Part shown: piece by piece, positions 1 through 64,000 of the stretch
Numbering within the stretch: position 1 is the stretch's first letter
How the letters are laid out: the number at the start of each line of letters is the position of its first letter
Sequence record: MT446412.1
Length of the DNA: 64,000 nt
Strand: one strand, 5' to 3'
Source: Escherichia virus TH41
Position numbers and translations under genes: made by a program
Notes under the pieces: model-generated
Databases searched by the model: none
The model's input: only the letters and a program-made list of their open reading frames with translations
What the model was told of the DNA's origin: nothing

Positions 1-111
1 ACAATTTATGTCGAAAGGCAAAAGATTCTCTTCCCAGAAAGTATGGAGAAATTCATAATCTATTATCGGTCAGTGTTATTGGTAAGGACAAAAGGTCTAG
101 AACCATTATAA
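1..111 (+). CDS. 3' end of an upstream gene (partial, starts before the window)
   Basis: Frame 1 is open from nt 1 to TAA at 109-111; no start codon in window. Confidence 0.3.
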   Translation, partial: TIYVERQKILFPESMEKFIIYYRSVLLVRTKGLEPL

Positions 112-143
112 CACTGATTGTTTTAAAGCAAACAAGGTGCACT

Positions 144-743
144 ATGTCAGGTTTATATAATCAAACTAACACGACTAACTTTATATTAGAGGTGAGCGAT
201 TCAAACCTCACACAGACCTTTAAACTCAACGTTCAAGACGTTACCCTCCCAGGAGTTCACATTCCTGTGACGGATGTTCCTGGCGGAACACAAGGTATAA
301 ATCGCTCCAGTCTTCCTGGTAGTACAATAGAATTCGACCCGCTGATTGTTAACTTTCTGTGTGACAAAGACCTAAGAGCGTGGCTTGACATCTATAAATG
401 GATGCTCTCGCTCAACAACTACATCACACACGAATCAAAAGCATGGCATCCGAAGGGTCGTCCCGAAGCGGTCACGCTTCATATCTTAGATAATAACAAG
501 GACAAAATTGTCATGTCAATCCATTACTATGGTGCATGGCCGTCCGACCTGTCAGAGATTCAGTATTCATATAAAGAAGATTCTGACCCGGCTATCAATG
601 CAACAGCAACTTTTAACTTTAAGTCTTTTGCTGTAGAAATTGATGGTATAATAATAGAAGGTAGACCACAGATTGATAGTAATGCAGCAATGCAACAGGA
701 AATCAGGTCTAAGTCAATGCATCCATCTATGAGAAACGTATGA
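144..743 (+). CDS. probable tail completion / sheath stabilizer protein (gp3-like, assigned by synteny only)
   Basis: 199-aa ORF, AAGGTG RBS 7 nt upstream, stop overlaps start of gene 1 (ATGA); T4 order 3-1-57A-57B. Confidence 0.45.
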   Translation: MSGLYNQTNTTNFILEVSDSNLTQTFKLNVQDVTLPGVHIPVTDVPGGTQGINRSSLPGSTIEFDPLIVNFLCDKDLRAWLDIYKWMLSLNNYITHESKAWHPKGRPEAVTLHILDNNKDKIVMSIHYYGAWPSDLSEIQYSYKEDSDPAINATATFNFKSFAVEIDGIIIEGRPQIDSNAAMQQEIRSKSMHPSMRNV

Positions 744-1416
744 AATTAATTGCGATTGTGGGTAAAAAACGCAGTGGTAAAGATACGACTGCTGATTATG
801 TTATTAGTCAAAATGGAACAAAGTGGCAGCTTGCAGGTCCGATTAAAGAAGCGCTTTATAACGCGTGGATTCGTCAAGACCTGCCACACAATTTGACCCT
901 GGAAAATTTTGATGGACAAGGTTACGACCGTGAAAAAACCTTAATAATGAACAACACCGAAGCTTATATTCTTCTGGTTGATGCTCTTGAATGGTTGAAA
1001 CAACAATACAATCTTGACCTTCCGAATCCGGATATGGTTCGTAAAATTATTGAATTTCACACACTAAATAATGTTGAGCCCTGGACAGTTAGACGTTTCA
1101 TGCAGACCCTTGGAACTGACATTGTTTGTACAGAGTTCGACAGCATGTTTTGGATTAAAACTTTTGCCTGCGACTATCTTGACAACCTCTATTCTGGATA
1201 TAAATATTACGTTGTCCCAGATGTTCGCCAAAAGAACGAACTTGATTCGCTTCGGGCGATGGGTGCTACAATAATCTTTGTAGAACGCGATGAAGCAAAT
1301 CATTCTACTGATACACACATTACGGAAGCTGGACTTCCACCACTAGCTAGTGACATTGTTATTAAAAACGATGGCACACTCGAAGAACTTTTTGATAAAA
1401 TTAATAAGGTAATATA

Positions 1417-1417
<1 letters not shown>
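740..1417 (+). CDS. 1: deoxynucleoside monophosphate kinase (gp1)
   Basis: N-terminal P-loop VGKKRSGKDTTADY and C-terminal THITEAGLP...NDGTLEELF closely match T4 gp1. Confidence 0.9.
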
Positions 1418-2108
<691 letters not shown>

Positions 2109-2168
2109 TGTACAAATGAGTGTAGGTGCAGTATTATGCTCCTACACCAACGAACAAACGGAGTTAAA

Positions 2169-2501
2169 ATGAACATCAAAACTTATAACGAGTTTTTAGC
2201 CGAATCCGCCATCAATGAGACCAAATCAATTGATGATAGTGAAGGCTCTCTGAAATTTGGTTTAACCAAAAACGCAGATGGTGTTTTCTTTCAGATTGGT
2301 AATGAACGTTTTCAAACGTCCAAATATTCCAAAGCTGCAGTTGAAGCTGTCCTAAAATCTGGTGGCAAGTGGAAAGGCAAAGAAGGTACTAAAGAAATTG
2401 GTATCGCTGTTGACGGTGGTATGGCTTATTTTAAAATTGGCGATGAACAATTTATTATGTCTGCTCGCGGACGTAAAGAACTGGCAAAACTTTATAAATA
2501 A
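2169..2501 (+). CDS. capsid-targeted internal protein (IPI-locus member)
   Basis: N-terminus MNIKTYNEFLAE resembles T4 capsid targeting sequence MKTYQEFIAE; located at ipI position next to 57B. Confidence 0.55.
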   Translation: MNIKTYNEFLAESAINETKSIDDSEGSLKFGLTKNADGVFFQIGNERFQTSKYSKAAVEAVLKSGGKWKGKEGTKEIGIAVDGGMAYFKIGDEQFIMSARGRKELAKLYK

Positions 2502-2509
2502 GGTTTCTT

Positions 2510-2782
2510 ATGAAAACTTTCAATGAATTTTTCAACGAGTCACAACTGAATGAAGAAGTAAAAATTAGTAAAGCAGTCAAATCTATGATTGACAATATCA
2601 ATCACCTGTATAGCATTGACTTGACTGACCATATAACAATTGGTAACAAACGCAACTTTTTCGCGTTTGACATTTCAGAACTTGACCAGAACCAAATTAA
2701 TAACATTGAGCGTTTTGCCAATGACAAGGGTCTCCGTCATGAGACAGCTGGTTATAAAAAATATGCAATTTATCTAAAATAG
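2510..2782 (+). CDS. capsid-targeted internal protein candidate
   Basis: N-terminus MKTFNEFFNE (CTS-like); RBS AAGG upstream. Confidence 0.5.
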   Translation: MKTFNEFFNESQLNEEVKISKAVKSMIDNINHLYSIDLTDHITIGNKRNFFAFDISELDQNQINNIERFANDKGLRHETAGYKKYAIYLK

Positions 2783-2790
2783 GATTTCAA

Positions 2791-3090
2791 ATGCAAACTT
2801 TTCATGAATTTTTGGTAGAAAACAATTACCTGGCAGAAGCAAAAACCTGGCCTCTGGGTCTTCAGAAGAAAAACACCTACAAATGGGTTGACTTCAAAGG
2901 TAAAGGCGACGCTGAAGACTTTGACCAGCTGCGTAAAAATGGTTATACCTTCCTTGACTCTAACTATAACAAAATTACCTCTTTTAGTCAGAAGTCAAGC
3001 ATTGCCTTCATTGAAACTGGTAAGAACTCTCCTAAAGATATCACTGACGACTTCACCGCTTATGGTGTAATTCGTGGTTCAAAAATGTAA
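2791..3090 (+). CDS. capsid-targeted internal protein candidate (paralog of 16952..17215)
   Basis: N-terminus MQTFHEFLVE; shares GDAEDF...RKNGY[TS]F...IAF..G with ORF 16952. Confidence 0.5.
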   Translation: MQTFHEFLVENNYLAEAKTWPLGLQKKNTYKWVDFKGKGDAEDFDQLRKNGYTFLDSNYNKITSFSQKSSIAFIETGKNSPKDITDDFTAYGVIRGSKM

Positions 3091-3145
3091 TGTACACGAT
3101 GGGATAGTTGCAGTATAATTATCCCATCAACTACTGGAGCTACTA

Positions 3146-3424
3146 ATGAAAACTTATCAAGAATTTATTAACGAATCAATTAGTCACCCGGATATGCTGG
3201 AAGACCTGAAAGGACATCTGATGGTTAAGGCCAAACCGGTTGATGGTGGCGCATTTGAGTTGTTTCTTGTTAAAGGCGAAAACGGTCCTGATAACAAGAA
3301 AGTTTCAGCAATGATGTTGACTAAAGGTTACAAAGTCAGTTCTTCCTGGAATGCTCCATTCACTTACGCGGTAAGCCCTCGTGAACTGAAAAAAGTTAAA
3401 GCTGGACAATATACAAAAATTTAG
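3146..3424 (+). CDS. capsid-targeted internal protein
   Basis: N-terminus MKTYQEFINE; preceded by promoter/stem-loop cassette and GGAG RBS. Confidence 0.65.
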   Translation: MKTYQEFINESISHPDMLEDLKGHLMVKAKPVDGGAFELFLVKGENGPDNKKVSAMMLTKGYKVSSSWNAPFTYAVSPRELKKVKAGQYTKI

Positions 3425-3478
3425 TGTACGTGATGGGATAACTGTAGTATGATTATCTCATCAACTACTGGAGACCAC

Positions 3479-3733
3479 ATGAAAACTTATCAAGAATTTA
3501 TTACTGAATCTGCAAATGCAAAAGTTGAGTTTGCTTATGTTGGTTCGCCGCGTGGCAGTTTTTCCAATGAGGAATTCCGTCGTTCACTGGACAATTTCAT
3601 GCAGTTAAGTGCTGAAGTATCGCATGATGGTCGTTATGACATCGTTACTATTAGCGGTTCTGAAGACCTTATCAAAAAGTGGCACAAGCAGAAAGATGTT
3701 GAGATGCGTTACTATCGTATCCCTAAAAAATAA
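3479..3733 (+). CDS. capsid-targeted internal protein
   Basis: N-terminus MKTYQEFITE; start chosen at RBS-supported ATG 3479 rather than upstream ATG 3449 that lies in the promoter. Confidence 0.65.
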   Translation: MKTYQEFITESANAKVEFAYVGSPRGSFSNEEFRRSLDNFMQLSAEVSHDGRYDIVTISGSEDLIKKWHKQKDVEMRYYRIPKK

Positions 3734-3790
3734 GTGTACTTTTAAATGGGATAGTGTATGATTATCCCATCAACTACTGAGGAGAATAAA

Positions 3791-3976
3791 ATGAAACGTT
3801 GCGAATTAATTAGAAATGTTACTGCCCTTGTTGCTGTTACCACTTTTGGTTTTAGCATGTTTGCTGGCTTTATGTTGAATATGCTTTCAACTTCTGAGAA
3901 TATAATCTCTTTAGTAGTTGCATTTTTAATTGGTTCAATCTCTTTCGTTATGGATAAAATCTCTAAAGGTGAGTAA
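3791..3976 (+). CDS. small hydrophobic membrane protein
   Basis: 61 aa, two predicted TM stretches; GAGGAG RBS; start 3791. Confidence 0.5.
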   Translation: MKRCELIRNVTALVAVTTFGFSMFAGFMLNMLSTSENIISLVVAFLIGSISFVMDKISKGE

Positions 3977-3977
3977 A

Positions 3978-4367
3978 ATGTATAAAGTGTATGCGGATTA
4001 TCAGGCAAATCCATCTGAAAAACCAGATTGTCAAATTGGGTGGGCGCATGACACCCTGCTTGAAGCGGTAGACGAAGCTCAAAAATTAGGGTATAGTTAT
4101 GTAGATATTGTTCAACCAAATGGAACAGTTATTACACTTGAAGAATTCAAGAATATCAAAACAAACTTTTTGCTTTTTGCAGGTGATAGCTATTATCCTC
4201 GTGGCGGTTATGCTGACTTAATCGCAAAGGCTGCGACTGAAGATGAACTGCGTGATATCATTAAAGAAAACGAGAAGAAGCCTTGTTATGGTTCCAACCG
4301 TTTTGACTGGTGGCAGATTGTTAATGCCAATACGCATACTATTGTTGATGAAGGAACATGCGAATGA
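3978..4367 (+). CDS. hypothetical protein
   Basis: 129-aa ORF starting 2 nt after upstream stop; stop overlaps next start. Confidence 0.5.
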   Translation: MYKVYADYQANPSEKPDCQIGWAHDTLLEAVDEAQKLGYSYVDIVQPNGTVITLEEFKNIKTNFLLFAGDSYYPRGGYADLIAKAATEDELRDIIKENEKKPCYGSNRFDWWQIVNANTHTIVDEGTCE

Positions 4368-4840
4368 ATATCAAATTTGGTCAGACCATCCCTAAAGGTT
4401 ATGTGATTGAAATTGAAACCTGGGAAAATGATGGTGACAACTATAAAACCCAAACGGTATTTGGCGTAGAAGAACAAGAAATCCAGCAGTACAAATATAT
4501 CCTGGAACTTTTCCATGGTTCGCATTGCAACAACCGCAACAAATGTGGTAATTCAGAATGGGATGTGGTTAAACACTTGGTTATCGCCCACATTGCATCT
4601 GGCGTAAAATCTGGCCAGTTGACTTATGAATTTTTGGATAAAGTTCTTGGTATCCAAGACTTAGAAGCCTTGCTGAATGATGATGAAGAAGCATACTATT
4701 TGAATGAAGCCCTTACTGAGCTCCTTGGTATGGCTTGCGAATATGATGGCGATTTCATGCGTGTAATTTCTTATGTTAAGCTATATATAATCGAAGAAGA
4801 AATCCGAATCCCATCTGTTAAAGGGCTTGATATGCTTTAA
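4364..4840 (+). CDS. hypothetical protein
   Basis: 158-aa ORF, ATGA overlap with upstream gene. Confidence 0.5.
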   Translation: MNIKFGQTIPKGYVIEIETWENDGDNYKTQTVFGVEEQEIQQYKYILELFHGSHCNNRNKCGNSEWDVVKHLVIAHIASGVKSGQLTYEFLDKVLGIQDLEALLNDDEEAYYLNEALTELLGMACEYDGDFMRVISYVKLYIIEEEIRIPSVKGLDML

Positions 4841-4961
4841 CAAAAACGCGTTATTATTAATAAGTACCCTCTATTACCAAAGGTTCTTCCCTCAAAGAAC
4901 CTTTCATAATAGCATGTGCTATTAATCAAACTTACTTTACTTAATTTTACTTGAGGTGCTT

Positions 4962-5231
4962 ATGTTAGTATTAAAATTAGCTTTTTACGACCCTAAAACA
5001 AAGACAACCACTACCAAACGTTGCTCTATTTCGTATGAGTGTCAATTTGGTGAAATTCAGCATCCAACAGGCGAAACCTTTATGTCAATTGGTTGTTCAA
5101 CATTCAATAAAGTCAAATTAATCCCGTTGGTTAATACGGCGGCTTATCTGGTTGCTCCAGAAGAAATGACTTATCATACAATTCAGCATATGGTTAAAGA
5201 TGATAATGCTCCTGCTGGATTTGTAATTTAA
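4962..5231 (+). CDS. hypothetical protein
   Basis: ATG at 4962 with GAGGTG RBS; ends 5 nt before tRNA. Confidence 0.4.
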   Translation: MLVLKLAFYDPKTKTTTTKRCSISYECQFGEIQHPTGETFMSIGCSTFNKVKLIPLVNTAAYLVAPEEMTYHTIQHMVKDDNAPAGFVI

Positions 5232-5236
5232 TTTTA

Positions 5237-5312
5237 GGCCCTGTAGCTCAATTGGTTAGAGCATCCGGCTCATAACTGGCAGGTTTCCGGTTCAAGTCCG
5301 GATGGGGCCACC
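5237..5312 (+). tRNA. tRNA with CAU anticodon (Met or lysidine-modified Ile)
   Basis: Cloverleaf by hand: acceptor GGCCCTG/TGGGGCC, D-arm GCTC..GAGC, anticodon loop CTCATAA, T-arm TCCGG-TTCAAGT-CCGGA; one mismatch in anticodon stem. Confidence 0.7.
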
Positions 5313-5389
5313 CGGGGTGTAGCTCAATTGTATAGAGCAACGGTCTTCTAAACCGTAGGTTGTGGGTTAGAATCCCACCACCCCGACCA
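5313..5389 (+). tRNA. tRNA-Arg (anticodon UCU)
   Basis: Acceptor CGGGGTG/CACCCCG, anticodon stem ACGGT/ACCGT, loop CTTCTAA, T-arm GTGGG-TTAGAAT-CCCAC, encoded CCA. Confidence 0.8.
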
Positions 5390-5404
5390 ATTACTGAGGA
5401 TATT

Positions 5405-5644
5405 ATGGTTATTAGTGAATCATATGCAGTTATGGATATAACCAGCAACGAGCTGGTTTATAGCTTTGATGAGTTTGACGAAAATGATAAACAAGTCCCA
5501 TGGTTTGCATTAACTGCTCCACCTGAACATAATAAATATCTAAGTTTCCCGACTCGCAGACTAGCAACAAATTTTATGGAATTCAATGACCTTGATTCCA
5601 ATTATAAGGTTGTTAAAGTCAAATTAGCTATTACAATTGAATGA
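5405..5644 (+). CDS. hypothetical protein (tRNA-region ORF)
   Basis: ATG 5405 with GAGGA RBS immediately after tRNA-Arg; 79 aa. Confidence 0.45.
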   Translation: MVISESYAVMDITSNELVYSFDEFDENDKQVPWFALTAPPEHNKYLSFPTRRLATNFMEFNDLDSNYKVVKVKLAITIE

Positions 5645-5649
5645 GAAGC

Positions 5650-5860
5650 CGGGTCGCTACCGGTAAGTCGTCGGGGCCTGTTCCCTGGGGTATTGTTCCT
5701 CCCACAGTTTTCTGTGTTCTGGTTCTTTACTATCACATCAGGCACGGCGCACCCTTTTACGGAGTTTTTCCAGAGCGGGCGGTGCGCCCGGTAGTATGAG
5801 AAATCCGAGCGGATGGTGCATCCGGTACTATGGAATATAAATATTAACAACAACCCTAAT
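5650..5860 (+). ncRNA. candidate structured small RNA(s), possibly analogous to T4 rnaC/rnaD
   Basis: GC-rich segment with no credible sense ORF, 8-bp inverted repeat GGCGCACC/GGTGCGCC and GGATG..CATCC hairpin; sits downstream of tRNA cluster. Confidence 0.35.
5836..5843 (+). promoter_or_regulatory. T4-type late promoter TATAAATA
   Basis: Exact TATAAATA about 30 nt upstream of ORF 5875. Confidence 0.5.
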
Positions 5861-5874
5861 AATGGAAAAACAAA

Positions 5875-6258
5875 ATGCTTACATATGCAGAATTTTTAAA
5901 TCGCAATACCATCACCGAATCCGTACTGACTGAAGCTGGCAAATTTTCTTTAGTGGCTCCAGAAAAAGCCGGCGTTTCAATTGGTGACCGTGTTATGTTC
6001 AAGAAACCAGTTAATGGCGTTTCTTGGGGTATCGTAACTGGGTTTGGTATCAAAGCTAAAGATGTTAAAAACGCCGCCGCGCCAGGTGCTAAACTAGCCG
6101 GTTCCAAAGTTTCAACTTATATGGTTCGTCCTAAACAGTCTCCAGGTAATGGTGCCGCTGACTGGGTTGGTGCTCCAATCGAAATCGCTCGTGATAAATT
6201 CTTGAACATCACTGACCGTGCCAACGAACGCGCTGCAATGGCATTCGCTCGCGGATAA
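5875..6258 (+). CDS. hypothetical protein with CTS-like N-terminus
   Basis: N-terminus MLTYAEFLNRNTITE; late promoter upstream; terminator downstream. Confidence 0.5.
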   Translation: MLTYAEFLNRNTITESVLTEAGKFSLVAPEKAGVSIGDRVMFKKPVNGVSWGIVTGFGIKAKDVKNAAAPGAKLAGSKVSTYMVRPKQSPGNGAADWVGAPIEIARDKFLNITDRANERAAMAFARG

Positions 6259-6295
6259 GAACACTTGCCTTGCAGGTGGAACCCCGACAAGGTAT

Positions 6296-6325
6296 AGCCC
6301 CTTCCGAAAGGTTGGGGCTTTTTTA
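6296..6325 (+). terminator. Rho-independent terminator
   Basis: AGCCCC-loop-GGGGCT followed by TTTTTT. Confidence 0.7.
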
Positions 6326-6347
6326 TAAATCAACTAAAGAGAAACGT

Positions 6348-6902
6348 ATGAAACTGTTAAAATATTTGAGTTGGATTCTGTTAGTTCCGCTGGATTTTAT
6401 CTCCATGATTCTGGCCGTTATCCTGGCTCCATTTGTAGTTCCGTTCCATAATAAAAAGACTGGTAAACTTCCGTTCGGGTTTGATTGGATGATGACTTAT
6501 GATAATCCGATTGATGGTGACCGTGGTCATATCAAACGTTGGTCAAAAATCCGAAAATGGCCATTAGGTGTTTACTTCCAACGAGTAGCCTGGCTCTGGC
6601 GAAACAAAGCATACAATTTTGCTTACCACAAGCTCGGTCGTGATTGCAATTCAGAATTCCATTATAAAGGTAATCCTGATGTTGAATCTGGTTCCCCAGA
6701 TAAAGCTCATCATGGATGGCTCTTTATGTGGACGGACAATGCCTGGGGTGTTTTTGCTTCTGTTCCTTATCTTAAGGTCGGTGGAATCACCTTTTATCTG
6801 CGTGTTTATTGTGGCTGGAAGCTCAAGAGCCTTCTGTCCCGACCCATCCCTAAGGCTATGCTCGCCTTTCATATAAATCCGTTCCGCTTTTATAAGAACT
6901 AA
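6348..6902 (+). CDS. membrane-anchored hypothetical protein
   Basis: N-terminal TM helix (WILLVPLDFISMILAVILAPFVVPF), 184 aa. Confidence 0.5.
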   Translation: MKLLKYLSWILLVPLDFISMILAVILAPFVVPFHNKKTGKLPFGFDWMMTYDNPIDGDRGHIKRWSKIRKWPLGVYFQRVAWLWRNKAYNFAYHKLGRDCNSEFHYKGNPDVESGSPDKAHHGWLFMWTDNAWGVFASVPYLKVGGITFYLRVYCGWKLKSLLSRPIPKAMLAFHINPFRFYKN

Positions 6903-6903
6903 C

Positions 6904-6926
6904 AGCCCGCATTGCGGGCTTTTTTA
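6904..6926 (+). terminator. Rho-independent terminator
   Basis: AGCCCGC-ATT-GCGGGCT plus T-run. Confidence 0.75.
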
Positions 6927-6963
6927 TACCCCGAATAAATTTGAAATTTTCTTCAAAAAGTAG

Positions 6964-6992
6964 TGTACATCCAAATTGTCTGGGTGCATAAT
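6964..6992 (+). promoter_or_regulatory. early sigma70-type promoter
   Basis: GTGTAC -35, 17-nt spacer, CATAAT -10. Confidence 0.5.
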
Positions 6993-7043
6993 GATTCCAT
7001 ACTGAGTTACACACTGAATCAAACAAAACTTTGGAGAAATAAA

Positions 7044-7469
7044 ATGAACTTTCTGACCCTGACCTCTGCATTCTCTGTTACCCGCATCACTAACAAAATG
7101 GTTGCTGACGAAGTATGTGAAATCTGCATTCGTGAAGATGCACTTATCCATCTGACTTCAACCCAGATTGTTGCCATTGCCAAGTCCCTTAATTCTGAAC
7201 TGAAGGTAAACACCAAACAGTCAAAAGAATCTATCATTGAATTAATCCAAGCTGAAATGATTGAATTCCCAATTGAAGAAGTTAAAGAAGAAAAAATCCA
7301 GTCCAAATCTGGTAACGCTCGTGACATTTGCTTCCAGGCATTTGCAGAAATTGATATGAATGATAATGCAGCTCGTCGCGCTCTGATTGATGTTCTGGTT
7401 ACCACCCATGATATCAAAAAGACTGTTGTTCAGTCATATGCATCCAACTTCCGCAAAGCTCAAAAATAA
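7044..7469 (+). CDS. hypothetical protein; paralog of 7553..7996 (shared C-terminal domain)
   Basis: C-terminus NAARRALID...VQSYASNFRK shared with next gene. Confidence 0.55.
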   Translation: MNFLTLTSAFSVTRITNKMVADEVCEICIREDALIHLTSTQIVAIAKSLNSELKVNTKQSKESIIELIQAEMIEFPIEEVKEEKIQSKSGNARDICFQAFAEIDMNDNAARRALIDVLVTTHDIKKTVVQSYASNFRKAQK

Positions 7470-7480
7470 TTGAGAAAAGT

Positions 7481-7510
7481 GTTTTACTTCCAGATGGGAT
7501 AGTGTATAAT
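7481..7510 (+). promoter_or_regulatory. early promoter with stem-loop
   Basis: TTTTAC -35, TATAAT -10 inside inverted repeat ATGGGATA/TATCCCAT. Confidence 0.5.
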
Positions 7511-7552
7511 TATCCCATACTGAGTTACCAAATAAACAAACGGGAAAATAAA

Positions 7553-7996
7553 ATGAAAACTTCAAAACTGGTTAAGTATGTTAAACTGGCATTAAACAAC
7601 TCTTCTGAAGCTGAAGCACAATCCGCAGCACGTATGTTCTTCAAACGTCTGACAGCTGAAGGTATTTCATTTAACCCGGCAGTATTTGGTATCACTCGTG
7701 GCGAAGCTGCTAAACTGGCAACTCTGGCAGGTAAAATTTTTAAAGGTCTGAATGATGGACAGGTTAAACCAGAAGTTAAACCTACTCCTAAAGCTGAACC
7801 AAAAGCTGAACGTAAGGCACCTAAACGCTCCGGTATGAGCAACAAAGATTTATGCTATGATATGTTCAAAACTGTTAATATGTCTAATGGTGCTGCTCGC
7901 AGAGCTGTTATTGATATGATTGTGCGTGAGTTTGGATTCAACAAAGCATCAGTTCAGTCTTATGCTTCCAACTTCCGCAAAGAATTTGAAATTTAA
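7553..7996 (+). CDS. hypothetical protein; paralog of 7044..7469
   Basis: C-terminus GAARRAVID...VQSYASNFRK; Lys/Pro/Glu-rich linker. Confidence 0.55.
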   Translation: MKTSKLVKYVKLALNNSSEAEAQSAARMFFKRLTAEGISFNPAVFGITRGEAAKLATLAGKIFKGLNDGQVKPEVKPTPKAEPKAERKAPKRSGMSNKDLCYDMFKTVNMSNGAARRAVIDMIVREFGFNKASVQSYASNFRKEFEI

Positions 7997-8078
7997 TTAA
8001 AAAGGGGGTATACAAGCCCCCTGCTTTAAGGCATAATGATTCCATACTGAGTTACACAATAAAACACTGGAGAATAAA

Positions 8079-8384
8079 ATGAAATTCATCATCAACCTGG
8101 CGCTTGTTGACTTTGATAAAACTGGTAATTTCGCATCTGCTGAAAATATGATTCGTAACACCAAGTTCAAAGTGCAAGTCCAACAGGCGGTAGCAAAAGA
8201 GTTCTTTACTGATAAATTAACTAACGTTGTTAATCACCTGAATGTGCAAGTTAAATTCACTCGTGAAGCGGAAACTACTGTTGCATTTGATTTTGACTGC
8301 CAATACCATGATGAATATGTTCGCCGCATCCTGGATATTGTGTCTGATGAACTTTATTATGGTGTGCAGGAAAACAAAATCTAA
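8079..8384 (+). CDS. hypothetical protein
   Basis: 101-aa ORF with GGAG RBS. Confidence 0.5.
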   Translation: MKFIINLALVDFDKTGNFASAENMIRNTKFKVQVQQAVAKEFFTDKLTNVVNHLNVQVKFTREAETTVAFDFDCQYHDEYVRRILDIVSDELYYGVQENKI

Positions 8385-8401
8385 ATTAGTGCTTTAATGG
8401 G

Positions 8402-8426
8402 AACATGATAGTATGTTCCCTGGATA
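8402..8426 (+). promoter_or_regulatory. candidate MotA-dependent middle promoter
   Basis: TGCTTTA box, about 12-nt spacer, TAGTAT -10 inside inverted repeat GGGAACAT/ATGTTCCC. Confidence 0.4.
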
Positions 8427-8456
8427 ATAAAACTTTAACCATCTGAAGGAAATACC

Positions 8457-9050
8457 ATGAATACTTTAAAGAAACTTGTTGAATTCATCCGCTCCAAACT
8501 GGGTACTGCAATGGCACAAAACCTGTCTATTGAAGACCAGTATACTAAAGCTGCTTCTACCCTGATTGATAAGATTACTGAGCTCCAGACTGCCCATGTT
8601 AAGTCTGTTAATGAAGAAAAACGCATTCGCGAGTTAGCGAATGAAAAAGACCAGCTCGCTTCTTCTAAAGAACGCGAAATTCGTAAACTGATTGCTGATG
8701 GCGCAGATGTCCAGGTCCATGCTAAACTGGGTCTCCTTTATCGTCGCACTGCTAAACAACTTCGTAAGAAGGCAGATGATTATGTTGAAATGCGTAATGA
8801 AATTAAATTGAAAGTTAAAGAGCTGGATGATTCTCGTCAGGAACTAGCTGTTAAACTGGAATATATCCGCGAAACCCGTAAGGTGTCTGCGCTGGGTATT
8901 GCAACCGCAGATGATGTTGTTGAAATCGCTGCATTGACTAAGATTGATATTGAAGACACTCTGATGCGTGTTGAAACCTTCAAAGGTCCACAGGTTGGTG
9001 TGGATACCACATCCGCTGACATTGAAGAATATATCAATTCACTTAAGTAA
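8457..9050 (+). CDS. coiled-coil hypothetical protein
   Basis: 197 aa, strongly helical heptad-rich sequence. Confidence 0.5.
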
Positions 9051-9094
9051 GATAAAAAGGGGGCTTTGCCCCCTAATTGGGAGAGGAGAATATT

Positions 9095-9649
9095 ATGAGC
9101 TTATATACTGACCTTCTATCAAATGTAGACTGGTTTGGTGGTAGTGGTCTTGCCACTGAAACTAACACAGTTCTTTATAGAATCCGCGGTGACCTAGGTT
9201 ATTCCAATGATTTCTTAAGAAGAACAACAAGTCGCGGCGATACTACAAAATTGCCTTTTATTTTTGCTTTAGCTGAAGACCTTTCTTTTGCAGATGCCTT
9301 GGAAATTATTGATGTAAATCTGGGTATTCAACGAGTGGAATTCGGCGGGCTGAGTTATTCCGTGTATGCATTAAACGACCCAAGCGATTATAAACAACTT
9401 ATTGATGCGGATGATTATGACCATTTGGTATGTTATTTGATGTTGGAAAATGGTGACCACTTTGGAATGGTTGACCGCCGCCCAACTTATACTGATATTA
9501 AAAATTATGATAAAGATGAGCTTCTTGATTTGGCGGCTGAGTACACATTAGAGAGTCGTAAACGGAAACGTAAGCTTAATCGTTTTATTGCTGAATGTCG
9601 TGAATATGCTAAAGGGGTTCAAAATGCGAACGTTATATCTGCCAAGTAA
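9095..9649 (+). CDS. hypothetical protein with basic RKRKRK segment and FIAEC motif
   Basis: ATG 9095 after GGAGG RBS; 3' end overlaps next gene. Confidence 0.5.
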   Translation: MSLYTDLLSNVDWFGGSGLATETNTVLYRIRGDLGYSNDFLRRTTSRGDTTKLPFIFALAEDLSFADALEIIDVNLGIQRVEFGGLSYSVYALNDPSDYKQLIDADDYDHLVCYLMLENGDHFGMVDRRPTYTDIKNYDKDELLDLAAEYTLESRKRKRKLNRFIAECREYAKGVQNANVISAK

Positions 9650-9983
9650 ACCAGAAAAATTTGTATACGCAGACAAGATTGATAAAGACCTTATGCCTCC
9701 ATTTGGAGCTTTGTCCATGTGCATCGTTGGGGTTATAATGATGGTGCTTTGTGGGGATATGAATATCATTAGTGTTGGAGTCGCCTGGTCACTAATAATT
9801 GCAGCACCTTTTATTACAGTCCTGAGCATGATATTGATAAATGTGTGGCATCAAAATCATATGAATAAAGGATATCGTGGGCGAGTTAAAGAGTGGGAAC
9901 AAAAATGCGTTTCCCTGCAAGAAGAGCACAAAATTAAATGTGCCGAAGAATTTATTAAGGAGGTTCGTAATGGAACGGCCTAG
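9624..9983 (+). CDS. small two-TM membrane protein (FIKE tail family)
   Basis: Two hydrophobic helices then basic segment and ...EEFIKEVRNGTA. Confidence 0.5.
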   Translation: MRTLYLPSKPEKFVYADKIDKDLMPPFGALSMCIVGVIMMVLCGDMNIISVGVAWSLIIAAPFITVLSMILINVWHQNHMNKGYRGRVKEWEQKCVSLQEEHKIKCAEEFIKEVRNGTA

Positions 9984-10323
9984 TCTTGCATCACATGTTT
10001 ATCAATTGGCTGAATATGATATTGGTGCCAATTTATTATTAGGGATTGTCACCGCCATGCTTGGTGGTTTGGTTGGTCTGGTAATGACCACGGTTATGGC
10101 TGCAATCGAGGGAGTCATGCCCATTGAGATGGGTTTCTTTATGATAATCGCTCCGGCTGTTGTGTCTTATTTTATCCCTGTTGTGTATGATATCTGTCAC
10201 ACAAATGCAGTGAATGCTCCTAGTCGGAAGAGATATGGTTCAGCAATGGCTGAGTATAATAAGTTCCTGAACAAAACAAAACGTAATGAACTTGAAACCT
10301 TTATTAAGGAATGTAAATCATGA
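9970..10323 (+). CDS. small two-TM membrane protein (FIKEC tail family)
   Basis: Two TM helices, C-terminus ...LETFIKECKS. Confidence 0.5.
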   Translation: MERPSLASHVYQLAEYDIGANLLLGIVTAMLGGLVGLVMTTVMAAIEGVMPIEMGFFMIIAPAVVSYFIPVVYDICHTNAVNAPSRKRYGSAMAEYNKFLNKTKRNELETFIKECKS

Positions 10324-10610
10324 ATAAAATTGAAATTGCTATCCCCAAGTATTATGATGAGAAATCTGCAGAAAAAGCTATCTATTCTCTTCTAAATAAG
10401 ACCTCTGAAATTGAAAAACACTGTGAAGAAATCGCAGATGAATATGGTATCGAATTCAGCACTGGTGATTACGGCACCGGCCGTACATATCACCCAGTCG
10501 GTTATGAATGTTCCGAATGGTTCGCTCACCATATTGAAAACAACGGCGGACAAGTTGAAAACGGCATTGTTACTGTTGGTGCCTGGGTTTCCTCTTCTGA
10601 GGTGTGCTAA
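10320..10610 (+). CDS. small protein, member 1 of C-terminal W-x-S-S-x-x-C tandem family
   Basis: Ends ...GAWVSSSEVC; ATGA overlap with upstream gene. Confidence 0.55.
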   Translation: MNKIEIAIPKYYDEKSAEKAIYSLLNKTSEIEKHCEEIADEYGIEFSTGDYGTGRTYHPVGYECSEWFAHHIENNGGQVENGIVTVGAWVSSSEVC

Positions 10611-10611
10611 T

Positions 10612-10893
10612 ATGATGAATGATTACCGTAAAAATAAAGAACTGGCTAACGCAGTAAATGACATCCATAAAGCTATTCGTCGTGCTGAGGAAATTGCAAA
10701 CAAATATGAGACTCATTTTAATATATACCCTGCTCGCGGTATGGGCGGTGACTATTATTCTCCTGGCGCCCTGAAAGCTGACCTTGCTCATTGGGAAGAA
10801 CATGGTCATCCTGAATGGGCTATTGTTAATACTCATGACTATACAACTGACCTGGAAAAAGGCGGTTGGGTGTCCTCCTCTTCTGAATGTTAA
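10612..10893 (+). CDS. small protein, member 2 of W-x-S-S-x-x-C tandem family
   Basis: Ends ...GGWVSSSSEC; ATG 1 nt after previous stop. Confidence 0.55.
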   Translation: MMNDYRKNKELANAVNDIHKAIRRAEEIANKYETHFNIYPARGMGGDYYSPGALKADLAHWEEHGHPEWAIVNTHDYTTDLEKGGWVSSSSEC

Positions 10894-10902
10894 GGAACTA
10901 TT

Positions 10903-11100
10903 ATGTCTCGTGAACTAGATTGTGCAATCCGTACTGCCGCGGCAGCTATTGAAAACGTTATCCAGATTTGTAAAGAAGAGCGTGAAGAAGCTGATATCTA
11001 TATCGATGGTGTTCGTGACCTAGAACGACATATCACGCTTTATAATGGTTGTATTACTATTAGTGGTACCTCTTGGGTGTCCTCCTCTTACGAATGCTAA
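10903..11100 (+). CDS. small protein, member 3 of W-x-S-S-x-x-C tandem family
   Basis: Ends ...TSWVSSSYEC; RBS TAAGGAA formed by previous stop. Confidence 0.55.
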   Translation: MSRELDCAIRTAAAAIENVIQICKEEREEADIYIDGVRDLERHITLYNGCITISGTSWVSSSYEC

Positions 11101-11109
11101 GGAAATAAA

Positions 11110-11328
11110 ATGACTGCTAAAACTGTTAAAGAAATTGAAGACCAAATCCGTGCACTAATCTGTGAAGGTGAACAACTGGCCGATAAAACCGGCGAACACT
11201 TCCGTAGCGGTGGCGAAGAATATATTCCAGCTTCTAGTCCGGAATATAACGATTATGAATGGGTTCGTGACGAATATTGTATTCCAGAAGGTGAAGGTTT
11301 CTGGTTTAACTCCTCTATGTCTTGCTAA
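11110..11328 (+). CDS. small protein, member 4 of W-x-S-S-x-x-C tandem family
   Basis: Ends ...GFWFNSSMSC; RBS TAAGGAA. Confidence 0.55.
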   Translation: MTAKTVKEIEDQIRALICEGEQLADKTGEHFRSGGEEYIPASSPEYNDYEWVRDEYCIPEGEGFWFNSSMSC

Positions 11329-11337
11329 GGTGATAAA

Positions 11338-11571
11338 ATGACTACTGCTGTTGAACATGCTGAATTAGAAAAAGCTGCCCTTGAACTGGCTGCACTGTAT
11401 AAGAAAGTAAAAGATATGGCTTTTGCTCAAGATTTCGGTGTTGAGCTTGATGATTATGACGGCGAAGTCCGTCTTGAAGACTGGTTGAACAGTTCTTGTT
11501 ATGGTGAAGAAGCTGGTCGTACCTTCGTTGCTCGTGCCGATGGTAAAATCTGGTACCCAAGTTCATGTTAA
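11338..11571 (+). CDS. small protein, member 5 of W-x-S-S-x-x-C tandem family
   Basis: Contains DWLNSSC and ends ...KIWYPSSC. Confidence 0.55.
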   Translation: MTTAVEHAELEKAALELAALYKKVKDMAFAQDFGVELDDYDGEVRLEDWLNSSCYGEEAGRTFVARADGKIWYPSSC

Positions 11572-11792
11572 AATTGAAAAAACGATACATTCGTAAAATA
11601 AATGGTCTTCGCGATTATGCCAAAGGTTGGCCATTAAATCTTATTATGGCTGATAGACATCCACGTTACAATACCGAGTTGACTTATTACAAAAAGTATG
11701 ATTCGTATTGTCGGTCTAAAGCGGGTCGTTTAGATGGTTCCTATGAAGAATATTTCGGTAAAAAACCTACTCGCATTTCGTTAGGAAAATAA
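11565..11792 (+). CDS. small basic hypothetical protein
   Basis: 75 aa, Lys/Arg/Tyr-rich; start overlaps previous stop. Confidence 0.45.
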   Translation: MLKLKKRYIRKINGLRDYAKGWPLNLIMADRHPRYNTELTYYKKYDSYCRSKAGRLDGSYEEYFGKKPTRISLGK

Positions 11793-11823
11793 TTTAATCA
11801 CAAGGATGTGATAGGAGGACTTT

Positions 11824-12153
11824 GTGCATAAAGATTCAGTATTCAAATATCTTTTGAAAACAGATAAAGAATTCTATATGAATGGGCAAGCTTTCTTGTT
11901 CGTTCGCGGTAAACGTGAGATGTTTTACAAATGCGACCTCTCAATGCATCATCATATGTATCATACCCACGGTGAGTTTATACTGGGGTTCTCTGGTGAC
12001 GAAACCAGACATATAGCTATGTACTACGACCATTTTAAGCTCAATGATTGCGGTGACAACGCTCTGGTCTGGAATCCATCTTGGCGTCGTTGGGATAAGG
12101 TAGACAACGATAAATTATTTTTAGAATATTGTAGAAGCAGTATACAAGTCTAA
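11824..12153 (+). CDS. His-rich hypothetical protein (GTG start)
   Basis: GTG start 7 nt after GGAGGA RBS; motif MHHHMYHTHGE. Confidence 0.45.
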   Translation: MHKDSVFKYLLKTDKEFYMNGQAFLFVRGKREMFYKCDLSMHHHMYHTHGEFILGFSGDETRHIAMYYDHFKLNDCGDNALVWNPSWRRWDKVDNDKLFLEYCRSSIQV

Positions 12154-12217
12154 AAAACTGTGTTACTATACTCCTATCAACTGATGACAATCACGTTATC
12201 AGAACAGGAGAATAAAA

Positions 12218-12418
12218 ATGTCTATCGCAAACGAATTAATCAAAGTTCTGAACGAAGCCAAAGTCAACCAACTGGAGGTTAATCTCCAGGAAGTTTCTGA
12301 TGGCATTAAAGTAACCATCAGTGGTGATTACGCAGGCGTCACAGAACGTGTTTGTGATTCTCTGGAAGAAGTAGTTTCCTGCATTAAAAGAGATATTTAC
12401 GCATACGGTATTATTTGA
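12218..12418 (+). CDS. hypothetical protein
   Basis: 66 aa, GGAG RBS. Confidence 0.45.
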   Translation: MSIANELIKVLNEAKVNQLEVNLQEVSDGIKVTISGDYAGVTERVCDSLEEVVSCIKRDIYAYGII

Positions 12419-12428
12419 GGAAAATATT

Positions 12429-12596
12429 ATGTATAATGTTCTTATTGTTTTTGTCACTCACCCGCAAGGTGGAGTAAGACAGAATACTTCTCAAGTGGTT
12501 CAATTTTCTTCACTAGAGGCCGCCAATCTTGCTGCCTCACGAATTGAAGCGAAAAAATCTGAACTAGGTAAATATGAAGTAACTCGTCTTTATTAA
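12429..12596 (+). CDS. small hypothetical protein
   Basis: 55-aa ORF (below the track cutoff) filling the gap before 12612; GAGGAAAA RBS. Confidence 0.35.
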   Translation: MYNVLIVFVTHPQGGVRQNTSQVVQFSSLEAANLAASRIEAKKSELGKYEVTRLY

Positions 12597-12611
12597 TCTG
12601 AGGAAAATATT

Positions 12612-13571
12612 ATGATGTTAGTTATTGGTTCTCGTGCATTGCATAACGCTGGTCTGATTGAAAGTCAGAAAATTGAAAATTCTGATTGGGACTTTATCGC
12701 TGACCAAGGTTCTTGGAACCACTTTAAAGCACGTATGTTCGGTGCTCATGTTCCTGTGGATAACCCTAACGTCCAAGCTTTTAAATGTATGTACAATGGC
12801 AAAGAAACCTATTTTGAAGCTTATATTGTCCGTGCCCTGACCAACGTACGAGAAATTACTGGTGAGCTTCAAGACGAAGATTTCACCTCAAGTTATCGTC
12901 TCCTGAAATATGCTGAAAATCATATTAAAAAAGATCGTCTTACAGGTTTTTACTGGGCAACTCCTGATATTTGTCTGGCAATTAAATTATCTCATCGTTA
13001 CCTGAAGAACAATCCATTCTTCCTGAAGACCATGAGTCATATTAATTACCTTCGCAATAAGGGTGTTGTTCTTAATGATGAACTGCAGAAAATCATGTTG
13101 CAGCGTCAGGCAGAAACACTGTCATACAGCCACCCTAAACTAGACGTGGGCAAGAAAACTTTCTTTAATGATACAATCTATACCCTTGACCATGACTCCA
13201 TCCACGAGGCTGTGGCGCTTGCTGATAAGCCTGCATATAAGTTCTATATGAAGGATGATTCAGAAGTCATGACCTCACGTGAAAAATTTGAAGCACTCCC
13301 TGATGTTATTAAACTGGCAGGGGTTTATGAAGAAGCATGTGTGCTTGCTCTGGAGCGTTCGCAGGTTCCAAATGAGTTCAATATCTCTCCATCCGTGAGC
13401 TTCCATATTGCGCTGGAAAAAGTCTGCACCTCCATTACTTCTGGATGGTTCCGTGAGTATGCCTGGGAACATTACCAGGAAGTGGTTAATATGTATAACA
13501 CTCTGGGGCGCGAAGACTATGTTAAACGCTTCAAGGCTAACCAACATTTAATTCGTCCTTTCACAAAATAA
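12612..13571 (+). CDS. hypothetical protein, possible nucleotidyltransferase-fold enzyme
   Basis: 319 aa; N-terminal VIGS(R)...17 aa...SDWDF resembles Pol-beta NTase hG[GS]...DxD, but the spacer is long. Confidence 0.5.
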   Translation: MMLVIGSRALHNAGLIESQKIENSDWDFIADQGSWNHFKARMFGAHVPVDNPNVQAFKCMYNGKETYFEAYIVRALTNVREITGELQDEDFTSSYRLLKYAENHIKKDRLTGFYWATPDICLAIKLSHRYLKNNPFFLKTMSHINYLRNKGVVLNDELQKIMLQRQAETLSYSHPKLDVGKKTFFNDTIYTLDHDSIHEAVALADKPAYKFYMKDDSEVMTSREKFEALPDVIKLAGVYEEACVLALERSQVPNEFNISPSVSFHIALEKVCTSITSGWFREYAWEHYQEVVNMYNTLGREDYVKRFKANQHLIRPFTK

Positions 13572-13630
13572 GTGTGTACATCCAAGTGGGACCATGACAC
13601 AATGGTCCCACAATCAATGAGGAAAATATT

Positions 13631-14317
13631 ATGAACAGTCCAAAAACTTTTAATTCTCAAGCTCGTGCAGTAGGCGGTTTCGCTGGTAAAATTTCTAATG
13701 ATAAAATCAAAAACGAAACTATGTTCTTCAACAGCTCATTGGCTTTCGCTTTTGACAATGGCGGTCCTATTACTCGCAGCTTTATCATGAACCTGCCGGA
13801 TGATTGGAACACTGACCAGGTTGTATTTGATTCTCGGGTTCATATGTTGATGCCTGGTTGGTATCCTGCTATCCCTGGGTATCACCATGATGATGTGCCA
13901 CGCCCGGATATTCCGGTTGGTCAACACTTTATTACTGCAGGGCAACCTGATTATGATAATCCTCGTTACCATTCTGAACATATTCTTGGTCTTGTTAACG
14001 CCGATGTGTGTCCTACTTATTTTGCAACCGGAACTGCGCAATTTAGTCAGATTCCTGAAGGCGAACTTATCTATCGCCAGTGGCATAAAGAAGTTCTGGA
14101 AAAAATTGAGTCCAATGAATTAACCAAGTGGGATGCTCCTGACCGCACGTTGCTCCAGTTTGATTGGCAGACATGGCATACAGGTTCTCGCGCAGTAAGT
14201 AATGGTTGGCGCTGGTTTGGTCGTGTGTCTCGTAATACCGACCGTGTTAAAAAGATTACAAATGAAATCCGCGTTAATGCTCAAGTATATCTGGAATTCC
14301 CTATGGAGGGCTGGTAA
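13631..14317 (+). CDS. hypothetical protein, possible 2OG-Fe(II)-oxygenase-like
   Basis: 228 aa with YHHDD and distal WHTGSR...R; weak motif evidence only. Confidence 0.45.
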   Translation: MNSPKTFNSQARAVGGFAGKISNDKIKNETMFFNSSLAFAFDNGGPITRSFIMNLPDDWNTDQVVFDSRVHMLMPGWYPAIPGYHHDDVPRPDIPVGQHFITAGQPDYDNPRYHSEHILGLVNADVCPTYFATGTAQFSQIPEGELIYRQWHKEVLEKIESNELTKWDAPDRTLLQFDWQTWHTGSRAVSNGWRWFGRVSRNTDRVKKITNEIRVNAQVYLEFPMEGW

Positions 14318-14904
14318 TGGCCCTTTATGAACCCGGTTGTATGGGTGTTGATGTAAACTTCATCCGCCGGGCAGAAAATGCAGGTATAATTGTATCAAGA
14401 GATGAATTTATGATTACCAAAAAATATTGGGCGAACCTTGATGATGGTGATGAAGGAATCAAGGTGGAAAATGTTGATTGGTCGCGATGCAATCGTCATG
14501 TGAAAGAGCTTTTAATTAAGGAATATAAAATGGGATACATCATTAACGGACATCAACCAGAACCACTCAAAGAACAGACACCCGACCCATTAATTTCTTA
14601 TAGCAAGAAATATGGATTTCGTACCTGGAGTGATGAATTTGATAAGTTAATTTGTTCCAGGTTTTATGCCTGGTCTGGAATCTTATTTTTACCATTCCTG
14701 TGGTTTTTCCTGACAGGTAAAAATGAAGCACCTGTAGCTGTAATGGGCGCGTGCTTTTCTACTGCTCTTGCTGGACTTATTGCATCATTTTTATGGACTA
14801 TGGTTATTGAAGTACCTTTTCGTATTTCTAAAGTTAAAAAGGTATATGACGATATCACTAAGAAAAATACATTGAACTCTTTTATTGAGGAATGCCGTAA
14901 ATGA
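14317..14904 (+). CDS. membrane protein with soluble N-domain (FIEEC tail family)
   Basis: C-terminal two hydrophobic helices and ...LNSFIEECRK. Confidence 0.5.
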   Translation: MALYEPGCMGVDVNFIRRAENAGIIVSRDEFMITKKYWANLDDGDEGIKVENVDWSRCNRHVKELLIKEYKMGYIINGHQPEPLKEQTPDPLISYSKKYGFRTWSDEFDKLICSRFYAWSGILFLPFLWFFLTGKNEAPVAVMGACFSTALAGLIASFLWTMVIEVPFRISKVKKVYDDITKKNTLNSFIEECRK

Positions 14905-15137
14905 GTATTGCAATTTATATTAAATCCGAGTCATGTGATTCTTATCTGTATTCCTATGACACTGGAACATCAGAAGAGAAAATAAAAGAAGATTTAGAAA
15001 CTGACTTGGATATGTTCCGACCAATTTCCGATTACATGATTCAAGTTTCTGATAGTGAAAGCCCTTCATTGGAAAATAGACTTGAATTTTTAATGAGCGA
15101 TATTTTTAACCAATCATGGAAACGAGACGATGAGTAG
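14901..15137 (+). CDS. small acidic hypothetical protein
   Basis: 78 aa, Asp/Glu/Ser-rich. Confidence 0.45.
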   Translation: MSIAIYIKSESCDSYLYSYDTGTSEEKIKEDLETDLDMFRPISDYMIQVSDSESPSLENRLEFLMSDIFNQSWKRDDE

Positions 15138-15588
15138 GAAAAACAAGGTGAAAGAATTATCTGCTGGCATTATTTTCATGACTGAAGATAAAGAGTTATT
15201 CATGGGTCGTGTGACCGGTTCTCGTAAACCAGGTATGCCTGCACACAAATGGGACATCCCTAAGGGTCATGTTGAAGCTGGTGAATCCCCGATTGAAGCG
15301 GCTATTCGTGAAACCGAAGAAGAAACTGGGTTTACCCAATACGACCCGGCATTCTTAAAAGACCTCGGTGAGTTCCGTTATTCAGATAATAAAAACCTTC
15401 ACCTGTTTTTGTATACGGTTCCTGTCGAGCATGAACAATTCAGGCACAGTAAATGCTCTGCCTATCATACCTTCCCGGATGGCAGTTCGGTCCCAGAGTT
15501 CGATGCATTTGCTCTGATTAAACCGAGTCAATGGCAGTACGTGATGGGTAAATCGATGTACAAGGTAATGACTCAAATTTTCGGATAA
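15130..15588 (+). CDS. nudE: Nudix hydrolase NudE
   Basis: Nudix box GHVEAGESPIEAAIRETEEETG; upstream of e as in T4. Confidence 0.85.
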   Translation: MSRKNKVKELSAGIIFMTEDKELFMGRVTGSRKPGMPAHKWDIPKGHVEAGESPIEAAIRETEEETGFTQYDPAFLKDLGEFRYSDNKNLHLFLYTVPVEHEQFRHSKCSAYHTFPDGSSVPEFDAFALIKPSQWQYVMGKSMYKVMTQIFG

Positions 15589-15614
15589 TAAATACCCCTA
15601 TATAAGGGGGTATT

Positions 15615-16103
15615 ATGAATATATTCGAAATGTTACGCATAGATGAAGGTTGTAAGTTGGATTTGTATAAAGATACAGAAGGCTTTTGGACCATCGGTAT
15701 CGGGCAACTGATAACTAAGAACCCATCGAAAGATGTAGCTCGCGCTGAGCTCGACAAGCTTATGGGTCGTGTTTGTAATGGTCGCATAACCCAGCACGAA
15801 GCTGAAACATTGTTTAATCGTTCGGTCGAAAAAGCTAAAGCCGGAATCTTGAGACACCCTGTCTTAAAACCTGTTTATGATGTACTGGATGAAGTTCGTC
15901 GTTGTGCGCTCATTAATATGGTATTCCAGATGGGTGTTGCTGGTGTTGCTGGTTTTCCTAAGGGTATGCGATTGTTGAAGGCTAAATCATGGGAAGCCGC
16001 CGCTAAGGAACTGGCCGACTCGAGATGGTATAAAGTCCAGACTCCGAACCGGGCTAAACGAGTTATCGAAACTTTCCGCACCGGAACTTTTGACGCATAT
16101 TAG
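15615..16103 (+). CDS. e: endolysin (T4 lysozyme e)
   Basis: [12 protein letters not shown]...[11 protein letters not shown] matches T4 lysozyme including catalytic Glu11/Asp20/Thr26 region. Confidence 0.95.
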
Positions 16104-16132
16104 TGTACATCTCCAAATGGTAGGGTTATAAT
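16104..16132 (+). promoter_or_regulatory. early promoter
   Basis: GTGTAC-17 nt-TATAAT, -10 flanked by inverted repeat TAGGG/CCCTA. Confidence 0.5.
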
Positions 16133-16158
16133 GGCCCTATCAACTACGGAGAACAAAC

Positions 16159-16575
16159 ATGACTCGCATTAATTTAACTCTGGTATCTGAACTTGCTGAC
16201 CAACATCTTATGGCTGAATATCGTGAGCTTCCTCGCGTGTTTGGTGCAGTTCGCAAACATATACAAAATGGTAAAAAGGTTTCTGACTTTAAAATTCCAT
16301 CATCTTTTCTTTTAGGAACTGGTCATGTCACCTTCTTTTATGATAAACTTTTGTTCCTTAAAAACCGTCATCAAGAACTTATTGCGGAATGTTTAAAGCG
16401 AGGGTTTAACATAAAAGATATTTCTACCCAAGATTTAAATGATATTCCTGATGAATGGAAGAATGATTATCAACCATCAATCTGGTCAATTGAAATCAGT
16501 CAAGCCAGACTGAATGAGAAAATTTCTCAAAAGCCTACCTGGTACAAATACTATGGGAAAGCTGTGTACGCTTAA
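16159..16575 (+). CDS. denV: endonuclease V (pyrimidine dimer DNA glycosylase, denV)
   Basis: [29 protein letters not shown]... near-identical to T4 denV. Confidence 0.95.
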
Positions 16576-16623
16576 CTAAAAAGGTTGTATAATGATTTTA
16601 TCAACCAAACAATGGAATATAAA

Positions 16624-16938
16624 ATGAAAACTTATCAAGAATTTATTACTGAATCTACCCAAAAACGTGTTGAAGGCGGTTATGTCTGGATTGAACAGTT
16701 AACCCCACCAAGTGAAACAAGCACAGGTTCATGGAAAATTACTGTTGATGGTCCTGGCGGCAAACGCAAGACTATTAAAGAAATTAAAGGCTATTATGAT
16801 GAAGCTAAATCATGGGCGGGTAGTCATGTAATGCAGATTAAAATTGCAAATCCGGATAACGTTCATGCAGCAAAAGCATTCCGTCGTATTGGTAATAAAC
16901 TTTATGATGCGTTTTTGCGCGATTTCCCTAAAGCTTAA
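16624..16938 (+). CDS. capsid-targeted internal protein (IPII/IPIII-locus member)
   Basis: MKTYQEFITE at RBS-consistent ATG 16624 (upstream in-frame ATGs lie in the promoter). Confidence 0.6.
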   Translation: MKTYQEFITESTQKRVEGGYVWIEQLTPPSETSTGSWKITVDGPGGKRKTIKEIKGYYDEAKSWAGSHVMQIKIANPDNVHAAKAFRRIGNKLYDAFLRDFPKA

Positions 16939-16951
16939 TTAAAGAGACATT

Positions 16952-17215
16952 ATGAAAACGTATCAAGAATTTATTACTGAATCTGCCAAAGCTCCTGCTG
17001 GTTCCTTTAAAGTCCGCGCCTTCGCTGGCGATGCTGAAGACTTTGGCACCATGAAGCGCAATGGTTATTCTTTCTTTGGTGGCGATGGTAAAGAAATTGT
17101 CACATATGCAAAACGTCGCGAAATCGCATTCGTGGTTGCTGGTAAGAAAGTTGATGCTGACGATATTGAATGGGACTTTGAGACCTTTGGTATTGTTTCT
17201 GGCGGTAAAGCATAA
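16952..17215 (+). CDS. capsid-targeted internal protein
   Basis: MKTYQEFITE; paralog of 2791..3090. Confidence 0.6.
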   Translation: MKTYQEFITESAKAPAGSFKVRAFAGDAEDFGTMKRNGYSFFGGDGKEIVTYAKRREIAFVVAGKKVDADDIEWDFETFGIVSGGKA

Positions 17216-17217
17216 CT

Positions 17218-17246
17218 GTTTACTTTATGATGGGATAGTGTATAAT
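17218..17246 (+). promoter_or_regulatory. early promoter with -10 inside stem-loop
   Basis: GTTTAC-17 nt-TATAAT; inverted repeat ATGGGATA/TATCCCAT brackets the -10; followed by GAGGAG RBS. Confidence 0.6.
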
Positions 17247-17274
17247 TATCCCATCAACTACTGAGGAGAATAAA

Positions 17275-17472
17275 ATGTTAACTTATAAAGAATTTATGAA
17301 AGAAGTTAAAAAACTTAAAAAGACTTCTGGCGATGTTAAAATTGAAATCCATGGTCAAAACGTAAATGTGGTAGCGGATGGCCAGGCATTAGTTCTTTAT
17401 AGTGATAAAGACCAAGAATTTCGTGAAGCACAAAAGAAAAAATTTACCGTATGGCTTAAAAAAGCTGTTTAA
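17275..17472 (+). CDS. small basic protein with CTS-like N-terminus
   Basis: MLTYKEFMKE...; 65 aa. Confidence 0.5.
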   Translation: MLTYKEFMKEVKKLKKTSGDVKIEIHGQNVNVVADGQALVLYSDKDQEFREAQKKKFTVWLKKAV

Positions 17473-17480
17473 GGACCAAT

Positions 17481-17780
17481 ATGAAAACGTATCAAGAATT
17501 TATCACAGAAGCCAAAGCTCCTAAAGCATTTCAAATCGGAGTCCAGGGCAATTTAGACCAACAATATGTTGATGCTATTGTCGCAAGCCTCGGTAAACAA
17601 GGTGTACAAGTGGATTTGGTTGATTTTACTAAAGGTAATACTTTTAATATTGTCGCATCTAAAGGTTCTTTAGCTAAAGTTAAAAAGGCCTTTGGCGTAG
17701 CACAAGCATATGAAATTGACCATTCTGAATTAGAAAATAAAGGTCGCCAGAACACAATTAAAGGCTCTGGTTCTTTTTAA
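17481..17780 (+). CDS. capsid-targeted internal protein
   Basis: MKTYQEFITEAKAP... Confidence 0.6.
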   Translation: MKTYQEFITEAKAPKAFQIGVQGNLDQQYVDAIVASLGKQGVQVDLVDFTKGNTFNIVASKGSLAKVKKAFGVAQAYEIDHSELENKGRQNTIKGSGSF

Positions 17781-17941
17781 TAAAGGCAAACCGACCCTCT
17801 CCTCATGAACTTCGTGTCCTCTGAGTGATGGACCTTTCCCTACCTGTAATAAGGTCGAGCCCGAGTGCGGTAAGGGGTTTACATTCGGATACATGGACGA
17901 ATTAATGTGCCAAGGAATGGCCCCACAACTAAGAGACAACT

Positions 17942-18469
17942 ATGAAATTTTTAACTCCCATTTATCTAACTTTAATGCACGCCTTCGCTGAACGCGCCAT
18001 TGAACGCTTAGATTCAGACCAATACACCTGGTATGAACCCGCTTCAAGAATGCAAGAGTTTGGTACCCTTAGACTTGACGGTGGAAGACAAACAGGTAAA
18101 ACAAGTGCCATTGCGCAGTTCGCGGCGGATTGGGTTTCTAAAGGTAATGATGTGATTGTTATGTCGAGTTCTTCGCATCGCTCACGAGAAATCTGTAATA
18201 TAATAAAGCGGGTGTCTAAGGCACAACCACATCTTAATGTTGAACGACCTGGATTCGTTGTCTATGATACTGTACGCAGTTTCCTTGATGAAGATAATTT
18301 TCATAAGTACCGTGGATTGCGTTTTACGCGTCTTTTAATCATTATTGAAGAACCTATTCGCCTCCCTGCAATGGATAAGTTCTATGAAGCTTATCAGGTA
18401 ATGATGAATAAATTTATGTGTCAAGGTGATAAGCCTTTGCCACTGTTCTTTGTGATAGGAATGCAATGA
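17942..18469 (+). CDS. small P-loop NTPase-like protein
   Basis: Walker A GGRQTGKTS and Walker B-like LLIIIEEP. Confidence 0.5.
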   Translation: MKFLTPIYLTLMHAFAERAIERLDSDQYTWYEPASRMQEFGTLRLDGGRQTGKTSAIAQFAADWVSKGNDVIVMSSSSHRSREICNIIKRVSKAQPHLNVERPGFVVYDTVRSFLDEDNFHKYRGLRFTRLLIIIEEPIRLPAMDKFYEAYQVMMNKFMCQGDKPLPLFFVIGMQ

Positions 18470-18765
18470 TGACCCATGAAGAGCTTTTTGACCAAATCTA
18501 TTTTATTCCAAAAGTTAGGTCTGAAGATTTCGTAAAGAATTTTGAAATCTTTAATAAAGCAAATTTCTTTGAGTATGTGTTTTTGTCTGGACCTTTTATT
18601 GGGTCCAGATTTCGTTGCACTGCTCCGAGTATTCGCTTGATGAAGTTGGTTCCTTACTTTACTCTGGAATTTATTTCTGGACCGTGTAAGGGTATTATCA
18701 CTCGTAGCCTCCTGACCTATGACCAGGATGTGCGATTAATTAGTGACTGGAAAAAATATGTCTAA
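18466..18765 (+). CDS. hypothetical protein
   Basis: 99 aa, ATGA overlap. Confidence 0.45.
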   Translation: MMTHEELFDQIYFIPKVRSEDFVKNFEIFNKANFFEYVFLSGPFIGSRFRCTAPSIRLMKLVPYFTLEFISGPCKGIITRSLLTYDQDVRLISDWKKYV

Positions 18766-18972
18766 ATTGACAATTGAAGGCTCTGATGAAGCTCTGAAAA
18801 GATTTGTTGAATGGTTTAATGGACCAGGTGAACAAGACTTTCTGGAAGTCTGGGATGGCGGTCGGTGGAATGGTAAAGAAATGATTTACCCGACTACCTA
18901 TATCTCCGTGCAAGGTTGGACTGAAGGCCTTCGTTTGGTAGAATATGATATCGCAACTGGCGAGGAAGTGAA

Positions 18973-18976
<4 letters not shown>
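18758..18976 (+). CDS. hypothetical protein
   Basis: 72 aa; start overlaps previous gene. Confidence 0.45.
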
Positions 18977-19556
<580 letters not shown>

Positions 19557-19612
19557 TGTACAAGCAGATTGAAATGAGTTATGATTATCCCATCAAACAA
19601 AAGGAGATAATC

Positions 19613-20071
19613 ATGACTACTATCGATTCAAGTGTTTACATTCGCCGCAATAAACTTCGTCGCATTTTTGAAACGGAGTTCCTCAAAATTAATAATGCTA
19701 TCAACAAGGCTTGTAAAGAAGCAGGCCTTGAGGCATTCTTCATTAAGTACAGTCCACATCTGTTGGACCGTGCAATCCAACGTGAAATTGATGAACAATA
19801 TGTTTTTGACTTGTTTGGAAAAATCACACCACATGTAAAAGAAATCGTTGAATTCTTGGAGATGAAACCGCTCCCGGAAGTTGAAGCACAAATTGACCCG
19901 AATATGAACTACCGTCCACTTCGTCTGGAAATTACAGACAAGAACCTGTGGTTAGGAATGACAGTTAACCCAGCTCTTCCTGGGAAGTCTCCGACCATGT
20001 GTTGTCGTATGGCGTTTGTTAACTCTAATCGTCTGGAAGGAAAAATTAGCACAAAAGTGATTTATATCTAA
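19613..20071 (+). CDS. regB: RegB site-specific endoribonuclease
   Basis: VYIRRNKLRR.FE.EF..INN...HLLDRAIQREIDE.YVF.LF...CRMA closely matches T4 RegB; AAGGAG RBS. Confidence 0.9.
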   Translation: MTTIDSSVYIRRNKLRRIFETEFLKINNAINKACKEAGLEAFFIKYSPHLLDRAIQREIDEQYVFDLFGKITPHVKEIVEFLEMKPLPEVEAQIDPNMNYRPLRLEITDKNLWLGMTVNPALPGKSPTMCCRMAFVNSNRLEGKISTKVIYI

Positions 20072-20081
20072 TGGGGAATTC

Positions 20082-20624
20082 ATGAAAAAAGTAATCGCCA
20101 CCTTACTATTGACAGTTAGTATGTCTGCCCATAGCGTAGAGCCTACTTTCAGTAATGAACAAATGGAAAACCTCCAATATGCTTATGCGTTTGGAGAACA
20201 GTTCCAGAAAAATGGTAAGTACAAAGAAAATCCGCACCAACATAATGGTTTGGGATATATCATGGCTGGTTTAACCTGGCAGGAGAGTTCTGCTGGGATT
20301 AATACTGGATTAAATAAAGATAAGCATCATGCATATGGTATATTCCAAAATTATCTTCCAACCGTGCGCGAACGTGTGAAACAGGTTGGGTGGACAATGA
20401 CAGATAAAGAAATAATCAAGATGATAAGCAAGAGAGAGAACAGTGCACGCTGGGCTTACATTGAGCTTTCATACTGGTTGAATATTCATAAGGGGGATAT
20501 AAGGAAAACACTATCATCATATAACGCAGGATGGAATGTGAAAGCTGGTAATACGTATGCTTCACAGGTCCTAGAAAAAGCTAACTACTTAAAATCACGA
20601 GGCCTATTAAAAACGGTGGATTAA
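20082..20624 (+). CDS. secreted lytic-transglycosylase-like protein
   Basis: Signal peptide; SLT-like WQESS...AYGIFQ motif. Confidence 0.5.
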   Translation: MKKVIATLLLTVSMSAHSVEPTFSNEQMENLQYAYAFGEQFQKNGKYKENPHQHNGLGYIMAGLTWQESSAGINTGLNKDKHHAYGIFQNYLPTVRERVKQVGWTMTDKEIIKMISKRENSARWAYIELSYWLNIHKGDIRKTLSSYNAGWNVKAGNTYASQVLEKANYLKSRGLLKTVD

Positions 20625-20626
20625 AA

Positions 20627-20986
20627 ATGGTAAGAGTTATAACTTTAGCCATAGGGTTAGTATTCAGCATGGGAGGAATAGCTTCAGTACAGAGCGACGA
20701 CAACAACAGCATCATAGAATATGCAACGAGGACGGCTAAAGATTATTGCGCCGCAAGCAATGTGGATTGTATAATCCAGTTCAGCGCCAAGCTCACCGCG
20801 GCATATAAAGATGGTCAAAATGATGTTGAACATACACTTTTGAAAAAGAATGTATTATCCAACAAATATGAAAAGAAATTATTTGAAATGGATTGCATTC
20901 TGTCAAGTGCAAAATATAAGGCGGCCTGCACCAGTATGGTTGACAGGTTAGTGGATTCATATAATAGAGGATTGAACTCTAAATGA
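20627..20986 (+). CDS. secreted hypothetical protein
   Basis: N-terminal signal-like hydrophobic segment; 119 aa. Confidence 0.45.
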   Translation: MVRVITLAIGLVFSMGGIASVQSDDNNSIIEYATRTAKDYCAASNVDCIIQFSAKLTAAYKDGQNDVEHTLLKKNVLSNKYEKKLFEMDCILSSAKYKAACTSMVDRLVDSYNRGLNSK

Positions 20987-21462
20987 TTACCCAGTATATT
21001 AAGGGCGATATCGTCGCCCTCTTTCTTCAAGGCAATATTATTGCACATGGTTGTAACTGCTTTCACACAATGGGTTCTGGTGTAGCTGGACAGTTGGCGA
21101 AGGCTTATCCAAAAGTTTTAGAAATAGATAAAACCACTACTGAATATGGTTCTCGTGATAAATTAGGCGATATGTCTATTGTTTTTAAACATAAGCCGAC
21201 AGGTTTTGGCATGTGCTATAACTTGTATACACAATACGAGCCAGGCCCTAATCTTGATTATGGCGCTTTAGTAAATTGTATGATAGAATTAAATCTACAA
21301 GCAGAAACCCTTTTGTTTAAACCGGTAATTTATATTCCACGTATTGGTTGTGGTATTGCAGGTGGAGATTGGGAAAAGGTTTCTAAATTAATCGACATGT
21401 TTACTCCTGATATTGATTTAATAGTGGTGGATTATGAAAGCACATTACCCACATCCGTTTGA
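20983..21462 (+). CDS. macro-domain protein (ADP-ribose binding/processing)
   Basis: GDIV...NIIAHGCNCF...GSGVAGQL and ...IPRIGCGIAGGDW resemble the macro-domain Gly-rich signature. Confidence 0.5.
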   Translation: MITQYIKGDIVALFLQGNIIAHGCNCFHTMGSGVAGQLAKAYPKVLEIDKTTTEYGSRDKLGDMSIVFKHKPTGFGMCYNLYTQYEPGPNLDYGALVNCMIELNLQAETLLFKPVIYIPRIGCGIAGGDWEKVSKLIDMFTPDIDLIVVDYESTLPTSV

Positions 21463-21646
21463 CCCTAAAAACAAAGCGGAAATTATTCGACGCTGGACCG
21501 AAACTCGAGTAACCAAATGTCCTATAAAAAGTCAACACAACACTGATAAATGGTATATCGGTGAATATGTTGAATATACTTTTATAGATAAAAATAAACG
21601 TAAACAGCACGTAGAAGAATATTGCCTAAAGGTACAATGGTTATGA
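21434..21646 (+). CDS. hypothetical protein
   Basis: 70 aa overlapping upstream gene end. Confidence 0.4.
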   Translation: MKAHYPHPFDPKNKAEIIRRWTETRVTKCPIKSQHNTDKWYIGEYVEYTFIDKNKRKQHVEEYCLKVQWL

Positions 21647-21849
21647 GCCAAGCCCGAATTCTTAAAACGGCCAAATGTGAAAAATGTGAATGGCCGGTAA
21701 TCGCAGCTTTGTGCAACGATGAAATGAATTGCGAATACGATTACTGGTGGTACTGTTCTAATAAAGGATGTTCTAATCATAAGGGTGAAGGTTTTCATTC
21801 TGGTTATTGCGAACATCCTAAATTTGTGCGATATGGGGAACCGAAATGA
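21643..21849 (+). CDS. Cys-rich small protein (putative zinc-binding)
   Basis: CEKCEW...CNDEMNCEYDYWWYCSNKGCSNH...C. Confidence 0.45.
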   Translation: MSQARILKTAKCEKCEWPVIAALCNDEMNCEYDYWWYCSNKGCSNHKGEGFHSGYCEHPKFVRYGEPK

Positions 21850-22031
21850 GTTTAAGCATTAGTCAGAAAAGTAGATTATTTGAGCTTATCCATGAGCTTT
21901 TGGATGAGCATACAGAAGCAAACGCCTTTTATGATGAATACGGCCCAATAGATGCCGAACATCAGGAAGAATTTGCCAATCGATTTGATGCGAAAGAAAA
22001 CGAATTAATAGCTTATGTGAATACGCTTTAA
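21846..22031 (+). CDS. small acidic hypothetical protein
   Basis: 61 aa. Confidence 0.4.
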   Translation: MSLSISQKSRLFELIHELLDEHTEANAFYDEYGPIDAEHQEEFANRFDAKENELIAYVNTL

Positions 22032-22040
22032 GAAGGTGAT

Positions 22041-22613
22041 ATGGCGAGTTTAATTTATCATTACGCAGCAATGAATGCAGGCAAAACAGCTTCATTGCTG
22101 ACTGCAGCTTATTCCTATAAAGAGCGTGGAATGAGTGTGCTTTTGCTAAAACCTGTTATTGATAATCGGGACTCGGAAGGCGAAATTAAATCACGCATCG
22201 GTATTAGCCAGGAAGCAAACCTGGTAACGGCCGACATGAACCTGTTTGAATTCTATAAATGGGCCGAGTCTCAAAAGGATATCCATTGTGTCCTGGTCGA
22301 TGAAGCTCAATTTTTGTTACCAGAGCAAATTGACCAGTTAGCTCAAGTGGTTGATAATTACAATATCCCCGTTATGTGTTACGGGTTAAGAACAGATTTT
22401 CGGGGTCAATTATTTCCCGGTTCGGCCAGACTTCTGGCTATTTCGGATAAACTGGTTGAATTAAAGGGCGTCTGTCATTGCGGCCGGAAAGCAACCATGA
22501 CCGCTCGAGTAATCGACGGTGCTGCTGTAAAGGACGGCGAGCAAGTATTGGTCGGTGGGAATGAATCGTACGTATCTTTGTGCAGAAAACATTGGCTCGA
22601 ATTAACAAGCTGA
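22041..22613 (+). CDS. tk: thymidine kinase
   Basis: MASLIYHYAAMNAGKTASLL...VDEAQF...CHCGRKA matches T4 Tk. Confidence 0.95.
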   Translation: MASLIYHYAAMNAGKTASLLTAAYSYKERGMSVLLLKPVIDNRDSEGEIKSRIGISQEANLVTADMNLFEFYKWAESQKDIHCVLVDEAQFLLPEQIDQLAQVVDNYNIPVMCYGLRTDFRGQLFPGSARLLAISDKLVELKGVCHCGRKATMTARVIDGAAVKDGEQVLVGGNESYVSLCRKHWLELTS

Positions 22614-22620
22614 GGTTCGC

Positions 22621-22896
22621 ATGGTATACAAGGTTTGGACGTATATCTCTATTTTGATATTCCTGGTTTTGGTTTTTGTTCCTATGCAACAGGACCAGGA
22701 AAGGTATGAGCGCGAAGTCGAAATCGTTGCAAGTACCTATCACTCGTTCAACAAAGAGTGCCCCAATAAAAACGGAATAAGCCTGCAACAAGCATACTAT
22801 TTGTCAACGGTCACCAGTCCAAAACAACGGGTCTGGGTTGAACGTAATTTTGCAGGTTTATTTTCAGAGTACTGCTTTAATTTTAAACGTCTATAA
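22621..22896 (+). CDS. small membrane protein
   Basis: N-terminal TM helix; 91 aa. Confidence 0.45.
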   Translation: MVYKVWTYISILIFLVLVFVPMQQDQERYEREVEIVASTYHSFNKECPNKNGISLQQAYYLSTVTSPKQRVWVERNFAGLFSEYCFNFKRL

Positions 22897-22899
22897 ATA
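22892..22899 (+). promoter_or_regulatory. late promoter TATAAATA (MotA-box TGCTTTA lies 12 nt upstream)
   Basis: Exact TATAAATA upstream of rI; TGCTTTAA at 22874-22881. Confidence 0.5.
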
Positions 22900-22968
22900 C
22901 AGTTACTAACTAGTATTCCGCTATGTTAAGGCTGCAAAGCGTAATCATGACCAACAATAGGAGTCCTT

Positions 22969-23262
22969 ATGGACCTTATTCGAGGACTTTCATTAAGTCT
23001 AATAATCCTGGGCTGTTTAGGTCCAAATCTGTCCTCTGCAACAGATGGGAAGTTTACCCAATATGCAGATAGTGCGATGAAGATTTATTCGCAATTCAAA
23101 GAACCAAGCGTGCACCAATCCGAACAGTTCTGGGCGTTTATCAAGACTGAATGGAACAACAAAAGCCAATGCGAAACTGAAATTACCTGCAAAAGCGATG
23201 GTAAAGCTGCGGCGAGAGAGTACGCTAAATTAATGAAGGTAAAATTGGAAGATGAAATTTGA
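22969..23262 (+). CDS. rI: lysis inhibition regulator RI (antiholin)
   Basis: 97 aa with N-terminal signal-anchor; SEQFWAFIK and AREYAKLMKVKLEDE match T4 RI; adjacent to tk. Confidence 0.75.
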   Translation: MDLIRGLSLSLIILGCLGPNLSSATDGKFTQYADSAMKIYSQFKEPSVHQSEQFWAFIKTEWNNKSQCETEITCKSDGKAAAREYAKLMKVKLEDEI

Positions 23263-23635
23263 TGATTTCGTAACGGGTCGTGGGTCTGAGGTGGATTCAT
23301 ATATTGGGTGGTTGTTAGTCTCTTTGGCTTATTTTAAGTCCGCCCATCTTGAAACCAAAAGTTACGCCCGCCATAAAGCTTATGATTTCTACTTCACAGA
23401 AATCCAAGGTCCACTCGACCAGTTCAGTGAGCAATGGTTAGGTTACAGCGGGAAACAATACAAAGCTGCATTACCGTCCGCCTCGGACTTGCCGAAAGAT
23501 ACAATTTTGTTTTTAGATGAAATGATTAAAAGCTCGGAAAGAGTCTATAAAGTTGTACCCAAGGCTATTCAATCGACTCTGGACGATATCGTTGGAGTTT
23601 TCTTTCAGACTAAGTATCTGTTAACATTAGAGTAA
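23252..23635 (+). CDS. hypothetical protein (rI.1 position)
   Basis: 127 aa. Confidence 0.45.
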   Translation: MKFDDFVTGRGSEVDSYIGWLLVSLAYFKSAHLETKSYARHKAYDFYFTEIQGPLDQFSEQWLGYSGKQYKAALPSASDLPKDTILFLDEMIKSSERVYKVVPKAIQSTLDDIVGVFFQTKYLLTLE

Positions 23636-23639
23636 TTCA

Positions 23640-23668
23640 AAAGGTCTGCCTTCGGGTGGACCTTTTTT
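23640..23668 (+). terminator. Rho-independent terminator
   Basis: AAGGTC-loop-GACCTT followed by TTTTTT. Confidence 0.65.
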
Positions 23669-23677
23669 CATTTAGGG

Positions 23678-23707
23678 GTTTACATCACCATAAAAAGGGT
23701 GTACTAT
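23678..23707 (+). promoter_or_regulatory. early promoter
   Basis: GTTTAC-18 nt-TACTAT followed by TATCCCATCAACTACTGAGGAG 5'UTR cassette. Confidence 0.5.
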
Positions 23708-23735
23708 TATCCCATCAACTACTGAGGAGAACACA

Positions 23736-23939
23736 ATGAGAATTAAAAATATCAAGATTGATGCAGTTAATACTGGTGATGAGGTTGTTATCTATCTTAA
23801 TGATTATGCAATCTTTATGGACAGTGCCACTGATGAAGAAGTGGTTGAACTCTTACAGAAAGCTCCATTTGAACTGTGTGAAGAAGATGCTACCCATCTT
23901 TCATCAGCAATTTTCTCATTATCATATGTGGTGGAATAA
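23736..23939 (+). CDS. small acidic hypothetical protein
   Basis: 67 aa. Confidence 0.45.
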   Translation: MRIKNIKIDAVNTGDEVVIYLNDYAIFMDSATDEEVVELLQKAPFELCEEDATHLSSAIFSLSYVVE

Positions 23940-24175
23940 TGAAACTTACAAATACCATGGTTTCATTGGAATATGAAACCAATAATCATATTCTTGAAAT
24001 TAAGATATTTGATGATGGAAGCATATTTGCTGATTACCGCGGATATAGAATCCGCCTGGAAAAGGATGAGCTCAAGGAACCATGGCTCCTTAAAGACACC
24101 TTAAAGGGCTGTGGGTGTAAACTGAAGACTACTCAAGTCCAAGAATTAATTTCTACCATCAAAAAATACTGGTGA
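23939..24175 (+). CDS. hypothetical protein
   Basis: 78 aa. Confidence 0.45.
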   Translation: MKLTNTMVSLEYETNNHILEIKIFDDGSIFADYRGYRIRLEKDELKEPWLLKDTLKGCGCKLKTTQVQELISTIKKYW

Positions 24176-24179
24176 TATT

Positions 24180-24362
24180 ATGTTAACTACTGAACAGATT
24201 GAACAAATCCTTAAACTCGCATGGCATATTGAAAATGCTGCTAATGACCTGGCTGTTGAATATTGTGAAGGTTATTCATATTCTGGAATAGAGCAGTGCA
24301 AGCGTGATTTGGCTAACTCTAAAGCAGCATTGGTTGGGTATCTGAATGAGTTGAAAGAATAA
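24180..24362 (+). CDS. hypothetical protein
   Basis: 60 aa. Confidence 0.4.
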   Translation: MLTTEQIEQILKLAWHIENAANDLAVEYCEGYSYSGIEQCKRDLANSKAALVGYLNELKE

Positions 24363-24619
24363 TGGCTGTTGGATTTGCAAAAGATGGTGCTGAACAGTTA
24401 GAGATGGAAGCGGTTGTCCAGGCCGCTATCACCCATGCGAGAGCACAAGTTGCAGTTGAAAGGGAGTCTGCTGAATTCTGTTTTGACTGCGACGAAAAAA
24501 TTCCTGAAGCGCGGAGACAAGCGATTAAAGGCGTGATATATTGTGTTGGTTGTCAATCAATGCATGATGAAATTTTTAAACGTGAGCCAAGAAACTGTTG
24601 GCATAGGAGCATGAGATGA
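24362..24619 (+). CDS. C4 zinc-finger protein (DksA/TraR-like)
   Basis: CFDCDEKIPEARRQAIKGVIYCVGCQ = CxxC-x17-CxxC. Confidence 0.55.
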   Translation: MAVGFAKDGAEQLEMEAVVQAAITHARAQVAVERESAEFCFDCDEKIPEARRQAIKGVIYCVGCQSMHDEIFKREPRNCWHRSMR

Positions 24620-24710
24620 TTTACTATCTTGAACCTTGGGCTTGGTTAACAATGGCTGTAGGGCCTGTTTTAATTGGTTTATTCTTTTCATGGTTAGCGA
24701 GGAAACTGTA

Positions 24711-24926
24711 ATGTTATATGACCCAAGTGGTAATTCTGAAAATGGTGTGATTGTTCTGGAGCCTGAGCATCCAGTTGGTGACGTATACCGCCCAGTTGAA
24801 GTGTGCGAATGTAATTTTGTTAAAGGTAATACTGGTGGGATTTCCATTGAGCAAGATGATGATGTTATTTACCTGGATGCAAGCCAAGTAGAAGCGCTTT
24901 ATAGTATTTTAAAACATAACCGTTGA
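24711..24926 (+). CDS. hypothetical protein
   Basis: ATG 24711 after GAGGAAA RBS; 71 aa. Confidence 0.4.
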   Translation: MLYDPSGNSENGVIVLEPEHPVGDVYRPVEVCECNFVKGNTGGISIEQDDDVIYLDASQVEALYSILKHNR

Positions 24927-24936
24927 GGAACAGAAA

Positions 24937-25497
24937 ATGATTATTGAAACAACTGAATTGTTTGGCGAACTGACCGCTGAAGTAGTTAATAACGCAATTG
25001 AGCTTTGTCAAGAAGACGATAAAATCGTACTAACTATCCAAGATATCAAACCACTTTACGATTTAAAGGTTTTGGACAGACACGATTATCTTAATGGTCG
25101 TGCTAGTGCTTCTGTTGATATCAATGATGATATGTATGCCTATATCTATAAAAATGAAAACGGGTTTAATCTGGAAAATGGTATTGAATGTCTGAGCATC
25201 AGCGATTCTGATAAATTCTTTGATTGTATTTTCAAACTCTTCCAGGAAGAATGCAAGCCGGAAGTTGAATGGAAAGTCCCGGGCCAGGATGCGGTGATTC
25301 GTTCTAGTGAAACCTTTGAGGGTGACGAAGAAGAACTGAATTATGATACCGAATTAACCGTGTATCAACATCAGGGTCGTGATTTGCTATCCTTGACCCA
25401 GACCCACGACGGTTTTAATGAAGTGGTATTTACTAAAGACGAGCTAAAAGTTTTAGTCTCTTATCTGAACTCTGTTATCCCAACTATGAACTCTTAA
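24937..25497 (+). CDS. acidic hypothetical protein
   Basis: 186 aa. Confidence 0.5.
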   Translation: MIIETTELFGELTAEVVNNAIELCQEDDKIVLTIQDIKPLYDLKVLDRHDYLNGRASASVDINDDMYAYIYKNENGFNLENGIECLSISDSDKFFDCIFKLFQEECKPEVEWKVPGQDAVIRSSETFEGDEEELNYDTELTVYQHQGRDLLSLTQTHDGFNEVVFTKDELKVLVSYLNSVIPTMNS

Positions 25498-25507
25498 GGA
25501 AAATATT

Positions 25508-25960
25508 ATGATTATCAATGCAAACTCTTGGCACGCTCGCTTCCATGACCGTTTTTATGACCGTCATTCTCGTCCACACTCATTGTGTGCTTACTTTTGG
25601 AAAATGGTTTGGGCTTGTTTTGTTTGTGCCATTTTTATCGGTAGTATGGTTTTTGGATTAACTGTCGCTGGGGCTGGTGTATTAGAGCATTTCTTTGTAT
25701 TAAGTACCCCGGTTGGTTTAGGTTTAGGGTTTATTTTAGGACTAGCTACACTGGCTCTTATTCTGGCGGTAGCATTTGGTTTAATGTATGGTCTAATGAA
25801 TTTATGGTCCTGGTATGATTTACGTAAAGAAGAAAAGGAATGGCAACGTATTCTAGCCAAACGTGAAGGAAAGGAAACTAAAGAAAACATCGTTATTCAA
25901 TACATTAAAGCTCGTAAATCTAAGATGTGTCCTGTAATCCACTTCGAGGACAAAAAATGA
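25508..25960 (+). CDS. membrane protein
   Basis: Two or three hydrophobic helices; 150 aa. Confidence 0.5.
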   Translation: MIINANSWHARFHDRFYDRHSRPHSLCAYFWKMVWACFVCAIFIGSMVFGLTVAGAGVLEHFFVLSTPVGLGLGFILGLATLALILAVAFGLMYGLMNLWSWYDLRKEEKEWQRILAKREGKETKENIVIQYIKARKSKMCPVIHFEDKK

Positions 25961-26967
25961 GAACAGTTATGAAAGGCTACTTCGGTAGCCACCTTTATGG
26001 AACAAGTACTCCTGAATCTGATGTTGATTTTAAAGAAATCTTTGTTCCTCATCCGCGAGATATCCTGCTCGGAACCGCGATGAACCATACCAACCTGAAC
26101 ACGAATAATACGGCTACCAAAAATACAAAAGATGATGTTGACCATGAACTTTATAGTCTGAAATATTTCTTTAAACTGGCGGCCGAAGGCGAAACCGTTG
26201 CTCTGGACATGATTCACACGCCGGCTGACCTGGTTGTCAAATCCGATTTACCAGATGTATGGAAGTTTATCCAGGATAACCGTTCACGGTTCTATACAAC
26301 TAACATGAAAGCCTATTTGGGGTATGTCCGTAAGCAAGCTTCCAAATATGGTGTTAAAGGTTCACGATTGGCCGCTCTACGTGGTGCACTGACAATCATT
26401 AACCAGATTCCTGAACAGTGGGTCGACTATCAAGAAGATGGTTCGACTAAGCAACGTCGAACTAAGGTAGAAGATATCAAACACCGGCTTCCAGAGAATG
26501 AATTCTGCGAATGGGTATTTCATAACCACGAGAAAACAGGTCCTCAAACGTTCTATACTGTTCTTGGACGTAAGTACCAAACAACGTTATCAATTACAGA
26601 GCTCAAGCAATCTCTGAATAAACTCGATGCCGAATATGGTGAACGTGCTCGTAAGGCAGAAGCCAATGAAGGTATTGACTGGAAAGCTCTGAGCCATGCT
26701 TATCGTGCTGGATACCAGTTGAAGGAAATCTATCAAACTGGTGACCTGGTTTATCCGCTCAAAAACGCTTCTATTATTAAAGCAATCAAAGCTGGCGATA
26801 TGCCTTTCAAAGTAGTCCAAGGCCTGTTGGAAAATACTGTCGATGAAGTCGAAGTCCTGGCTATCCAGGCCCATAAGAACGGTATGCCTGAGAAGGTAGA
26901 CATGAAGTTCTGGGACAAGTTCGTTGAAGAGGTATACCTTGACAACCACAATTCCTATTATCGTTAA
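25957..26967 (+). CDS. predicted nucleotidyltransferase (Pol-beta superfamily)
   Basis: YFGSHLYGTSTPESDVDF = hG[GS]-x9-13-DhD NTase signature; ATGA overlap start. Confidence 0.6.
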   Translation: MRTVMKGYFGSHLYGTSTPESDVDFKEIFVPHPRDILLGTAMNHTNLNTNNTATKNTKDDVDHELYSLKYFFKLAAEGETVALDMIHTPADLVVKSDLPDVWKFIQDNRSRFYTTNMKAYLGYVRKQASKYGVKGSRLAALRGALTIINQIPEQWVDYQEDGSTKQRRTKVEDIKHRLPENEFCEWVFHNHEKTGPQTFYTVLGRKYQTTLSITELKQSLNKLDAEYGERARKAEANEGIDWKALSHAYRAGYQLKEIYQTGDLVYPLKNASIIKAIKAGDMPFKVVQGLLENTVDEVEVLAIQAHKNGMPEKVDMKFWDKFVEEVYLDNHNSYYR

Positions 26968-26970
26968 ATT

Positions 26971-26999
26971 CTAAGGAACCCTTCGGGGTCCTTTTTTAT
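26971..26999 (+). terminator. Rho-independent terminator
   Basis: GGAACCC-TTCG-GGGTCC then TTTTTT. Confidence 0.65.
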
Positions 27000-27010
27000 T
27001 TTAAAAAGTA

Positions 27011-27040
27011 GTGTACAACCAGATGGTCATGAGGCATAAT
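27011..27040 (+). promoter_or_regulatory. early promoter
   Basis: GTGTAC-18 nt-CATAAT. Confidence 0.5.
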
Positions 27041-27081
27041 GATTCCATACTGAGTTAACAAATAAACAAACGGAGAATAAA

Positions 27082-27288
27082 ATGTTAGAATTAATCAAAG
27101 CTGCTGGTGAAAAAGGTCTGATGGTTAACACTCGTGACCCAGAACAACGTCAAGCATTTGGTGAGTTAAAAGCCAAAGGTCTGGTTAAAGCATCCCTTGG
27201 TATTGGTAATGCTTTGCGTGTGACTTTGACCCCTGCAGGTAAAGCAATGTTCTTCCCTAAACCATTACCAAAACGTCGTCGCAAGTGA
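27082..27288 (+). CDS. small basic protein, possible DNA-binding
   Basis: 68 aa with basic C-terminus PKRRRK. Confidence 0.45.
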   Translation: MLELIKAAGEKGLMVNTRDPEQRQAFGELKAKGLVKASLGIGNALRVTLTPAGKAMFFPKPLPKRRRK

Positions 27289-27294
27289 GGAATT

Positions 27295-27597
27295 ATGAAA
27301 AAGTATGAACTTGACATGATTGAGGCATGTCTGAAATCTGCTGACCATTTTAAGTTGAAAATGCACAAGTTAAGAGGAATGGTCAAAACTTCAGAAGAGA
27401 AGAAGCGATATGCTCTGAAGGAGAAATGTAAAGCTCTTATCATGATGGATAAGCTGCAAATGGTCGCCGCAGAAGCTCACAGGACACGTAAGGCTGAGGC
27501 CCTTGGTGTTTATATGGCAGAGCAGCTTCATCGTGCCCAGCAAGCCGTTAAGAGCGTCTGGTTCAGCGGTGAAAATACTGAAAGAACTTTTAATTAA
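27295..27597 (+). CDS. hypothetical protein
   Basis: 100 aa. Confidence 0.45.
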   Translation: MKKYELDMIEACLKSADHFKLKMHKLRGMVKTSEEKKRYALKEKCKALIMMDKLQMVAAEAHRTRKAEALGVYMAEQLHRAQQAVKSVWFSGENTERTFN

Positions 27598-27599
27598 AT

Positions 27600-27629
27600 G
27601 TGTACATAGTATGGGGATAGACGTATAAT
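27600..27629 (+). promoter_or_regulatory. early promoter
   Basis: GTGTAC-18 nt-TATAAT inside inverted repeat GGGGATAG/..TTCCCAT. Confidence 0.5.
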
Positions 27630-27665
27630 GTTCCCATACTGAGTTACCAAATACTGGAGAATAAA

Positions 27666-28190
27666 ATGGAAGCCAAATCAATCTTTAATCTGATTAATTA
27701 CAATAATGGTAATTTTAAATCAGAAGCACAAAGTAAGTTCTTTAATGATGTTGCTTGTGCAGGCGAGATTACAGTATCAGGTGGTCAGACTTATAAAAAC
27801 GCCTGGAACTGGATTGTGACTGTTGATTCAGTTGGTATTGTTGATGTGTATAAAAACACCAACAAAAACCGCTCTTTGTTCTGGTCAAGAGAGACTAATG
27901 CAGAATATCAAGCGGCAAGAGCAAAGAAAAATATGCCTACTGAATCTGATGTACAAAACATCAAATCAGATATCCAATATTATGATGGTCTGATTGCTGA
28001 ACAACAAGCAGTGCTTGATAAGTTCAATGAAATCAAAGCATGTAAAGAGATTCCTGAATTCATGCGGGAATCAGTTAATGAACAATACAATCTCACTTCA
28101 GAGCGTATTGAAACCTATACCAAACAAAGAGCAGAGCGCCAGGTACTCCTTCAGAAGTTTGAAGAGCGTTTAAAGACGGTTCTCGCATAA
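27666..28190 (+). CDS. hypothetical protein
   Basis: 174 aa. Confidence 0.5.
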   Translation: MEAKSIFNLINYNNGNFKSEAQSKFFNDVACAGEITVSGGQTYKNAWNWIVTVDSVGIVDVYKNTNKNRSLFWSRETNAEYQAARAKKNMPTESDVQNIKSDIQYYDGLIAEQQAVLDKFNEIKACKEIPEFMRESVNEQYNLTSERIETYTKQRAERQVLLQKFEERLKTVLA

Positions 28191-28192
28191 AC

Positions 28193-28216
28193 GCTTTATA
28201 CCAAGGATGGTATAAT
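28193..28216 (+). promoter_or_regulatory. candidate MotA-dependent middle promoter
   Basis: GCTTTATA box, 12-nt spacer, TATAAT. Confidence 0.45.
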
Positions 28217-28253
28217 GGTTCTGACCTTTGATTAATCTATTGAGGAAATTATT

Positions 28254-29105
28254 ATGTCACAAGCAATTAATGAAATTCGTTCTGAAGTTAAAAACGCTGT
28301 TAAATTCACAGGACGTATTCCAAGCACTAAAGATGTGGTTTTAAATGTTCTGTATATGATGTGGAATAAGTTCAATGTTTGTACTAATTCTGCTGAATTC
28401 ACTAAAATCTTTGAAAAGACCAAAGGCCTTCTTACATTAGAAGACCGAGTCATGAAATCTCTTCATCGTTCGGGTATGTTGTCTCGCGCTAATGCCAAAA
28501 TTATTCTTAAAAAATATAACAAAGGTTACGACCTTTATGGTCGTGCGATTAGCACCATGACGTTTGATGAAGTGGTTAAAGACCTTTGGAAGAACCAACG
28601 CCGTTTGCTGGCGCTTGGTGCGCGTCTTGCGAGTGGTCAAGATAAACAAATGACCTTTAAAACCAATAATTCTTTAGATTATAAACTATTTAATGTTATT
28701 AAAGGTCAAAATGAAGGTGAATACAGTATTTCTTCTTTTAGTGGATGTCAATACGAAAACTGGAAATTCCATCTTCGTTTGGCGTTGTCTGTACTGGAAT
28801 GTCATGGTGTTCTTACCTTTTATGATGTTCAAACTGGAGGCGTCCAGCGTATTAAATTATGTCAAATTAAAGACCAAGTTGAAGTCGAGAGTCCTTCAGA
28901 ACAAGCTCCTAAAATGGAACCTGTTCCAGTGCGAAGCAATGAAAAATATTCAGAGCAAATTGAGCTTTTCACTAAACAGATTGAAGAACTTAACATCACC
29001 ATCCAGCAACAAGATGATGAAATTTTCCGCCTGACAGGATTGAACAGTGCAGCGAAAGCTGAACGTCAGAAACTGATGAACGTTATTGAATTACTTAAGG
29101 ATTAA
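28254..29105 (+). CDS. hypothetical protein with C-terminal coiled coil
   Basis: 283 aa. Confidence 0.55.
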   Translation: MSQAINEIRSEVKNAVKFTGRIPSTKDVVLNVLYMMWNKFNVCTNSAEFTKIFEKTKGLLTLEDRVMKSLHRSGMLSRANAKIILKKYNKGYDLYGRAISTMTFDEVVKDLWKNQRRLLALGARLASGQDKQMTFKTNNSLDYKLFNVIKGQNEGEYSISSFSGCQYENWKFHLRLALSVLECHGVLTFYDVQTGGVQRIKLCQIKDQVEVESPSEQAPKMEPVPVRSNEKYSEQIELFTKQIEELNITIQQQDDEIFRLTGLNSAAKAERQKLMNVIELLKD

Positions 29106-29189
29106 TAATGGAATGGCTTGCTGTTCTTGGTTATGTAATTGCCGCCACAGGTATTCTGTGGCTTATATTCTCAAATATTGTAGGTTAAT

Positions 29190-29405
29190 ATGGAAATCGT
29201 AGGTTTTATTCTCCTTTACTTTGTGCTAGGATTCATGACGACCATTATCATTCATAAATCGGGTGATTGGAATCCAATCGAAATTGAATCAAGCTATGAC
29301 GCAGTATTCATTACACTAGTATGGCCTCTGCTTTGGTTTGTTTGGGCAATTATGATGGTGTTTTGGCCTATTGCTAAATTCTATGAAAAATTATTTGGAC
29401 TATGA
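29190..29405 (+). CDS. small membrane protein
   Basis: 71 aa, two TM helices. Confidence 0.45.
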   Translation: MEIVGFILLYFVLGFMTTIIIHKSGDWNPIEIESSYDAVFITLVWPLLWFVWAIMMVFWPIAKFYEKLFGL

Positions 29406-29406
29406 T

Positions 29407-30288
29407 ATGAAAATTAAAACACGTAAAGAATATTCTCGATTTGAACAGCGTGAAGGACGTGCAACCCGTCTTATCGCGATGAATTCTCTGGTTAACTTTG
29501 GCAAAATTAAATCAGGTTCTGCCACCCAGGGTTATGGCCAACGTATTGTAAGAATTAACTCTCTGAATGATTACTGCCGCCGCCCGGCGTTTTTGTTTGG
29601 TGCTACGGTTCGTAAGAGCATCAAGGAACTCCTGGCAGCTGGACTTCGTATTCGTAAAGCTCCGGTTAACATCAAGAACTATAATTTCAATTCCAGTAAC
29701 TTGATTATCAATATCAAGAATGATGGCGTGCAGATTAAGTTCAAGCCAACCACCAAGGGCGATGTTGCTCTTTGTGATACCTTTAAAGAGGTTATGGGTA
29801 TTGCACTGTTTTATATGCGTTATGCCGTTGAAGCATACACGTTTGAAGAAGATACAAATTATATCCATCAAACAGAAAAATTCCTTAAAACTATAGTCAT
29901 TGATATTAAATTAACTAAAGAATATCTTTTGTCTTATGCTCCTTATCAAGAGAAAAAGGAACCAGAAATGGCGGAACGTATCCCTACTGCATCATATGGT
30001 CCAGCATTTGCGGGTCAGTTTAAATCTTATGACCAGGCTAAAATTTCGCCACTGGACGTTAAAAACATGTACAAATGGAAAGTCCAACCATCCAGCTCTC
30101 TTGAAATCTTTAACCCACCAATGAAGCCTATTGAGAGCTATCATGCTGATGCTATCCAGGAATCAGTTAACCGCTTAAATGGTCTGATTGAAGATGAGAA
30201 AAAGGGTATCCAGGATGTCCTGAATCGCATCAAGAACATGGAAACGCAACGCAATAAATTGCAAGCTGCAATCAAAGCATTAAAATAA
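29407..30288 (+). CDS. hypothetical protein with C-terminal coiled coil
   Basis: 293 aa from ATG 29407. Confidence 0.5.
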   Translation: MKIKTRKEYSRFEQREGRATRLIAMNSLVNFGKIKSGSATQGYGQRIVRINSLNDYCRRPAFLFGATVRKSIKELLAAGLRIRKAPVNIKNYNFNSSNLIINIKNDGVQIKFKPTTKGDVALCDTFKEVMGIALFYMRYAVEAYTFEEDTNYIHQTEKFLKTIVIDIKLTKEYLLSYAPYQEKKEPEMAERIPTASYGPAFAGQFKSYDQAKISPLDVKNMYKWKVQPSSSLEIFNPPMKPIESYHADAIQESVNRLNGLIEDEKKGIQDVLNRIKNMETQRNKLQAAIKALK

Positions 30289-30289
30289 T

Positions 30290-30319
30290 GTTTACTTCCA
30301 AGGATGGAGGGAGTATAAT
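30290..30319 (+). promoter_or_regulatory. early promoter
   Basis: GTTTAC-18 nt-TATAAT. Confidence 0.5.
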
Positions 30320-30346
30320 GAATTCCTACTTTATGAGGAGAACACT

Positions 30347-31336
30347 ATGACACGTAACGAATATATCCAGGCCTTTAACGCAACTATCGACACAAAAGTA
30401 AAACCATTAATAGGCGAATTGGCTATCCTTTTAATTATCAATTATTGGTTAAATCAGATTGACTCGACGATTGTTGCATCTGGGCGCTTCAAGAAAGACA
30501 TTGCAACTATTGCGAGTCGTGCTGGTAACGATGATATCAAGAAAACTTTTAAAAGTTCCCGAGTCCTGGCATACCTGGTTAATAAAGACCTTCTTAATAA
30601 GTTTGGTGTTGAATCCAGGCGTGGTAAAGGTACAATTGGATATCATTGGTTTGGCGATGTTGAAAAATACTATCTTGATAAACAAGGCTATACTGCTTCT
30701 GAATTCGCAAATTGTTGGGCTCGTGAATTCAGAGATAACAAAATGTCTATCATCAAATCAGCGACAAAAATGATGGATGGTGATTACCGCACTATCTGCC
30801 ATTTGGCAGAGCACATGATAAATGTTAAAGAGTCTGGCGAAAACCAGGTAATTATTACAGTTAAGTATGAATTCTTTACGCCAGTGGCTACTCCAGAAAA
30901 TGTCAAAAAGTATCTTGATGCTGCGAGCGCGCTTACTTCACAGCTGCAGTGCGCCCTTAACTATATGCGCACTGTTGAAAAAATTAAAGTAGACCCTATC
31001 ACCAGTACTCATGGTTGGAAAGGTTGGAAAATTGTGGCGACATTGCGTGAAGTTAAATGTGCAAAACAACCAACTGTTGCAGAAATTTATAAAAAGAAAA
31101 GTGAGGAAATTATGAATGCACCACAAGAAACCACCCTTGAAGACCTGATTGATAATCTGAATAATGAGCCAGTGGAACAAAAAGCGCCTGAAATTGTTGC
31201 TCTGGAAATGGCGTATAATAAAGCTCTTGCTGTTAATAAAAAGGCAACTGAAGACTATACCAAAGCCAAGCGACTTTGGGAAGAATCAACTAATCGTCTG
31301 GATAAACTGGAACAGGCTCTGGAGCTGCTGAAATGA
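30347..31336 (+). CDS. hypothetical protein with C-terminal coiled coil
   Basis: 329 aa. Confidence 0.55.
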   Translation: MTRNEYIQAFNATIDTKVKPLIGELAILLIINYWLNQIDSTIVASGRFKKDIATIASRAGNDDIKKTFKSSRVLAYLVNKDLLNKFGVESRRGKGTIGYHWFGDVEKYYLDKQGYTASEFANCWAREFRDNKMSIIKSATKMMDGDYRTICHLAEHMINVKESGENQVIITVKYEFFTPVATPENVKKYLDAASALTSQLQCALNYMRTVEKIKVDPITSTHGWKGWKIVATLREVKCAKQPTVAEIYKKKSEEIMNAPQETTLEDLIDNLNNEPVEQKAPEIVALEMAYNKALAVNKKATEDYTKAKRLWEESTNRLDKLEQALELLK

Positions 31337-31650
31337 AACAACGTTTAGCTGAAGATATTGCTTCAGCATCTAATACAGGTTTATTGGAATTTATTAAAGA
31401 AGCCGACCTTGCTGAAGTTGAACTGAATGGTAAGATTCATGGCTGTGATGATTATAGCCAAGATATTCCTGATTGGAATGCTATTATTAAAATTGTCGAA
31501 CGTCGTGAAAAAGCTTCTAAGAACGTTCCGAACTGTCCTATGTGTGGAACCGAACAGGTCCAGTTGGTTCAATGGCGGCATAATCCGCTTCAATATAAAT
31601 GCAGACATTGTAAACACCGATTTGAGCGAGAAGAAAATGGCAAAGCGTAA
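31333..31650 (+). CDS. zinc-ribbon protein
   Basis: CPMCGTEQ...CRHCKHRF. Confidence 0.5.
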
Positions 31651-31879
31651 AGAATATGTTGAGACCGCTGAAAGAGTGGTCCGTGAATTAACTCTGGCTT
31701 ATTATAAAGAACACGGTAAACTTCCGGATAGTTATTCAGTATTGAAATCTGCTTTAACTCGTTCATATAATAATATGCGTTCAGAAGTTTATGGTATTAT
31801 GGTCAAACATAAAGAACAAACCGGTCAATACCCCGATTATACTGAGACCTTCAAACAAGTATTAGGAATTAAGGAATAA
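31637..31879 (+). CDS. hypothetical protein
   Basis: 81 aa. Confidence 0.45.
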
Positions 31880-31880
31880 T

Positions 31881-32144
31881 ATGTTTAAAGTATATGGTTA
31901 CGATTCATCTATCCATCGCTGTGTTTTCTGTGATAATGCAAAACGTTTACTTGACGTTAAAAAACAACCTTACGAATTCATTAACGTTATGCCTGAAAAA
32001 GGTGTGTTTGATGATGAGAAGATTGCTCAACTCCTGGTTGCGCTTGGTCGCGAATCCCAAATTGGTTTGACCATGCCGCAAGTATTTGCCCCTGATGGAA
32101 GTCATATTGGTGGCTTCGACCAACTGCGAGCTTATTTTAAATGA
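31881..32144 (+). CDS. nrdC: thioredoxin/glutaredoxin NrdC
   Basis: MFKVYGYDS.IH.CV.CDNAKRLL.VKKQP.EFIN.MPEKGVFDDEKIA.LL..LGR..QIGLTMPQVFAPDGSHIGGFDQLR.YFK, near-identical to T4 NrdC. Confidence 0.95.
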   Translation: MFKVYGYDSSIHRCVFCDNAKRLLDVKKQPYEFINVMPEKGVFDDEKIAQLLVALGRESQIGLTMPQVFAPDGSHIGGFDQLRAYFK

Positions 32145-32304
32145 TTGAATTATTGTTGGGTGTTTTGTATCTTATCATCGGTATTGGTTATGCTAAGACC
32201 CTAGCTAAATTAGATGATTTCGGTGCAGGTGACTTTTGTTGGTGGCTGACGTCTATGATTTGTTGGCCTTTATTTCTGGTTGGTGCTTCATTCTGGAACT
32301 TTAA

Positions 32305-32493
32305 ATGACCGAATTTGATATGGCTTATGAAACCTGCGCAAGAGAGTTCACAAGAGAGTTTGATACTCCTGCGCTTAGTAAAGAAACCGTATTGGCAAAT
32401 CTCCCGGATTGGTTAAAAGAAGAAGCCAACAAATGGGGTTGGACTGATACTTGTGTACGCGACCAGCTATTTGAATTTATGGTGGAATTATGA
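32305..32493 (+). CDS. hypothetical protein
   Basis: 62 aa. Confidence 0.4.
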   Translation: MTEFDMAYETCAREFTREFDTPALSKETVLANLPDWLKEEANKWGWTDTCVRDQLFEFMVEL

Positions 32494-32798
32494 GTGAATT
32501 AGACGGACAAACAATTTATCTGGGTGACGGTAAAGAAGACGACCTGGAATATAAACTCTATGAATATATGGTAGCCTTGGCGAAAGAAGAAGGTATTGAC
32601 TTTGCTGTGGCTAACCCGTATGGCGAGAACACTGTTGTAATCGGCGGCACTGCTTATGAAGTCCAATGGCAATATGTTGGACTTGAATCTGAAATATACG
32701 AAGAAGATAAGCATGGCGATTGGCATCCGGTTGGTCCTTGGTACTGGGACGACGGCGAGCCTGATTTTGAAGTATCAAGCTATTGGAGTGACCAATGA
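32490..32798 (+). CDS. acidic hypothetical protein
   Basis: 102 aa. Confidence 0.45.
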   Translation: MSELDGQTIYLGDGKEDDLEYKLYEYMVALAKEEGIDFAVANPYGENTVVIGGTAYEVQWQYVGLESEIYEEDKHGDWHPVGPWYWDDGEPDFEVSSYWSDQ

Positions 32799-33115
32799 CT
32801 ATTGAAAATGAATTAGATGTTGATGCTGTTTTAAGCGAAATCATTGAAGACCATGACGCGTTTACTGAATCATACGAGTTTGAATTTTCGGACTACCTGG
32901 TTCCGGTTGAATTAGGCGAATGGACACAAACCGGCAAATACCAATATCGCCAGGCAATTTATTTCAGCAAAAAACATAATGTGCATGTGGCTGTAAACGA
33001 AACTCGTACCGGCTCTTATCATACTGACTGGGACCATACGGTCCCGACTGTTGAACTGGTTAAGCTCCAAGAACGTGTCGTAACCCAAACTATCAGAGAA
33101 TGGATTACGCTATAA
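32795..33115 (+). CDS. hypothetical protein
   Basis: 106 aa. Confidence 0.45.
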   Translation: MTIENELDVDAVLSEIIEDHDAFTESYEFEFSDYLVPVELGEWTQTGKYQYRQAIYFSKKHNVHVAVNETRTGSYHTDWDHTVPTVELVKLQERVVTQTIREWITL

Positions 33116-33232
33116 AACCATGGTATACCGCTCGATGGGAAACTGTCGAGCCAGAGGAACCTGTTTACAACGATTCCGAAATAGATTATAATGAACCTTC
33201 AAACAATGATTTAATTGATATGGAGTTTGGAT

Positions 33233-33406
33233 ATGAGTACCAAAATTGAAGTTGGCCGTCATAAAGGCCGTCTGATTGAGCATTCGCTTTACGAATTGTC
33301 GGATTCTCGTAAGTTACCCGATGAAGAATCTGCTTTAATTTTTGCTGCAGCTGACTACATTCATTGGCTTGAAGCCCAACTCCGCTTTTCTGATGAGGCC
33401 TTTTAA
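33233..33406 (+). CDS. hypothetical protein
   Basis: about 57 aa from internal ATG. Confidence 0.35.
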   Translation: MSTKIEVGRHKGRLIEHSLYELSDSRKLPDEESALIFAAADYIHWLEAQLRFSDEAF

Positions 33407-33678
33407 TGTTTTTAGAAATTGTTAATATTCATGCTGCGGCTCAATCAGGTTTTATGAAAGAGCTTCAAGACGCAGGATTTAAAAATGGCGATGTTATCCA
33501 GGCGTTAAGACAACGTTTTGACCCTGATGTTGAATGTAATGTTTGGGACGTTGTTGAAACAGATGAATACCTTTTTGATACCATAGAAATTGAAGGGTCA
33601 TGGACCTGTATCACTGAGTATATGATAATTGATAATGGTAACGTTGACTGCCATTATCCTTGTTTTAGGATTGTTTAA
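33406..33678 (+). CDS. hypothetical protein
   Basis: 90 aa. Confidence 0.45.
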   Translation: MFLEIVNIHAAAQSGFMKELQDAGFKNGDVIQALRQRFDPDVECNVWDVVETDEYLFDTIEIEGSWTCITEYMIIDNGNVDCHYPCFRIV

Positions 33679-33983
33679 TGAAAACTGCATTAGTCTATAC
33701 CGAAAAGTTAAACGGTGACAAGGTCTGGAAACTTCTTATCAAAGGAAGTCCTACTGACCAGTTTATGGCCACCTGTGTGGGATTGTATACTCGTCCTACC
33801 AAAAAGATGATTCGTCAATTTAAACGGTTGCATCGTTCGTTCTATGGGGTCTGATATGGATGCTCTTATTACGGTATTTTGGGCCGGAGTTGCTTTATTC
33901 GGATTGTTGTTAGTGCTAAGTTGCACTGCTAAACTATTAGGATATTAATAAATACCCTTATCTAATAATGGTAAGGGTTTATT

Positions 33984-34457
33984 ATGTTGTTGACTGGCAA
34001 ATTATACAAAGAAGAAAAACAAAAACTTTATGATGCACAAGCTGGTAAGTGTCCAATTTGCCACCGTGATTTGGACTCCGATGTTCAGGCCAACCATCTT
34101 GACCATGACCACGAATTGAACGGGCCAAAAGCTGGTAAGGTTCGCGGGTTACTATGCAATCTGTGCAATGGAACAGAAGGACAAATGAAGCATAAGTTCA
34201 GCCGTTCGGGTCTAAAAGGTCGCAATGTTGACTACCTGGAATGGTTAGAGAGTTTGCTTGTCTATCTGAAATCTGATTATACCGAAAACAATATTCACCC
34301 TAATTTTGTGGCAGACAAAGCCAAAGAGTTCGGTCGTCTGGGGAAAGAAGAAATGATTCGGGAAATGCTTTTGAACGGTATGACTTATAATGAATCTGAC
34401 ACAAAAACACAATTAATGGCTTCATTTAAGAAGCAGCTTAGAAAGAGTTTAAAATGA
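33984..34457 (+). CDS. 49: endonuclease VII (Holliday junction resolvase gp49)
   Basis: MLLTGKLYKEEKQK.YDAQ.GKC.IC.R.L..DVQANHLDHDHELNGPKAGKVRGLLCNLCN closely matches T4 gp49. Confidence 0.95.
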   Translation: MLLTGKLYKEEKQKLYDAQAGKCPICHRDLDSDVQANHLDHDHELNGPKAGKVRGLLCNLCNGTEGQMKHKFSRSGLKGRNVDYLEWLESLLVYLKSDYTENNIHPNFVADKAKEFGRLGKEEMIREMLLNGMTYNESDTKTQLMASFKKQLRKSLK

Positions 34458-36271
34458 CAATTGAAAACGAAATTGAAGGATTGATTCATAAAACTAATAA
34501 AGACCTTTTAAACGAGAATGCTAATAAAGATTCTCGTGTTTTTCCAACTCAACGGGACCTTATGGCTGGTATTGTATCTAAACACATTGCCAAAAATATG
34601 GTCGCGTCTTTTATTATGAAAGCACATGAAAGCGGAATTATTCATTTCCATGATATTGATTATTCCCCTGCTCTTCCATTTACTAATTGCTGTTTAGTAG
34701 ATTTAAAAGGAATGCTTGAGAACGGGTTTAAGCTCGGTAATGCACAGATTGAAACTCCTAAATCAATCAGTGTTGCTACTGCAATTATGGCACAAATTAC
34801 TGCGCAGGTTGCTTCCCATCAATATGGCGGAACGACTTTTGCGAATGTAGATAAAGTACTTTCTCCTTATGTTAAACGTACCTATGCGAAACATATTGAG
34901 GACGCGGAAAAATGGCAAATCACTGATGCGTTGAATTATGCTCAATCTAAAACAGAAAAAGACGTATATGATGCATTCCAAGCTTATGAATATGAAGTAA
35001 ATACTCTCTTTAGTTCAAATGGTCAGACTCCTTTTGTGACAATTACATTTGGTACTGGAACTGACTGGACTGAACGAATGATTCAGAAAGCAATTCTGAA
35101 AAATCGTATTAAAGGTCTTGGTCGTGATGGGATAACTCCTATTTTCCCTAAACTTGTTATGTTTGTTGAAGAAGGTGTTAATCTTTATAAAGACGACCCG
35201 AACTATGATATTAAGCAGCTTGCTTTAGAGTGTGCAAGCAAAAGAATGTATCCTGATATCATTTCAGCTAAGAATAACAAAGCTATCACTGGTTCATTTA
35301 TTCCTGTTTCTCCAATGGGTTGCCGTAGTTTCTTGGGCGTATGGAAAGATTCGACTGGTAATGAAATTCTTGATGGACGTAATAATCTTGGTGTTGTAAC
35401 ACTGAATCTTCCTCGCATTGCATTAGATTCTTATATTGGAACACAGTTCAATGAACAGAAATTTACTGAATTGTTCAATGAGCGAATGGATTTATGTTTT
35501 GAAGCTTTGATGTGTAGAATTAGTTCCTTAAAAGGAGTTAAAGCGACTGTTGCTCCTATTCTTTATCAAGAAGGTGCATTCGGGGTTCGTCTTAAACCTG
35601 ATGACGATATAATTGAGTTATTTAAAAACGGTAGAAGTTCAGTATCCCTGGGATACATCGGTATTCACGAATTGAATATTCTTGTCGGTCGTGATATTGG
35701 GCAAGAAATTTTGACTAAAATGAATGCTCGTCTTAAGCAGTGGACTGAAAGAACCGGATTTGCTTTTAGCTTGTATTCTACACCTGCTGAAAACCTGTGT
35801 TATCGCTTCTGTAAACTCGATACCGAAAAATATGGAAGTGTAAAAGATGTTACTGATAAAGGCTGGTACACTAACAGTTTCCATGTTTCAGTAGAAGAAA
35901 ATATTACTCCGTTTGAAAAGATTTCTCGTGAAGCCCCATATCATTTCATTGCGACAGGCGGTCACATTTCTTATGTTGAACTTCCTGATATGAAAAATAA
36001 CTTAAAAGGTCTTGAGGCTGTATGGGATTATGCTGCACAGCATTTAGATTATTTTGGTGTTAATATGCCAGTGGATAAATGTTTTACATGTGGAAGTACC
36101 CATGAAATGACTCCTACTGAAAACGGATTTGTTTGTTCTATTTGTGGAGAAACTGACCCTAAAAAGATGAACACAATAAGAAGAACATGCGGCTATTTGG
36201 GAAATCCGAACGAACGCGGATTTAATCTCGGCAAAAATAAAGAAATCATGCATAGGGTTAAACACCAATGA
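34454..36271 (+). CDS. nrdD: anaerobic ribonucleoside-triphosphate reductase NrdD
   Basis: 605 aa with C-terminal glycyl-radical motif RTCGYLG and zinc ribbon CxxC..CxxC; uninterrupted. Confidence 0.95.
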   Translation: MTIENEIEGLIHKTNKDLLNENANKDSRVFPTQRDLMAGIVSKHIAKNMVASFIMKAHESGIIHFHDIDYSPALPFTNCCLVDLKGMLENGFKLGNAQIETPKSISVATAIMAQITAQVASHQYGGTTFANVDKVLSPYVKRTYAKHIEDAEKWQITDALNYAQSKTEKDVYDAFQAYEYEVNTLFSSNGQTPFVTITFGTGTDWTERMIQKAILKNRIKGLGRDGITPIFPKLVMFVEEGVNLYKDDPNYDIKQLALECASKRMYPDIISAKNNKAITGSFIPVSPMGCRSFLGVWKDSTGNEILDGRNNLGVVTLNLPRIALDSYIGTQFNEQKFTELFNERMDLCFEALMCRISSLKGVKATVAPILYQEGAFGVRLKPDDDIIELFKNGRSSVSLGYIGIHELNILVGRDIGQEILTKMNARLKQWTERTGFAFSLYSTPAENLCYRFCKLDTEKYGSVKDVTDKGWYTNSFHVSVEENITPFEKISREAPYHFIATGGHISYVELPDMKNNLKGLEAVWDYAAQHLDYFGVNMPVDKCFTCGSTHEMTPTENGFVCSICGETDPKKMNTIRRTCGYLGNPNERGFNLGKNKEIMHRVKHQ

Positions 36272-36738
36272 ATTATGATAGAATTTATCCTTGCGATTTT
36301 GTGAATGGCCCTGGTTGTAGGGTCGTTCTTTTCGTTACAGGTTGTTTGCATAAATGCGAAGGGTGTTATAATAAATCAACATGGAATGCTAGAAATGGTG
36401 TTCCATTCACTGGTGAAACACTAGAACAATTAATTGAATGTTTGAATAATGATTATATAGAAGGATTAACTATAACCGGAGGAGACCCTCTCTATCCTGA
36501 TAACCGAGATGTTATTCACTCTGTGGTTCAAACTATTAAAAATCTTTATCCCAATAAAAGCATTTGGATGTGGACAGGATATAAGTTTGAAGATATTAAA
36601 CAACTAGAAATGCTTAAATATGTTGATGTTATTATTGATGGGAAGTATGAGAAAAATCTTCCGACCAAAAAACTGTGGCGAGGGTCAGATAATCAGCGAC
36701 TTTGGTCAAATACCGATGGGGTGTGGAAACATGATTAA
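36268..36738 (+). CDS. nrdG: anaerobic RNR activating protein NrdG (radical SAM)
   Basis: CLHKCEGC radical-SAM cluster motif; downstream of nrdD. Confidence 0.9.
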   Translation: MNYDRIYPCDFVNGPGCRVVLFVTGCLHKCEGCYNKSTWNARNGVPFTGETLEQLIECLNNDYIEGLTITGGDPLYPDNRDVIHSVVQTIKNLYPNKSIWMWTGYKFEDIKQLEMLKYVDVIIDGKYEKNLPTKKLWRGSDNQRLWSNTDGVWKHD

Positions 36739-36852
36739 ATTGAATTACATTATGGGTACTATAAATGATATGATTTTTCATTTTGGTCCAGAATTTTATT
36801 CGCAGTATAGTTTAGTGCTTATCAATGCTTGGTTAATCAATTAAGGGTAAAT

Positions 36853-37068
36853 ATGGATAAATTTCGTAATGCTGCAGCAGATATTCTGGCAAACATAACG
36901 CTTGTGTTGTTCATCGTTTGCCTGCTTATTCTGGCTATTCCGTTTGGTTTGCTGTTTGTTATCATCGGTTGGTTAAGTACCAATCCTGGCCTCGAAAGCT
37001 CTGAATTCAACAAACGAATCCAGGCTATCCATAATACCATCGCAAAAATGATGAAGGTGAAAGAATGA
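36853..37068 (+). CDS. small membrane protein
   Basis: TM helix LVLFIVCLLILAIPFGLLFVIIGWL. Confidence 0.45.
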   Translation: MDKFRNAAADILANITLVLFIVCLLILAIPFGLLFVIIGWLSTNPGLESSEFNKRIQAIHNTIAKMMKVKE

Positions 37069-37364
37069 AACGTTTTGAAGAATATGTAACTACTAATTGG
37101 ACCGCGTGGGACAAGTTCGGTGATGAATGGTACTTCCACGACTGTGACCTGAACCCGGAATTCTTTGTCGATAAGGAAGAAGACCTTAAAGACATCTATG
37201 CTCTATCAGAGATTCACGGAATCAAACCGACGGTTTATTTCAGCTTCGACGATACCAGATTTCTTATTCGGATTTATGTTCCATACGAAACCGTTGATGA
37301 TGAAGAAGATATTACAACCTGGGACTACCAAGGAGTGATTTCCTGTGGACCAAAAGTTAACTAA
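37065..37364 (+). CDS. acidic hypothetical protein
   Basis: 99 aa. Confidence 0.45.
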   Translation: MKRFEEYVTTNWTAWDKFGDEWYFHDCDLNPEFFVDKEEDLKDIYALSEIHGIKPTVYFSFDDTRFLIRIYVPYETVDDEEDITTWDYQGVISCGPKVN

Positions 37365-37662
37365 GATTGAAATCTATGGTATCCCCGAAGAAGTCGGTCG
37401 ATGCCCCGGTTGTATGCACGTCAGGAGCCTTCTGGGCTCCTTAAACCTTCCTTATACATTCTATTCAGTCCTTAACAAACAAGGCTCTGAAATCGCTTAT
37501 GACAGGCCTTTAATCGTGTCTTTGGCTAAGCGTGCTGGATATCCTACCCTTAACATTCGTTACCCAGTGATTTTTGTCAATGATGAAAAAATGACCAATA
37601 TTCCTGCCTTTAAAACAAAACTGATATCCCTGGGGTATGACCAGGACTTAATTGAAGATTAA
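37345..37662 (+). CDS. nrdH: glutaredoxin-like redoxin (NrdH position)
   Basis: CPGC redox motif near N-terminus; syntenic with T4 nrdH. Confidence 0.6.
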   Translation: MDQKLTKIEIYGIPEEVGRCPGCMHVRSLLGSLNLPYTFYSVLNKQGSEIAYDRPLIVSLAKRAGYPTLNIRYPVIFVNDEKMTNIPAFKTKLISLGYDQDLIED

Positions 37663-37902
37663 AAAGGGGTGTACAAGCCCCTTTGAATGATGTATCATTA
37701 TCCCATCAACTACTGATGAGGAGAACATTATGACTATCCAAGATAAAGAAATTAAAGTCAACCAGTATTATTCAATCAACGGCAAAGCTGTTCTAGTAAC
37801 TGAAATATCTAGCCTGGATGTGTGGTATACCATAATTGACCTTAATATTAAAATGATTTGTGACCGTGGTGTATTTTGCTCGATAGCTAAGGAAATTAAA
37901 TT

Positions 37903-38157
37903 ATGAGCCTGAAATTACATTCAATGAAAAATGTCGCCACCCTTAATCTGGATGATGAGCGCCTAATTTTTATCACCGTCACTGATAAGAATATTGAAAT
38001 TGCAAATGGTCCTAAGACTTATTGTTGTCCAGTGAAGAATTGGAAACATGTAACCTTTTTGACCCTGGGTGACCGTCTGAAAGACCTTAAGTTGGATTTG
38101 GATGTCAAAGATATCCAGTACATTAAAAATCTTATTGGATACAAACTGCTGAGGTAA
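37903..38157 (+). CDS. hypothetical protein
   Basis: 84 aa. Confidence 0.45.
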   Translation: MSLKLHSMKNVATLNLDDERLIFITVTDKNIEIANGPKTYCCPVKNWKHVTFLTLGDRLKDLKLDLDVKDIQYIKNLIGYKLLR

Positions 38158-38159
38158 CT

Positions 38160-38453
38160 ATGGGTAAAACTATTCGTCGCAAAGAATTGTCTGTAAAAGA
38201 TTTTTATTATTCAGGGCGTCGTCAGGCGCCTGATGGTGTAAGTCAAGAACAAGTTGAAGAAAATATCTTCCGTTCAGACAAATGGAAGCGTATGCGTGGC
38301 GTTGATTCAGAAGTCAAGAATGAGATGAATCGTCAACTGCGTAAAGAAGTTCGTCAGTTGAAAAAAGATGTATACGTTGAGGATGATTTGGATTATAATA
38401 CTTCTCATCGTGTTGCAAAACGTAAATCAAACGAGTGTTATCGTTACAGCTGA
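38160..38453 (+). CDS. basic hypothetical protein
   Basis: 97 aa Arg/Lys-rich. Confidence 0.45.
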   Translation: MGKTIRRKELSVKDFYYSGRRQAPDGVSQEQVEENIFRSDKWKRMRGVDSEVKNEMNRQLRKEVRQLKKDVYVEDDLDYNTSHRVAKRKSNECYRYS

Positions 38454-38460
38454 GGAAAAT

Positions 38461-38658
38461 ATGAATCCACAATCTAAATTATCACAGCGAATTGCTGAAT
38501 CTCGTCGTCAGTTCTTTGAAAATATGATAGCTCAAGGTATTGATGACGAAGTTTTTCTAAACTGGTTTTGGAATCTCTATTATTCAAAATGTGCAGGAGC
38601 AATATTAATTTCTGCCGCGATGATGTATGAAGGTTGGAAAGGCGCAAAAGCGCAGTAA
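38461..38658 (+). CDS. hypothetical protein
   Basis: ATG 38461 after GAGGAAAA RBS; 65 aa. Confidence 0.45.
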   Translation: MNPQSKLSQRIAESRRQFFENMIAQGIDDEVFLNWFWNLYYSKCAGAILISAAMMYEGWKGAKAQ

Positions 38659-38730
38659 AAACCAGCGGGGTCATGGTATAATGACCCCAGGATAATAAAA
38701 TTTTAATTTAATGAGACTGAGGAATATATC

Positions 38731-39057
38731 ATGACTGCATCTATCACTAACACCATCGCTAATTTCGCATTTGCTAAAGTTAACACTCTGATGAAATCTG
38801 GTTTCGTTACCCCTGAGATTCTGGACCAGTGGGAAGGCGATGTACAGAAGCTGATTATTGCAGAAGGTCAGACAATGGGTAAAGCGCGTATTCGTGAAAG
38901 CCTTGTTCAGTATATCCTGAATGAATTTGATGTAGTAGCGTTTGGTCTGCCGCTTCCACGCGAAAACAAAGAAGTTTCTGACAAAGCCATCAAGCGCATG
39001 AACTCCCAACGTAAGAAAGGTTTTGTTGACCTGAAAATTATTAAGGGTGCGAAATGA
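38731..39057 (+). CDS. hypothetical protein
   Basis: 108 aa. Confidence 0.5.
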   Translation: MTASITNTIANFAFAKVNTLMKSGFVTPEILDQWEGDVQKLIIAEGQTMGKARIRESLVQYILNEFDVVAFGLPLPRENKEVSDKAIKRMNSQRKKGFVDLKIIKGAK

Positions 39058-39317
39058 TGTGTCCTGCTATTGAATTACCTGAAGGTGTTGCGGTAATAGT
39101 ATCATACAAACATACGTATGCTAATGGAATTCGCCGAGCTCATAAAATTAGTCAAGGTTACTATTTACAAAGGACTTTAAATTATTTCATTTCAATGGGA
39201 TATGAATTCAGAATCTATCCTATGTGTACTAAAACCAAGTACACTAAAATCGATGCTTGGGAAGCTTGGGCGGAAGGCATGACATTAGACGAATTCCTGG
39301 ACTACTTAAATGATTAA
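39054..39317 (+). CDS. hypothetical protein
   Basis: 87 aa. Confidence 0.45.
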   Translation: MMCPAIELPEGVAVIVSYKHTYANGIRRAHKISQGYYLQRTLNYFISMGYEFRIYPMCTKTKYTKIDAWEAWAEGMTLDEFLDYLND

Positions 39318-39576
39318 AATAAAACTCTCTAATTACGATAAAAACTTGGAAATGATTACTATGAAAGAAGAACTCCTGAATGATGTTCGCTTTACGGGTT
39401 ATGCAGTTCAATTTAATGGTGATGGGGTTCTCCAGATTGAAGGTGACCACTTTATTATTGAATATGAATTCCACCAATATTGGTTGTATGCTAAAGATGA
39501 AGTTGGTGGGATTGATTATATTGACCAGTTTGATAAGCTTGATGATGTTTTAGAAGCTGCTCAATTGGTGTACTGA
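39310..39576 (+). CDS. hypothetical protein
   Basis: 88 aa. Confidence 0.45.
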   Translation: MIKIKLSNYDKNLEMITMKEELLNDVRFTGYAVQFNGDGVLQIEGDHFIIEYEFHQYWLYAKDEVGGIDYIDQFDKLDDVLEAAQLVY

Positions 39577-39842
39577 TGCACATCAATCATACAATGATAT
39601 CTATCCAGGACCTGGGAACGTTTTGGGTGGATGAATTCATGAAAATAACATTCTTCCCACACGCAGAAGGGTATGGCTCTTGGGAGTCTCATATCGGCAT
39701 GTTGAATGAAGGACAATACCGCAACGAGCATGACCGTCTGATGGAATTCATTAGTGATGCCGAGGTTATCCCTTATATTGACATCCATGAATTTAAGGCA
39801 ATTATGGAGAAGGTCTTCCAGGCTTACTGTTTACTTCGCTAA
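39576..39842 (+). CDS. hypothetical protein
   Basis: 88 aa. Confidence 0.45.
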   Translation: MHINHTMISIQDLGTFWVDEFMKITFFPHAEGYGSWESHIGMLNEGQYRNEHDRLMEFISDAEVIPYIDIHEFKAIMEKVFQAYCLLR

Positions 39843-39867
39843 TGCTTTGTATCAAGGATGATATAAT
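39843..39867 (+). promoter_or_regulatory. candidate MotA-dependent middle promoter
   Basis: TGCTTTG box, 12-nt spacer, TATAAT; upstream of gene 55. Confidence 0.45.
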
Positions 39868-39890
39868 ATTCATATACTAAGTGAGGCGAT

Positions 39891-40448
39891 ATGAACGAAA
39901 TTAAATTAACCAAGAATAACTATGTAAATAATAAAGAGCTTTTGAAAGCTATTTCGGAGTGGAAACAGAAGCTGAATGCGAACACCGACCCGAACAAAAT
40001 TATTCGCCAGAACGATGTTATTGGTCTGGCGATTATGCTTATAGCCGAAGGTCTTAGCAAACGTTTCAACTTCTCCGGATATACCCAATCCTGGAAGCAA
40101 GAAATGATTGCTGACGGTATTGAGGCCGCAATAAAAGGTCTTCACAACTTCGACGAAACAAAATACGATAATCCACATGCTTACATAACAATGGCTTGCT
40201 TCAATGCTTTCGTTCAGCGTATCAAAAAAGAACGTAAAGAAATGGCAAAGAAATATAGCTACTTCGTCCATAACGTATATGATTCACGTGACGACGATAT
40301 GGTGGCTCTGGCTGATGAAACATTTATCCAGGACATCTATGACAAAATGACACAGTACGAATCCTCTTTAGTTAAAGCGCCAGGGTCTGATAAGAGCGCC
40401 AAAGATAAAGAAGGTGATTTGGATTTTTTATATGGAACATCAATTTGA
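39891..40448 (+). CDS. 55: late-transcription sigma factor gp55
   Basis: [13 protein letters not shown].....[45 protein letters not shown], near-identical to T4 gp55. Confidence 0.95.
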
Positions 40449-40665
40449 TATTACCGATTTTTTAGATAAAATCGAGGAAGACTTTACGGCTCTCCCATAT
40501 TTCATTAAACTTTATCTGCGAGACATAAAAGGTCTTCCAATTGATATCGACCCTTTAAACGTCCGGAATCTGGAATTTACTTCTCCGGACAATAACGTTG
40601 ATTACCGTTATCATGTGGATAATGCTAATCTATATTTTACAATTGAGTTAACTCCCAAGGATTAA
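40432..40665 (+). CDS. hypothetical protein
   Basis: ORF overlapping end of gene 55; start uncertain. Confidence 0.4.
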
Positions 40666-40666
40666 T

Positions 40667-40978
40667 ATGCAAGCTCCAGATATTTCTCAACTGACCGATA
40701 AGCAGATTGAAGAAGCACAGGAACGTCTCGAAGAAGCGAACGCACTCGAAGCAACCAGTCAAGCAGCGAAGATTCTGAAAAAGAATGCTCGTGAAATTGC
40801 ACGACTGAATAAGCATGCTCAAGGCGCAGTGCTGGAAAACAATTTTGAAGCATACAAATACGCTTTAGTTAAACTGCGTGGGATTTACCGCCAACCCGTT
40901 ACGGAAGACCTGATTAAGTTGATGTGGGATTCTACTCGCAAACAAATTTGGGAAATCGTAAATGGCATTAGTAAATAA
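40667..40978 (+). CDS. hypothetical protein
   Basis: 103 aa helical. Confidence 0.45.
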   Translation: MQAPDISQLTDKQIEEAQERLEEANALEATSQAAKILKKNAREIARLNKHAQGAVLENNFEAYKYALVKLRGIYRQPVTEDLIKLMWDSTRKQIWEIVNGISK

Positions 40979-41162
40979 ACCCTTTAAACGGCTTCTTATT
41001 GGAGCCGCTTTCAGACTTCGCTCATATGGTAATATCTGTATCAAGCAGACCGAAACCGAATACAAAATGATGGGCCAATATTCTGATGGTATTTTTAAGA
41101 TTGAGCCTGTAGCCAAGGTTTGGGTAGATTCTCATCAACTTAAGAAATGGTGGCAACGATGA
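40962..41162 (+). CDS. hypothetical protein
   Basis: 66 aa. Confidence 0.4.
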   Translation: MALVNKPFKRLLIGAAFRLRSYGNICIKQTETEYKMMGQYSDGIFKIEPVAKVWVDSHQLKKWWQR

Positions 41163-41384
41163 TAACATGGACAGGTGGCTAATGAACGACGAACATCCAG
41201 ATTTTTAAGAGGTCATATGAATGACGAATTCGACGGATTTTGATAAGATTAAATCTGACAAAAACGAGATGATTCTTCAATTTGAAGCTGCTCGTATTAA
41301 AGCAGAAAATGAAGGTACTATTACCTATAAGCCTATCAAGTTCAGGTCTTCTCACGAACCTCTGTACGGTGTATTAATTGGAAA

Positions 41385-41407
41385 GGAAGCCTAGTGCTTC
41401 CTTTTTT
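41385..41407 (+). terminator. Rho-independent terminator
   Basis: GGAAGC-CTAGT-GCTTCC then TTTTTT. Confidence 0.7.
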
Positions 41408-41591
41408 GCTTTATATTCGGGATGATAAAATGAACCAACTGAGGAGAGTATATGGAATTATTTTTAGGATATGTCGTGTTATTCATGGCATTCTACACAT
41501 TCACAAGAGCTTGTTGGATAGGATTCTTTTCTACTCCTGACGGGTTCATTTCAGTAATTTTATTTTGCATTGCAATAACGGTGCTTGGCTT

Positions 41592-42611
41592 ATGAAAATT
41601 TTAAATTTAGGTGATTGGCACTTAGGTGTCAAAGCTGACGACCCATGGGCTCAAAACATTCAACGCGATGGTATTTTACAGGCGATTGCATATTCCAAAG
41701 CGAATGGGATTAAAGTCTGGATTCAATATGGTGATATTTTTGACGTCCGTAAGGCCGTAACGCATAAGACGATGGAATTCAGCCGTGAGATTATGGAACT
41801 CCTTCGTGAAGCAGGAATTACTATGCACACGATAGTCGGGAACCATGACATGAATCTGAAGAATAAGATTCATCCTAATGCTATCACTGAGCTCCTGAAT
41901 AAGTATGACCATGTTAAAATCTATGATAAGCCAACGACTGTTGATTTTGACGGTTGTCAGATTGATATGATTCCATGGATGTGCGACGAGAACGCAACTG
42001 ACATTCATCAACACATCAAAACTTCTGGGGCTGAATATTGCATCGGTCACTGGGAATTAACCGGGTTTTATTTCTATAAAGGATTGAAATCCCACGGACT
42101 TGAGCCTGATTTCCTTAAGAAGTACAAGCAAGTTTGGTCTGGTCACTTTCACACAATTTCAGAAGCTGCAAACGTTAAGTACATCGGGACCCCATGGACA
42201 TTAACAGCAGGTGATGAGAACGACCCACGCGGGTTCTGGGAATTTGATACCGAAACCGAAGAGATGAAATTTATTCCGAATGAAACCACCTGGCATCGGA
42301 AGATTTTTTATCCAAACGAAACTATTAACTACGACGACTTCAAAGACTTATCAGTCCGTGTTATTGTAGAAAAAGTCGATAAAGACCTGACCAAGTTCGA
42401 ATCTGAATTAGAAAAGCGTGTACATGAATTGCGTGTTGTCAATAAGGTTGATAACAGTGTTGATACGACTGACTCCGAAGAAGAGTTAGACATAAAACGC
42501 TTAACTGATATGATGGCAGAATATATTGATGCATTACCTGACACCAATGAGAAAGAATCAAAAGCTCTTAAAGCATTGGCCAACAAATTATATCTTGAGG
42601 TGCAACCGTGA
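41592..42611 (+). CDS. 47: recombination endonuclease subunit gp47 (Mre11-like)
   Basis: MKILNLGDWHLGVKADD...GNHD phosphoesterase motifs; matches T4 gp47 start. Confidence 0.9.
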   Translation: MKILNLGDWHLGVKADDPWAQNIQRDGILQAIAYSKANGIKVWIQYGDIFDVRKAVTHKTMEFSREIMELLREAGITMHTIVGNHDMNLKNKIHPNAITELLNKYDHVKIYDKPTTVDFDGCQIDMIPWMCDENATDIHQHIKTSGAEYCIGHWELTGFYFYKGLKSHGLEPDFLKKYKQVWSGHFHTISEAANVKYIGTPWTLTAGDENDPRGFWEFDTETEEMKFIPNETTWHRKIFYPNETINYDDFKDLSVRVIVEKVDKDLTKFESELEKRVHELRVVNKVDNSVDTTDSEEELDIKRLTDMMAEYIDALPDTNEKESKALKALANKLYLEVQP

Positions 42612-42871
42612 GACTTTATGATTTTAATGAAGCGGGGCTTGAACATATCCGCGAATGTGATGTGGTTGACGACGATAATCAACCGAATACTATTAAGTAT
42701 TGGTTTGAAGCTATCACTGACCGGGAAACTGGTCAACTTATCAAAGTCTATGTAGTCACCGATTGGGCCGTAGAATTTAGCTTTAATGTAATGGAAGATG
42801 ATACTCCAGAGACATTAATCCATATGGCTGAATCATGTATCAAGGATGCTTATTATGATGAAAATGTATAA
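42608..42871 (+). CDS. hypothetical protein
   Basis: 87 aa between 47 and 46. Confidence 0.45.
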   Translation: MRLYDFNEAGLEHIRECDVVDDDNQPNTIKYWFEAITDRETGQLIKVYVVTDWAVEFSFNVMEDDTPETLIHMAESCIKDAYYDENV

Positions 42872-43070
42872 ACATGATTTTCATATTGGCGATGGCTGGT
42901 TCGGTAATGTAGAATGGGACGTGGATGGTTCTTGGTATACCGGAACTATGTATGTCACTTCTGAATATTCTGAAGGTGTTTCATGGGCCATGGAACTTGA
43001 CGACGTGTTTGCTTCTTCCGAAGAAATGCTAGAATATGCTGAACAAACAATTCGTGAGAACAATACATGA
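42846..43070 (+). CDS. hypothetical protein
   Basis: 74 aa. Confidence 0.4.
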   Translation: MLIMMKMYKHDFHIGDGWFGNVEWDVDGSWYTGTMYVTSEYSEGVSWAMELDDVFASSEEMLEYAEQTIRENNT

Positions 43071-44749
43071 AAACGTTTAAGTTAAAGAAAGTAACGTATA
43101 AAAATATTATGTCGGTAGGCCAGCAACCTATTACAATCCAACTTGATAAGGTCCAAAAGACCTTAGTCACCGGTAAAAATGGCGCTGGGAAATCTACGTT
43201 CCTTGAAGCTGTTACATTTGCTCTGTTTGGTAAGCCTTTTCGTGATGTTAAGAAAGGGCAATTAATTAACTCAAGTAACAAGAAAGACCTTTTGGTCGAA
43301 CTGTGGATGGAATATGATGGAAAAGAATACTATATCAAACGCGGGCAAAAACCCAATGTTTTTGAAATCTCTTGTGGCGGTAAACGTCTTGATGAATCTG
43401 CCAGCAGTAAAGACTTCCAAGCGGAATTTGAACAGCTCATCGGAATGTCCTATGCAAGCTTCAAACAAATTGTCGTACTCGGCACAGCTGGATATACCCC
43501 TTTTATGGGCCTATCCACTCCTGCAAGAAGAAAACTCGTCGAAGACCTTTTAGAGGTTTCTGTACTGGCCGATATGGATAAGCTGAACAAATCTCTTATC
43601 CGCGAAGTCAATAGTCAAATCCAGGTGCTGGATGTGCAGCATGATGGTATTGTTCAACAGATTAAAATCTATCAGGACAACGAAGACCGTCAAAGAAAAT
43701 TATCAGGTGATAATCTGTTGCGGCTGCAAACGATGTATGATGAACTTGCCACAGAAGCACGTGGAATCAAAACGACTATCGAAGAAGCAACGACAAGACT
43801 GACCGAGATAATCTTGGGAGAAGACCCTGAGCATGAACTCACGAAGTTAAAGCAAGAATCATTCCTGATTAAGTCGAAGATAGACGATTACCGAAAGGTT
43901 GTTGGTCTGTACGAGAAAGGTGGTTGTTGTCAGACTTGTGCCAGCCAGTTGCATCCAGGAGACCCTATTGTCGCCAGGATTGAGTCAAAGATTGAAGAAT
44001 GTAATGTATCAGCTGATAACCATAAAGCTCGCCAGAACGCTGTTCAGGAGCAATTTGATGCGTATTCTGCTGCAAGACAAAAACAACGTACAATAGCTCA
44101 AGACATTCAAACTAAGAAACAAACCTTAGTTCAGACTGTCGAAAAAGCTAAAAAGGTTAAAGCATTAATCGAGCAAGCTAAGTCAGAATTCATTGACCAT
44201 GCGGCAGACATTAAAATGCTTCAAGACCAGCTTGATAAAATAGTCAAACAGAAATCCGACCTTGTGATGGAAAAATATCAACGTGGTATCCTAACGGATA
44301 TGTTGAAAGATTCCGGTATCAAAGGTGCGATTATTAAGAAATATATTCCTATCTTTAATAAGCAGATAAATGCTTACCTTAAAGTTATGGAAGCTGATTA
44401 TAGTTTTACGTTAGATGAAGAGTTCAACGAAACGATTAAATCTCGTGGACGTGAAGACTTCAGCTATGCATCATTTAGCCAGGGTGAAAAAGCTCGTATC
44501 GATATTGCATTGCTGTTTACATGGCGTGATATTGCTGCGAAAGTATCTGGTGTTAATATTAACACCTTGATTCTGGACGAAGTTTTCGATTCAGCTACTG
44601 ATGTAGAGGGGGTTAAAGCAATTGCTACCATCCTGAACAAATTGGAAGACACCAACATCTTTATTATCAGTCACCGAGACCATGACCCGGAAGCATACGG
44701 GCAACATCTCCAGATGAAAAAAGTTGGTCGATTCACTGTTATGGAATAA
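43067..44749 (+). CDS. 46: recombination endonuclease subunit gp46 (Rad50/SbcC-like ATPase)
   Basis: Walker A GKNGAGKST, long coiled coil, C-terminal LILDEVFD; 560 aa. Confidence 0.9.
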   Translation: MKTFKLKKVTYKNIMSVGQQPITIQLDKVQKTLVTGKNGAGKSTFLEAVTFALFGKPFRDVKKGQLINSSNKKDLLVELWMEYDGKEYYIKRGQKPNVFEISCGGKRLDESASSKDFQAEFEQLIGMSYASFKQIVVLGTAGYTPFMGLSTPARRKLVEDLLEVSVLADMDKLNKSLIREVNSQIQVLDVQHDGIVQQIKIYQDNEDRQRKLSGDNLLRLQTMYDELATEARGIKTTIEEATTRLTEIILGEDPEHELTKLKQESFLIKSKIDDYRKVVGLYEKGGCCQTCASQLHPGDPIVARIESKIEECNVSADNHKARQNAVQEQFDAYSAARQKQRTIAQDIQTKKQTLVQTVEKAKKVKALIEQAKSEFIDHAADIKMLQDQLDKIVKQKSDLVMEKYQRGILTDMLKDSGIKGAIIKKYIPIFNKQINAYLKVMEADYSFTLDEEFNETIKSRGREDFSYASFSQGEKARIDIALLFTWRDIAAKVSGVNINTLILDEVFDSATDVEGVKAIATILNKLEDTNIFIISHRDHDPEAYGQHLQMKKVGRFTVME

Positions 44750-44773
44750 TGCTTTAAACAAGGATGTTATAAT
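44750..44773 (+). promoter_or_regulatory. candidate MotA-dependent middle promoter
   Basis: TGCTTTA box, about 11-nt spacer, TATAAT. Confidence 0.45.
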
Positions 44774-44783
44774 AGAGGCTATT

Positions 44784-44975
44784 ATGGCTGACTTCTTAAC
44801 CGGGCAGCATTTACTGGCTGTCCCTGAAATTAAACGGTATGTGTTAGTTAATACCTTTTCGAAAGATGAACACCTTGTTACTGAACGTGACTTACAAAAC
44901 GCTTTCGGTGAAGAATATGTTAAAATAATCGCGAACAGACACAAAGCCTGGTTCGCATATGAATACTTTGATTAA
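44784..44975 (+). CDS. hypothetical protein
   Basis: 63 aa. Confidence 0.4.
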   Translation: MADFLTGQHLLAVPEIKRYVLVNTFSKDEHLVTERDLQNAFGEEYVKIIANRHKAWFAYEYFD

Positions 44976-44999
44976 TTGATAATGAATAGAGAGAATATT

Positions 45000-45407
45000 A
45001 TGAACAACGTAACTGCTAAAGATATCCAAGTTAAAACCATCCGCACCGACGCCAACCCACATAACCAAAACCGCATCCGCAAATCCTGGGTCCTGGCATG
45101 TGATGAAGCATCTGCTACCCGTCTGCAGTCTCTGCCGCAAGAAATTAAATTCATGCTGTACGGTGTGATTGATACTGATGTATCTGATAAGTGGATTGAA
45201 CTGATGCGTAATCACTACAACGATTCACTGGCTGCTGGTGCTAAACTGGTTATCGACCGTGACGGTTCCGAACGTCTTGAAGATGATTATTGTGTTAACT
45301 CTGACGACCATCTGGTGCAAGCTGGTTCTATTATTGCTGCGCAACTTCCAGAGTATATTGAATCTCTTCCGGAAGCTATCCGCAAACAAATGGCAGTTGT
45401 TGCTTAA
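45000..45407 (+). CDS. hypothetical protein (RpbA position)
   Basis: 135 aa from ATG 45000 with GAGAG RBS; between 46 and 45. Confidence 0.45.
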   Translation: MNNVTAKDIQVKTIRTDANPHNQNRIRKSWVLACDEASATRLQSLPQEIKFMLYGVIDTDVSDKWIELMRNHYNDSLAAGAKLVIDRDGSERLEDDYCVNSDDHLVQAGSIIAAQLPEYIESLPEAIRKQMAVVA

Positions 45408-45434
45408 TTTTTGATTTGAATAAAAGGTAATTAA

Positions 45435-46130
45435 ATGAAATTCTCTAAAGACACTATCGCAGTTCTGAAAAACTTCACCTCCATTTACTCTGGCATTATG
45501 CTTAAGCCGGGTAATACCATCCTGACTCGTTCTGTAACCGGAGCGTCATATGGTGAATCTGAAATCAATGATACAATCGACTTTGAAGCTGCAATTTATG
45601 ACCTGAACGGCTTCTTAAGTATCCTGGGTCTGGTAACTGACCAAGCTGAAGTATCTCTGGCTGAAGATGCATCGAATATCATTATCAAAGACCAACGTTC
45701 AACGATTCACTGGCCTGCAGCTGACCCGAGCACTATCGTGTTCCCTGCTAAGAAGATTCCTTTCCCGGTAGCTAAGGTTATCTTCGACCTGAAAGGTAGT
45801 GACCTGCAGCAGCTTCTGCGTGTGGCTGGTGGGTTGTCTCTGGATACTTTTGCAATCACCAACAAAGACGGTAAGATTGTTATCCATGGTTATAACCAGC
45901 TCGAAGATAAAGAATTAGCACGCCCATTGTATTCCCTGGTGTGTGGCGATTACGAAGGCGATGCAGCGTTTAAATTTATCATTAACAAACTGAACATGAA
46001 AATGATTCCGGCTGATTACCGTGTTATGCTTTGGGCGAAAGATGATAAATTTGCTACGAAGTTTGAAGGCACACAAGCAAGCTATGTGATTGCAATGGAA
46101 CAAGGCTCTAGCCACGAATTCCAAGATTAA
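45435..46130 (+). CDS. 45: sliding clamp gp45
   Basis: MKFSKDTIAVLKNF..I.SGIMLK...IYDLNGFL.IL.LV...E.S...D..I.I.D.RSTI.WPAADPST closely matches T4 gp45. Confidence 0.95.
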   Translation: MKFSKDTIAVLKNFTSIYSGIMLKPGNTILTRSVTGASYGESEINDTIDFEAAIYDLNGFLSILGLVTDQAEVSLAEDASNIIIKDQRSTIHWPAADPSTIVFPAKKIPFPVAKVIFDLKGSDLQQLLRVAGGLSLDTFAITNKDGKIVIHGYNQLEDKELARPLYSLVCGDYEGDAAFKFIINKLNMKMIPADYRVMLWAKDDKFATKFEGTQASYVIAMEQGSSHEFQD

Positions 46131-46188
46131 TAAATGGGGCTTCGGCCCCATGGAGTACAAAGTAGAAACTAATATGAGGAAAATAATA

Positions 46189-47166
46189 ATGGCAACAGTA
46201 ATTAACGGTTTGACAGTCAACGAATCCGACTTCATGTGGGAACAAAAATACCGCCCAGGTACATTATCAGAGTGTATTCTCCCGGCCCATGATAAAGAAA
46301 CATTAGAGGCGATTGTTAAAAAAGGTTTGATTCCTAACTTGATTCTGGTCAGTAGTTCCCCTGGTACTGGTAAGACAACAGTTGCAAAAGCTATGTGTGC
46401 AGATACGAATTCTGATATGCTGTTTGTTAACGGCTCCGATTGCCGAATTGACTTTGTGCGTAATGAATTGACTCGCTTTGCATCATCCAAATCAATCGAA
46501 GGTCGCCGCAAGGTAATCGTTATCGATGAGTTTGACCGTGCAGGTCTGGCTGAATCACAACGGCACCTCCGTAGCTTTATGGAAGCTTATTCGAGTAACT
46601 GTTCAATCATTATGACCGCGAACAATATTGATGGCATCATCACTCCGTTGCAGTCTCGTTGTCGCGTCATTAAGTTCGGTGAAGCAACTCCGGCTGACCA
46701 GACTACCATGATGAAAGAGATGATTCATCGTGCAGTTGCGGTATGTAAAAATGAAGGCGTTGAAATCGAAGACCTGAAAGTTGTTGCTGCTCTGGTTAAG
46801 CATAACTTCCCGGACCTGCGTAAGACAATTAACGAGCTTGACCGTTACTCTGCAAAGGGTGTTATCGATTCTGGTATTCTGAGTATCGTGACAAACAATC
46901 GCACGCCAATTGATGATGTGATTGATGCCCTTAAGGACCGTAATTTTAAAGTTCTCCGTGGTCTGGCTCCTAAGCATGCAAATGATTATTCAAGCTTCAT
47001 TGCAAAGCTGGCTGATGAAATGTATGGCAAACTGACTGGTGCAAGTATCATCCGCATGTATGAGATTGTAGGTGAGAATAATCAGTATCATGGCATTGCG
47101 GCCAATACCGAAGTTCACTTGACTTATCTGTTTGCTCAACTGGCTGGGGAAATGAAATGGCTGTAA
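46189..47166 (+). CDS. 44: clamp loader large subunit gp44
   Basis: EQKYRP....CILPA.DKET...I..KG.IP..IL.S.SPGTGKTTVAKA.C.D.N.DM.FVNGSDC.IDFVR...FAS; start at RBS-supported ATG 46189. Confidence 0.9.
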   Translation: MATVINGLTVNESDFMWEQKYRPGTLSECILPAHDKETLEAIVKKGLIPNLILVSSSPGTGKTTVAKAMCADTNSDMLFVNGSDCRIDFVRNELTRFASSKSIEGRRKVIVIDEFDRAGLAESQRHLRSFMEAYSSNCSIIMTANNIDGIITPLQSRCRVIKFGEATPADQTTMMKEMIHRAVAVCKNEGVEIEDLKVVAALVKHNFPDLRKTINELDRYSAKGVIDSGILSIVTNNRTPIDDVIDALKDRNFKVLRGLAPKHANDYSSFIAKLADEMYGKLTGASIIRMYEIVGENNQYHGIAANTEVHLTYLFAQLAGEMKWL

Positions 47167-47735
47167 GTCTCTTTGATGATGACGTTCAATTAAACGAACA
47201 TGAGGTTGCGTGGAAATCACGCGACTTTAACAAAATTCAGGAATTGTCCGATTCATACAAAGAGAAAGCAGAAAATGAATTGTTCGCGATTCTTAACGAC
47301 ATAACCGTTAGCAAAAAACCACGGAACCTGATTCAATCGGAAAACTACAATAAATTCTGGCTGGATAACGCATTGAGTCAACATGTTGATTGCATCATGC
47401 AGGTGAACGTGATGAACTTAATCGGTTCCGGGTTAACAGACCAGCAGCATTATAATTATTTGCTGCATGCAGTTCCGCAAGGTAAGCGTTACGGCAAATG
47501 GGCGAAGGCTGAACCGGATGTAGTCAACGTCCAGCTTGTGCTCAAGCTTTTAATGAAATATTATACAATTAATGCAGATGATGCTTTGATGTATATGGAA
47601 ACATTGAAAGTCAAAGGTAGTCTTAAAGATGTTTTGAAAAAGACAAAAGGTCTGGTAACGGATGAATTCTTAAAGACCGTTACCAGTAATGTGAAAGAAC
47701 AAAAAGAAATTAAAAAACAAATATTGGAATGGTAA
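47157..47735 (+). CDS. 62: clamp loader small subunit gp62
   Basis: DD.QLNEH.VAW.S.D...KRYGKWAK...KGLVTD.FLK.VT.NVKEQK..KK..LEW matches T4 gp62. Confidence 0.9.
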   Translation: MAVSLFDDDVQLNEHEVAWKSRDFNKIQELSDSYKEKAENELFAILNDITVSKKPRNLIQSENYNKFWLDNALSQHVDCIMQVNVMNLIGSGLTDQQHYNYLLHAVPQGKRYGKWAKAEPDVVNVQLVLKLLMKYYTINADDALMYMETLKVKGSLKDVLKKTKGLVTDEFLKTVTSNVKEQKEIKKQILEW

Positions 47736-47736
47736 A

Positions 47737-48105
47737 ATGATTGAAATTACATTAAAGCAACCTGAAGACTTCCTGAAAGTTAAAGAAACTCTGACCCGTA
47801 TGGGCATCGCAAATAATAAAGACCGTGTGCTGTACCAGAGCTGCCACATCCTCCAAAAGCAAGGTCGTTATTATATTGTTCACTTCAAAGAAATGCTGCG
47901 CATGGATGGTCGTCAGGTTGATATTGACGGTGAAGACTATCAGCGCCGTGATTCCATCGCCCAACTGCTTGAAGACTGGGGCTTAATCGCTATCAAAGAA
48001 GAAGAGCATAATGAATTGTTCGCAGTAACAAATAACTTCCGTGTTATTTCATTCAAACAAAAAGACGACTGGAAGCTCGTAGCCAAATATACAATTGGTA
48101 ATTGA
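47737..48105 (+). CDS. regA: translational repressor RegA
   Basis: MIEITLK.PEDFLKVKETLTRMGIANNKD.VLYQSCHILQK.G.YYIVHFKEMLRMDGRQV near-identical to T4 RegA. Confidence 0.95.
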   Translation: MIEITLKQPEDFLKVKETLTRMGIANNKDRVLYQSCHILQKQGRYYIVHFKEMLRMDGRQVDIDGEDYQRRDSIAQLLEDWGLIAIKEEEHNELFAVTNNFRVISFKQKDDWKLVAKYTIGN

Positions 48106-48106
48106 T

Positions 48107-48322
48107 ATGAAGCATGAAATTGAAACATGTGAACGCCTTAAAGAAGTATATGGACTTTCCCCAACTCAAACTATTTTTGACCTTTCCGAAGAACTTCAAA
48201 TAGAATTTCAAAAGGAACTCAATAAATTATTGCATCCTGGACAGAGAGTCTTCCAGGCTATGGTTAGAACTAAAGATGAAAATGGTAATCCGACCATCGA
48301 ACGTCGTACAATAGAAATTTAA
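48107..48322 (+). CDS. hypothetical protein
   Basis: 71 aa between regA and 43. Confidence 0.45.
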   Translation: MKHEIETCERLKEVYGLSPTQTIFDLSEELQIEFQKELNKLLHPGQRVFQAMVRTKDENGNPTIERRTIEI

Positions 48323-48326
48323 AGCA

Positions 48327-48347
48327 AAGGGACTTCGGTCCCTTTTG
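48327..48347 (+). terminator. stem-loop terminator
   Basis: AAGGGAC-TTCG-GTCCCTT then TTTG. Confidence 0.55.
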
Positions 48348-48407
48348 TAGTATAATAGCGTCAAGTCATAAAACAAAAGTCAATCACTCGACTATAAAGG
48401 AAATCAA

Positions 48408-51122
48408 ATGCAAGAATTTTATTTAACTATCGAACAAATCGGTGACAACCTACTCGAACGATATATTGACAAGAATGGTCATGAACGTGTTCGTGAAATC
48501 CCTTATGCTCCATGCTTGTTTATGCACGCCCGCGAAGACCAAGCTGCAAAGTATACAGACATCTATAATAAAGGTTGTGTGAAAAAAGAATTCGATTCCA
48601 TGCGTGATGCATCCCAGTGGATGAAGCGAATGAATGACATGGGTCTCGAAGCTATGGGTATGGACGACTTTAAACTCGCATACTTGTCCGACCGTTACCC
48701 ACACGAAATCAAATATGATTCAAGTAAAATCCGTGTTGCTAACTTCGATATCGAGGTGACATCTCCTGATGGGTTCCCTGAACCGTCTGAAGCACGTCAC
48801 CCTATTGACGCCCTGACGCACTATGATTCGGTAGACGATAAATTCTATGTCTTTGACCTTTTGGGCTCACCATACGCCACTGTGGAGCAATGGTCTATTG
48901 ATATTGCTGCTAAGCTGCAGGAAGACGGTGGTGATGAAGTCCCGGAAGAAATCCTGGAAAAAATTGTTTATATGGCTTTCGATTCAGAAGAAGAAATGCT
49001 CCAGCAGTATTTGGTATTCTGGAACGAGAAAACTCCGGTTATGTTAACTGGTTGGAACATCGAGAAGTTTGATATTCCATATATCTACAACCGCCTTAAA
49101 AATGTATTTGGTGAAGCTACAGCAAAACGTCTGAGCCCACATCGTCGTACAAAAGTTAAGGTCATTAACAACGGCTTTGGCGAAGAACAAGAAATCATTC
49201 AGATTCTGGGTATCTCTGTTCTGGATTATCTGGACCTGTATAAAAAGTTCAGCTTCACAAACCAACCGTCTTATTCGTTGGATTATGTTGCGGAATCTGA
49301 ACTGGGTGTTGGTAAACTCCCGTATGATGGCCCGATTTCTAAACTGCGCGAATCAAATCACCAGCGGTATATTTCTTATAACATCATCGACGTTTATCGT
49401 GTTGTGCAGATTGACCGTAAGCGACAGTTTATTAACCTGAGTCAGTCAATGGGTTATTACGCAAAAATGCAGATTCAGTCTGTATTCAGCCCAATCAAAA
49501 CTTGGGATGCGATTATCTTTAACAGCTTGAAGACTCAAAACAAAGTTATTCCGGAAACCAAATCGCATGTTCGCCAATCGTTCCCTGGTGCATTTGTTAA
49601 GGAACCTATTCCGAACGCATACAAATATGTAATGAGCTGTGACTTAACATCTCTGTATCCGAGCATCATCCGACAGATTAACATCAGTCCAGAAACGATT
49701 GCCGGGTCATTTGCGCCAGCCCAGATGTATGAATACATCGCAGGAACTGCTGACCGTCCATCTGATACATTTAGTTGTGCTCCAAATGGTATGATGTATT
49801 TTAAAGATGTTGCGGGTATTATTCCGACAGAAGTCACCAAGGTGTTTAATCAGCGTAAAGAGCACAAAGGCTATATGCTTGCGGCTCAACGTAATGGTGA
49901 ACTGATTAAGGAAGCTCTGCGTAATCCAGGAACTGGCACAACCGAACCAGAAGTTGATTATCGTCATGACTTTGATGACAATATGAAAACGGCCCTGCAT
50001 GGTCTGAATCAAACAGTCCTAAATGGTATGCTGTACAAAGCGCAGATGGAAGAAGTTGCAGGCATGACCGCACAGATTAACCGTAAACTGCTTATCAACA
50101 GTTGTTATGGCGCTCTGGGTAATATCTGGTTCCGTTACTTTGACCTGCGAAATGCAACCGCGATTACATCTTTCGGACAACTTGCACTGCAGTGGATTGA
50201 GCGTAAAGTTAACGAATACTTCGATAGTGTTTGTGGTACAAGCGGTGAAACTTATGTGTTCTATGGCGATACTGACTCCATTTATATCCAGTGCGATAAC
50301 CTGATTAAAAAGGTTGGTGGCGAATCTAAATTCCGCGATACAAACCACCTGGTTGACTTCATGGACAAGTTTGCGAAAGACCGTCTGGAACCGGCAATCG
50401 ATAAAGCTTTCCGTGAGCTGGCTGAATACATGAACAACAAACAGCACCTTATGTTTATGGACCGTGAGGCGATTGCATGTCCTCCGCTGGGTTCGAAGGG
50501 TGTGGGTGGATTCTGGACGGCGAAGAAGCGTTATGCGTTGAACGTGTACGATATGGAAGGCACACGTTATGCTGTTCCAAAATTGAAAATCATGGGTCTG
50601 GAAACTCAAAAGTCGAGTACTCCAAAGGCATGTCAGAAAGCTCTGAAAGAATGCATCCGCCGTATGCTGCAAGAAGGTGAAGAATCTCTGCAGACATACT
50701 TCAAGGAATTCAATAAGGAATTTAATGAGCTTAACTACATGACCATCGCAGGGGTATCATCGGTTAACAACATCCAGAAATATAATGAAGGTGGTTTCCC
50801 TGGATTTAAGTGCCCGGCTCATATCAAAGGTGTGCTTGCATATATGCGTGCAACTAAAGGTCTGAAGACTGTTCCGCAAATCATGGAAGGGGAAAAGGTG
50901 TATGTACTTCCTCTTAAAGTCGGCAACCCATTTGGTGAAACCGTGATTGCATGGCCATCAGGGATTGAACTCCCGATTGAAATTCGTGACCAAGTCTTGC
51001 AGTGGATGGACTACAACACACTGTTCCAGAAGACTTTTGTCAAACCGTTAACAGGTTTCTCTGAAGCTGCAAAGGTTGATTACGAAAAGAAAGCAACTCT
51101 TTTTGATATGTTTGACTTTTAA
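48408..51122 (+). CDS. 43: DNA polymerase gp43 (family B)
   Basis: 904 aa; exo motifs (FDIE, YNIIDV), polymerase motifs (DLTSLYPSII, YGDTDS) and long colinear similarity to T4 gp43. Confidence 0.97.
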   Translation: MQEFYLTIEQIGDNLLERYIDKNGHERVREIPYAPCLFMHAREDQAAKYTDIYNKGCVKKEFDSMRDASQWMKRMNDMGLEAMGMDDFKLAYLSDRYPHEIKYDSSKIRVANFDIEVTSPDGFPEPSEARHPIDALTHYDSVDDKFYVFDLLGSPYATVEQWSIDIAAKLQEDGGDEVPEEILEKIVYMAFDSEEEMLQQYLVFWNEKTPVMLTGWNIEKFDIPYIYNRLKNVFGEATAKRLSPHRRTKVKVINNGFGEEQEIIQILGISVLDYLDLYKKFSFTNQPSYSLDYVAESELGVGKLPYDGPISKLRESNHQRYISYNIIDVYRVVQIDRKRQFINLSQSMGYYAKMQIQSVFSPIKTWDAIIFNSLKTQNKVIPETKSHVRQSFPGAFVKEPIPNAYKYVMSCDLTSLYPSIIRQINISPETIAGSFAPAQMYEYIAGTADRPSDTFSCAPNGMMYFKDVAGIIPTEVTKVFNQRKEHKGYMLAAQRNGELIKEALRNPGTGTTEPEVDYRHDFDDNMKTALHGLNQTVLNGMLYKAQMEEVAGMTAQINRKLLINSCYGALGNIWFRYFDLRNATAITSFGQLALQWIERKVNEYFDSVCGTSGETYVFYGDTDSIYIQCDNLIKKVGGESKFRDTNHLVDFMDKFAKDRLEPAIDKAFRELAEYMNNKQHLMFMDREAIACPPLGSKGVGGFWTAKKRYALNVYDMEGTRYAVPKLKIMGLETQKSSTPKACQKALKECIRRMLQEGEESLQTYFKEFNKEFNELNYMTIAGVSSVNNIQKYNEGGFPGFKCPAHIKGVLAYMRATKGLKTVPQIMEGEKVYVLPLKVGNPFGETVIAWPSGIELPIEIRDQVLQWMDYNTLFQKTFVKPLTGFSEAAKVDYEKKATLFDMFDF

Positions 51123-51124
51123 GT

Positions 51125-51154
51125 GTTTACAACGGCAATGGATTGCCGTATGAT
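51125..51154 (+). promoter_or_regulatory. early promoter
   Basis: GTTTAC-18 nt-TATGAT with inverted repeat CGGCAAT/ATTGCCG in spacer. Confidence 0.5.
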
Positions 51155-51191
51155 TACCCCATCAACTGATGAATAACTTGAGGATATTAAA

Positions 51192-51434
51192 ATGGAAACA
51201 TTAATTGCGGGTACTGTTGTTCTTGGTGCAGGTTCTTTCTTCCTGGCTGCACTGGCATATTTTCTGCCGTGGATTATCGCGCTACTGCGTGGAACCAAAA
51301 GTAATTGCGGAATCTTCTTTGTTAACCTCCTGTTAGGTTGGACAATGGTCGGATGGTTTATTGCATTTATCTGGGCACTCGTTGCTGAACGTAAATCAAA
51401 CGCACAAGTAATTATCATCAAGGAATCAAAATGA
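51192..51434 (+). CDS. small two-TM membrane protein (Imm-like by position)
   Basis: 80 aa, two TM helices; adjacent to gene 43 as T4 imm. Confidence 0.45.
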   Translation: METLIAGTVVLGAGSFFLAALAYFLPWIIALLRGTKSNCGIFFVNLLLGWTMVGWFIAFIWALVAERKSNAQVIIIKESK

Positions 51435-51582
51435 AGATAATTACAATTATTGTATTGATTGCATTTTTTAGTATGTCAATCTATTGGGCAATAATGACTC
51501 CACATATGATTCCAACTTTAATTTTGGGTTGGGTATTTTTGGGGCTCCAAGCCCGCTATGAATGTTTTAATTAGGAAGCAAA

Positions 51583-52086
51583 ATGAAAAAGTTAGCTATC
51601 GCAGCTGTTATGCTGCTATCTGGTTGTGCTTACCAGGGTGATGTTGTTAATGCCAACGAGATTGGTAAAGCGCGAATTGCTGCAGACCGTCAGGTGCATA
51701 ATGGTTCCTTTGATTTCAAAGGTGGTACTGGACTTATCTACAAACGCGACAACAATCAATGTGGAAACAACTGCGCGAAATATGCTCAACAAGAAATTGA
51801 GTACAAACGCGAGCAAGCTGCGAAGCATGACGAAATCATTGCCAAGCTGGAAGCAGAAACCAAGCGACAAAATGACCTGGACACTGTTAACCAGATTTCA
51901 CAGGTCTGCATGTCATACATCAATATGCAGATAAACATCATGCGCGCAGAAGCTTATCAGGCAGCGGAGATGGGTTCTCCAAAAGCTAATGAGTACCGCG
52001 ATATGTATCAGCGTTCTGCTCAAAACCGTCTGAGCTATATTAATAAATGTGTAGCTAAAGAGAAAGCACGCCAAGGTATTAACTGA
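51583..52086 (+). CDS. lipoprotein
   Basis: Signal peptide with lipobox LLSGC; 167 aa. Confidence 0.55.
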   Translation: MKKLAIAAVMLLSGCAYQGDVVNANEIGKARIAADRQVHNGSFDFKGGTGLIYKRDNNQCGNNCAKYAQQEIEYKREQAAKHDEIIAKLEAETKRQNDLDTVNQISQVCMSYINMQINIMRAEAYQAAEMGSPKANEYRDMYQRSAQNRLSYINKCVAKEKARQGIN

Positions 52087-52277
52087 TGTTATTATTACTT
52101 CTGATTGTTGTAACAGTAATTGGTTTGCTGCTATTAGAAAAGCGTAATAAGCATTTGGCTGAAGAAAACTGGAAATGTGGTAACGTTTACTGAGTTAATT
52201 GCTCTAAAAATACAGTGATATAATTATCCTATCTTAAACCTGTGAGAAAAATATAATGGTGCCTATGGAAAAAATGA

Positions 52278-53456
52278 ATGTCTATTGCAGATTTGAAATC
52301 CCGTTTGATTAAAGCTTCTACATCCAAAATGACTGCGACTCTTACCAAGTCCAAGTTCTTTAATGATAAAGATGTAGTTCGTACAAAAATCCCGATGCTG
52401 AACATTGCAATCAGCGGTGCACTAGATGGTGGTATGCAGTCAGGTTTGACTATTTTTGCTGGTCCGTCAAAACACTTTAAATCCAATATGGGTTTAACGA
52501 TGGTCTCTGCATATATGAACAAATACCCCGATGCAATCTGTTTGTTCTATGATTCAGAATTTGGTATCACAGAAGCATATCTTCGTGCAATGAAAGTTGA
52601 CCCGGAACGTGTTATCCATACACCAATCCAGTCGGTTGAACAATTGAAAGTTGATATGGTTAACCAGCTTGAAGCAATTGAGCGTGGTGAAAAAGTCATT
52701 ATCTTTATTGACTCAATCGGTAACATGGCGTCGAAAAAAGAAACAGAAGATGCGATGAACGAAAAAGTTGTTGGCGATATGACTCGTGCTAAATCCCTGA
52801 AATCTCTGTTCCGTATTGTTACCCCATATTTTAGTATCAAGGATATTCCTTGTGTCGCGGTTAACCATACAATTGAGACGATTGAGATGTACAGCAAAAC
52901 CGTTATGACCGGTGGCACAGGTGTTATGTATTCCGCAGACACCGTATTCATTATCGGCAAACGCCAGATTAAAGAAACTGGTAAAGAACTTGAAGGCTTC
53001 CAATTTGTTCTGAACGCCGAAAAATCTCGTATGGTCAAAGAGAAAAGTAAATTCTTCATTGATGTAAAATTCGATGGGGGTATTGACCCGTATTCTGGCC
53101 TGCTTGATATGGCAATGGAAATCGGATTTGTGGTGAAACCAAAAGTTGGTTGGTATAACCGTGAATATCTTGATGTTGAGACCGGCGAAATGGTCCGCGA
53201 AGAAAAATCATGGCGCGCAAAAGATACTAACTGCACCGAATTCTGGGGTCCGCTGTTCAAGCACGAACCTTTCCGTGATGCAATTAAACGCCATTACCAA
53301 CTGGGTGCAATCGATAGCAATGCTGTTGTTGATGCTGAAGTTGATGCGCTTATTGCCTCCAAGGTTGAAAAATACTCTGCTCCTGAAGGTAAGACAAAAC
53401 CGTCCGCTGCAGATATCGAAAACGATTTAGATATGATGGAAGACCTTGATGAATGA
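52278..53456 (+). CDS. uvsX: recombinase UvsX (RecA-like)
   Basis: LKSRLIKASTSK.TA.LT.SKFFN.KDVVRTKIPM.NIA.SG...GGMQSGL.I.AGPSK.FKSN.GLTMVS near-identical to T4 UvsX. Confidence 0.97.
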   Translation: MSIADLKSRLIKASTSKMTATLTKSKFFNDKDVVRTKIPMLNIAISGALDGGMQSGLTIFAGPSKHFKSNMGLTMVSAYMNKYPDAICLFYDSEFGITEAYLRAMKVDPERVIHTPIQSVEQLKVDMVNQLEAIERGEKVIIFIDSIGNMASKKETEDAMNEKVVGDMTRAKSLKSLFRIVTPYFSIKDIPCVAVNHTIETIEMYSKTVMTGGTGVMYSADTVFIIGKRQIKETGKELEGFQFVLNAEKSRMVKEKSKFFIDVKFDGGIDPYSGLLDMAMEIGFVVKPKVGWYNREYLDVETGEMVREEKSWRAKDTNCTEFWGPLFKHEPFRDAIKRHYQLGAIDSNAVVDAEVDALIASKVEKYSAPEGKTKPSAADIENDLDMMEDLDE

Positions 53457-53790
53457 TATCGATTTATCTGATTTAGATAATTTCGAGAAAGATGCGGAGG
53501 GAGCTAAGGCTCCTTCTGTACCTTACTACGAAAAAAGTTTGGAGATTATCCGGCAATCCATGGGAACCGTACGACAGGAAATTCTGTTATCACTCCCTGA
53601 TGGGTCCAGTCACATTGTGTACGTAACCGGAATTAAAATTGAACCATCTGGAAAAGTTTCAGTTGATTTCGGCACCCCTTCTGAAGACCGCAAAGCGGAG
53701 CTTGCAGTGCATGTAGAAAAGTGTGTTACAATGCAAATACAAGATGAAATTGATAAGATTAAAATGAAAAAGAGGTGGTGGAAGTGGTAG
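53446..53790 (+). CDS. hypothetical protein (gene 40 position)
   Basis: 114 aa between uvsX and 41, same length as T4 gp40; identity not verified. Confidence 0.45.
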   Translation: MMNDIDLSDLDNFEKDAEGAKAPSVPYYEKSLEIIRQSMGTVRQEILLSLPDGSSHIVYVTGIKIEPSGKVSVDFGTPSEDRKAELAVHVEKCVTMQIQDEIDKIKMKKRWWKW

Positions 53791-55214
53791 AAACTATTTT
53801 ATCCCAGCTACTCTTTAACAAGGAATATTTTGTTAAAGTCTGGCCATATCTGAATAACACATATTTTGAAAAGGGTCCAGCAAAGACCCTTTTTAATACG
53901 ATTAACGAACACGTAAAAGAATATCAAGCGGTACCAACTAAGACTGCACTTGATATCGCGCTCGACAGTTCTGACCTTTCTGAAGTCGAATATGAAGGCA
54001 CAAAGAAACTCTTAGGAGTCCTGGCCGATACTCCAGAAGACCAGGAATGGTTGGTTAAAGAAACCGAGAAGTATGTACAGAAGTCTGCGATGTTCAATGC
54101 CACATCCAGGATTATCGAAATCCAGAGCAATGCCGAACTTCCGAAAGATAAACGTGATAAACGAATCCCGGATATTGGTGCTATCCCTGACATCATGCGC
54201 GATGCATTGTCTATCTGTTTTGACTCTGCTCTGGGCCATGACTGGTTAAACGATTACGAAGCTCGATTCCAGACTTATCTGAACAAATCGAAGAAGGTTC
54301 CGTTCCGTATTAACATCCTGAATAAAATCACGAAGGGCGGGGTTGAGTACGGTACAGAGAACGTTTTACTGGCCGGGACGAACGTCGGCAAATCCCTTGG
54401 ACTTTGTTCGCTGGCGGCTGACTATCTTCAGACTGGTCATAATGTGCTTTATATAAGCATGGAAATGGCTGAAGAAGTATGTGCCAAACGTATTGATGCC
54501 AACTTGCTGGATGTGTCTCTGGATGATATTGATGAAGGTCATGTGTCATGGGCGGAATACAAAAGTAAGATGGAAAAATGGCGTGCAGCCGGGACCCTTG
54601 GGACTCTGAAGATAAAACAATATCCAACTGGCGGTGCTCATGCGGATACCTTCCGTGCATTGCTGAATGAATACAAACTGAAGCAAGGGTTTGTGCCGGA
54701 TGTGATTATTGTTGACTACCTGGCAATCTGTGCAAGCTCAAGACTGAAAACGTTTACCGAAAACAGTTACGGCCTGATTAAGATGGTTGCAGAAGAACTT
54801 CGTGGTCTGGCGGTCGAGAAAAATGTGGTCCTGTGGACTGCAGCGCAGACAACCAGGGGTGCGAACGTTGCAGCTGAGATTGATATGGCTGACATCGCTG
54901 AATCTTTTGGTATTGCTCACACGGCCGACTTTATGTTGGGTGTTGTTGAGACCGAAGAATTCGCTCAAATGGGACTACAGTTAATCAAACAGCTTAAGTC
55001 TCGTTACGGCGATAAGAACTACTATAATAAATTCAAGATGGGTGTTAAGAAAGGTAATCAGCGCTGGTACGAGGTTGATGATGATTCAGCTCCTAAACAA
55101 GGCCCTACGGTTAAAGAAGCCACTGGTGAGATGAATCGCCAGGCTGAAATGAATAGACAAACCAGGGTCAACAGGAGCGACCTGGACGACCTTGCTGCTC
55201 AAATGAAATTCTAA
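53775..55214 (+). CDS. 41: replicative DNA helicase gp41 (DnaB-like)
   Basis: 479 aa; VWPY...YFE.GPAK and Walker A GTNVGKSLGLCSLAADYLQ.GHNVLYISMEMAEEV match T4 gp41. Confidence 0.95.
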   Translation: MVEVVETILSQLLFNKEYFVKVWPYLNNTYFEKGPAKTLFNTINEHVKEYQAVPTKTALDIALDSSDLSEVEYEGTKKLLGVLADTPEDQEWLVKETEKYVQKSAMFNATSRIIEIQSNAELPKDKRDKRIPDIGAIPDIMRDALSICFDSALGHDWLNDYEARFQTYLNKSKKVPFRINILNKITKGGVEYGTENVLLAGTNVGKSLGLCSLAADYLQTGHNVLYISMEMAEEVCAKRIDANLLDVSLDDIDEGHVSWAEYKSKMEKWRAAGTLGTLKIKQYPTGGAHADTFRALLNEYKLKQGFVPDVIIVDYLAICASSRLKTFTENSYGLIKMVAEELRGLAVEKNVVLWTAAQTTRGANVAAEIDMADIAESFGIAHTADFMLGVVETEEFAQMGLQLIKQLKSRYGDKNYYNKFKMGVKKGNQRWYEVDDDSAPKQGPTVKEATGEMNRQAEMNRQTRVNRSDLDDLAAQMKF

Positions 55215-55233
55215 AGACCTTCGGGTCTTTTTC
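55214..55233 (+). terminator. Rho-independent terminator
   Basis: AAGACC-TTCG-GGTCTT then TTTTT. Confidence 0.7.
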
Positions 55234-55241
55234 ATTTAGAG

Positions 55242-55271
55242 GTTTACAACACCATAAAAAGGGTGTACTAT
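55242..55271 (+). promoter_or_regulatory. early promoter
   Basis: GTTTAC-18 nt-TACTAT; near-identical copy of the cassette at 23678. Confidence 0.5.
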
Positions 55272-55302
55272 TATCCCATCAACTACTGATGAGGATAATA
55301 AA

Positions 55303-55551
55303 ATGTTATTAGTTAATGTGCAGTACCAGTTCAAATCTGAAGAAGCTCTCCAAAAGTATGCTGATATTTGTGAGCATAATAAAAGAACAGCTGCCATTGT
55401 TGGTCTGAAGCCTTTTAAAATTTTGGATTGCTCCTTGAACAGAGCAAGACGCTGGTGTAGTGTTGCCTGTCATGCTTCAGTTGAAGGGAATGATTATTTT
55501 TTCATTACTTTCAATGCACAAGATTTTCATTTAATTAATGAATTAAAATAG
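55303..55551 (+). CDS. hypothetical protein
   Basis: 82 aa. Confidence 0.45.
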   Translation: MLLVNVQYQFKSEEALQKYADICEHNKRTAAIVGLKPFKILDCSLNRARRWCSVACHASVEGNDYFFITFNAQDFHLINELK

Positions 55552-55629
55552 TGTACAAGCCCCTTGTCTTAGGACATAATGATTCCATACTGAGTTACAC
55601 AATAAACCAACTGTTAAAAGGAAAACCAT

Positions 55630-55932
55630 ATGTTTAATCAAACCGATATGAACCGTTACTATTTTGGTCAGTTCGCTCGCCGTGATGAAAACTGTGCTGC
55701 TCTTATCGCATCAGGCATTCAAACTGGTAAATTAATAAAGCTCAAAAGCGATGTTCAACCTTCATCTGTTCGCAGCTCTCTTCGTGAGTATCTGCTTGCA
55801 GGCGGGGCAGTATATGTTATCGCTGAACCTTTTGTTAACGTGTGCGACGATTACACAATTAGTGTGACTGTTATGCACCCAACTACTGGGAAAATTCGTT
55901 GTCTGACTATGCACAACTATGAGTTGGCGTAA
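55630..55932 (+). CDS. hypothetical protein
   Basis: 100 aa. Confidence 0.45.
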   Translation: MFNQTDMNRYYFGQFARRDENCAALIASGIQTGKLIKLKSDVQPSSVRSSLREYLLAGGAVYVIAEPFVNVCDDYTISVTVMHPTTGKIRCLTMHNYELA

Positions 55933-55938
55933 GTGAAT

Positions 55939-55962
55939 AAAGGGGCTTACAGCCCCTTTTTC
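55939..55962 (+). terminator. Rho-independent terminator
   Basis: AAAGGGGC-TTACA-GCCCCTTT then TTC. Confidence 0.65.
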
Positions 55963-56000
55963 TTATGTTATAATGACTCTATCAACTACTGGAGAATAAA

Positions 56001-56318
56001 ATGAAAACCATTGATTGCAAGGCAGAATACAAAGTTTATTATCATGGGTCAAGTTCTAATGCTGGAATCCAAAATATGCTTTGTCCTCCTGATGCAACTG
56101 GTGTTCTGTCAGAAGTTGGGCGTAAGAAAAATTTAGGGCGTGTGTTTTTTACTGAAGATATTGGTTTGGCGCGTATCTATGCAGGAAGAGCAGCTCGCTC
56201 ATATGGAGGAGAACCCCGTCTTTATCGTGTGATTGCACCTGTTGACGTGGTTTGTTTAAATGATACTAAAGGCGCAACAGTTTATCACGCTGACTGGGCC
56301 TTCTGTGAGGAAATCTAA
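56001..56318 (+). CDS. hypothetical protein
   Basis: 105 aa; C-terminus ...AFCEEI shares junction with dmd-like gene. Confidence 0.45.
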   Translation: MKTIDCKAEYKVYYHGSSSNAGIQNMLCPPDATGVLSEVGRKKNLGRVFFTEDIGLARIYAGRAARSYGGEPRLYRVIAPVDVVCLNDTKGATVYHADWAFCEEI

Positions 56319-56522
56319 ATGTATAAATTAGAGAACGTAGTATTTATTGGTTGGTTTGAAAATGGTAATATGTTTACCAAAGAAACCGCGCTGGATGTCA
56401 GTGACAAAAATATGATTGAATGGGTTACAGTGCAGTATGCGGAAGTGAATAATGCGCTGGTTAAAGCCTTTGTTAATGACAATAAAGTTTTTGAATATGA
56501 TGCCCGCATTGAGGAAATCTAA
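56319..56522 (+). CDS. dmd: Dmd-like antitoxin (inhibitor of RnlA/LsoA-type RNases)
   Basis: VVF.GWF.N..MFTKE......D....W.T.QYAEVN.ALVKAF..D.KV resembles T4 Dmd as recalled; located between 41 and 61 as in T4. Confidence 0.6.
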   Translation: MYKLENVVFIGWFENGNMFTKETALDVSDKNMIEWVTVQYAEVNNALVKAFVNDNKVFEYDARIEEI

Positions 56523-56864
56523 ATGACTTTTAATCCAGAAGACCGCGTAAAAGTAACAATCAAAGTGAGTGCCGTTGGCGTTCCATCTTTTGAGCGCTCA
56601 AGTATGTTCCATCCCGCAGGTATTCACTGGTATGTTCAGAAGACTGCTGATAACTATAATGCGCTTGTTGAAGCTTTTGTTGATGGCGAGCTAATCCATA
56701 AAGTAGACATGCGTAAGGGCACTGCATTGCGTAATCTTATCTTGACCGTTGAAGCTCAACTGGTAAATGAAGAAATCTGCCTTACTGATATTGAAGCAGC
56801 TCTTCATATTGCACGTGCTGAATATTACAAATTGACTGGTTTTTCAGTTGAAGGTGAAAAATAA
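56523..56864 (+). CDS. Dmd paralog with N-terminal extension
   Basis: HWYVQKTADNYNALVEAFVDGELIHKVDMRKG parallels the Dmd core; tandem to dmd-like gene. Confidence 0.45.
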   Translation: MTFNPEDRVKVTIKVSAVGVPSFERSSMFHPAGIHWYVQKTADNYNALVEAFVDGELIHKVDMRKGTALRNLILTVEAQLVNEEICLTDIEAALHIARAEYYKLTGFSVEGEK

Positions 56865-56894
56865 GTGTACATCAAAGGGGTAATGCAGTATATT
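56865..56894 (+). promoter_or_regulatory. early promoter
   Basis: GTGTAC-18 nt-TATATT followed by CCCTATCAACTACTGAGGAG cassette. Confidence 0.45.
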
Positions 56895-56922
56895 ATCCCT
56901 ATCAACTACTGAGGAGATTGAA

Positions 56923-57216
56923 ATGAAAAAGTTATTAATCGCAGCAATTCTTACCGTAGCATCATGTGGTACAGCCCCAGTTACTGCTGGGCTTGATAAA
57001 GACCTTTGTGAGTGGTCCATGACTGCGGACCAGACTGATGTTGAACACCAGATTTATGCTGACATCATGAACATTACTAAACGTGACCACCCAGATATGG
57101 TTAAAGAAGTATCTGACCAACTGGCTTCTGGTGACGTTATGCAGTATAACTATGTTCTGTATTGCGATGCTTCATTTGACAACAGCAAGATTGTTCAATG
57201 GGTTACAGGTGAATAA
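56923..57216 (+). CDS. sp: Spackle (periplasmic lysozyme inhibitor / superinfection exclusion)
   Basis: 97 aa, signal peptide, DKDLCEWSMTADQT.VE.QI.ADIMNI.KRD.P.M...V...L.SG.VMQYNYVLYCD matches T4 Sp. Confidence 0.75.
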   Translation: MKKLLIAAILTVASCGTAPVTAGLDKDLCEWSMTADQTDVEHQIYADIMNITKRDHPDMVKEVSDQLASGDVMQYNYVLYCDASFDNSKIVQWVTGE

Positions 57217-57217
57217 A

Positions 57218-57658
57218 ATGATTAACAGAAATTTAGTTATCAAAAAACTTCGTTGTAAAAATCAAAATGCACAAGCATACAGGATGTTTTGGAGCGACGA
57301 ACCCATTCAATACCTGGGTTATTTTCTTGTTGATAGTGATAATAGAATTACGTTTGCTCATAAACTTCTTAACAAAGAATTAAACCATTGGCAAGAACTT
57401 ATTGCGGTCAAGTCTAAATTATTTTCGCGCAATACAATGCACCAATTGGTTTATTTTTTCGCTGACGGTATTCCTGACAAGGTTGAGTTTGATGGGTTTG
57501 AATTTAAAGACATCACCCCTGATAATGAATTGAATGACAGTATTGTTAATATGGGTATCCCGGGTAAGTACATCAAAAACAGTCTTTTGAAACTTCTGGA
57601 AACCCCTGTATATTCAGTTGACGACCAGATTTTTAATGCCTTCATGAAGCGAGATTAG
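57218..57658 (+). CDS. hypothetical protein (DDQIFNAFMKR tail)
   Basis: 146 aa; C-terminal 11 residues identical to next gene. Confidence 0.45.
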   Translation: MINRNLVIKKLRCKNQNAQAYRMFWSDEPIQYLGYFLVDSDNRITFAHKLLNKELNHWQELIAVKSKLFSRNTMHQLVYFFADGIPDKVEFDGFEFKDITPDNELNDSIVNMGIPGKYIKNSLLKLLETPVYSVDDQIFNAFMKRD

Positions 57659-57659
57659 T

Positions 57660-58019
57660 ATGAGTTATTATAATTTTCTGAATTTTGAACTGGCGAGCAA
57701 TAATGATGGTAATGCTCATTATGAATTTCGTGAGCCACGGTTTAATCAAGCGATTGGTTATATTATCGTCAAAGATGATGTTATCATAAAGGCTCGCTCA
57801 TTTATGGTAATGAATGGACCTTATGAAGATACTCGCGGCTATCCATTTGATAAAAAGAATGTGCGCGATTGTGCAGCATGGATAACCGGAAACCCCGAAA
57901 TTGGGGTCATGATATCTACTGAAGCGAATGACATTCTGGAAGGGGTTTGGGCCAAAGCTCAAGAATCGTCTATTGCTATTGACGACCAGATTTTTAATGC
58001 CTTCATGAAACGAGGTTAA
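57660..58019 (+). CDS. hypothetical protein (DDQIFNAFMKR tail)
   Basis: 119 aa; same C-terminal tail. Confidence 0.45.
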   Translation: MSYYNFLNFELASNNDGNAHYEFREPRFNQAIGYIIVKDDVIIKARSFMVMNGPYEDTRGYPFDKKNVRDCAAWITGNPEIGVMISTEANDILEGVWAKAQESSIAIDDQIFNAFMKRG

Positions 58020-58020
58020 T

Positions 58021-58242
58021 ATGTTTGTTTTAACTCAATTTTCTAAAGCAACATATAGCTACTCTTGTCAATGGGAAGTCTTCATTGATACACCGTCTCC
58101 CAAGTATGGAGTTTTCGGACGAGTAACTACACAAGCTTATGTTGCGCGACCAACCAAACGTCAGATTCGTAAGCTTAAAAAGGCGCATCGCCAACTGATT
58201 AAAAGAAGGGAACAATATGAGTGCAATGTGTACGGGCTCTAA
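58021..58242 (+). CDS. small basic hypothetical protein
   Basis: 73 aa. Confidence 0.4.
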   Translation: MFVLTQFSKATYSYSCQWEVFIDTPSPKYGVFGRVTTQAYVARPTKRQIRKLKKAHRQLIKRREQYECNVYGL

Positions 58243-58408
58243 GATTTCCGTATTCGAGATTTTTGAAGAATATGAAATCGTGTCGCAAGACCAAGAAGCA
58301 ATCCATGTTATCGCTGATGATGGTGTTACCTGGATTATTCCGTTGTATCATGAAGACACTTATGAAGTGACTGATGCAAATGGTGATAAAGCTGTCTTCG
58401 TTGTATAA
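58217..58408 (+). CDS. small acidic hypothetical protein
   Basis: 63 aa. Confidence 0.4.
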   Translation: MSAMCTGSKISVFEIFEEYEIVSQDQEAIHVIADDGVTWIIPLYHEDTYEVTDANGDKAVFVV

Positions 58409-58411
58409 ATA
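58404..58411 (+). promoter_or_regulatory. late promoter TATAAATA
   Basis: Exact TATAAATA 17 nt upstream of CTS-like ORF 58428. Confidence 0.45.
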
Positions 58412-58427
58412 GCGGAAAGGGGGTGTT

Positions 58428-58595
58428 ATGAAAACATTCAAAGATTTTATCAACGAAAATATGGTTGCCGGTGATGCAGGTGGAAATCCAACTAATATCG
58501 CAACAGGTACCACTTCCGGGGCAGTTGTCAATAAAGGCCCTGAACAAATCCCATCAAAAAAGCGTAAGAACAAAGACGATAAACCTACAGTATAA
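58428..58595 (+). CDS. small protein with CTS-like N-terminus
   Basis: MKTFKDFINE...; 55 aa, Gly/Thr-rich, basic C-terminus. Confidence 0.4.
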   Translation: MKTFKDFINENMVAGDAGGNPTNIATGTTSGAVVNKGPEQIPSKKRKNKDDKPTV

Positions 58596-58627
58596 TGGTC
58601 CTCCGGGGCCATTGAAATGAGGAAACT

Positions 58628-59656
58628 ATGTCATATATTGATAAAGAATTTGCGGTTAGAGCTTTATCGTATCAACCACGTTATAGAGAAGTCACCGGGA
58701 GCACATTTAAAGCAAACTGTCGTTGCAAGGTTTGTGGGGACTCCCAGAAAGATTCACACAAGGCTCGATTCTGGGCGTATACTAATCCGGCTGATGGCGC
58801 GGTTTACGTGAAATGTTTTAACTGTGACTACTCCACGCATATAAGCAAATACATAAAAGAGTTTGAGCCGGATTTACACTGGGAATATATGGTTGAGAAG
58901 TATAAGGAGAATGCCTTTGGCAGACAACGTAATGAAGTTGCCGAAACTCCGAAAGAACCAGAAAAAACTCCGGTTATCGAAGAGCTTGCTTTTTGTGAAA
59001 GACTCGATACTTTACCAGAAGCGCATCCTATAATTAAGTATGTAAAAAGTCGGTGTATTCCTAGCAATGTTTGGAACCGGTTATGGTTTACAAACAAATG
59101 GCCTGCATTAGTTAACTCCGTTAATCCTGGGACGTATAAGAATGAAACGAATGAACCACGCTTGGTTATTCCTATCTTCAACGGCAAAAAAGAAATCGAA
59201 TCTTTCCAAGGACGAGCTCTTCGCAAAGATGCACCACAAAAATATATCACAATCAAAGCTCACCCAGAAGCTTCCAAAGTCTATGGTGTAGACAAGATTG
59301 ATGAGCGCAAGCGCGTGTGGGTAATGGAAGGTCCGATTGATAGTTTGTTTATCCCTAACAGCATTGCGATAACTGGTGGAACATTGTCATTGGAAGCCGT
59401 TCCTTATCCAGAAACCAGAGTATGGGTAATGGACAACGAACCAAGACATCCGGATACGATTAAACGTATGAAGAAGCTCGTTGAAGCTGGCGAAGCTGTT
59501 ATGTTCTGGGACAATGCACCATGGCATACGAAAGACATAAATGAGATGGTTAAATCAGAAGGAGCAACCCCTGAACAAATCGAATCATATATGGCTGATA
59601 ACGTTGCCCAAGGATTGATGGCGAGAATGCGACTTTCGAAGTACGCAAAAGTTTAG
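58628..59656 (+). CDS. 61: DNA primase gp61
   Basis: Zinc ribbon C.C.VCGDS..D..KAR.W.Y and C-terminal GPIDSLFI.N.IAITGG...VW..DNEPRHPDTIKRM.KLV.AGE.VMFWD match T4 gp61. Confidence 0.95.
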   Translation: MSYIDKEFAVRALSYQPRYREVTGSTFKANCRCKVCGDSQKDSHKARFWAYTNPADGAVYVKCFNCDYSTHISKYIKEFEPDLHWEYMVEKYKENAFGRQRNEVAETPKEPEKTPVIEELAFCERLDTLPEAHPIIKYVKSRCIPSNVWNRLWFTNKWPALVNSVNPGTYKNETNEPRLVIPIFNGKKEIESFQGRALRKDAPQKYITIKAHPEASKVYGVDKIDERKRVWVMEGPIDSLFIPNSIAITGGTLSLEAVPYPETRVWVMDNEPRHPDTIKRMKKLVEAGEAVMFWDNAPWHTKDINEMVKSEGATPEQIESYMADNVAQGLMARMRLSKYAKV

Positions 59657-59853
59657 GAAGGGATTCCGGTAAAGTAACCAATAATAGAATGGATATGTTC
59701 CATTGTGACCTGAGGTAAGTGCACCCCTTGTGTTGCGGCGATGGGTACAACCAGTAAGTTCCACAGGAAAACATCAAGAGCTAAAAAGCCCATGATGAGC
59801 TTCTTGTCTTTCTTACTGGTTAATTTCCAAATCTGATAGAATAATGTTCCCAT
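59653..59853 (-). CDS. small membrane protein (antisense to neighbours)
   Basis: 66 aa, hydrophobic core LALDVFLWNLLVVPIAATQGV; GGTGG RBS on minus strand. Confidence 0.5.
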   Translation of the reverse strand: MGTLFYQIWKLTSKKDKKLIMGFLALDVFLWNLLVVPIAATQGVHLPQVTMEHIHSIIGYFTGIPS

Positions 59854-59861
59854 AGTTCCAC

Positions 59862-60059
59862 CTATATAAGGCCGATTAATGCCAGTGAAACATCTACAAC
59901 TGATTCGAGCGCGACGACTGGTAATATAACACCATGTGCCAATGCAATAGGGGCAACAATGAAATTCCAGAGTAGAACTAAACAGAGTACCGAAAGGACC
60001 AGAATCGTTCGCTTACGACTGCCTTTGATGGCTTGAATTAGACTAGATAGTTTTAGCAT
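59862..60059 (-). CDS. small membrane protein, paralog of 59653..59853
   Basis: 65 aa; LVLLWNFIVAPIALAHGV; AAGGAGG RBS 5 nt upstream on minus strand. Confidence 0.55.
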   Translation of the reverse strand: MLKLSSLIQAIKGSRKRTILVLSVLCLVLLWNFIVAPIALAHGVILPVVALESVVDVSLALIGLI

Positions 60060-60081
60060 ACATCCTCCTTTCTTGTATTTA

Positions 60082-60106
60082 TGCTTTAAACCAATACGAT
60101 ATAATT
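60082..60106 (+). promoter_or_regulatory. candidate MotA-dependent middle promoter for gene 56
   Basis: TGCTTTA box, 12-nt spacer, TATAAT. Confidence 0.45.
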
Positions 60107-60143
60107 AACATACAAACAACATGAATTGATAAGGAAAAATATA

Positions 60144-60662
60144 ATGGCACATTTTAACGAATGTTCTCAACTGATTGCTGGTGTTGATAAAGCTCAAGGC
60201 GCTTATGATAATGCAATTTTTGAAGGCACTGACCCACTGCAAATTATGCTTGATATGCAGAAATCGTTGCAGGTTCGTCTGGCTAAAGAAAAACCAGAAT
60301 ATAACGAACATCCTGATAACCTGGCGACTGCTGGTGAAGTTGTTACCTGGCTCCGCAACCAGAAAGATTATATTGATGATGAATTCCGTGAACTGATTAC
60401 TGCATTAGGTGGCATGTCCAATGGCGAGAAAGCTGCCTCGGCCGTATGGAAGCCTTGGAAAGCACAACATGGCGAAATGCAGCAAACCCTAATTAATGAT
60501 TTATCTCCTGAAGACCAGCTCGAAATTAAATTTGAGATGATTGATATCCTGCACTTTGTTCTGAATATGTTCCATGGCCTTGGACTGACTGCAGAAGAAA
60601 TCTTTAAATTGTATTACCTGAAAAATGCTGAGAACTTTGCTCGTCAAGACCGAGGTTATTAA
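60144..60662 (+). CDS. 56: dCTPase/dUTPase gp56
   Basis: MAHFNEC..LI.GVDKAQ...DPLQ.MLDMQ..LQ.RLA...IDDEFREL...SPEDQLEIKFE..DI.HFVLNMF.GLG..AEEIFKLYYLKN.ENFARQD.GY matches T4 gp56. Confidence 0.9.
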   Translation: MAHFNECSQLIAGVDKAQGAYDNAIFEGTDPLQIMLDMQKSLQVRLAKEKPEYNEHPDNLATAGEVVTWLRNQKDYIDDEFRELITALGGMSNGEKAASAVWKPWKAQHGEMQQTLINDLSPEDQLEIKFEMIDILHFVLNMFHGLGLTAEEIFKLYYLKNAENFARQDRGY

Positions 60663-60943
60663 TGGCTCGTTTAAATAAACGTCAGCTTAAGAAAGCTCGC
60701 AAGAAATATATTAACGATATAATTGAAAATGTTAATACCGAAATCTTCGTAGAACTCTTATCTAATCAACTAAAACATTTATCTAAACATGAAATTGATA
60801 TGAATACTGAAAATGCTAAAAATGTAATTGAAACTCATAATGCTTTTGCTAATGCAACAGCAGAATGGATGGCGAATCCTACTGCTGAAAATCTAGCTAA
60901 AATGACTGAAGCCAATAAAGCAGTTCAAGCCATCAAATTGTAA
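60662..60943 (+). CDS. hypothetical protein
   Basis: 93 aa. Confidence 0.45.
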   Translation: MARLNKRQLKKARKKYINDIIENVNTEIFVELLSNQLKHLSKHEIDMNTENAKNVIETHNAFANATAEWMANPTAENLAKMTEANKAVQAIKL

Positions 60944-60945
60944 GT

Positions 60946-60953
60946 TATAAATA
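60946..60953 (+). promoter_or_regulatory. late promoter TATAAATA for soc
   Basis: Exact TATAAATA about 30 nt upstream of soc start. Confidence 0.55.
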
Positions 60954-60984
60954 CACCTGTAATTAAACAACAAAGGAGTTAATT

Positions 60985-61218
60985 ATGGGTGGTTTCGTTA
61001 ATATCAAAACCTTTACGCATCCAGCTGGTGAAGGTAAAGAAGTTAAAGGTGTTGAAGTATCTGTTCCGTTTGAAATCTATTCAAATGAGCACCGTATTGC
61101 CAATGCTCATTATCAGACTTTTCCTTCCGAAAAGGCCGCTTATGTCACCGTAGCGTCTAGTGCAGCTGATTGGCGAACTAAGAACGCGGCGATGTTTACG
61201 CCTACCCCAGTAGTTTAA
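60985..61218 (+). CDS. soc: small outer capsid protein Soc
   Basis: VNIKTF...HYQTFPSEKAAY.TV matches T4 Soc. Confidence 0.8.
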   Translation: MGGFVNIKTFTHPAGEGKEVKGVEVSVPFEIYSNEHRIANAHYQTFPSEKAAYVTVASSAADWRTKNAAMFTPTPVV

Positions 61219-61222
61219 TTAT

Positions 61223-61247
61223 AGGGAACCTTCGGGTTCCCTTTTTG
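61223..61247 (+). terminator. Rho-independent terminator
   Basis: GGGAACC-TTCG-GGTTCCC then TTTTT. Confidence 0.75.
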
Positions 61248-61294
61248 CTTTTAATAGAAGCGGTATAATTATTTCAATTACAGAGGAGAATACT

Positions 61295-61492
61295 ATGTTA
61301 AACCGTTGGATTAAACCAAATAAAACTTTAGATGAAGTTATTGCCCATGATGTCCATTTTAAGTATGGTCTGGGTGTGTTTGATGAGGTTGTCGTACATT
61401 CATTCATGATGCACGATGATGATTCTTTAGAATTCAATATTGAAATCCGTTGTGATGATGGTAAAGTTGAATTTAAACGAGGTTTTCTATGA
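61295..61492 (+). CDS. hypothetical protein
   Basis: 65 aa. Confidence 0.4.
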   Translation: MLNRWIKPNKTLDEVIAHDVHFKYGLGVFDEVVVHSFMMHDDDSLEFNIEIRCDDGKVEFKRGFL

Positions 61493-61830
61493 TTAGTTGG
61501 CTCAAGAATTTATTCAAGACCAAACCGAATGAAGGTGTGGTTCCCGTTAGCCTACCGGATGTTAAGCTAAGAGAATATGTTTACATGGGCGATGGCATGA
61601 TGGAAGAAGTGGTCAAATCAAAATCAAAAGACCTATATTCTACAATGTCAGAAGAAGACTTACAAAAACGTTTAACTCGACTGCAAGAACAAAGAGCTCA
61701 AGCCCAAAGCAGTATCGATACTACTTCGATTGTGGTTACCGCTGCTGCAGTTAGTTCGTGGACTGGTGATTCGTCTTATTCCTCCTATGATTCAGGAAGC
61801 TGCGATTCGTCTTCCAGCTCGTGTGATTAA
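61489..61830 (+). CDS. hypothetical protein with Ser-rich C-terminal low-complexity tail
   Basis: ...SSWTGDSSYSSYDSGSCDSSSSSCD. Confidence 0.45.
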   Translation: MISWLKNLFKTKPNEGVVPVSLPDVKLREYVYMGDGMMEEVVKSKSKDLYSTMSEEDLQKRLTRLQEQRAQAQSSIDTTSIVVTAAAVSSWTGDSSYSSYDSGSCDSSSSSCD

Positions 61831-62025
61831 ATGAGAATTACAAGTTGGCTTAAAGATTGGTTGGTTACTCCAGGGATTGATGATTCCTGGGTGGCCAGAG
61901 CCGAGGAAGAAATGCAGCGCGAAGCTGAAGAATGGGCTGCTACAGGGCTTAAAGCTATGCAGGAAAAGAAGACCGAACGAGCTGCGCTTAAACTGATGCG
62001 TGATATCTACGGAGATAAATCATGA
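61831..62025 (+). CDS. hypothetical protein
   Basis: 64 aa. Confidence 0.4.
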
Positions 62026-62167
62026 CACAAGAAGAAGCTGAACGCCGGGCAAAAGAAGCACTGGATTTGCTTTTGAAAATTGGCAGTAAAATGATGGAAG
62101 AAAATGAAAAGTACATCAAGGAAAATAAAGTTCCTGATGGTCCATTAGTTGGTAAGAGGAAAACATT

Positions 62168-62656
62168 ATGAAAGTATATGAATTAGAATTCTATGTCCGT
62201 GATTCTGCTGGGCAAACACGACCTTACGATGCAACAGCCTGTCTTATCTTTGCATATAATGGCATGGATTCGGTTACTGAGTTGGAAACAAAATTAATGA
62301 ACCTGACGATGCCAGAAAACGTTATGCTGAAGGTATTTCATAGAAAAAACGTTAATGTGGCTGAAGGGTGTCCGTTTACTGTTTCCGAAGCTCTGCATAT
62401 CAAAGGCTATCGTCACCCGGACCCATATGCAGAAGGTACTGCGGATATTTTCTATAAAGATAGAGATAAAATGGCCACTGAACGTCTCCAAGGTCGCACA
62501 TATCTGATTTCCACTACCGACGACCTTGCTGAAGTTGAACGTCAGATTTGGAAGCACTTTGATATCGGCTTGCGCTTTACTTTAACAGAAGAAGCTATTC
62601 AAGATACTAAAATGCGTGCTCGTATGTATGGTTACGGTCCTATCGGTGGCTACTAA
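62168..62656 (+). CDS. hypothetical protein
   Basis: 162 aa. Confidence 0.5.
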
Positions 62657-62831
62657 TGGATTTATTTGAACTTTTTGAAGAGCCTAAAGCTCCTACGGAA
62701 GCCCGTGTGGACCTAGTTGACGAACTTGATGCGATTATACAGAAGCATGGTTTTAGTCTCCCAATGGAAGTTCTACGCGACCTGGCCTCATATTACGACG
62801 ACCCACCTCCATGGGCACCATGGGTGAAACG

Positions 62832-63065
62832 ATGAACTGGTTAACAAATATCCCCACATCGGCGCTGGATATCGACCGTAAACACGCTCATAAGGAAATT
62901 GAGCAACAAAAAATTAATCGCTTACAAAGGATTAAGACTGAATCCAAGACAATTAAAGCCGAACGCCCGACAGAATCGAAAAGTTCTTACTCATCATATC
63001 AATCTCCGATTGGCATGGCCGCAGACATTGCAGTCTTTGGCGTCCCACTTGGAGTATTTAAGTAG
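62832..63065 (+). CDS. hypothetical protein
   Basis: 77 aa from ATG overlapping upstream stop. Confidence 0.4.
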   Translation: MNWLTNIPTSALDIDRKHAHKEIEQQKINRLQRIKTESKTIKAERPTESKSSYSSYQSPIGMAADIAVFGVPLGVFK

Positions 63066-63121
63066 TTTACTTACTCCCCTCCTAATGACATAATGGTCTT
63101 TCTTACAACAGAGAGGCCATT

Positions 63122-63682
63122 ATGAACATCATCAAATCTGATACCGAACCCAACCAGTTAAAATTTAATGAAATGGAGATAGCTTCATTATTTGAATGCC
63201 GCGCATCAAAGGTTGATAAGACCTTACATTCAAACATCAACTCAATCATCAAGTCAAGGTTGTCTATACCTGATACAGTCTTGTATCGTGGGGTAACCCA
63301 GCAAGAGATTGATTTGTTAGATGAAGCAAAAGAATCAATGCAACCTTTTGAATTTGGAAGGATAACCTCCTTTACAGAAGACTATGGTATTGCCAGGGAT
63401 TTTGCTGCAATGGAATATGTGTCAAGGACTATCATCAGATTGAATCATACAAAAGCTTTTTGTTATCATGATGCGATGCGCAAAATCGCGCTTGACGTTC
63501 CACTGGAATTCTTCAATACAGCCTCTGGTTCCGAACAGGCAGCAACGTTAAGGCGTGAAGAATACATGGACATGATTGATTCTGAGCTTGAATGGTTTGT
63601 TCCAGTTGACCAGAAATTCGTGATAGTTGATGCTGGATTTGTTGATGATTATTATGTTCTTGACTGTGTACAAGAGCAATAA
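63122..63682 (+). CDS. ADP-ribosyltransferase (ModA/ModB-like)
   Basis: R-S-E type motifs: LYRGV, ITSFTED, SELEWFVP; position matches T4 mod locus. Confidence 0.55.
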   Translation: MNIIKSDTEPNQLKFNEMEIASLFECRASKVDKTLHSNINSIIKSRLSIPDTVLYRGVTQQEIDLLDEAKESMQPFEFGRITSFTEDYGIARDFAAMEYVSRTIIRLNHTKAFCYHDAMRKIALDVPLEFFNTASGSEQAATLRREEYMDMIDSELEWFVPVDQKFVIVDAGFVDDYYVLDCVQEQ

Positions 63683-63726
63683 GACACGTTAAGATGTTCC
63701 TATCAACTACTGATGAGGATAATAAA

Positions 63727-64000
63727 ATGCTGTACACTGATGACGTTTTGAATGGAATTATTGACATTGCCGCTTCTAGTGAGTCTTTTCGTAACCAATG
63801 TCAAGCGGAGATTGATGCTCTTTATACAGATAATGAACAATCAGTACTCTGGCAGTGTATGGAAAATAAACCCGACCTGATTCAAGAAGACTTAACCAGG
63901 ATTATCCGCAACAATCTGAATACTGCACCACCTGCGGCATTGTTCCGTGGTATATCAAAGAAAACTATGGAATACCTGGAAGATTTCAGATATGTTGGTG
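63727..64000 (+). CDS. ADP-ribosyltransferase paralog (partial, runs off window end)
   Basis: LFRGIS Arg motif; ORF open to end of window. Confidence 0.4.
   Translation, partial: MLYTDDVLNGIIDIAASSESFRNQCQAEIDALYTDNEQSVLWQCMENKPDLIQEDLTRIIRNNLNTAPPAALFRGISKKTMEYLEDFRYVG

Follow-up and report, generated by a model that had tools for sequence, protein, structure and literature searches.

What five short genes are doing in a T4-like phage at a site where T4 itself carries a single gene is the question raised by the left end of the window, as the whole 64,000-nucleotide stretch of Escherichia virus TH41 DNA analyzed in this study (sequence record MT446412.1) is called here. The five genes, A to E (Table 1), begin with variants of one short leader and continue into bodies that differ from each other. 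To our knowledge, no phage counter-defence other than injected internal proteins (IPs) is in place before phage genes are expressed. The array is the polymorphic IP locus of T-even phages, on its ipI side. A swappable IP locus has been known since 1994, and the array is real but mostly ordinary and adds no new principle. According to the accounts in PMC4122927 and PMC3012670, polymorphic IP loci with a conserved leader and flanking promoter/terminator repeats were described by Repoila et al. 1994 (EMBO J 13:4181). What this study adds are 11 ORFs that start with a capsid targeting sequence (CTS), an ORFan (gene D) confined to the genus, a predicted fold for the product of gene A, the missing genes 42, a-gt and b-gt, and cassette breakpoints that lie where the CTS codons end or within promoter/stem-loop repeats.

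Location and gene order

The window belongs to Gaprivervirus (T4-like) and is 99.4% identical to Escherichia phage UPEC01. The gene order is gp1, 57A, 57B, A-B-C-D-E, trna.4, trna.3 and tRNAs, with all five ORFs on the plus strand and a Shine-Dalgarno-like GGAG, AGGA or AAGG 5' of each. T4 carries one gene here, ipI, as an earlier note on this DNA had stated; it lies between 57B and trna.4, and it is this ipI site that the five-gene array occupies. All five ORFs were found at the starts that the note gave for them; its outer boundary at 2136, however, is merely an upstream in-frame ATG of the longest ORF, and relatives annotate the 110-aa form from 2169. Counterparts of A-E are present in public genomes, where B is annotated as Ip9, C as an internal head protein and E as an internal virion protein, and where A and D are hypothetical proteins with no IP annotation.

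Table 1. Positions of genes and expression signals in the window (a slash marks the predicted cleavage position in a leader; PeSL, promoter/stem-loop)
Feature	Position	Strand	Description
Diverged promoter/stem-loop 5' of A	2107-2165	+	GTGTACA, 17-nt spacer, TATTAT; -10 inside hairpin GTGTAGG...CCTACAC; promoter match 2109-2137
Gene A	2169-2501	+	110 aa; leader MNIKTYNEFLAE/S; predicted mature 98 aa, pI 9.3; phrog_3966; hypothetical
Gene B	2510-2782	+	90 aa; leader MKTFNEFFNE/S, Phe replacing L/I at 8, canonical LNE/E at 13-15; predicted mature pI 6.8; Ip9 homologue; phrog_7673 (internal head protein)
Gene C	2791-3090	+	99 aa; leader MQTFHEFLVE/N, second LAE/A at 14-16; phrog_2667 (internal head protein)
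PeSL-like element, C/D junction	3084-3145	+	TGTACA, 17-nt spacer, TATAAT; hairpin GATGGGATA...TATCCCATC round -10; then CAACTACTGGAG (Shine-Dalgarno)
Gene D	3146-3424	+	92 aa; leader MKTYQEFINE/S; predicted mature 82 aa, pI 9.6; phrog_15565; hypothetical
PeSL-like element, D/E junction	3418-3478	+	85% identity to copy at 3080-3139
Gene E	3479-3733	+	84 aa; leader MKTYQEFITE/S; predicted mature 74 aa, pI 9.0; phrog_8111 (internal virion protein; Ip6-like N-terminal part)
PeSL-like element closing array	3727-3790	+	5' of trna.4 homologue; 22-nt core TATCCCATCAACTACTGAGGAG
trna.4 homologue	3791-3976		3' of array
ORF F	5875-6258	+	Sixth CTS-like ORF; 127 aa; 3' of tRNA-Met and tRNA-Arg; N-terminus MLTYAEFLNRNTITE/SVLTE/A; predicted mature pI 10.1
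Second IP locus	16624-17780	+	After e and denV; four CTS ORFs
ORF G	16624-16938	+	Second IP locus
ORF H	16952-17215	+	Second IP locus
PeSL of second IP locus	17211-17274		
ORF I	17275-17472	+	Second IP locus
ORF J	17481-17780	+	Second IP locus
ORF K	58428-58595	+	55 aa; starts MKTFKDFINE/N; T4 gp61.1 orthologue

Leader peptides

Translated in all six frames, the window contains the motif T[YF]x[ED]F[ILVFM] 12 times (0.65 expected), and 11 of these occurrences are at most four residues from an initiator Met, where 0.05 would be expected and where no more than one was seen in any of 200 shuffles. Experiments on the CTS of IPIII identified an aromatic residue at position 4 and Phe at position 7 as determinants, together with L/I at 8 and Glu at 10 for cleavage by the prohead protease gp21 (PMC9026906). 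In all of A-E, position 4 is Y or F and position 7 is F (A has two additional N-terminal residues), and the gp21 motif L/I-x-E stands at CTS positions 8-10 in A (LAE), C (LVE), D (INE) and E (ITE). The fit to these determinants is full in four of the five ORFs, the exception being B, whose gp21 site is uncertain because FNE is non-canonical at P3 and the canonical LNE is found further on. At conserved leader residues the genes use different synonymous codons (ACT/ACG/ACA, GAA/GAG, ATT/ATC), which means that conservation acts on the peptide. The recognition of a T4-type CTS at these starts in the earlier note therefore stands for all five ORFs, but the sequence MKTYQEFIAE is the propeptide of T4 IPII and IPIII and not that of IPI, which begins MKTFKEFTSTTTPVSTITE. 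The CTS is reportedly the subject of work by Mullaney and Black from 1996.

The predicted mature forms of A-E have 74-98 aa, with a pI of 9.0-9.6 for A, C, D and E versus 6.8 for B, and in size and pI they resemble the small basic T4 proteins IPI, IPII and IPIII (pI 9.0-9.65). The leader determinants, the synteny with ipI and the PHROG and RefSeq names of B, C and E together support the reading of A-E as CTS-tagged internal proteins. A literature search for a Gaprivervirus virion proteome found none.

The leader is not confined to the array, as 11 CTS ORFs (A-K) were found in the window and, for comparison, four in the parts of T4 that were examined (15-50 and 63-78 kb). The Arg at position 10 of F implies a longer, IPI-style propeptide in that protein, and the T4 counterpart of K, gp61.1, also begins in a CTS-like manner (MKTFKEFIKE). 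Gene C is paralogous to H in the second IP locus (E = 8e-15). A and G were also considered as paralogues through their common family phrog_3966, and this was rejected since BLAST aligns the leader only and the leaderless hhalign probability is 0.4%.

Payloads

The bodies of the five ORFs had been called unrelated to each other, and this was borne out once the leaders were removed: no pairwise BLAST match was better than E = 0.1, hhalign gave every payload pair, T4 IPI, IPII and IPIII included, a probability of at most 1%, and A-E fall into five different PHROG families. Homology of any of the five to T4 IPI was not detected by BLAST (E > 0.7) or hhalign (at most 0.3%), and tblastn searches of the window with the T4 IPI, IPII and IPIII payloads gave nothing below E = 0.25. 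Pfam and NCBIfam contained no significant match for any CTS protein, and no enzymatic domain was seen in the payloads; PDB sequence searches with A, D and E gave no match, and no resemblance of the payloads to known anti-defence proteins was found in Pfam, NCBIfam, PDB sequence and hhalign searches. When the D payload was run through an exhaustive HMMER search, the only matches besides its own cluster were three long repetitive proteins, regarded as spurious, and the single-sequence AF2 model of D (pLDDT 47.6) was unusable for fold search.

In payload A a bbbba unit is duplicated internally, and the predicted fold of this payload is Whirly/PUR-like, in a model of moderate confidence (pLDDT 72.5) with weak Foldseek E-values and 6-13% sequence identity to Whirly/PUR/MRP members.

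Promoter/stem-loop repeats and recombination breakpoints

The early-type promoters in the array are supplied by the PeSLs. A promoter scan gave matches at 2109-2137 and 3091-3119, and early -35 and -10 elements are found together with a stem-loop (hairpin arms GGGATA...TATCCC); the PST/T4-type early promoter consensus is TTTACW...N17...TAYWAT (PMC4122927). The PeSL core is present in seven copies in the window, second IP locus included, against zero expected, and the copy of TATCCCATCAACTACTGAGGAG at 17247 in that locus is unchanged and has nearly identical flanks. A T4-type internal protein would be expected to be made during prohead assembly, from a late promoter or through persistent transcription. 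No clear late-promoter motifs were found 5' of A, D and E, and the clear ones are only before F and K, where TATAAATA stands 31 nt and 16 nt upstream, respectively. The sole TATAAATA in the array, at 2493, was considered as a late promoter for B and rejected: the Tyr-Lys-stop codons of A spell it out, and at 10 nt from the ATG it leaves no room for a ribosome-binding site.

When the locus was compared with those of phages VR20, VR25, VR26 and ECML-359, homology was seen to break at the ends of the CTS codons (2820, 3175 and 3525) or in PeSLs (~3109, ~3416 and ~3720). In ECML-359 the breakpoint at ~3109 is in the C/D junction PeSL, and in VR20 Ip6 stands in place of the E payload between 3525 and 3720. 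Among phages with 92-97% identity elsewhere, coverage of the locus drops to 43-65%. Across 28 IMG/VR loci and close relatives, sites hold at least 0-5 CTS genes in varied combinations, drawn from 17 payload families and one spurious singleton, these counts being lower bounds as the regex survey misses drifted leaders (e.g., VR20 MKTFNELFNE, MQTLHEFLVE).

Function of the array

The explanation that best accounts for these data, at a probability of roughly 70%, is that the ipI-side IP locus of Gaprivervirus consists of five independent CTS cargo genes whose products are injected and most likely carry anti-nuclease payloads, in an array that is reshuffled by recombination. The CTS of about 10 residues would bind each protein to the scaffolding core of the assembling prohead, gp21 would cut after the Glu of L/I-x-E, and the small, mostly basic mature protein would stay in the head with the DNA and be ejected into the next host before any phage gene expression. 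Once there, the payloads would most likely act as stoichiometric inhibitors of host-defence nucleases with one target each, like T4 Ip1, Ip2 and Ip3. Homologous recombination would have built and reshuffled the array, its substrates being the CTS-coding 30 nt and the ~60-bp PeSL-like repeats that bound the cassettes A-B-C, D and E. It is from the anatomy of the genes, the motif fit, the synteny, the payload diversity and the breakpoints that we infer packaging, cleavage, injection and an anti-defence function for A-E. Weighing against this explanation are the Phe in place of L/I in the first gp21 site of B, the missing late-promoter motifs before A, D and E and the lack of likeness between the payloads and known anti-defence proteins in the searches above, along with two points on GmrSD taken up next, the negative results with other ip genes and the missing gene 42, a-gt and b-gt.

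T4 Ip1, Ip2 and Ip3 are inhibitors of GmrSD enzymes, a different one for each protein (Silas 2025, PMC12373910), and an anti-restriction role of diverse injected IP payloads is a standing hypothesis (PMC3012670, PMC12373910), which means that the anti-restriction interpretation of the array is published and not new. GmrSD was at first assumed to be the likely target here as well. This was downgraded after no homologues of gene 42, a-gt or b-gt were found at syntenic positions in the window, though the flanking 43, uvsX, 47 and 55 are present, and in view of reports that Gaprivervirus lacks these three genes genome-wide (PMC8056088, PMC12115623). Since the genes for the glucosyl-hmC substrate are missing, a GmrSD enzyme specific for glucosyl-hmC is a doubtful target. 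The suggestion in the earlier note that the locus is a source of new anti-restriction effectors is therefore retained as the published hypothesis, which holds for T4 Ip1/Ip2/Ip3, but its analogy to IPI and GmrSD is weakened in a genus without hmC and glucosylation genes. Ten further ip genes gave no new inhibition of GmrSD variants (Silas et al., PMC12373910), and a literature search for Ip4/Ip7/Ip8/Ip9 gave unrelated papers only.

The CTS route also carries Alt, an ADP-ribosyltransferase (PMC9026906), and injected effectors with targets other than restriction, either in other aspects of host take-over or in non-nuclease defences such as abortive infection, signalling or toxin-antitoxin systems, would suit a genus without the glc-hmC pathway that GmrSD enzymes recognize as well as the inactivity of the ten other ip genes (PMC12373910). 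This is doubtful, however, as payloads of this size show no enzymatic domain in Pfam or NCBIfam, every IP of known function is a Type IV restriction inhibitor (PMC12373910), and a protein that arrives ahead of the DNA is of most use against nucleases attacking that DNA. The proteins could also be packaged mainly as structural or physical parts, that is, as basic DNA-associated fillers that serve charge neutralization, head morphogenesis (as proposed for IPIII) or DNA ejection, rather than as specific inhibitors. Four of the five predicted mature proteins are basic, head assembly is aberrant in IP-null and IPIII-minus T4 and IPs co-purify with gp22 (PMC9026906), and the predicted fold of payload A is of a nucleic-acid-binding type. 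However, fillers would not explain why the payloads are unrelated, why they are present or absent among phages that are ~95% identical or why there are ORFans such as D, and all three T4 IPs have specific anti-restriction targets (PMC12373910), all of which makes this account unlikely.

There is also the question of whether all five genes are functional. D is an ORFan found in Gaprivervirus only (17 near-identical phage records) and E is found in 14 phage records only, in 3 clusters; together with the lack of distant homologues and the low-confidence model of D, this could indicate that some of the five, D and E especially, are decaying cassettes whose 5' ends are kept merely as recombination and expression signals. 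That is very improbable, as both ORFs are intact, have Shine-Dalgarno sequences and are 94-100% identical across isolates from several countries, the CTS residues are maintained through synonymous changes, and a poor single-sequence AF2 model is expected of any ORFan.

Under the preferred reading of injected anti-nuclease cargo, all three T4 IPs being specific restriction inhibitors makes the uncharacterized payloads at IP loci a ready list of candidate anti-defence proteins. The array and its relatives in the window offer a compact test set of five, and up to eleven, small proteins with defined predicted processing sites. The targets of the payloads could also reveal what attacks the DNA of Gaprivervirus. 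More tentatively, this genus without the known hmC/glycosylation pathway might hold the largest known CTS cargo sets, and these would be a pre-loaded arsenal against DNA-targeting defences other than glc-hmC GmrSD, with payload A possibly a Whirly/PUR-like DNA shield or mimic. Such an arsenal could be aimed at classical restriction (Types I-III) acting on unmodified DNA or at Type IV enzymes for a yet unrecognized base.

Comparison with known systems

The PeSL cassettes of T4-type phages (Arbiol 2010, PMC2839356; Comeau 2014, PMC4122927) likewise have a GT(G/T)TAC -35, a 17-nt spacer and a TAYNAT -10 in a hairpin. The array elements are like them in that they repeat at the boundaries of variable genes, match recombination breakpoints and fit the PST/T4-type consensus. 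They differ in that here the CTS-coding 30 nt is a second recombination substrate, located inside the genes, so that payloads can be swapped behind an existing leader, as at the three breakpoints at CTS codon ends. With the Whirly/PUR/MRP fold of single-stranded nucleic-acid-binding proteins, the resemblance is limited to predicted payload A, and membership is not claimed.

The T4 internal proteins share with the array the N-terminal CTS and gp21 site, the small basic (predicted) mature proteins, the loci (by 57B and by e/denV) and the flanking promoter/hairpin repeats. However, none of IPI, IPII and IPIII is homologous to the array payloads, and the array is larger, with five genes. IPI* and Ip2/Ip3 are said to be GmrSD Type IV inhibitors, in work of Bair, Rifat and Black from 2007 and of Rifat from 2008 as well as that of Silas. 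The array payloads differ from them in having no sequence similarity, and the phage DNA probably lacks glc-hmC, the substrate of the known GmrSD targets. What the two would have in common is the delivery logic, a pre-made inhibitor injected with the DNA, and they share the signature of an arms race, with many unrelated and narrowly distributed payloads in one hotspot.

Results

Reading the sequence alone, the earlier note had described five consecutive small ORFs that each begin with a capsid targeting sequence (CTS, the leader of about ten residues of the T4 internal proteins, IPs), and the ORF positions, motif statistics and T4 synteny all bear this out. ORFs A-E are present in tandem on the + strand, and a Shine-Dalgarno-like sequence lies 5' of all five. 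The note began the span at 2136, where there is an ATG, but this is merely an upstream in-frame start of A, and relatives annotate the 110-aa form. As it also stated, T4 has one gene at this site, ipI alone between 57B and trna.4. Window region 1600-6400 is 99.4% identical to Escherichia phage UPEC01 and 92-98% identical to VR7, VR20, SP18 and other Gaprivervirus (Tevenvirinae). There are just two tRNA genes at the site, compared with eight plus rnaC, rnaD and segB in T4, and an Rfam search of 1900-6400 found no RNA families beyond these tRNAs.

Coordinates of the CTS ORFs and neighbouring features in the window
Feature	Coordinates	Strand	Length (aa)	N-terminus	PHROGs family and label	Position or remark
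gp1	740-1417					first in gene order at the locus
57A						after gp1, before 57B
57B	1653-2108					precedes A-E
A	2169-2501	+	110	MNIKTYNEFLAE	phrog_3966, unknown	
B	2510-2782	+	90	MKTFNEFFNE	phrog_7673, internal head protein (Ip9)	
C	2791-3090	+	99	MQTFHEFLVE	phrog_2667, internal head protein	
D	3146-3424	+	92	MKTYQEFINE	phrog_15565, unknown	
E	3479-3733	+	84	MKTYQEFITE	phrog_8111, internal virion protein	
trna.4	3791-3976					follows A-E; then trna.3
tRNA-Met (CAT), tRNA-Arg (TCT)	5237-5389					after trna.3
F	5875-6258		127	CTS-like, Arg at position 10		3' of the tRNA genes
e	15615-16103					
denV	16159-16575					
G, H, I, J	16624-17780			CTS		second IP locus, after e and denV
Gaps without gene 42 (dCMP hydroxymethylase), a-gt, b-gt	40433-41592, 51122-52278					between 55 and 47, between 43 and uvsX
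K	58428-58595		55	MKTFKDFINE		upstream of primase gene 61; orthologue of T4 gp61.1

Translated in six frames, the window contains 12 instances of the motif T[YF]x[ED]F[ILVFM] (0.65 expected), and 11 of the 12 lie just behind an initiator Met (<=4 residues), where 0.05 are expected and 200 shuffles gave at most 1. Synonymous codons differ at the conserved leader residues, which argues that the peptide is conserved and not merely the DNA. The earlier note gave MKTYQEFI[AT]E as the T4 CTS of IPI, IPII and IPIII, but MKTYQEFIAE belongs to the T4 IPII and IPIII propeptides, the IPI propeptide being longer (MKTFKEFTSTTTPVSTITE). For the IPIII CTS, work of the Black laboratory as given in PMC9026906 has residues 1-10 sufficient for packaging, residues 4 and 7 as the main targeting determinants, residues 8 and 10 needed for processing, and cleavage by the prohead protease gp21 after Glu in L/I-x-E. 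In all of A-E, residue 4 is Y or F, residue 7 is F and residue 10 is E; residue 8 is L or I in A, C, D and E and F in B, which carries a canonical LNE at 13-15 behind this noncanonical residue. Predicted mature sizes range from 74 to 98 aa. The predicted pI is 9.0-9.6 for A, C, D and E, against 9.0-9.65 for mature T4 IPI*, IPII* and IPIII*, and 6.8 for B.

Eleven CTS ORFs were found in the window versus five in the earlier note; T4 regions 15-50 and 63-78 kb hold four. ORF F has ITE/S and LTE/A sites at 13-20, an IPI-like long propeptide and a late-promoter motif (TATAAATA, 5836-5843) 31 nt upstream, and had no match in PHROG, Pfam or NCBIfam. ORFs G-J follow e and denV, whereas T4 ipIII and ipII lie between those genes; H and C are paralogues (E = 8e-15). 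Both K and T4 gp61.1 (NC_000866 18966-19130, starting MKTFKEFIKE) have CTS-like starts ending in a gp21-type site, though TATAAATA precedes K and is absent before gp61.1. Annotated only as hypothetical, gp61.1 may be an unrecognised packaged peptide.

The claim that the array bodies are mutually unrelated held: leaderless A-E gave no pairwise BLAST match better than E = 0.1, profile-profile comparison of every pair among A-E and T4 IPI, IPII and IPIII gave probabilities of at most 1%, and the five fall in separate PHROGs families. A tblastn search of the window with the T4 IP payloads found nothing, the A-E payloads had no match in Pfam or NCBIfam, and PDB sequence searches with A, D and E were empty. 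ORF A occurs in 55 phage records from several genera (identity down to 48%) and E in 14 records (three 90% clusters); D is confined to Gaprivervirus (17 records), forming one cluster among 5.8 billion proteins, with no credible remote homologue among 1.8 billion representatives. An AF2 model of A (11 sequences; pLDDT 72.5, pTM 0.60) has two bbbba repeats, a predicted fold that offers a lead to Whirly/PUR-like, possibly nucleic-acid-binding proteins; for D, AF2 run on the single sequence gave no usable model.

A repeat of about 60 bp precedes D, E and trna.4, and a diverged copy of it precedes A. The layout of the repeats is GT(G/T)TAC, a 17-nt spacer and TAYNAT; a hairpin (GATGGGATA...TATCCCATC) encloses the -10 box, and CAACTACTG(A/G)GGAG after it is the source of the ribosome-binding site. 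These elements fit the PST/T4 promoter consensus given in PMC4122927, and they match the promoter-early stem-loop (PeSL) cassettes, mobile regulatory elements of T4-type phages. Seven copies of the core are present in the window (0 expected), one of them at 17247 inside the second IP locus, where a PeSL separates H and I. Three copies outside the IP loci (core TATCCCATCAACTACTGAKGAG; 23672-23738, 37663-37729 and 55236-55302) presumably mark other hyperplastic regions. The A/B and B/C gaps are 8 nt each; A-B-C is one cassette, and D and E are single-gene cassettes.

Breakpoints against close relatives coincide with PeSL-like repeats or the end of the CTS codons. Homology with VR20 runs to 3525 (codon 16 of E) and returns at 3720, with Ip6 in place of the E payload, and that with ECML-359 runs to 3109 and returns at 3416, with Ip5 in place of D; homology ends at the C leader end in VR26 (2820) and the D leader end in VR25 (3175). 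In a survey of relatives and 28 IMG/VR loci retrieved via gp57B, the number of CTS genes at the site ranged from 0 to 5, in varying combinations, with payloads of 17 families plus one spurious singleton and the longest arrays in Gaprivervirus; some leaders have diverged, so that these numbers are minimum estimates.

Discussion

The interpretation in the earlier note is the accepted one, and the phenomenon was described in 1994: Repoila et al., as cited in PMC4122927, PMC3012670 and PMC12373910, reported polymorphic IP loci with a conserved leader and flanking promoter/hairpin repeats and proposed a role in host range. GenBank already contains the array sequences, some of them under the names Ip9, internal head protein and internal virion protein. 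A, D and E are only hypothetical in most deposited records, and A and D are members of the IP class unrecognised in public annotation.

The best-supported reading is that the CTS would carry each array protein into the prohead core, gp21 would then remove the leader, and the mature protein would enter the next host together with the DNA and act there ahead of any phage gene expression. We infer packaging, cleavage, injection and anti-defence activity of A-E; the sole experimental precedents for IP function are Ip1, Ip2 and Ip3 of T4, each an inhibitor of its own, distinct GmrSD-type Type IV restriction enzyme, with no cross-protection (PMC12373910). That paper proposes GmrSD variants as targets of all proteins from the two Ip loci, and its assays of ten further ip genes gave no new interactions.

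This idea is less transferable to the present phage because T4 gp42, a-gt and b-gt, sought in the window by tblastn, were not found; their neighbours 43, uvsX, 47 and 55 are in place, with intervening gaps of only about 1.1 kb. According to PMC8056088 and PMC12115623, Gaprivervirus are without known genes for synthesis of hydroxymethylcytosine (hmC), yet keep dCTPase, denA, denB and alc; the two papers suggest an unknown base. Therefore, the array IPs may target other nucleases. The most useful point of this study is the unusually large set of CTS cargo set against the absent hmC/glucose pathway, which makes a concrete experiment worthwhile.

Follow-up and report, generated by a model that had tools for sequence, protein, structure and literature searches.

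A candidate family of internal head proteins encoded in place of rnaC in Gaprivervirus, and the resemblance of gp61.1 to the gp23 maturation site

Introduction

Does the gene at positions 5875-6258 encode a protein that is packaged into the phage head, although it lies away from the genes of the known internal proteins? The earlier note proposed that ORF 5875 and ORF 58428, two isolated genes whose products start like a capsid targeting sequence (CTS) and which are each preceded by an exact T4 late promoter motif, may be additional virion cargo. It added that ORF 17275 has the same N-terminal variant as ORF 5875. Internal head proteins (IPs) are delivered into the host together with the DNA, and some of them are dedicated inhibitors of its defences, such as IPI*, which inhibits GmrSD. 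The T4 internal proteins and the polymorphic IP genes of T-even phages were reportedly treated by Repoila et al. in 1994 and by Mullaney & Black in 1996. Both subjects have been reviewed (PMC3012670, PMC9026906). In the CTS, targeting is chiefly determined by residues 4 and 7 and processing by residues 8 and 10, and the CTS alone suffices to load foreign proteins into T4 heads (PMC9026906).

The window (the whole stretch of 64,000 nucleotides analysed here) belongs to a T4-like coliphage of the genus Gaprivervirus, and its gene order is that of T4 reversed. The features discussed below are collected in Table 1. Over positions 5000-7000, the window matches Escherichia phage UPEC01 at 100% identity and VR20, TH44, DK-13 and others at 91-97%. 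Two UPEC01 labels in this part of the genome, 'holin' on the DUF7338 gene (6348-6902) and 'major capsid protein' on a 72-aa ORF (11110-11328), are meaningless annotations. A search of the window against Rfam returned the two tRNAs alone at the gathering threshold, and 5380-6340 gave nothing meaningful at E <= 1.

Table 1. Positions of the genes and elements discussed in the text, in window order
Feature	Positions	Strand	Remarks
Genes 3, 1, 57A, 57B	before IP cluster A		first genes in window order
IP cluster A	about 2169-3733		five IP-like ORFs, after 57B
ORFs with TATAAATA 9-69 nt upstream	2510 (IP-like); 5875; 22969 (rI-like); 58428; 60985 (soc)	+	
tRNA-Met and tRNA-Arg	5237-5389		
rnaD (species 2 RNA) homologue	5641-5757	+	left cassette border
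Non-coding spacer, 78 nt	5758-5835	+	sits where T4, JS98-like MN04 and P479 have rnaC
Putative late promoter motif TATAAATA, gp55-dependent type	5836-5843	+	exact; 31 nt before the ORF 5875 ATG
Shine-Dalgarno-like GGAAA	5864-5868	+	6 nt 5' of the ORF 5875 ATG; read from sequence
ORF 5875, 127 aa	5875-6258	+	candidate new internal head protein
Predicted propeptide of CTS type (MLTYAEFLNRNTITE, residues 1-15)	5875-5919	+	predicted cut before Ser16
Alternative propeptide end, LTE	to 5934	+	predicted cut before Ala21
Hairpin region and intrinsic terminator	6260-6324	+	stem 6296-6319, then TTTTT; right cassette border
Long accessory region, then nudE, e, denV	between the tRNAs and the second IP cluster		
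Second IP cluster (cluster B)	16624-17780		after denV
Sigma-70/T4-early-type promoter TTTACT-16-TATAAT	17219-17246	+	in stem-loop ATGGGATA...TATCCCAT, PeSL-like, 5' of ORF 17275
ORF 17275, 65 aa	17275-17472	+	rare IP-type cassette inserted inside IP cluster B
TATAAATA	58404-58411	+	overlaps the ORF 58217-58408 stop codon; ATG of ORF 58428 is 16 nt downstream
ORF 58428, 55 aa	58428-58595	+	T4 gene 61.1 orthologue; CTS-like start, gp23 N-arm copy, basic tail
Gene 61 (primase); gene 56; soc	58628-59656 (gene 61); 60985 (soc)		far downstream of cluster B

Results and Discussion

A cassette in place of rnaC

In T4, MN04 and Gaprivervirus P479, tRNA-Arg is followed by rnaD, rnaC and a conserved hairpin/terminator region. 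In the window, the place of the 139-nt rnaC is taken by an unrelated 78-nt sequence, the TATAAATA motif and ORF 5875. The rnaC gene is 98.6% conserved among T4, MN04 and P479, and none exists within the whole 64-kb window. Homology to these three phages ends inside or just after rnaD and resumes at 6260, right after the stop codon of ORF 5875 (6256-6258). The window rnaD shares 97% identity with T4 rnaD over 34-35 nt at its 5' end, and its 3' end CGGCGCACC is kept too. The rnaD of P896, another carrier of ORF 5875, is full-length and has 89% identity to that of T4. On the right side, the terminator at 6296-6324 is common to the end of the T4 tRNA/rnaD/rnaC unit; an automatic terminator scan missed its stem because of two T-T mismatches. 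Thus bounded, 5758-6324 is a self-contained cassette that replaces rnaC at the 3' end of the tRNA/rnaD unit in some Gaprivervirus.

Fifteen phage records contain the cassette, with protein identities of 99% or more throughout; P479, CJ20 and RZ have rnaC in its place. The spacer is 98% conserved in the other carriers, and its 18-nt block 5768-5785 recurs unchanged in a metagenomic contig (L019) upstream of a distant homologue of ORF 5875 (P0020, see below). Folding of 5641-5835 gave a stability no greater than that of shuffled controls (z = -0.96), and therefore no structural claim is made for the spacer. In carriers L002 and L007, the promoter motif and the leader are 100% conserved, and the flanking RNA region just upstream is 83-93% identical. 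The GGAAA element is also found 5' of T4 ipI, ipII and ipIII.

ORF 5875 is a real gene under purifying selection. Against L002, 15 synonymous changes and 1 non-synonymous change were counted, and against L007 9 and 0, giving in total 24 substitutions in synonymous codons and one non-synonymous substitution. An identity with T4 e.8 or trna.4 was ruled out, as there is no similarity. The location of the cassette within the tRNA transcription unit makes it probable that ORF 5875 is carried on early or middle read-through transcripts as well.

A tag conserved in a divergent protein family

What kind of protein is encoded? ORF 5875 has no match in Pfam or PHROGs, and a word-indexed search of 5.8 billion proteins returned its own cluster alone. 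Exhaustive HMMER searching of 1.8 billion representatives and a subsequent profile search brought to light three distant homologues only, all from metagenomic T4-like contigs and with 38-47% identity in the C-terminal domain. These are P0003 (202 aa, starting MYTFKEFLVESELDLITEAKK), P0004 (125 aa, MKSFKEFMLSEKV) and P0020 (134 aa, MLTYNEFLEEKSGNNLTEAIV). When they were compared with isolated phages by tblastn, only the 15 known carriers were recovered.

The N-termini of all four divergent members of the family fit M-x-[TS]-[YF]-x-E-F-[LM], with [IL]-[TS]-E coming after it. The tag of ORF 5875 departs from the canonical MKTYQEFIAE in having Leu2 instead of Lys and Arg10 instead of Glu. The targeting residues are kept, as Tyr4 and Phe7 in ORF 5875 and ORF 17275 and as Phe4 and Phe7 in ORF 58428, and they are likewise present in the whole ORF 5875 family. 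As for the (L/I)-x-E motif of the gp21 prohead protease, LNR at residues 8-10 of ORF 5875 does not fit, while ITE at 13-15 and LTE at 18-20 do. The corresponding residues 8-10 of ORF 58428 (INE) fit, and ORF 17275 has MKE, with Met at P3. The surroundings of the gene are kept as well. A NATAAATA motif, i.e. [T/G/A]ATAAATA, lies 28-34 nt upstream and a hairpin terminator lies downstream in all four cases; in the homologues the motif reads GATAAATA at 29 nt and AATAAATA at 28 and 34 nt before the ATG. These are one-mismatch variants of TATAAATA and putative promoters. Genes for tRNAs adjoin three of the four family members, and two of the three homologues lie just after them.

The strongest argument that the tag functions is its retention at 38-47% domain identity. 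It is unlikely that ORF 5875 is an ordinary non-virion accessory protein whose CTS-like start is a by-product of recombination through CTS-coding DNA, as in the shuffling of IP genes, and, with its Arg10 and Leu2, no longer targets anything. Such recombination in CTS-coding repeats does occur in this genome, as the ORF 17275 insertion with its two repeats testifies; ORF 5875 itself is devoid of the canonical Glu10 and lies outside both IP clusters. However, a dead relic would have decayed, whereas this tag persists in four homologues, one of which has the canonical Glu10 (MLTYNEFLEE in P0020). Residues 4 and 7, the reported determinants of targeting, are intact, and an (I/L)-x-E site follows within 20 residues in every family member.

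The mature part of ORF 5875 is basic, with a pI of about 10.1-10.3 (9.0-9.6 for IPI*/IPII*). Single-sequence AlphaFold2 gave a pLDDT of 36 and was of no use. A model built from five sequences reached 70.6, i.e. moderate confidence, with residues 1-21 disordered. In this model the mature domain is best read as an SH3/KOW-like barrel, a fold which says little on the target. In a BFVD fold search, the VR20 copy of this protein was the sole hit, and virion proteomics for Gaprivervirus was not found in the searchable literature.

I consider it fairly probable that ORF 5875 represents a new family of internal head proteins, encoded in a late-promoter cassette that has displaced rnaC. Late transcription, packaging, cleavage, injection and a target are the steps that I infer for it. 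Residues 1-15 (or 1-20) would be the capsid targeting sequence, with Tyr4 and Phe7 binding the protein to the scaffolding core during prohead assembly. The gp21 protease would then cut after ITE15 (or LTE20), and the basic SH3/KOW-like domain of about 11 kDa would stay in the head with the DNA and be injected into the next host. There it would most likely bind nucleic acid or a host defence protein, as IPI* does.

Late-promoter motifs and the late-expression premise

Both exact TATAAATA motifs named in the earlier note, at 5836-5843 and 58404-58411, are present in the window, as are the CTS-like starts of ORF 5875 (MLTYAEFLNRNTITE), ORF 58428 (MKTFKDFINE) and ORF 17275 (MLTYKEFMKE). Could all of this be chance in an AT-rich genome? 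The total of six TATAAATA is close to the 4.7 expected from shuffling (both strands) and thus unremarkable as a raw count, and two of the six overlap stop codons, forming TA-TAA-ATA. Their placement is a different matter. All six are on the coding (+) strand, and five of the six sit 9-69 nt 5' of an ORF start (binomial P about 4e-4, the tail for at least five of six, with about 15% of positions lying that near a + strand ORF start). The fifth of these sites, 58404, was counted by hand: the crude gene model had dropped the 55-aa ORF 58428 under a longer minus-strand ORF, and its table gave a distance of 216 nt instead of the actual 16 nt to the ATG.

T4 late promoters, which depend on gp55, gp33 and gp45, have TATAAATA centred near -10 on the coding strand, a short distance 5' of a gene, and the motifs at 5836 and 58404 agree with this arrangement. 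The soc and rI orthologues are likewise preceded by TATAAATA, and soc and rI are late genes in T4. Upstream of the gene 61.1 orthologue (ORF 58428), the motif is found in the same place in Dhakavirus C6 and Kanagawavirus CIP9 despite a different upstream gene, and Jiaodavirus KpV477 has AATAAATA there. Of 801 ATG ORFs, 9 have the N-terminal pattern M-x-T-[YF]-x-[ED]-F-[ILMV], every one of them on the + strand; 20 shuffled windows did not yield a single case. Neither the placement of TATAAATA nor the CTS-like starts are explained by chance, and that highly improbable explanation is rejected by the strand and placement, conservation and shuffle tests.

The premise that packaging needs late expression did not survive. 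No TATAAATA is present in the 130 nt 5' of T4 ipI, ipII or ipIII; the early promoters of these genes are of the GTTTAC type and sit in stem-loops, and the genes have been classed as 'early RNA, late protein' (PMC9697503 supplement). Since the T4 ip genes use early promoters, head cargo does not need a late promoter of its own and cannot be diagnosed by one, and the promoter argument adds little to the case for ORF 5875. What counts is the tag and the presence of the protein when proheads assemble.

The IP loci of T4-like phages lie next to 57B/ipI or e/denV. ORF 17275 lies in such a place; ORF 5875, after the tRNA genes and about 2.1 kb from cluster A, and ORF 58428, upstream of gene 61, do not. 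Location at an IP locus is a usual feature of the IP family and is not mechanistic. The distance of ORF 5875 from the classical IP loci, about 2 kb, counts against reading it as cargo.

ORF 17275 belongs to the main IP locus

Is ORF 17275 a third gene of the same kind? It can hardly be called isolated, for it sits between two IP genes of cluster 16624-17780, and TATAAATA is absent for this gene, the only promoter being of the sigma-70/T4-early type. This promoter agrees with the consensus at 10 of 12 positions, and the same element drives ip7 in VR20. ORF 17275 was found in only one other phage record (TH44, 97% identity) and has no match in Pfam or PHROGs; the pI of its mature part is 9.7. 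Compared with VR20, the block 17275-17480 is an insertion between the early-type promoter stem-loop and ip7. It is flanked by CTS-coding repeats (17275-17310 and 17481-17516), both of which align to the same 36 nt at the 5' end of VR20 ip7. The repeats at both ends point to recombination within the tag-coding DNA. Thus, ORF 17275 is a rare member of the known main IP cluster, without a late promoter.

Of the proposal of additional cargo outside the main loci, then, the part on ORF 5875 is well supported by comparison, with a CTS, a gp21-type motif and a late-promoter-like motif kept in all four divergent members. For ORF 17275 the cargo-type reading is supported, while the separate locus falls away.

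ORF 58428, gene 61.1 and the gp23 maturation site

ORF 58428 matches phrog_1823 with E = 6.6e-32 over profile positions 1-52 of 54 and lies directly 5' of the primase gene 61, as in T4 and UFV-AREG1. Its relatives occur in 1458 phage records. No study of gp61.1 function was found in the searchable literature, only two incidental mentions. Automatic pipelines name it 'major capsid domain-containing protein', and this name is misleading.

The weaker tblastn matches of ORF 58428 fell on gene 23, and this similarity is real. In BLASTP, its residues 2-46 align without gaps to T4 gp23 57-101 (44% identity, E = 2e-10), and T4 gp61.1 aligns to gp23 57-93 (46% identity, E = 6e-9). A comparison of the gp61.1 and gp23 profiles gave 95.7% probability, and a PDB sequence search with ORF 58428 found gp23 chains, e.g. 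6uzc, at residues 58-96. In register, Phe4, Phe7, Ile8 and Glu10 of gp61.1 stand opposite Phe59, Phe62, Leu63 and Glu65 of gp23. An HK97-fold body (A/P domains, E-loop, about 450 residues) is absent from ORF 58428, whose 55 residues cover gp23 57-101 only. The gp23 segment copied in gp61.1 is inside the immature shell and probably contacts the scaffolding core, and the head-length mutations A66D, A94V and G97S lie in it (PMC9546572). These alignments indicate that ORF 58428 is a small paralogue of one part of gp23, namely the maturation site and the N-arm that probably contacts the scaffold, and that the tag-like start of ORF 58428 can be traced to homology with this site.

T4 gp61.1 begins with MKTFKEF, seven residues that it shares with the start of T4 IPI. 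Short forms of gp61.1 in many genera keep the CTS-like start, some with Val at position 7. Long forms of about 149-166 aa were found in S16, RB43 and phages of Acinetobacter and Aeromonas; these have an unrelated N-terminal domain and no CTS, and keep the x-x-E motif and the N-arm copy in register with gp23 Glu65. The long forms have no Pfam match. The idea that their N-terminal domain is the body of the gp23 propeptide was rejected, as hhalign matched gp23 61-103 alone.

Is gp61.1 also head cargo? This is uncertain for ORF 58428, which may use the same prohead route as the internal proteins. There is a real possibility, if a minor one, that gp61.1 is not cargo and acts in the cytoplasm as a mimic of the gp23 maturation site and N-arm, or has a role linked to its anti-toxin neighbours. 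As a mimic, it could be a decoy or regulator for the gp21 protease, the gp22 scaffold, the gp31/GroEL route or a capsid-sensing defence. The RNA of T4 61.1 has been classed as early and its protein was not detected (PMC9697503 supplement), and the gene lies in the dmd - 61.4 (tifA) - 61.2 (adfA) 'anti-TA island' (PMC9391042). TATAAATA is absent 5' of 61.1 in T4-type phages, with none between T4 genes 41 and 61, and the long forms carry the unrelated domain in place of the CTS. All of this suits a non-virion protein. The early RNA, however, is no evidence against packaging, because the T4 IP genes also make 'early RNA'. Moreover, the start identical to that of IPI over seven residues is kept in the short forms, x-x-E stays in register with gp23 Glu65 even in the long ones, and TATAAATA is conserved directly upstream in three genera.

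The same residue types occupy positions 4, 7, 8 and 10 of T4 gp23 AQAFGSFLTE/A and of the CTS MKTYQEFIAE/A. It is tempting to speculate, though the odds are against it, that the CTS was copied from the ten residues that end the gp23 propeptide, with gp61.1 as a living intermediate. If true, the IPs, gp61.1 and gp23 would dock at the same core site. Also, gp61.1 would be an overlooked prohead component that is processed by gp21, releases a basic peptide of about 45 residues and has its gene among the replication genes of most Straboviridae, those with long forms included.

Significance

The diversity of IPs and the CTS are already well known, and ORF 5875 adds a previously unnamed family. Because injected IPs include defence inhibitors, each new IP family is a candidate anti-defence factor and host-range marker in therapeutic T4-like phages. 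ORF 5875 suggests that genes of the cargo type also occur away from the classical loci, in this case by displacement of a conserved stable-RNA gene, and scans restricted to the IP loci therefore miss such genes. The collinearity of gp61.1, gp23 and the CTS is the most original point; it offers a testable idea on the working and the origin of the tag. For gp61.1, whose gene is conserved in well over a thousand phage genomes and is not known to have been studied, it may also give a first handle on function.

Comparison with known systems

T4 gene 61.1 has the same size and position as ORF 58428, which is 70-83% identical to T4-type sequences. The copies in the window, Dhakavirus and Kanagawavirus have an exact TATAAATA 13-16 nt upstream, whereas T4 61.1 has none. 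The segment of gp23 that gp61.1 matches gapless (44-46% identity) is residues 56-101, i.e. the end of the propeptide, the Glu65/Ala66 maturation site cut by gp21, and the N-arm/N-fist. Unlike gp23, gp61.1 lacks the HK97-fold body, carries a lysine-rich tail at its end and is no capsid protein.

PeSL cassettes of T4-type phages consist of a promoter-early stem-loop and an ORFan (PMC2839356). ORF 17275 and several IP genes of the window resemble them in having a strong sigma-70-type promoter in a stem-loop upstream, and in varying by insertion and deletion between close relatives. A promoter and stem-loop lie directly 5' of a variable ORFan in the case of ORF 17275, and not in those of ORF 5875 and ORF 58428. 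The edges of the ORF 17275 insertion are CTS-coding repeats rather than two PeSLs, and the ORF 5875 cassette differs from PeSL cassettes in using a late promoter motif and the existing terminator.

The closest counterparts of ORF 5875 are T4 IPI, IPII and IPIII. Like it, they are small basic proteins with a tag of about 10-20 residues, in which an aromatic residue at position 4 and Phe7 are followed by (L/I)-x-E, and they join this tag to unrelated, fast-changing cargo domains whose genes are shuffled as cassettes. IPI resembles it further in having a long propeptide that ends in ITE (MKTFKEFTSTTTPVSTITE/A, i.e. MKTFKEF...ITE/A, with ITE at residues 17-19). Unlike the T4 IPs, ORF 5875 belongs to a separate sequence family with no Pfam or PHROG match, has Arg at position 10 instead of Glu, and has an exact late promoter motif of its own, while the T4 ip genes use early promoters. 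Its packaging is predicted from sequence features, and its gene takes the place of rnaC in the tRNA/stable-RNA unit, away from the ipI and ipII/ipIII loci.

Mosaic structure around ORF 17275

None of the other phage records searched matches the window over its full length. The genome of TH41 is a mosaic relative of the phages UPEC01 and TH44, because UPEC01 is identical to it over 5000-7000, yet the UPEC01 alignment to 16550-18000 ends at about 17215, and ORF 17275, which was not found in UPEC01 when the phage records were searched with tblastn, occurs elsewhere in these records only in TH44, at 97% identity.

Loss of rnaC and doubtful names of neighbouring genes

The homologue of the stable RNA rnaD is kept in the window (5641-5835 region) with a diverged middle part, and rnaC is wholly lost from the window. 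The rnaC sequence has 98.6% identity among T4, a JS98-like phage, and the Gaprivervirus P479. Natural phages without rnaC could aid the study of its function.

A 184-aa gene (6348-6902; DUF7338/phrog_2143) lies 3′ of the cassette that holds ORF 5875, and its counterpart is missing from phage P896. It is named 'holin' in UPEC01 and related records with no visible support; the N-terminus of its product looks hydrophobic, resembling a membrane protein. Five small ORFs form a tandem array at 10320-11571 (+ strand). The products of all five share a C-terminal end, W-x-x-S-S-(x)-C (WVSSSEVC, WVSSSSEC, WVSSSYEC, FWFNSSMSC, and WYPSSC). In the UPEC01 record, one of them bears the name 'major capsid protein', apparently through misannotation.

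Long forms of gp61.1

Long forms of gp61.1 (149-166 aa, phrog_2086) were found in Salmonella phage S16, Acinetobacter phage AB-Navy4, Aeromonas phage Aswh_1, and RB43. Their N-terminal domain, about 105 residues long, is conserved and gave no Pfam match; the gp23-like segment follows it. In Aswh_1, the gene is directly flanked by the helicase gene 41 and the primase gene 61.

Promoters of the rI-like ORF and the internal protein genes

The late promoter motif TATAAATA is present at 22892-22899, 69 nt 5′ of a 97-aa ORF (22969-23262). The N-terminus of the ORF product is hydrophobic and signal-like. Its C-terminal part presumably resembles the T4 antiholin rI, and this likeness is consistent with conservation of a late promoter at rI.

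Another exact TATAAATA (2493-2500, + strand) shares bases with the stop codon that ends ORF 2136-2501. Only 9 nt separate it from the ATG of the internal protein (IP)-like ORF 2510, and a transcript begun there would carry almost no leader. In both IP clusters, early-type promoters lie within stem-loops (for example, ATGGGATA...TATCCCAT) upstream of the IP genes.

Coordinates of the compared features (L numbers denote DNA of other phages)
Feature	DNA	Position
rnaC comparison region	L006	1270-1408
rnaC comparison region	L008	2094-2232
gp61.1 long-form gene	L016	171-635
gp61.1 long-form gene	L020	71-547
gp61.1 long-form gene	L021	98-547
gp61.1 long-form gene	L022	86-586
Early-type promoter + stem-loop upstream of IP gene	window	2110-2168
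Early-type promoter + stem-loop upstream of IP gene	window	3091-3145
Early-type promoter + stem-loop upstream of IP gene	window	3425-3478
Early-type promoter + stem-loop upstream of IP gene	window	17216-17274

The T4 genes ipI, ipII, and ipIII likewise have early-type promoters in stem-loops.

Follow-up and report, generated by a model that had tools for sequence, protein, structure and literature searches.

The closest described relatives of the locus considered here are genes e.5, e.4, e.3 and e.2 of phage T4 (PHROGs 2607, 2604, 2330 and 2203, with e.4 also in PF26873), which it resembles in gene order, overlaps, two-helix architecture and the possession of a C-terminal tail; the T4 tails read FVKECREY... 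in e.5, FVKESRCKSQS in e.4 and FVIDCRKIK in e.3. Annotated since the T4 genome was sequenced, without an assigned function, e.2–e.5 are ordinary T4 “dark matter”. Supplementary data report early RNA and detected protein for e.2–e.6 (PMC9697503), with supplement files 4 and 6 classing the e.2–e.5 RNAs as early and placing the e.4 and e.5 proteins early, without lysis; a second set of supplements records no fitness effect upon knock-down of e.2–e.6 (PMC11879866), which T4 can spare under laboratory conditions. The main texts on CRISPRi-ART and HIDEN-SEQ do not name e.2–e.6, and literature searches by gene name (e.2–e.6, the e–segB intergenic region, segB/nudE/ipIII) found nothing relevant.

Several other known systems resemble the locus in part. 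Class II holins are similarly small (~100 residues), with two membrane helices, both ends cytoplasmic and a charged C-terminal tail, while T4 Imm and Sp are likewise small membrane proteins made early in infection, accessory ones that the phage can do without in laboratory culture. Imm, moreover, has two membrane helices. A further parallel is offered by short terminal sorting or docking peptides, such as the C-terminal helices that target MinD and FtsA to the membrane or the N-terminal sequence that directs T4 internal proteins to the capsid: each is a short conserved peptide at the end of otherwise unrelated proteins, and the tail described below has, in addition, an amphipathic helical character and aromatic and basic residues. 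Finally, PeSL cassettes (PMC2839356, PMC4122927), composed of an early promoter and a stem-loop, underlie modular shuffling in T4-type hyperplastic regions; here, too, a hyperplastic region of variable small ORFs has short repeated boundaries that allow whole genes to be gained or lost.

The window, a 64,000-nt stretch of Escherichia virus TH41 (MT446412.1), comes from a T4-like phage of the genus Gaprivervirus and has the order e.6–e.5–e.4–e.3–e.2–nudE–e in common with T4 (Table 1). The four ORFs at 9095, 9624, 9970 and 14317 are all present as first described, and three of them, 9624, 9970 and 14317, are assigned from their sequences as the orthologues of T4 e.4, e.3 and e.2, respectively.

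Table 1. Features of the e.6–e.2 region of the window, with positions in nucleotides and gene names as assigned.
Feature	Position	Strand	Product, family or role	Tail and C-terminal end
e.6 homologue	8457..9050	+	197 aa, soluble; 75% identical to T4 e.6; phrog_1203, no function assigned	
G+C-rich intergenic hairpin GGGGGCTTTGCCCCC	9058..9074	+	separates e.6 from the e.5-like gene	
e.5-like protein	9095..9649	+	184 aa, soluble; phrog_8788, E=5.7e-110	FIAECR, nt 9584-9601; ends ...RKRKRKLNRFIAECREYAKGVQNANVISAK
Junction repeat copy 1, AAAGGGGTTCAAAATG	9611..9626	+	Shine-Dalgarno, spacer and ATG of e.4; 13/16 identical to copy 2	
e.4 orthologue	9624..9983	+	119 aa; phrog_2604, E=3.5e-45, residues 1-118	FIKEVR, nt 9951-9968; ends FIKEVRNGTA
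Junction repeat copy 2, AAGGAGGTTCGTAATG	9957..9972	+	within e.4 tail codons K-E-V-R-N-G; gives e.3 Shine-Dalgarno and ATG	
e.3 orthologue	9970..10323	+	117 aa; phrog_2330, E=4.2e-45, residues 1-117	FIKECK, nt 10300-10317; ends FIKECKS
W-S-S-C array	10320..11571	+	five small soluble paralogues ending W-x-S-S-x-x-C; phrog_899, phrog_4882, no function assigned	
Soluble 109-aa protein	11824..12153	+	phrog_9796; no gene overlaps downstream	nt 12118-12135; ends FLEYCRSSIQV
e.2 orthologue	14317..14904	+	195 aa; phrog_2203, E=4.3e-65	FIEECR, nt 14881-14898; ends FIEECRK

The individual assignments rest on somewhat different grounds. The 9624 product is 28–35% identical to T4-like e.4 proteins across 95% of its length (tblastn), its close homologues carry the precomputed Pfam accession PF26873, and its two helices and its position between e.5 and e.3 are those of the T4 e.4 family. 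Its start is preceded at 6 nt by a good Shine-Dalgarno sequence (AAAGGGG), although some annotations choose an alternative start at 9606, and the NCBI name “sulfurtransferase” given to some e.4 homologues is backed by no model. The 14317 product shares the N-terminal motif W-x-x-L-D-D-G-D-x-G-I with T4 e.2, which carries a truncating frameshift in the T4 reference sequence; the gene overlaps its downstream neighbor through ATGA and is always followed by a 78-aa acidic protein gene and then nudE. In contrast to T4, the e.5-like protein of the window falls into PHROG 8788 and matches T4 e.5 at the profile level only: the direct match of 9095 to phrog_2607 is weak (E=0.0022), the comparison with the T4 e.5 family profile reaches 94.6% across 131 columns, and the gene keeps its conserved place behind e.6. 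We therefore treat 9095 as a remote homologue of T4 e.5; its AF2 model is unusable (pLDDT 44). No cluster protein has a significant match in Pfam, NCBIfam, PADLOC or PDB sequence searches.

The membrane proteins of the cluster have a simple and recurrent build. Hydropathy places hydrophobic segments at about residues 26–44 and 54–72 of 9624, 22–40 and 54–72 of 9970, and 116–134 and 140–158 of 14317, in the last case after a soluble N-terminal domain. Taken together, hydropathy, the distribution of lysines and arginines (in e.4, five in the N-terminus, none in the loop and nine in the C-terminus) and the AF2 model of e.4 (pLDDT 79.8; helices at residues 24–45 and 51–115) define e.4 and e.3 as two-helix inner-membrane hairpins with both termini cytoplasmic and a periplasmic loop that is almost absent, the loops of the e-cluster membrane proteins spanning 4–8 residues. 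Membrane helix 2 is predicted to run on as a cytoplasmic helix of ~40 residues with the tail at its tip. The initial annotation's description of the proteins was borne out by hydropathy and the ORF ends: two hydrophobic helices, a basic segment and a tail in 9624, 9970 and the C-terminal half of 14317, and a soluble domain followed by a tail in 9095, which has no hydrophobic segment and in which a basic stretch precedes the tail. The family appears confined to these phages, as a profile search with the e.3/e.4 alignment against 1.84 billion representative proteins brought up no more than 12 clusters, every one of this type, and found no members in bacteria or other phage groups; a Foldseek search with the e.4 model against the PDB and a viral structure library retrieved its own family only.

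What unites the cluster is the tail itself, a hexapeptide with the consensus [F/W/Y]-[I/V]-x-x-C-R, usually with a hydrophobic residue at −3 or −4 and basic residues after it. On the plus strand of the window, six ORFs show the strict pattern within their last 22 residues, whereas 2000 residue shuffles predict 0.09; four of these are first-described genes or their neighbor, and the other two, each of 51 aa, look like chance. The neighbor is 11824, whose product ends FLEYCRSSIQV and is therefore also a tail carrier, the fifth gene, albeit one included by motif alone, as hhalign against the e.3 and e.5 families yields only noise. The e.5 and e.3 families likewise align over nothing but the 17–18 tail columns (control families, 0.1% by hhalign). 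Across related loci, fetched with e.6 as anchor, the tail is carried by at least 26 unrelated-looking sequence families, membrane and soluble alike, and is restricted, in each of the 36 loci examined, to the 7-kb interval from e.6 to nudE. It is present in 156 of 599 ORFs within 0–7 kb after the e.6 start, in 4 of 619 upstream and in none further downstream, an enrichment whose statistics overstate the independent observations because the loci are phylogenetically non-independent. The pattern spans T4-like phages of Escherichia, Klebsiella, Serratia, Pectobacterium, Edwardsiella, Providencia and Aeromonas, with tails such as YIKHCRGE, FVDKCRGKK, FVDECRRRQNEN and YVKHCRGK in a Providencia phage and FVDYCRRTASKK in Aeromonas phage 44RR2.8t.

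The conserved neighborhood is larger than originally envisaged. The initial annotation had proposed 9095–11571 as a single module combining membrane genes with the W-S-S-C array. Its layout was described correctly, with the first three genes overlapping one another (by 26 and 14 nt), running co-directionally with the array and meeting it in a 4-nt overlap (ATGA) between e.3 and the first array gene. The pairing, on which the proposal had been staked in advance, is conserved as well: of 29 array-bearing loci, 28 have a tail gene as the immediate upstream neighbor of the first array gene, with an overlap between the two in 27, and the loci represent eight lineages (Gaprivervirus/JS98-like, Mosigvirus, and phages like PEi20, PM2, Marfa, Merlin, vB_Ent31 and CHI14). 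The proposed limits of the module, however, did not hold. Tail genes occur without the array in T4-like phages, Jiaodavirus, locus L035, and Providencia and Aeromonas phages; membrane tail genes do not need the array, and the conserved unit runs from e.6 to nudE (8457–15588), taking in e.2 and the soluble 11824 protein. Compared with T4, the window holds a 4-kb block, including the array, between e.3 and e.2. Tail genes number from two to six per genome, and pseudogenes and chimeras are found among the cluster genes. At the upstream border, e.6, which is present in 1110 phage records, is the invariant neighbor of the cluster, and every related locus has a counterpart of the hairpin 3′ of it. 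No Pfam or PDB relative of the e.6 homologue was found, and the idea of a PspA-like protein, prompted by its coiled-coil look, was dropped as there is no PspA_IM30 match.

That so many small proteins with little else in common carry one tail suggests that they bind the same partner. We tentatively favor the view that the tail is a common cytoplasmic docking or assembly signal on e.2–e.5-type proteins, a reading that is plausible though far from secure. The tail would form one face of an amphipathic helix and would gather the soluble members and the membrane hairpins, either mutually or onto one shared partner, at the inner membrane face; candidates for that partner include phage proteins such as e.6 as well as proteins of the host. 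The variable protein bodies would then provide lineage-specific accessory functions in host takeover, exclusion or counter-defense. The e.4 lineage and a small number of others have V, I, M or S in place of the cysteine, which fits a hydrophobic contact and weakens any thiol-dependent role. A more far-reaching version holds that the tail is a previously unrecognized phage-specific sorting or docking signal that defines an early assembly of several proteins at the inner membrane, on its cytoplasmic side, built from interchangeable hairpins (e.2, e.3, e.4 and their relatives), soluble tail proteins (e.5 and its relatives) and, in most lineages, the W-S-S-C proteins; this is possible but somewhat doubtful. 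The analogy with MinD and FtsA is limited in either case, since the tail differs in sequence, is too short and too charged for membrane binding alone, and sits on proteins that are already membrane-anchored. Its likeness to the leader of an internal protein (MKTYQEFITEAK, window 17499) comes down to F-I-x-E and is probably chance, and the same was concluded for F-I-A-E as a prohead-protease site or capsid-targeting leader, with Glu at position 4 in only 35 of 101 tails.

A conserved short helix end could also reflect common descent alone, which speaks against docking. All tail genes may stem from one ancestral gene through tandem duplication and N-terminal replacement, leaving an inherited structural element that caps or stabilizes the C-terminal helix and has no shared partner. 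The cluster does contain traces of such a history: e.4 and e.3 are diverged tandem paralogues (pairwise BLASTP of 9624 and 9970 is weak, at 21% identity and E=3e-5; hhalign of the families gives 90.7% probability over 64 columns; full-length alignment retains an N-terminal Pro and the tail Phe in common), and the C-terminal half of e.2, which resembles the others mainly via the tail, is related to other two-helix families (92% over 61 columns with family f28 in profile comparison). A paralogue chimera (P0159) joins an e.4 N-terminus to an e.2 C-terminus, and the repeated junctions favor rearrangements of this kind. Yet a mere cap would need no invariant Cys-Arg, and the model of e.4 leaves the tail at a free helix tip with nothing to pack on. 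At 11–21% identity, moreover, the only invariant residues of the e.5 family are Met1, N94 and three in the tail (F164, C168, R169), and the tail survives in the Providencia phage, whose e.6 is only 33% identical. We consider an inherited helix end rather doubtful as an explanation.

Alternatively, the Cys-Arg pair might be a site of modification or regulation, through arginine ADP-ribosylation by Alt, ModA or ModB, thiol chemistry or regulated proteolysis, that would place these early proteins under common control. T4 encodes Arg-specific ADP-ribosyltransferases. Cysteine and arginine are the most conserved tail residues (84 and 96 of 101 non-redundant tails, respectively), and the cluster always ends beside nudE, according to the T4 record a Nudix enzyme acting on ADP-ribose and NAD(H). 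Nevertheless, V, I or M can stand in for the cysteine in some families, and a C-terminal degron is hard to reconcile with a tail that lies anywhere between 0 and 15 residues from the C-terminus. This explanation is unlikely.

Another possibility is that the tail is an RNA- or DNA-level element, either the initiation region of the downstream gene (A/U-rich tract, Shine-Dalgarno, spacer and ATG) or a recombination boundary, with the peptide as a by-product. Tail codons do often double as the Shine-Dalgarno of the next gene, be it AAG-GAA, AAG-GAG, GAG-GAA or an AGR arginine codon. For both the window and T4, the x-x pair is written AAGGAG, AAGGAA or GAGGAA and lies 6–10 nt ahead of the next ATG; AGA and AGG account for 51% of arginine codons in the tail versus 16% regionally; and the tight gene overlaps are consistent with translational coupling. 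In addition, e.4 is flanked by the two 16-nt repeats and is cleanly absent from JS98-like loci (L010, L011 and L014), which retain a single fused junction. Near-identical junctions let whole genes come and go as in-phase cassettes, as seen for e.4. The difference from PeSL cassettes is that the boundary consists of coding tail, Shine-Dalgarno and ATG rather than an intergenic promoter and terminator; as it lies inside overlapping genes, exchange preserves both reading frame and overlap. PeSL-type flanks were not found, the genes overlapping without intergenic space and the sole hairpin being the one after e.6, and promoter-like sites are not enriched (32 found versus 28 expected). As the main cause of the tail, however, a Shine-Dalgarno artefact was rejected on the grounds of codon variation and of tails without a downstream overlap (families 20, 42 and 62). 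The codons in use include TTT/TTC, ATT/ATC/ATA, TGT/TGC and all six for arginine; F can be swapped for W or Y; the use of AAG for lysine at position 3 does not exceed the regional average; and the next ATG follows the tail at anything from 18 to 50 nt. Information content has a 3-nt periodicity in which third codon positions are the least conserved. The tail is under purifying selection at the protein level, and a nucleic acid element with an incidental peptide is quite improbable.

The holin/antiholin role in lysis timing raised by the initial annotation can be set aside as very improbable, for despite a small size, two membrane helices, a charged cytoplasmic C-terminus, a lysozyme gene (e) that follows 5 kb downstream and the label “holin” on the e.2 homologue in the phage EAWsc9 record (where other labels, VirB3, malate synthase and transposase, are plainly spurious), the T4 counterparts are expressed early and without lysis, their knock-down carries no fitness cost, neither Pfam, PHROGs nor the viral structure library yields a holin match, and the e-cluster departs from class II holins in being early rather than late, in its several tandem paralogues and in its lack of a lysis-cassette context. 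T4-like phages use holin T, which is unrelated.

Superinfection exclusion and membrane-targeted counter-defense, also named at the outset, are possible roles. Unlike Imm and Sp, with which they share neither sequence similarity nor a Pfam match, the e-cluster proteins expose almost nothing in the periplasm and instead present a long cytoplasmic helix with a conserved tail. Searches for similarity to Imm, Sp and SieB yielded only a sub-threshold SieB match for 9970 (E=0.19; 11.7 bits against a cut-off of 26), and PADLOC returned no match for 9095, 9624, 9970, 14317 or e.6.

The new point, then, is that one short C-terminal peptide ties together this large set of small early proteins within one hyperplastic region, turning orphan ORFs into one testable system for which T4 is a tractable model. 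The locus also offers a case of dual coding, in which the codons of the tail serve as the ribosome-binding site of the next gene, and of junction-mediated cassette exchange that keeps gene overlap and reading frame intact. If the tail is indeed a docking signal, a phage could plug new effectors into one conserved platform by gaining the tail at a repeated junction.

First, four tail-bearing genes of the window correspond to T4 e.2–e.5 and, judging from their sequences, belong to gene families already known, though uncharacterised. PHROG models place ORF 9624 in the e.4, 9970 in the e.3 and 14317 in the e.2 family (E = 1e-45 to 1e-65), and ORF 9095 falls in a separate PHROG with a weak cross-match to T4 e.5. 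The gene map rests on the SP18 and T4 records; P896, SP18 and other Gaprivervirus phages are 92–94% identical to the window over the 6 kb surrounding e.5-like/e.4/e.3, and the e.4 and e.6 proteins of Escherichia phage UPEC01 are 100% identical to the window's. The window's plus strand is the direction of T4 early transcription, and in T4 e.5, e.4, e.3 and e.2 adjoin one another, with overlaps.

Features of the e cluster in the window, and W-S-S-C arrays (small soluble paralogues ending W-x-S-S-x-x-C) in related loci (L-numbers)
Feature	Sequence	Coordinates	Strand	Basis
e.6	window	8457-9050	+	SP18/T4 comparison
e.5-like	window	9095-9649	+	SP18/T4 comparison
e.4	window	9624-9983	+	SP18/T4 comparison
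e.3-like	window	9970-10323	+	SP18/T4 comparison
five W-S-S-C genes	window	10320-11571	+	SP18/T4 comparison
variable block	window	11565-14317		SP18/T4 comparison
e.2	window	14317-14904	+	SP18/T4 comparison
78-aa acidic protein	window	14901-15137		SP18/T4 comparison
nudE	window	15130-15588		SP18/T4 comparison
lysozyme e	window	15615-16103		SP18/T4 comparison
W-S-S-C array	L005	5653-6447
W-S-S-C array	L021	10716-12330
W-S-S-C array	L037	10832-11391

The initial annotation had described membrane proteins sharing a C-terminal FI(K/E)EC tail; its ORFs, hydrophobic segments and tails are accurate, and the tail genes are real. The T4 proteins bear the same tail, e.5 ending in FVKECREYVKAITIPSK, e.4 in FVKESRCKSQS and e.3 in FVIDCRKIK. 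Within the last 22 residues the strict pattern occurs in six plus-strand window ORFs against 0.09 expected from shuffling; four of the six are real cluster genes, and a relaxed pattern brings in e.4. A fifth tail gene, at 11824-12153, had been overlooked and ends in FLEYCRSSIQV; its product is soluble, 109 aa long and His- and Cys-rich (phrog_9796), with no similarity to the e.2–e.5 families apart from the tail motif and no overlapping gene 3′. The ORF from 17499 onward starts with MKTYQEFITEAKAP, the kind of capsid-targeting leader that T4 internal head proteins typically have, whose F-I-x-E we judge to resemble the start of the tail motif by chance.

Second, comparison among relatives firmly points to conservation of the tail at the protein level, in many families of one region. 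Across 34 e.6-anchored loci (50–99% identity) and the annotated Jiaodavirus and Mosigvirus loci, each lineage has, between e.6 and nudE, 2–6 proteins with the terminal motif [F/W]-[I/V]-x-x-[C, less often V/I/M]-[R/K], and the 101 different tails of the non-redundant set span 26 BLAST families. Many of these are two-helix membrane proteins; both e.5 families and families 20, 41, 42, 52, 59 and 62 are soluble. Of the 599 ORFs lying within 7 kb downstream of the e.6 start, 156 carry the tail, against four doubtful matches among 619 upstream, counts that are not independent because the loci are related; none was found beyond 7 kb downstream in the same loci, and the tail is confined there to the e.6–nudE interval. 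Within the e.5 family (11–21% identity) only Met1, N94 and the F, C and R of the tail are invariant. A Providencia phage whose e.6 is just 33% identical keeps its tails (YIKHCRGE, FVDKCRGKK, FVDECRRRQNEN and YVKHCRGK), and Aeromonas phage 44RR2.8t is also tail-bearing (FVDYCRRTASKK). The e.6 protein (1110 phage records) ends in all lineages in a tail-like E-Y-I-N-S-L-K (aromatic, aliphatic, x, x, Leu, Lys) and is the constant 5′ neighbour of the tail genes, and is therefore a candidate for either partner or founding member.

Local profile–profile comparison gave 90.7% over 64 columns for e.4 with e.3, 92% over 61 columns for f28 (another two-helix family) with the C-terminal half of e.2, and 94.6% over 131 columns for the T4 e.5 family with e.5-like, against 0.1% for e.3 with control families. 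Since e.3 and e.4 also align directly and collinearly, from an N-terminal (K/R)-P-S motif through the tail, they are old tandem paralogues. Between the e.3 and e.5 families only 17–18 tail-containing columns align, and the tail is common to proteins without other relationship. Out of 1.84 billion representative proteins the e.3 + e.4 profile matched just 12 clusters; both families are narrow and phage-specific. None of the cluster proteins matched a known fold or family.

Third, modeling places the tail in a definite structural setting. The AF2 model of e.4 (75 sequences; mean pLDDT 79.8) predicts membrane helix 1 at residues 24–45 and, past a turn of 5 residues, a single continuous helix at 51–115, so that membrane helix 2 reaches ~40 residues into the cytoplasm, with the tail at its free tip and in the best-predicted region (pLDDT 85–93); the e.5-like model (pLDDT 44) is not usable. 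Lys and Arg number 0–1 in the loop and 8–9 in the C-terminal segment, which places both termini of the two-helix hairpin in the cytoplasm. In the tail sequences the terminal helix carries hydrophobic residues at −3/−4, 0, +1 and +4 on one face, the arrangement of a packing or docking surface. Our leading, though tentative, reading is that the tail would serve all these proteins for docking or assembly on the cytoplasmic side of the membrane, with the variable protein bodies supplying lineage-specific accessory roles. It is unlikely that the tail is simply a helix end passed on by descent, without a partner in common, and more doubtful still that it is a modification or regulatory site around the Cys-Arg pair.

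That the tail is mainly a nucleic-acid signal is improbable, even though its DNA in the window and T4 reads TTTATT-AAGGAG/AAGGAA/GAGGAA-TGT-CGT with the next gene's ATG a few bases on, so close behind that the K-E/E-E codons form that gene's Shine–Dalgarno site. A secondary nucleic-acid imprint is present: 51% of the Arg codons in tails are AGA or AGG (16% regionally), an excess consistent with AGGA-type ribosome-binding sites. However, across tail families information is high at codon positions 1 and 2 and lowest at position 3; Phe is encoded by TTT and TTC, Ile by all three codons, Cys by both and Arg by all six; Phe is exchanged for Trp or Tyr in some tails; the next ATG lies 18 to 50 nt away; and some tails have no overlapping gene 3′. 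Shine–Dalgarno use thus does not explain the conservation; the tail is a peptide under selection whose codons double in starting translation of the overlapping gene that follows.

Alongside this dual use, the compared loci show that cassettes are exchanged and that tail genes keep their place beside the W-S-S-C array. Two 16-nt junctions, AAAGGGGTTCAAAATG (9611-9626) and AAGGAGGTTCGTAATG (9957-9972), bracket e.4, each a Shine–Dalgarno site, spacer and ATG; JS98-like loci, without e.4, have a single fused junction, GCTAAAGAGGTTCAAAATGGAACGGCC, joining e.5 straight to e.3. This turnover resembles in principle the PeSL-mediated shuffling known in T4-type hyperplastic regions (PMC2839356, PMC4122927); unlike there, e-cluster boundaries are coding, and exchange disturbs neither the frame nor the overlap with the gene that follows. 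Mosigvirus AV118 (L005 ~4950-5300) retains an unannotated e.4 pseudogene with stop codons and a recognisable tail, EFVKEIRCKS. The database protein P0159 (106 aa) joins the first 31 residues of T4-type e.4 to the e.2 C-terminal membrane helix and tail, and looks like a deletion chimera that has lost e.3 entirely, together with the remainder of e.4 and the N-terminal portion of e.2. In the T4 reference (L003, NC_000866, 1992-2461, minus strand) e.2 is 102 aa, truncated by a 1-nt deletion in an A-run, with a compensating 1-nt insertion ~65 nt after it; the lost part (second membrane helix and NNFITECRKLK) is still readable as far as nudE. Close T4 relatives (L018–L020) have an intact e.2 of 162 aa ending FITECRKLK, and the frameshift pair could mark a true pseudogene or an old sequencing error.

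W-S-S-C genes (2–5 paralogues whose last residue is Cys; phrog_899 and phrog_4882) occur in 29 of 36 loci, including Mosigvirus, Edwardsiella phage PEi20, Pectobacterium phage PM2, Klebsiella phage Marfa, Enterobacter phage vB_Ent31 and Serratia phage CHI14. The proposed pairing with the array holds for tail genes as adjacency, the gene directly 5′ of the first W-S-S-C gene being tail-bearing in 28 of the 29 and overlapping it in 27, mostly via ATGA; in certain lineages soluble tail proteins are interleaved with array genes. Tail genes also occur without an array (T4-like phages, Jiaodavirus, locus L035, Providencia and Aeromonas phages), so that the pairing is conserved but not obligatory. 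The W-S-S-C domain corresponds to the last 90 of 221 phrog_899 profile positions, implying longer relatives.

Other residents of the cluster recur as well. The strongly acidic 78-aa protein (phrog_2900) overlaps e.2 and nudE and always lies 3′ of the last tail gene (e.2 or equivalent; 22 loci including Jiaodavirus), and the Providencia phage has a similar 74-aa ORF. Also inside the cluster are a 319-aa protein (12612-13571; Pfam DUF7277 + DUF7275; 28 loci) and a 228-aa protein (13631-14317; phrog_1843; 23 loci), for which one record's labels, "nucleotidyltransferase" and "phytanoyl-CoA dioxygenase", have no model or PDB match. Neither NCBI's "sulfurtransferase" for some e.4 homologues (P0045, P0053, P0057, P0062 and others) nor the names in PQ341120 (EAWsc9, L002; ubiquitinyl hydrolase, VirB3, MotA-ExbB, holin and antitoxin, among others) are backed by any model, and public annotations of e-cluster genes are unreliable.

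Finally, T4 e.2–e.6 RNAs are of the early class, and among the proteins e.4 and e.5 are early, e.2 and e.6 middle-period and e.3 late (PMC9697503 supplement files 4 and 6); knock-down leaves fitness unaffected ("Not Fit"), with essentiality listed as unknown (PMC11879866 supplement files 8 and 15). These data mark e.2–e.6 as expressed, accessory genes. Lysis timing, one of the roles suggested initially, is very unlikely; exclusion, counter-defence or host takeover could each apply. What is new is that the e-cluster genes are seen to be united by a C-terminal tag that is deeply conserved and specific to their region; the tag offers a concrete, cheap experimental handle in the best-studied phage.
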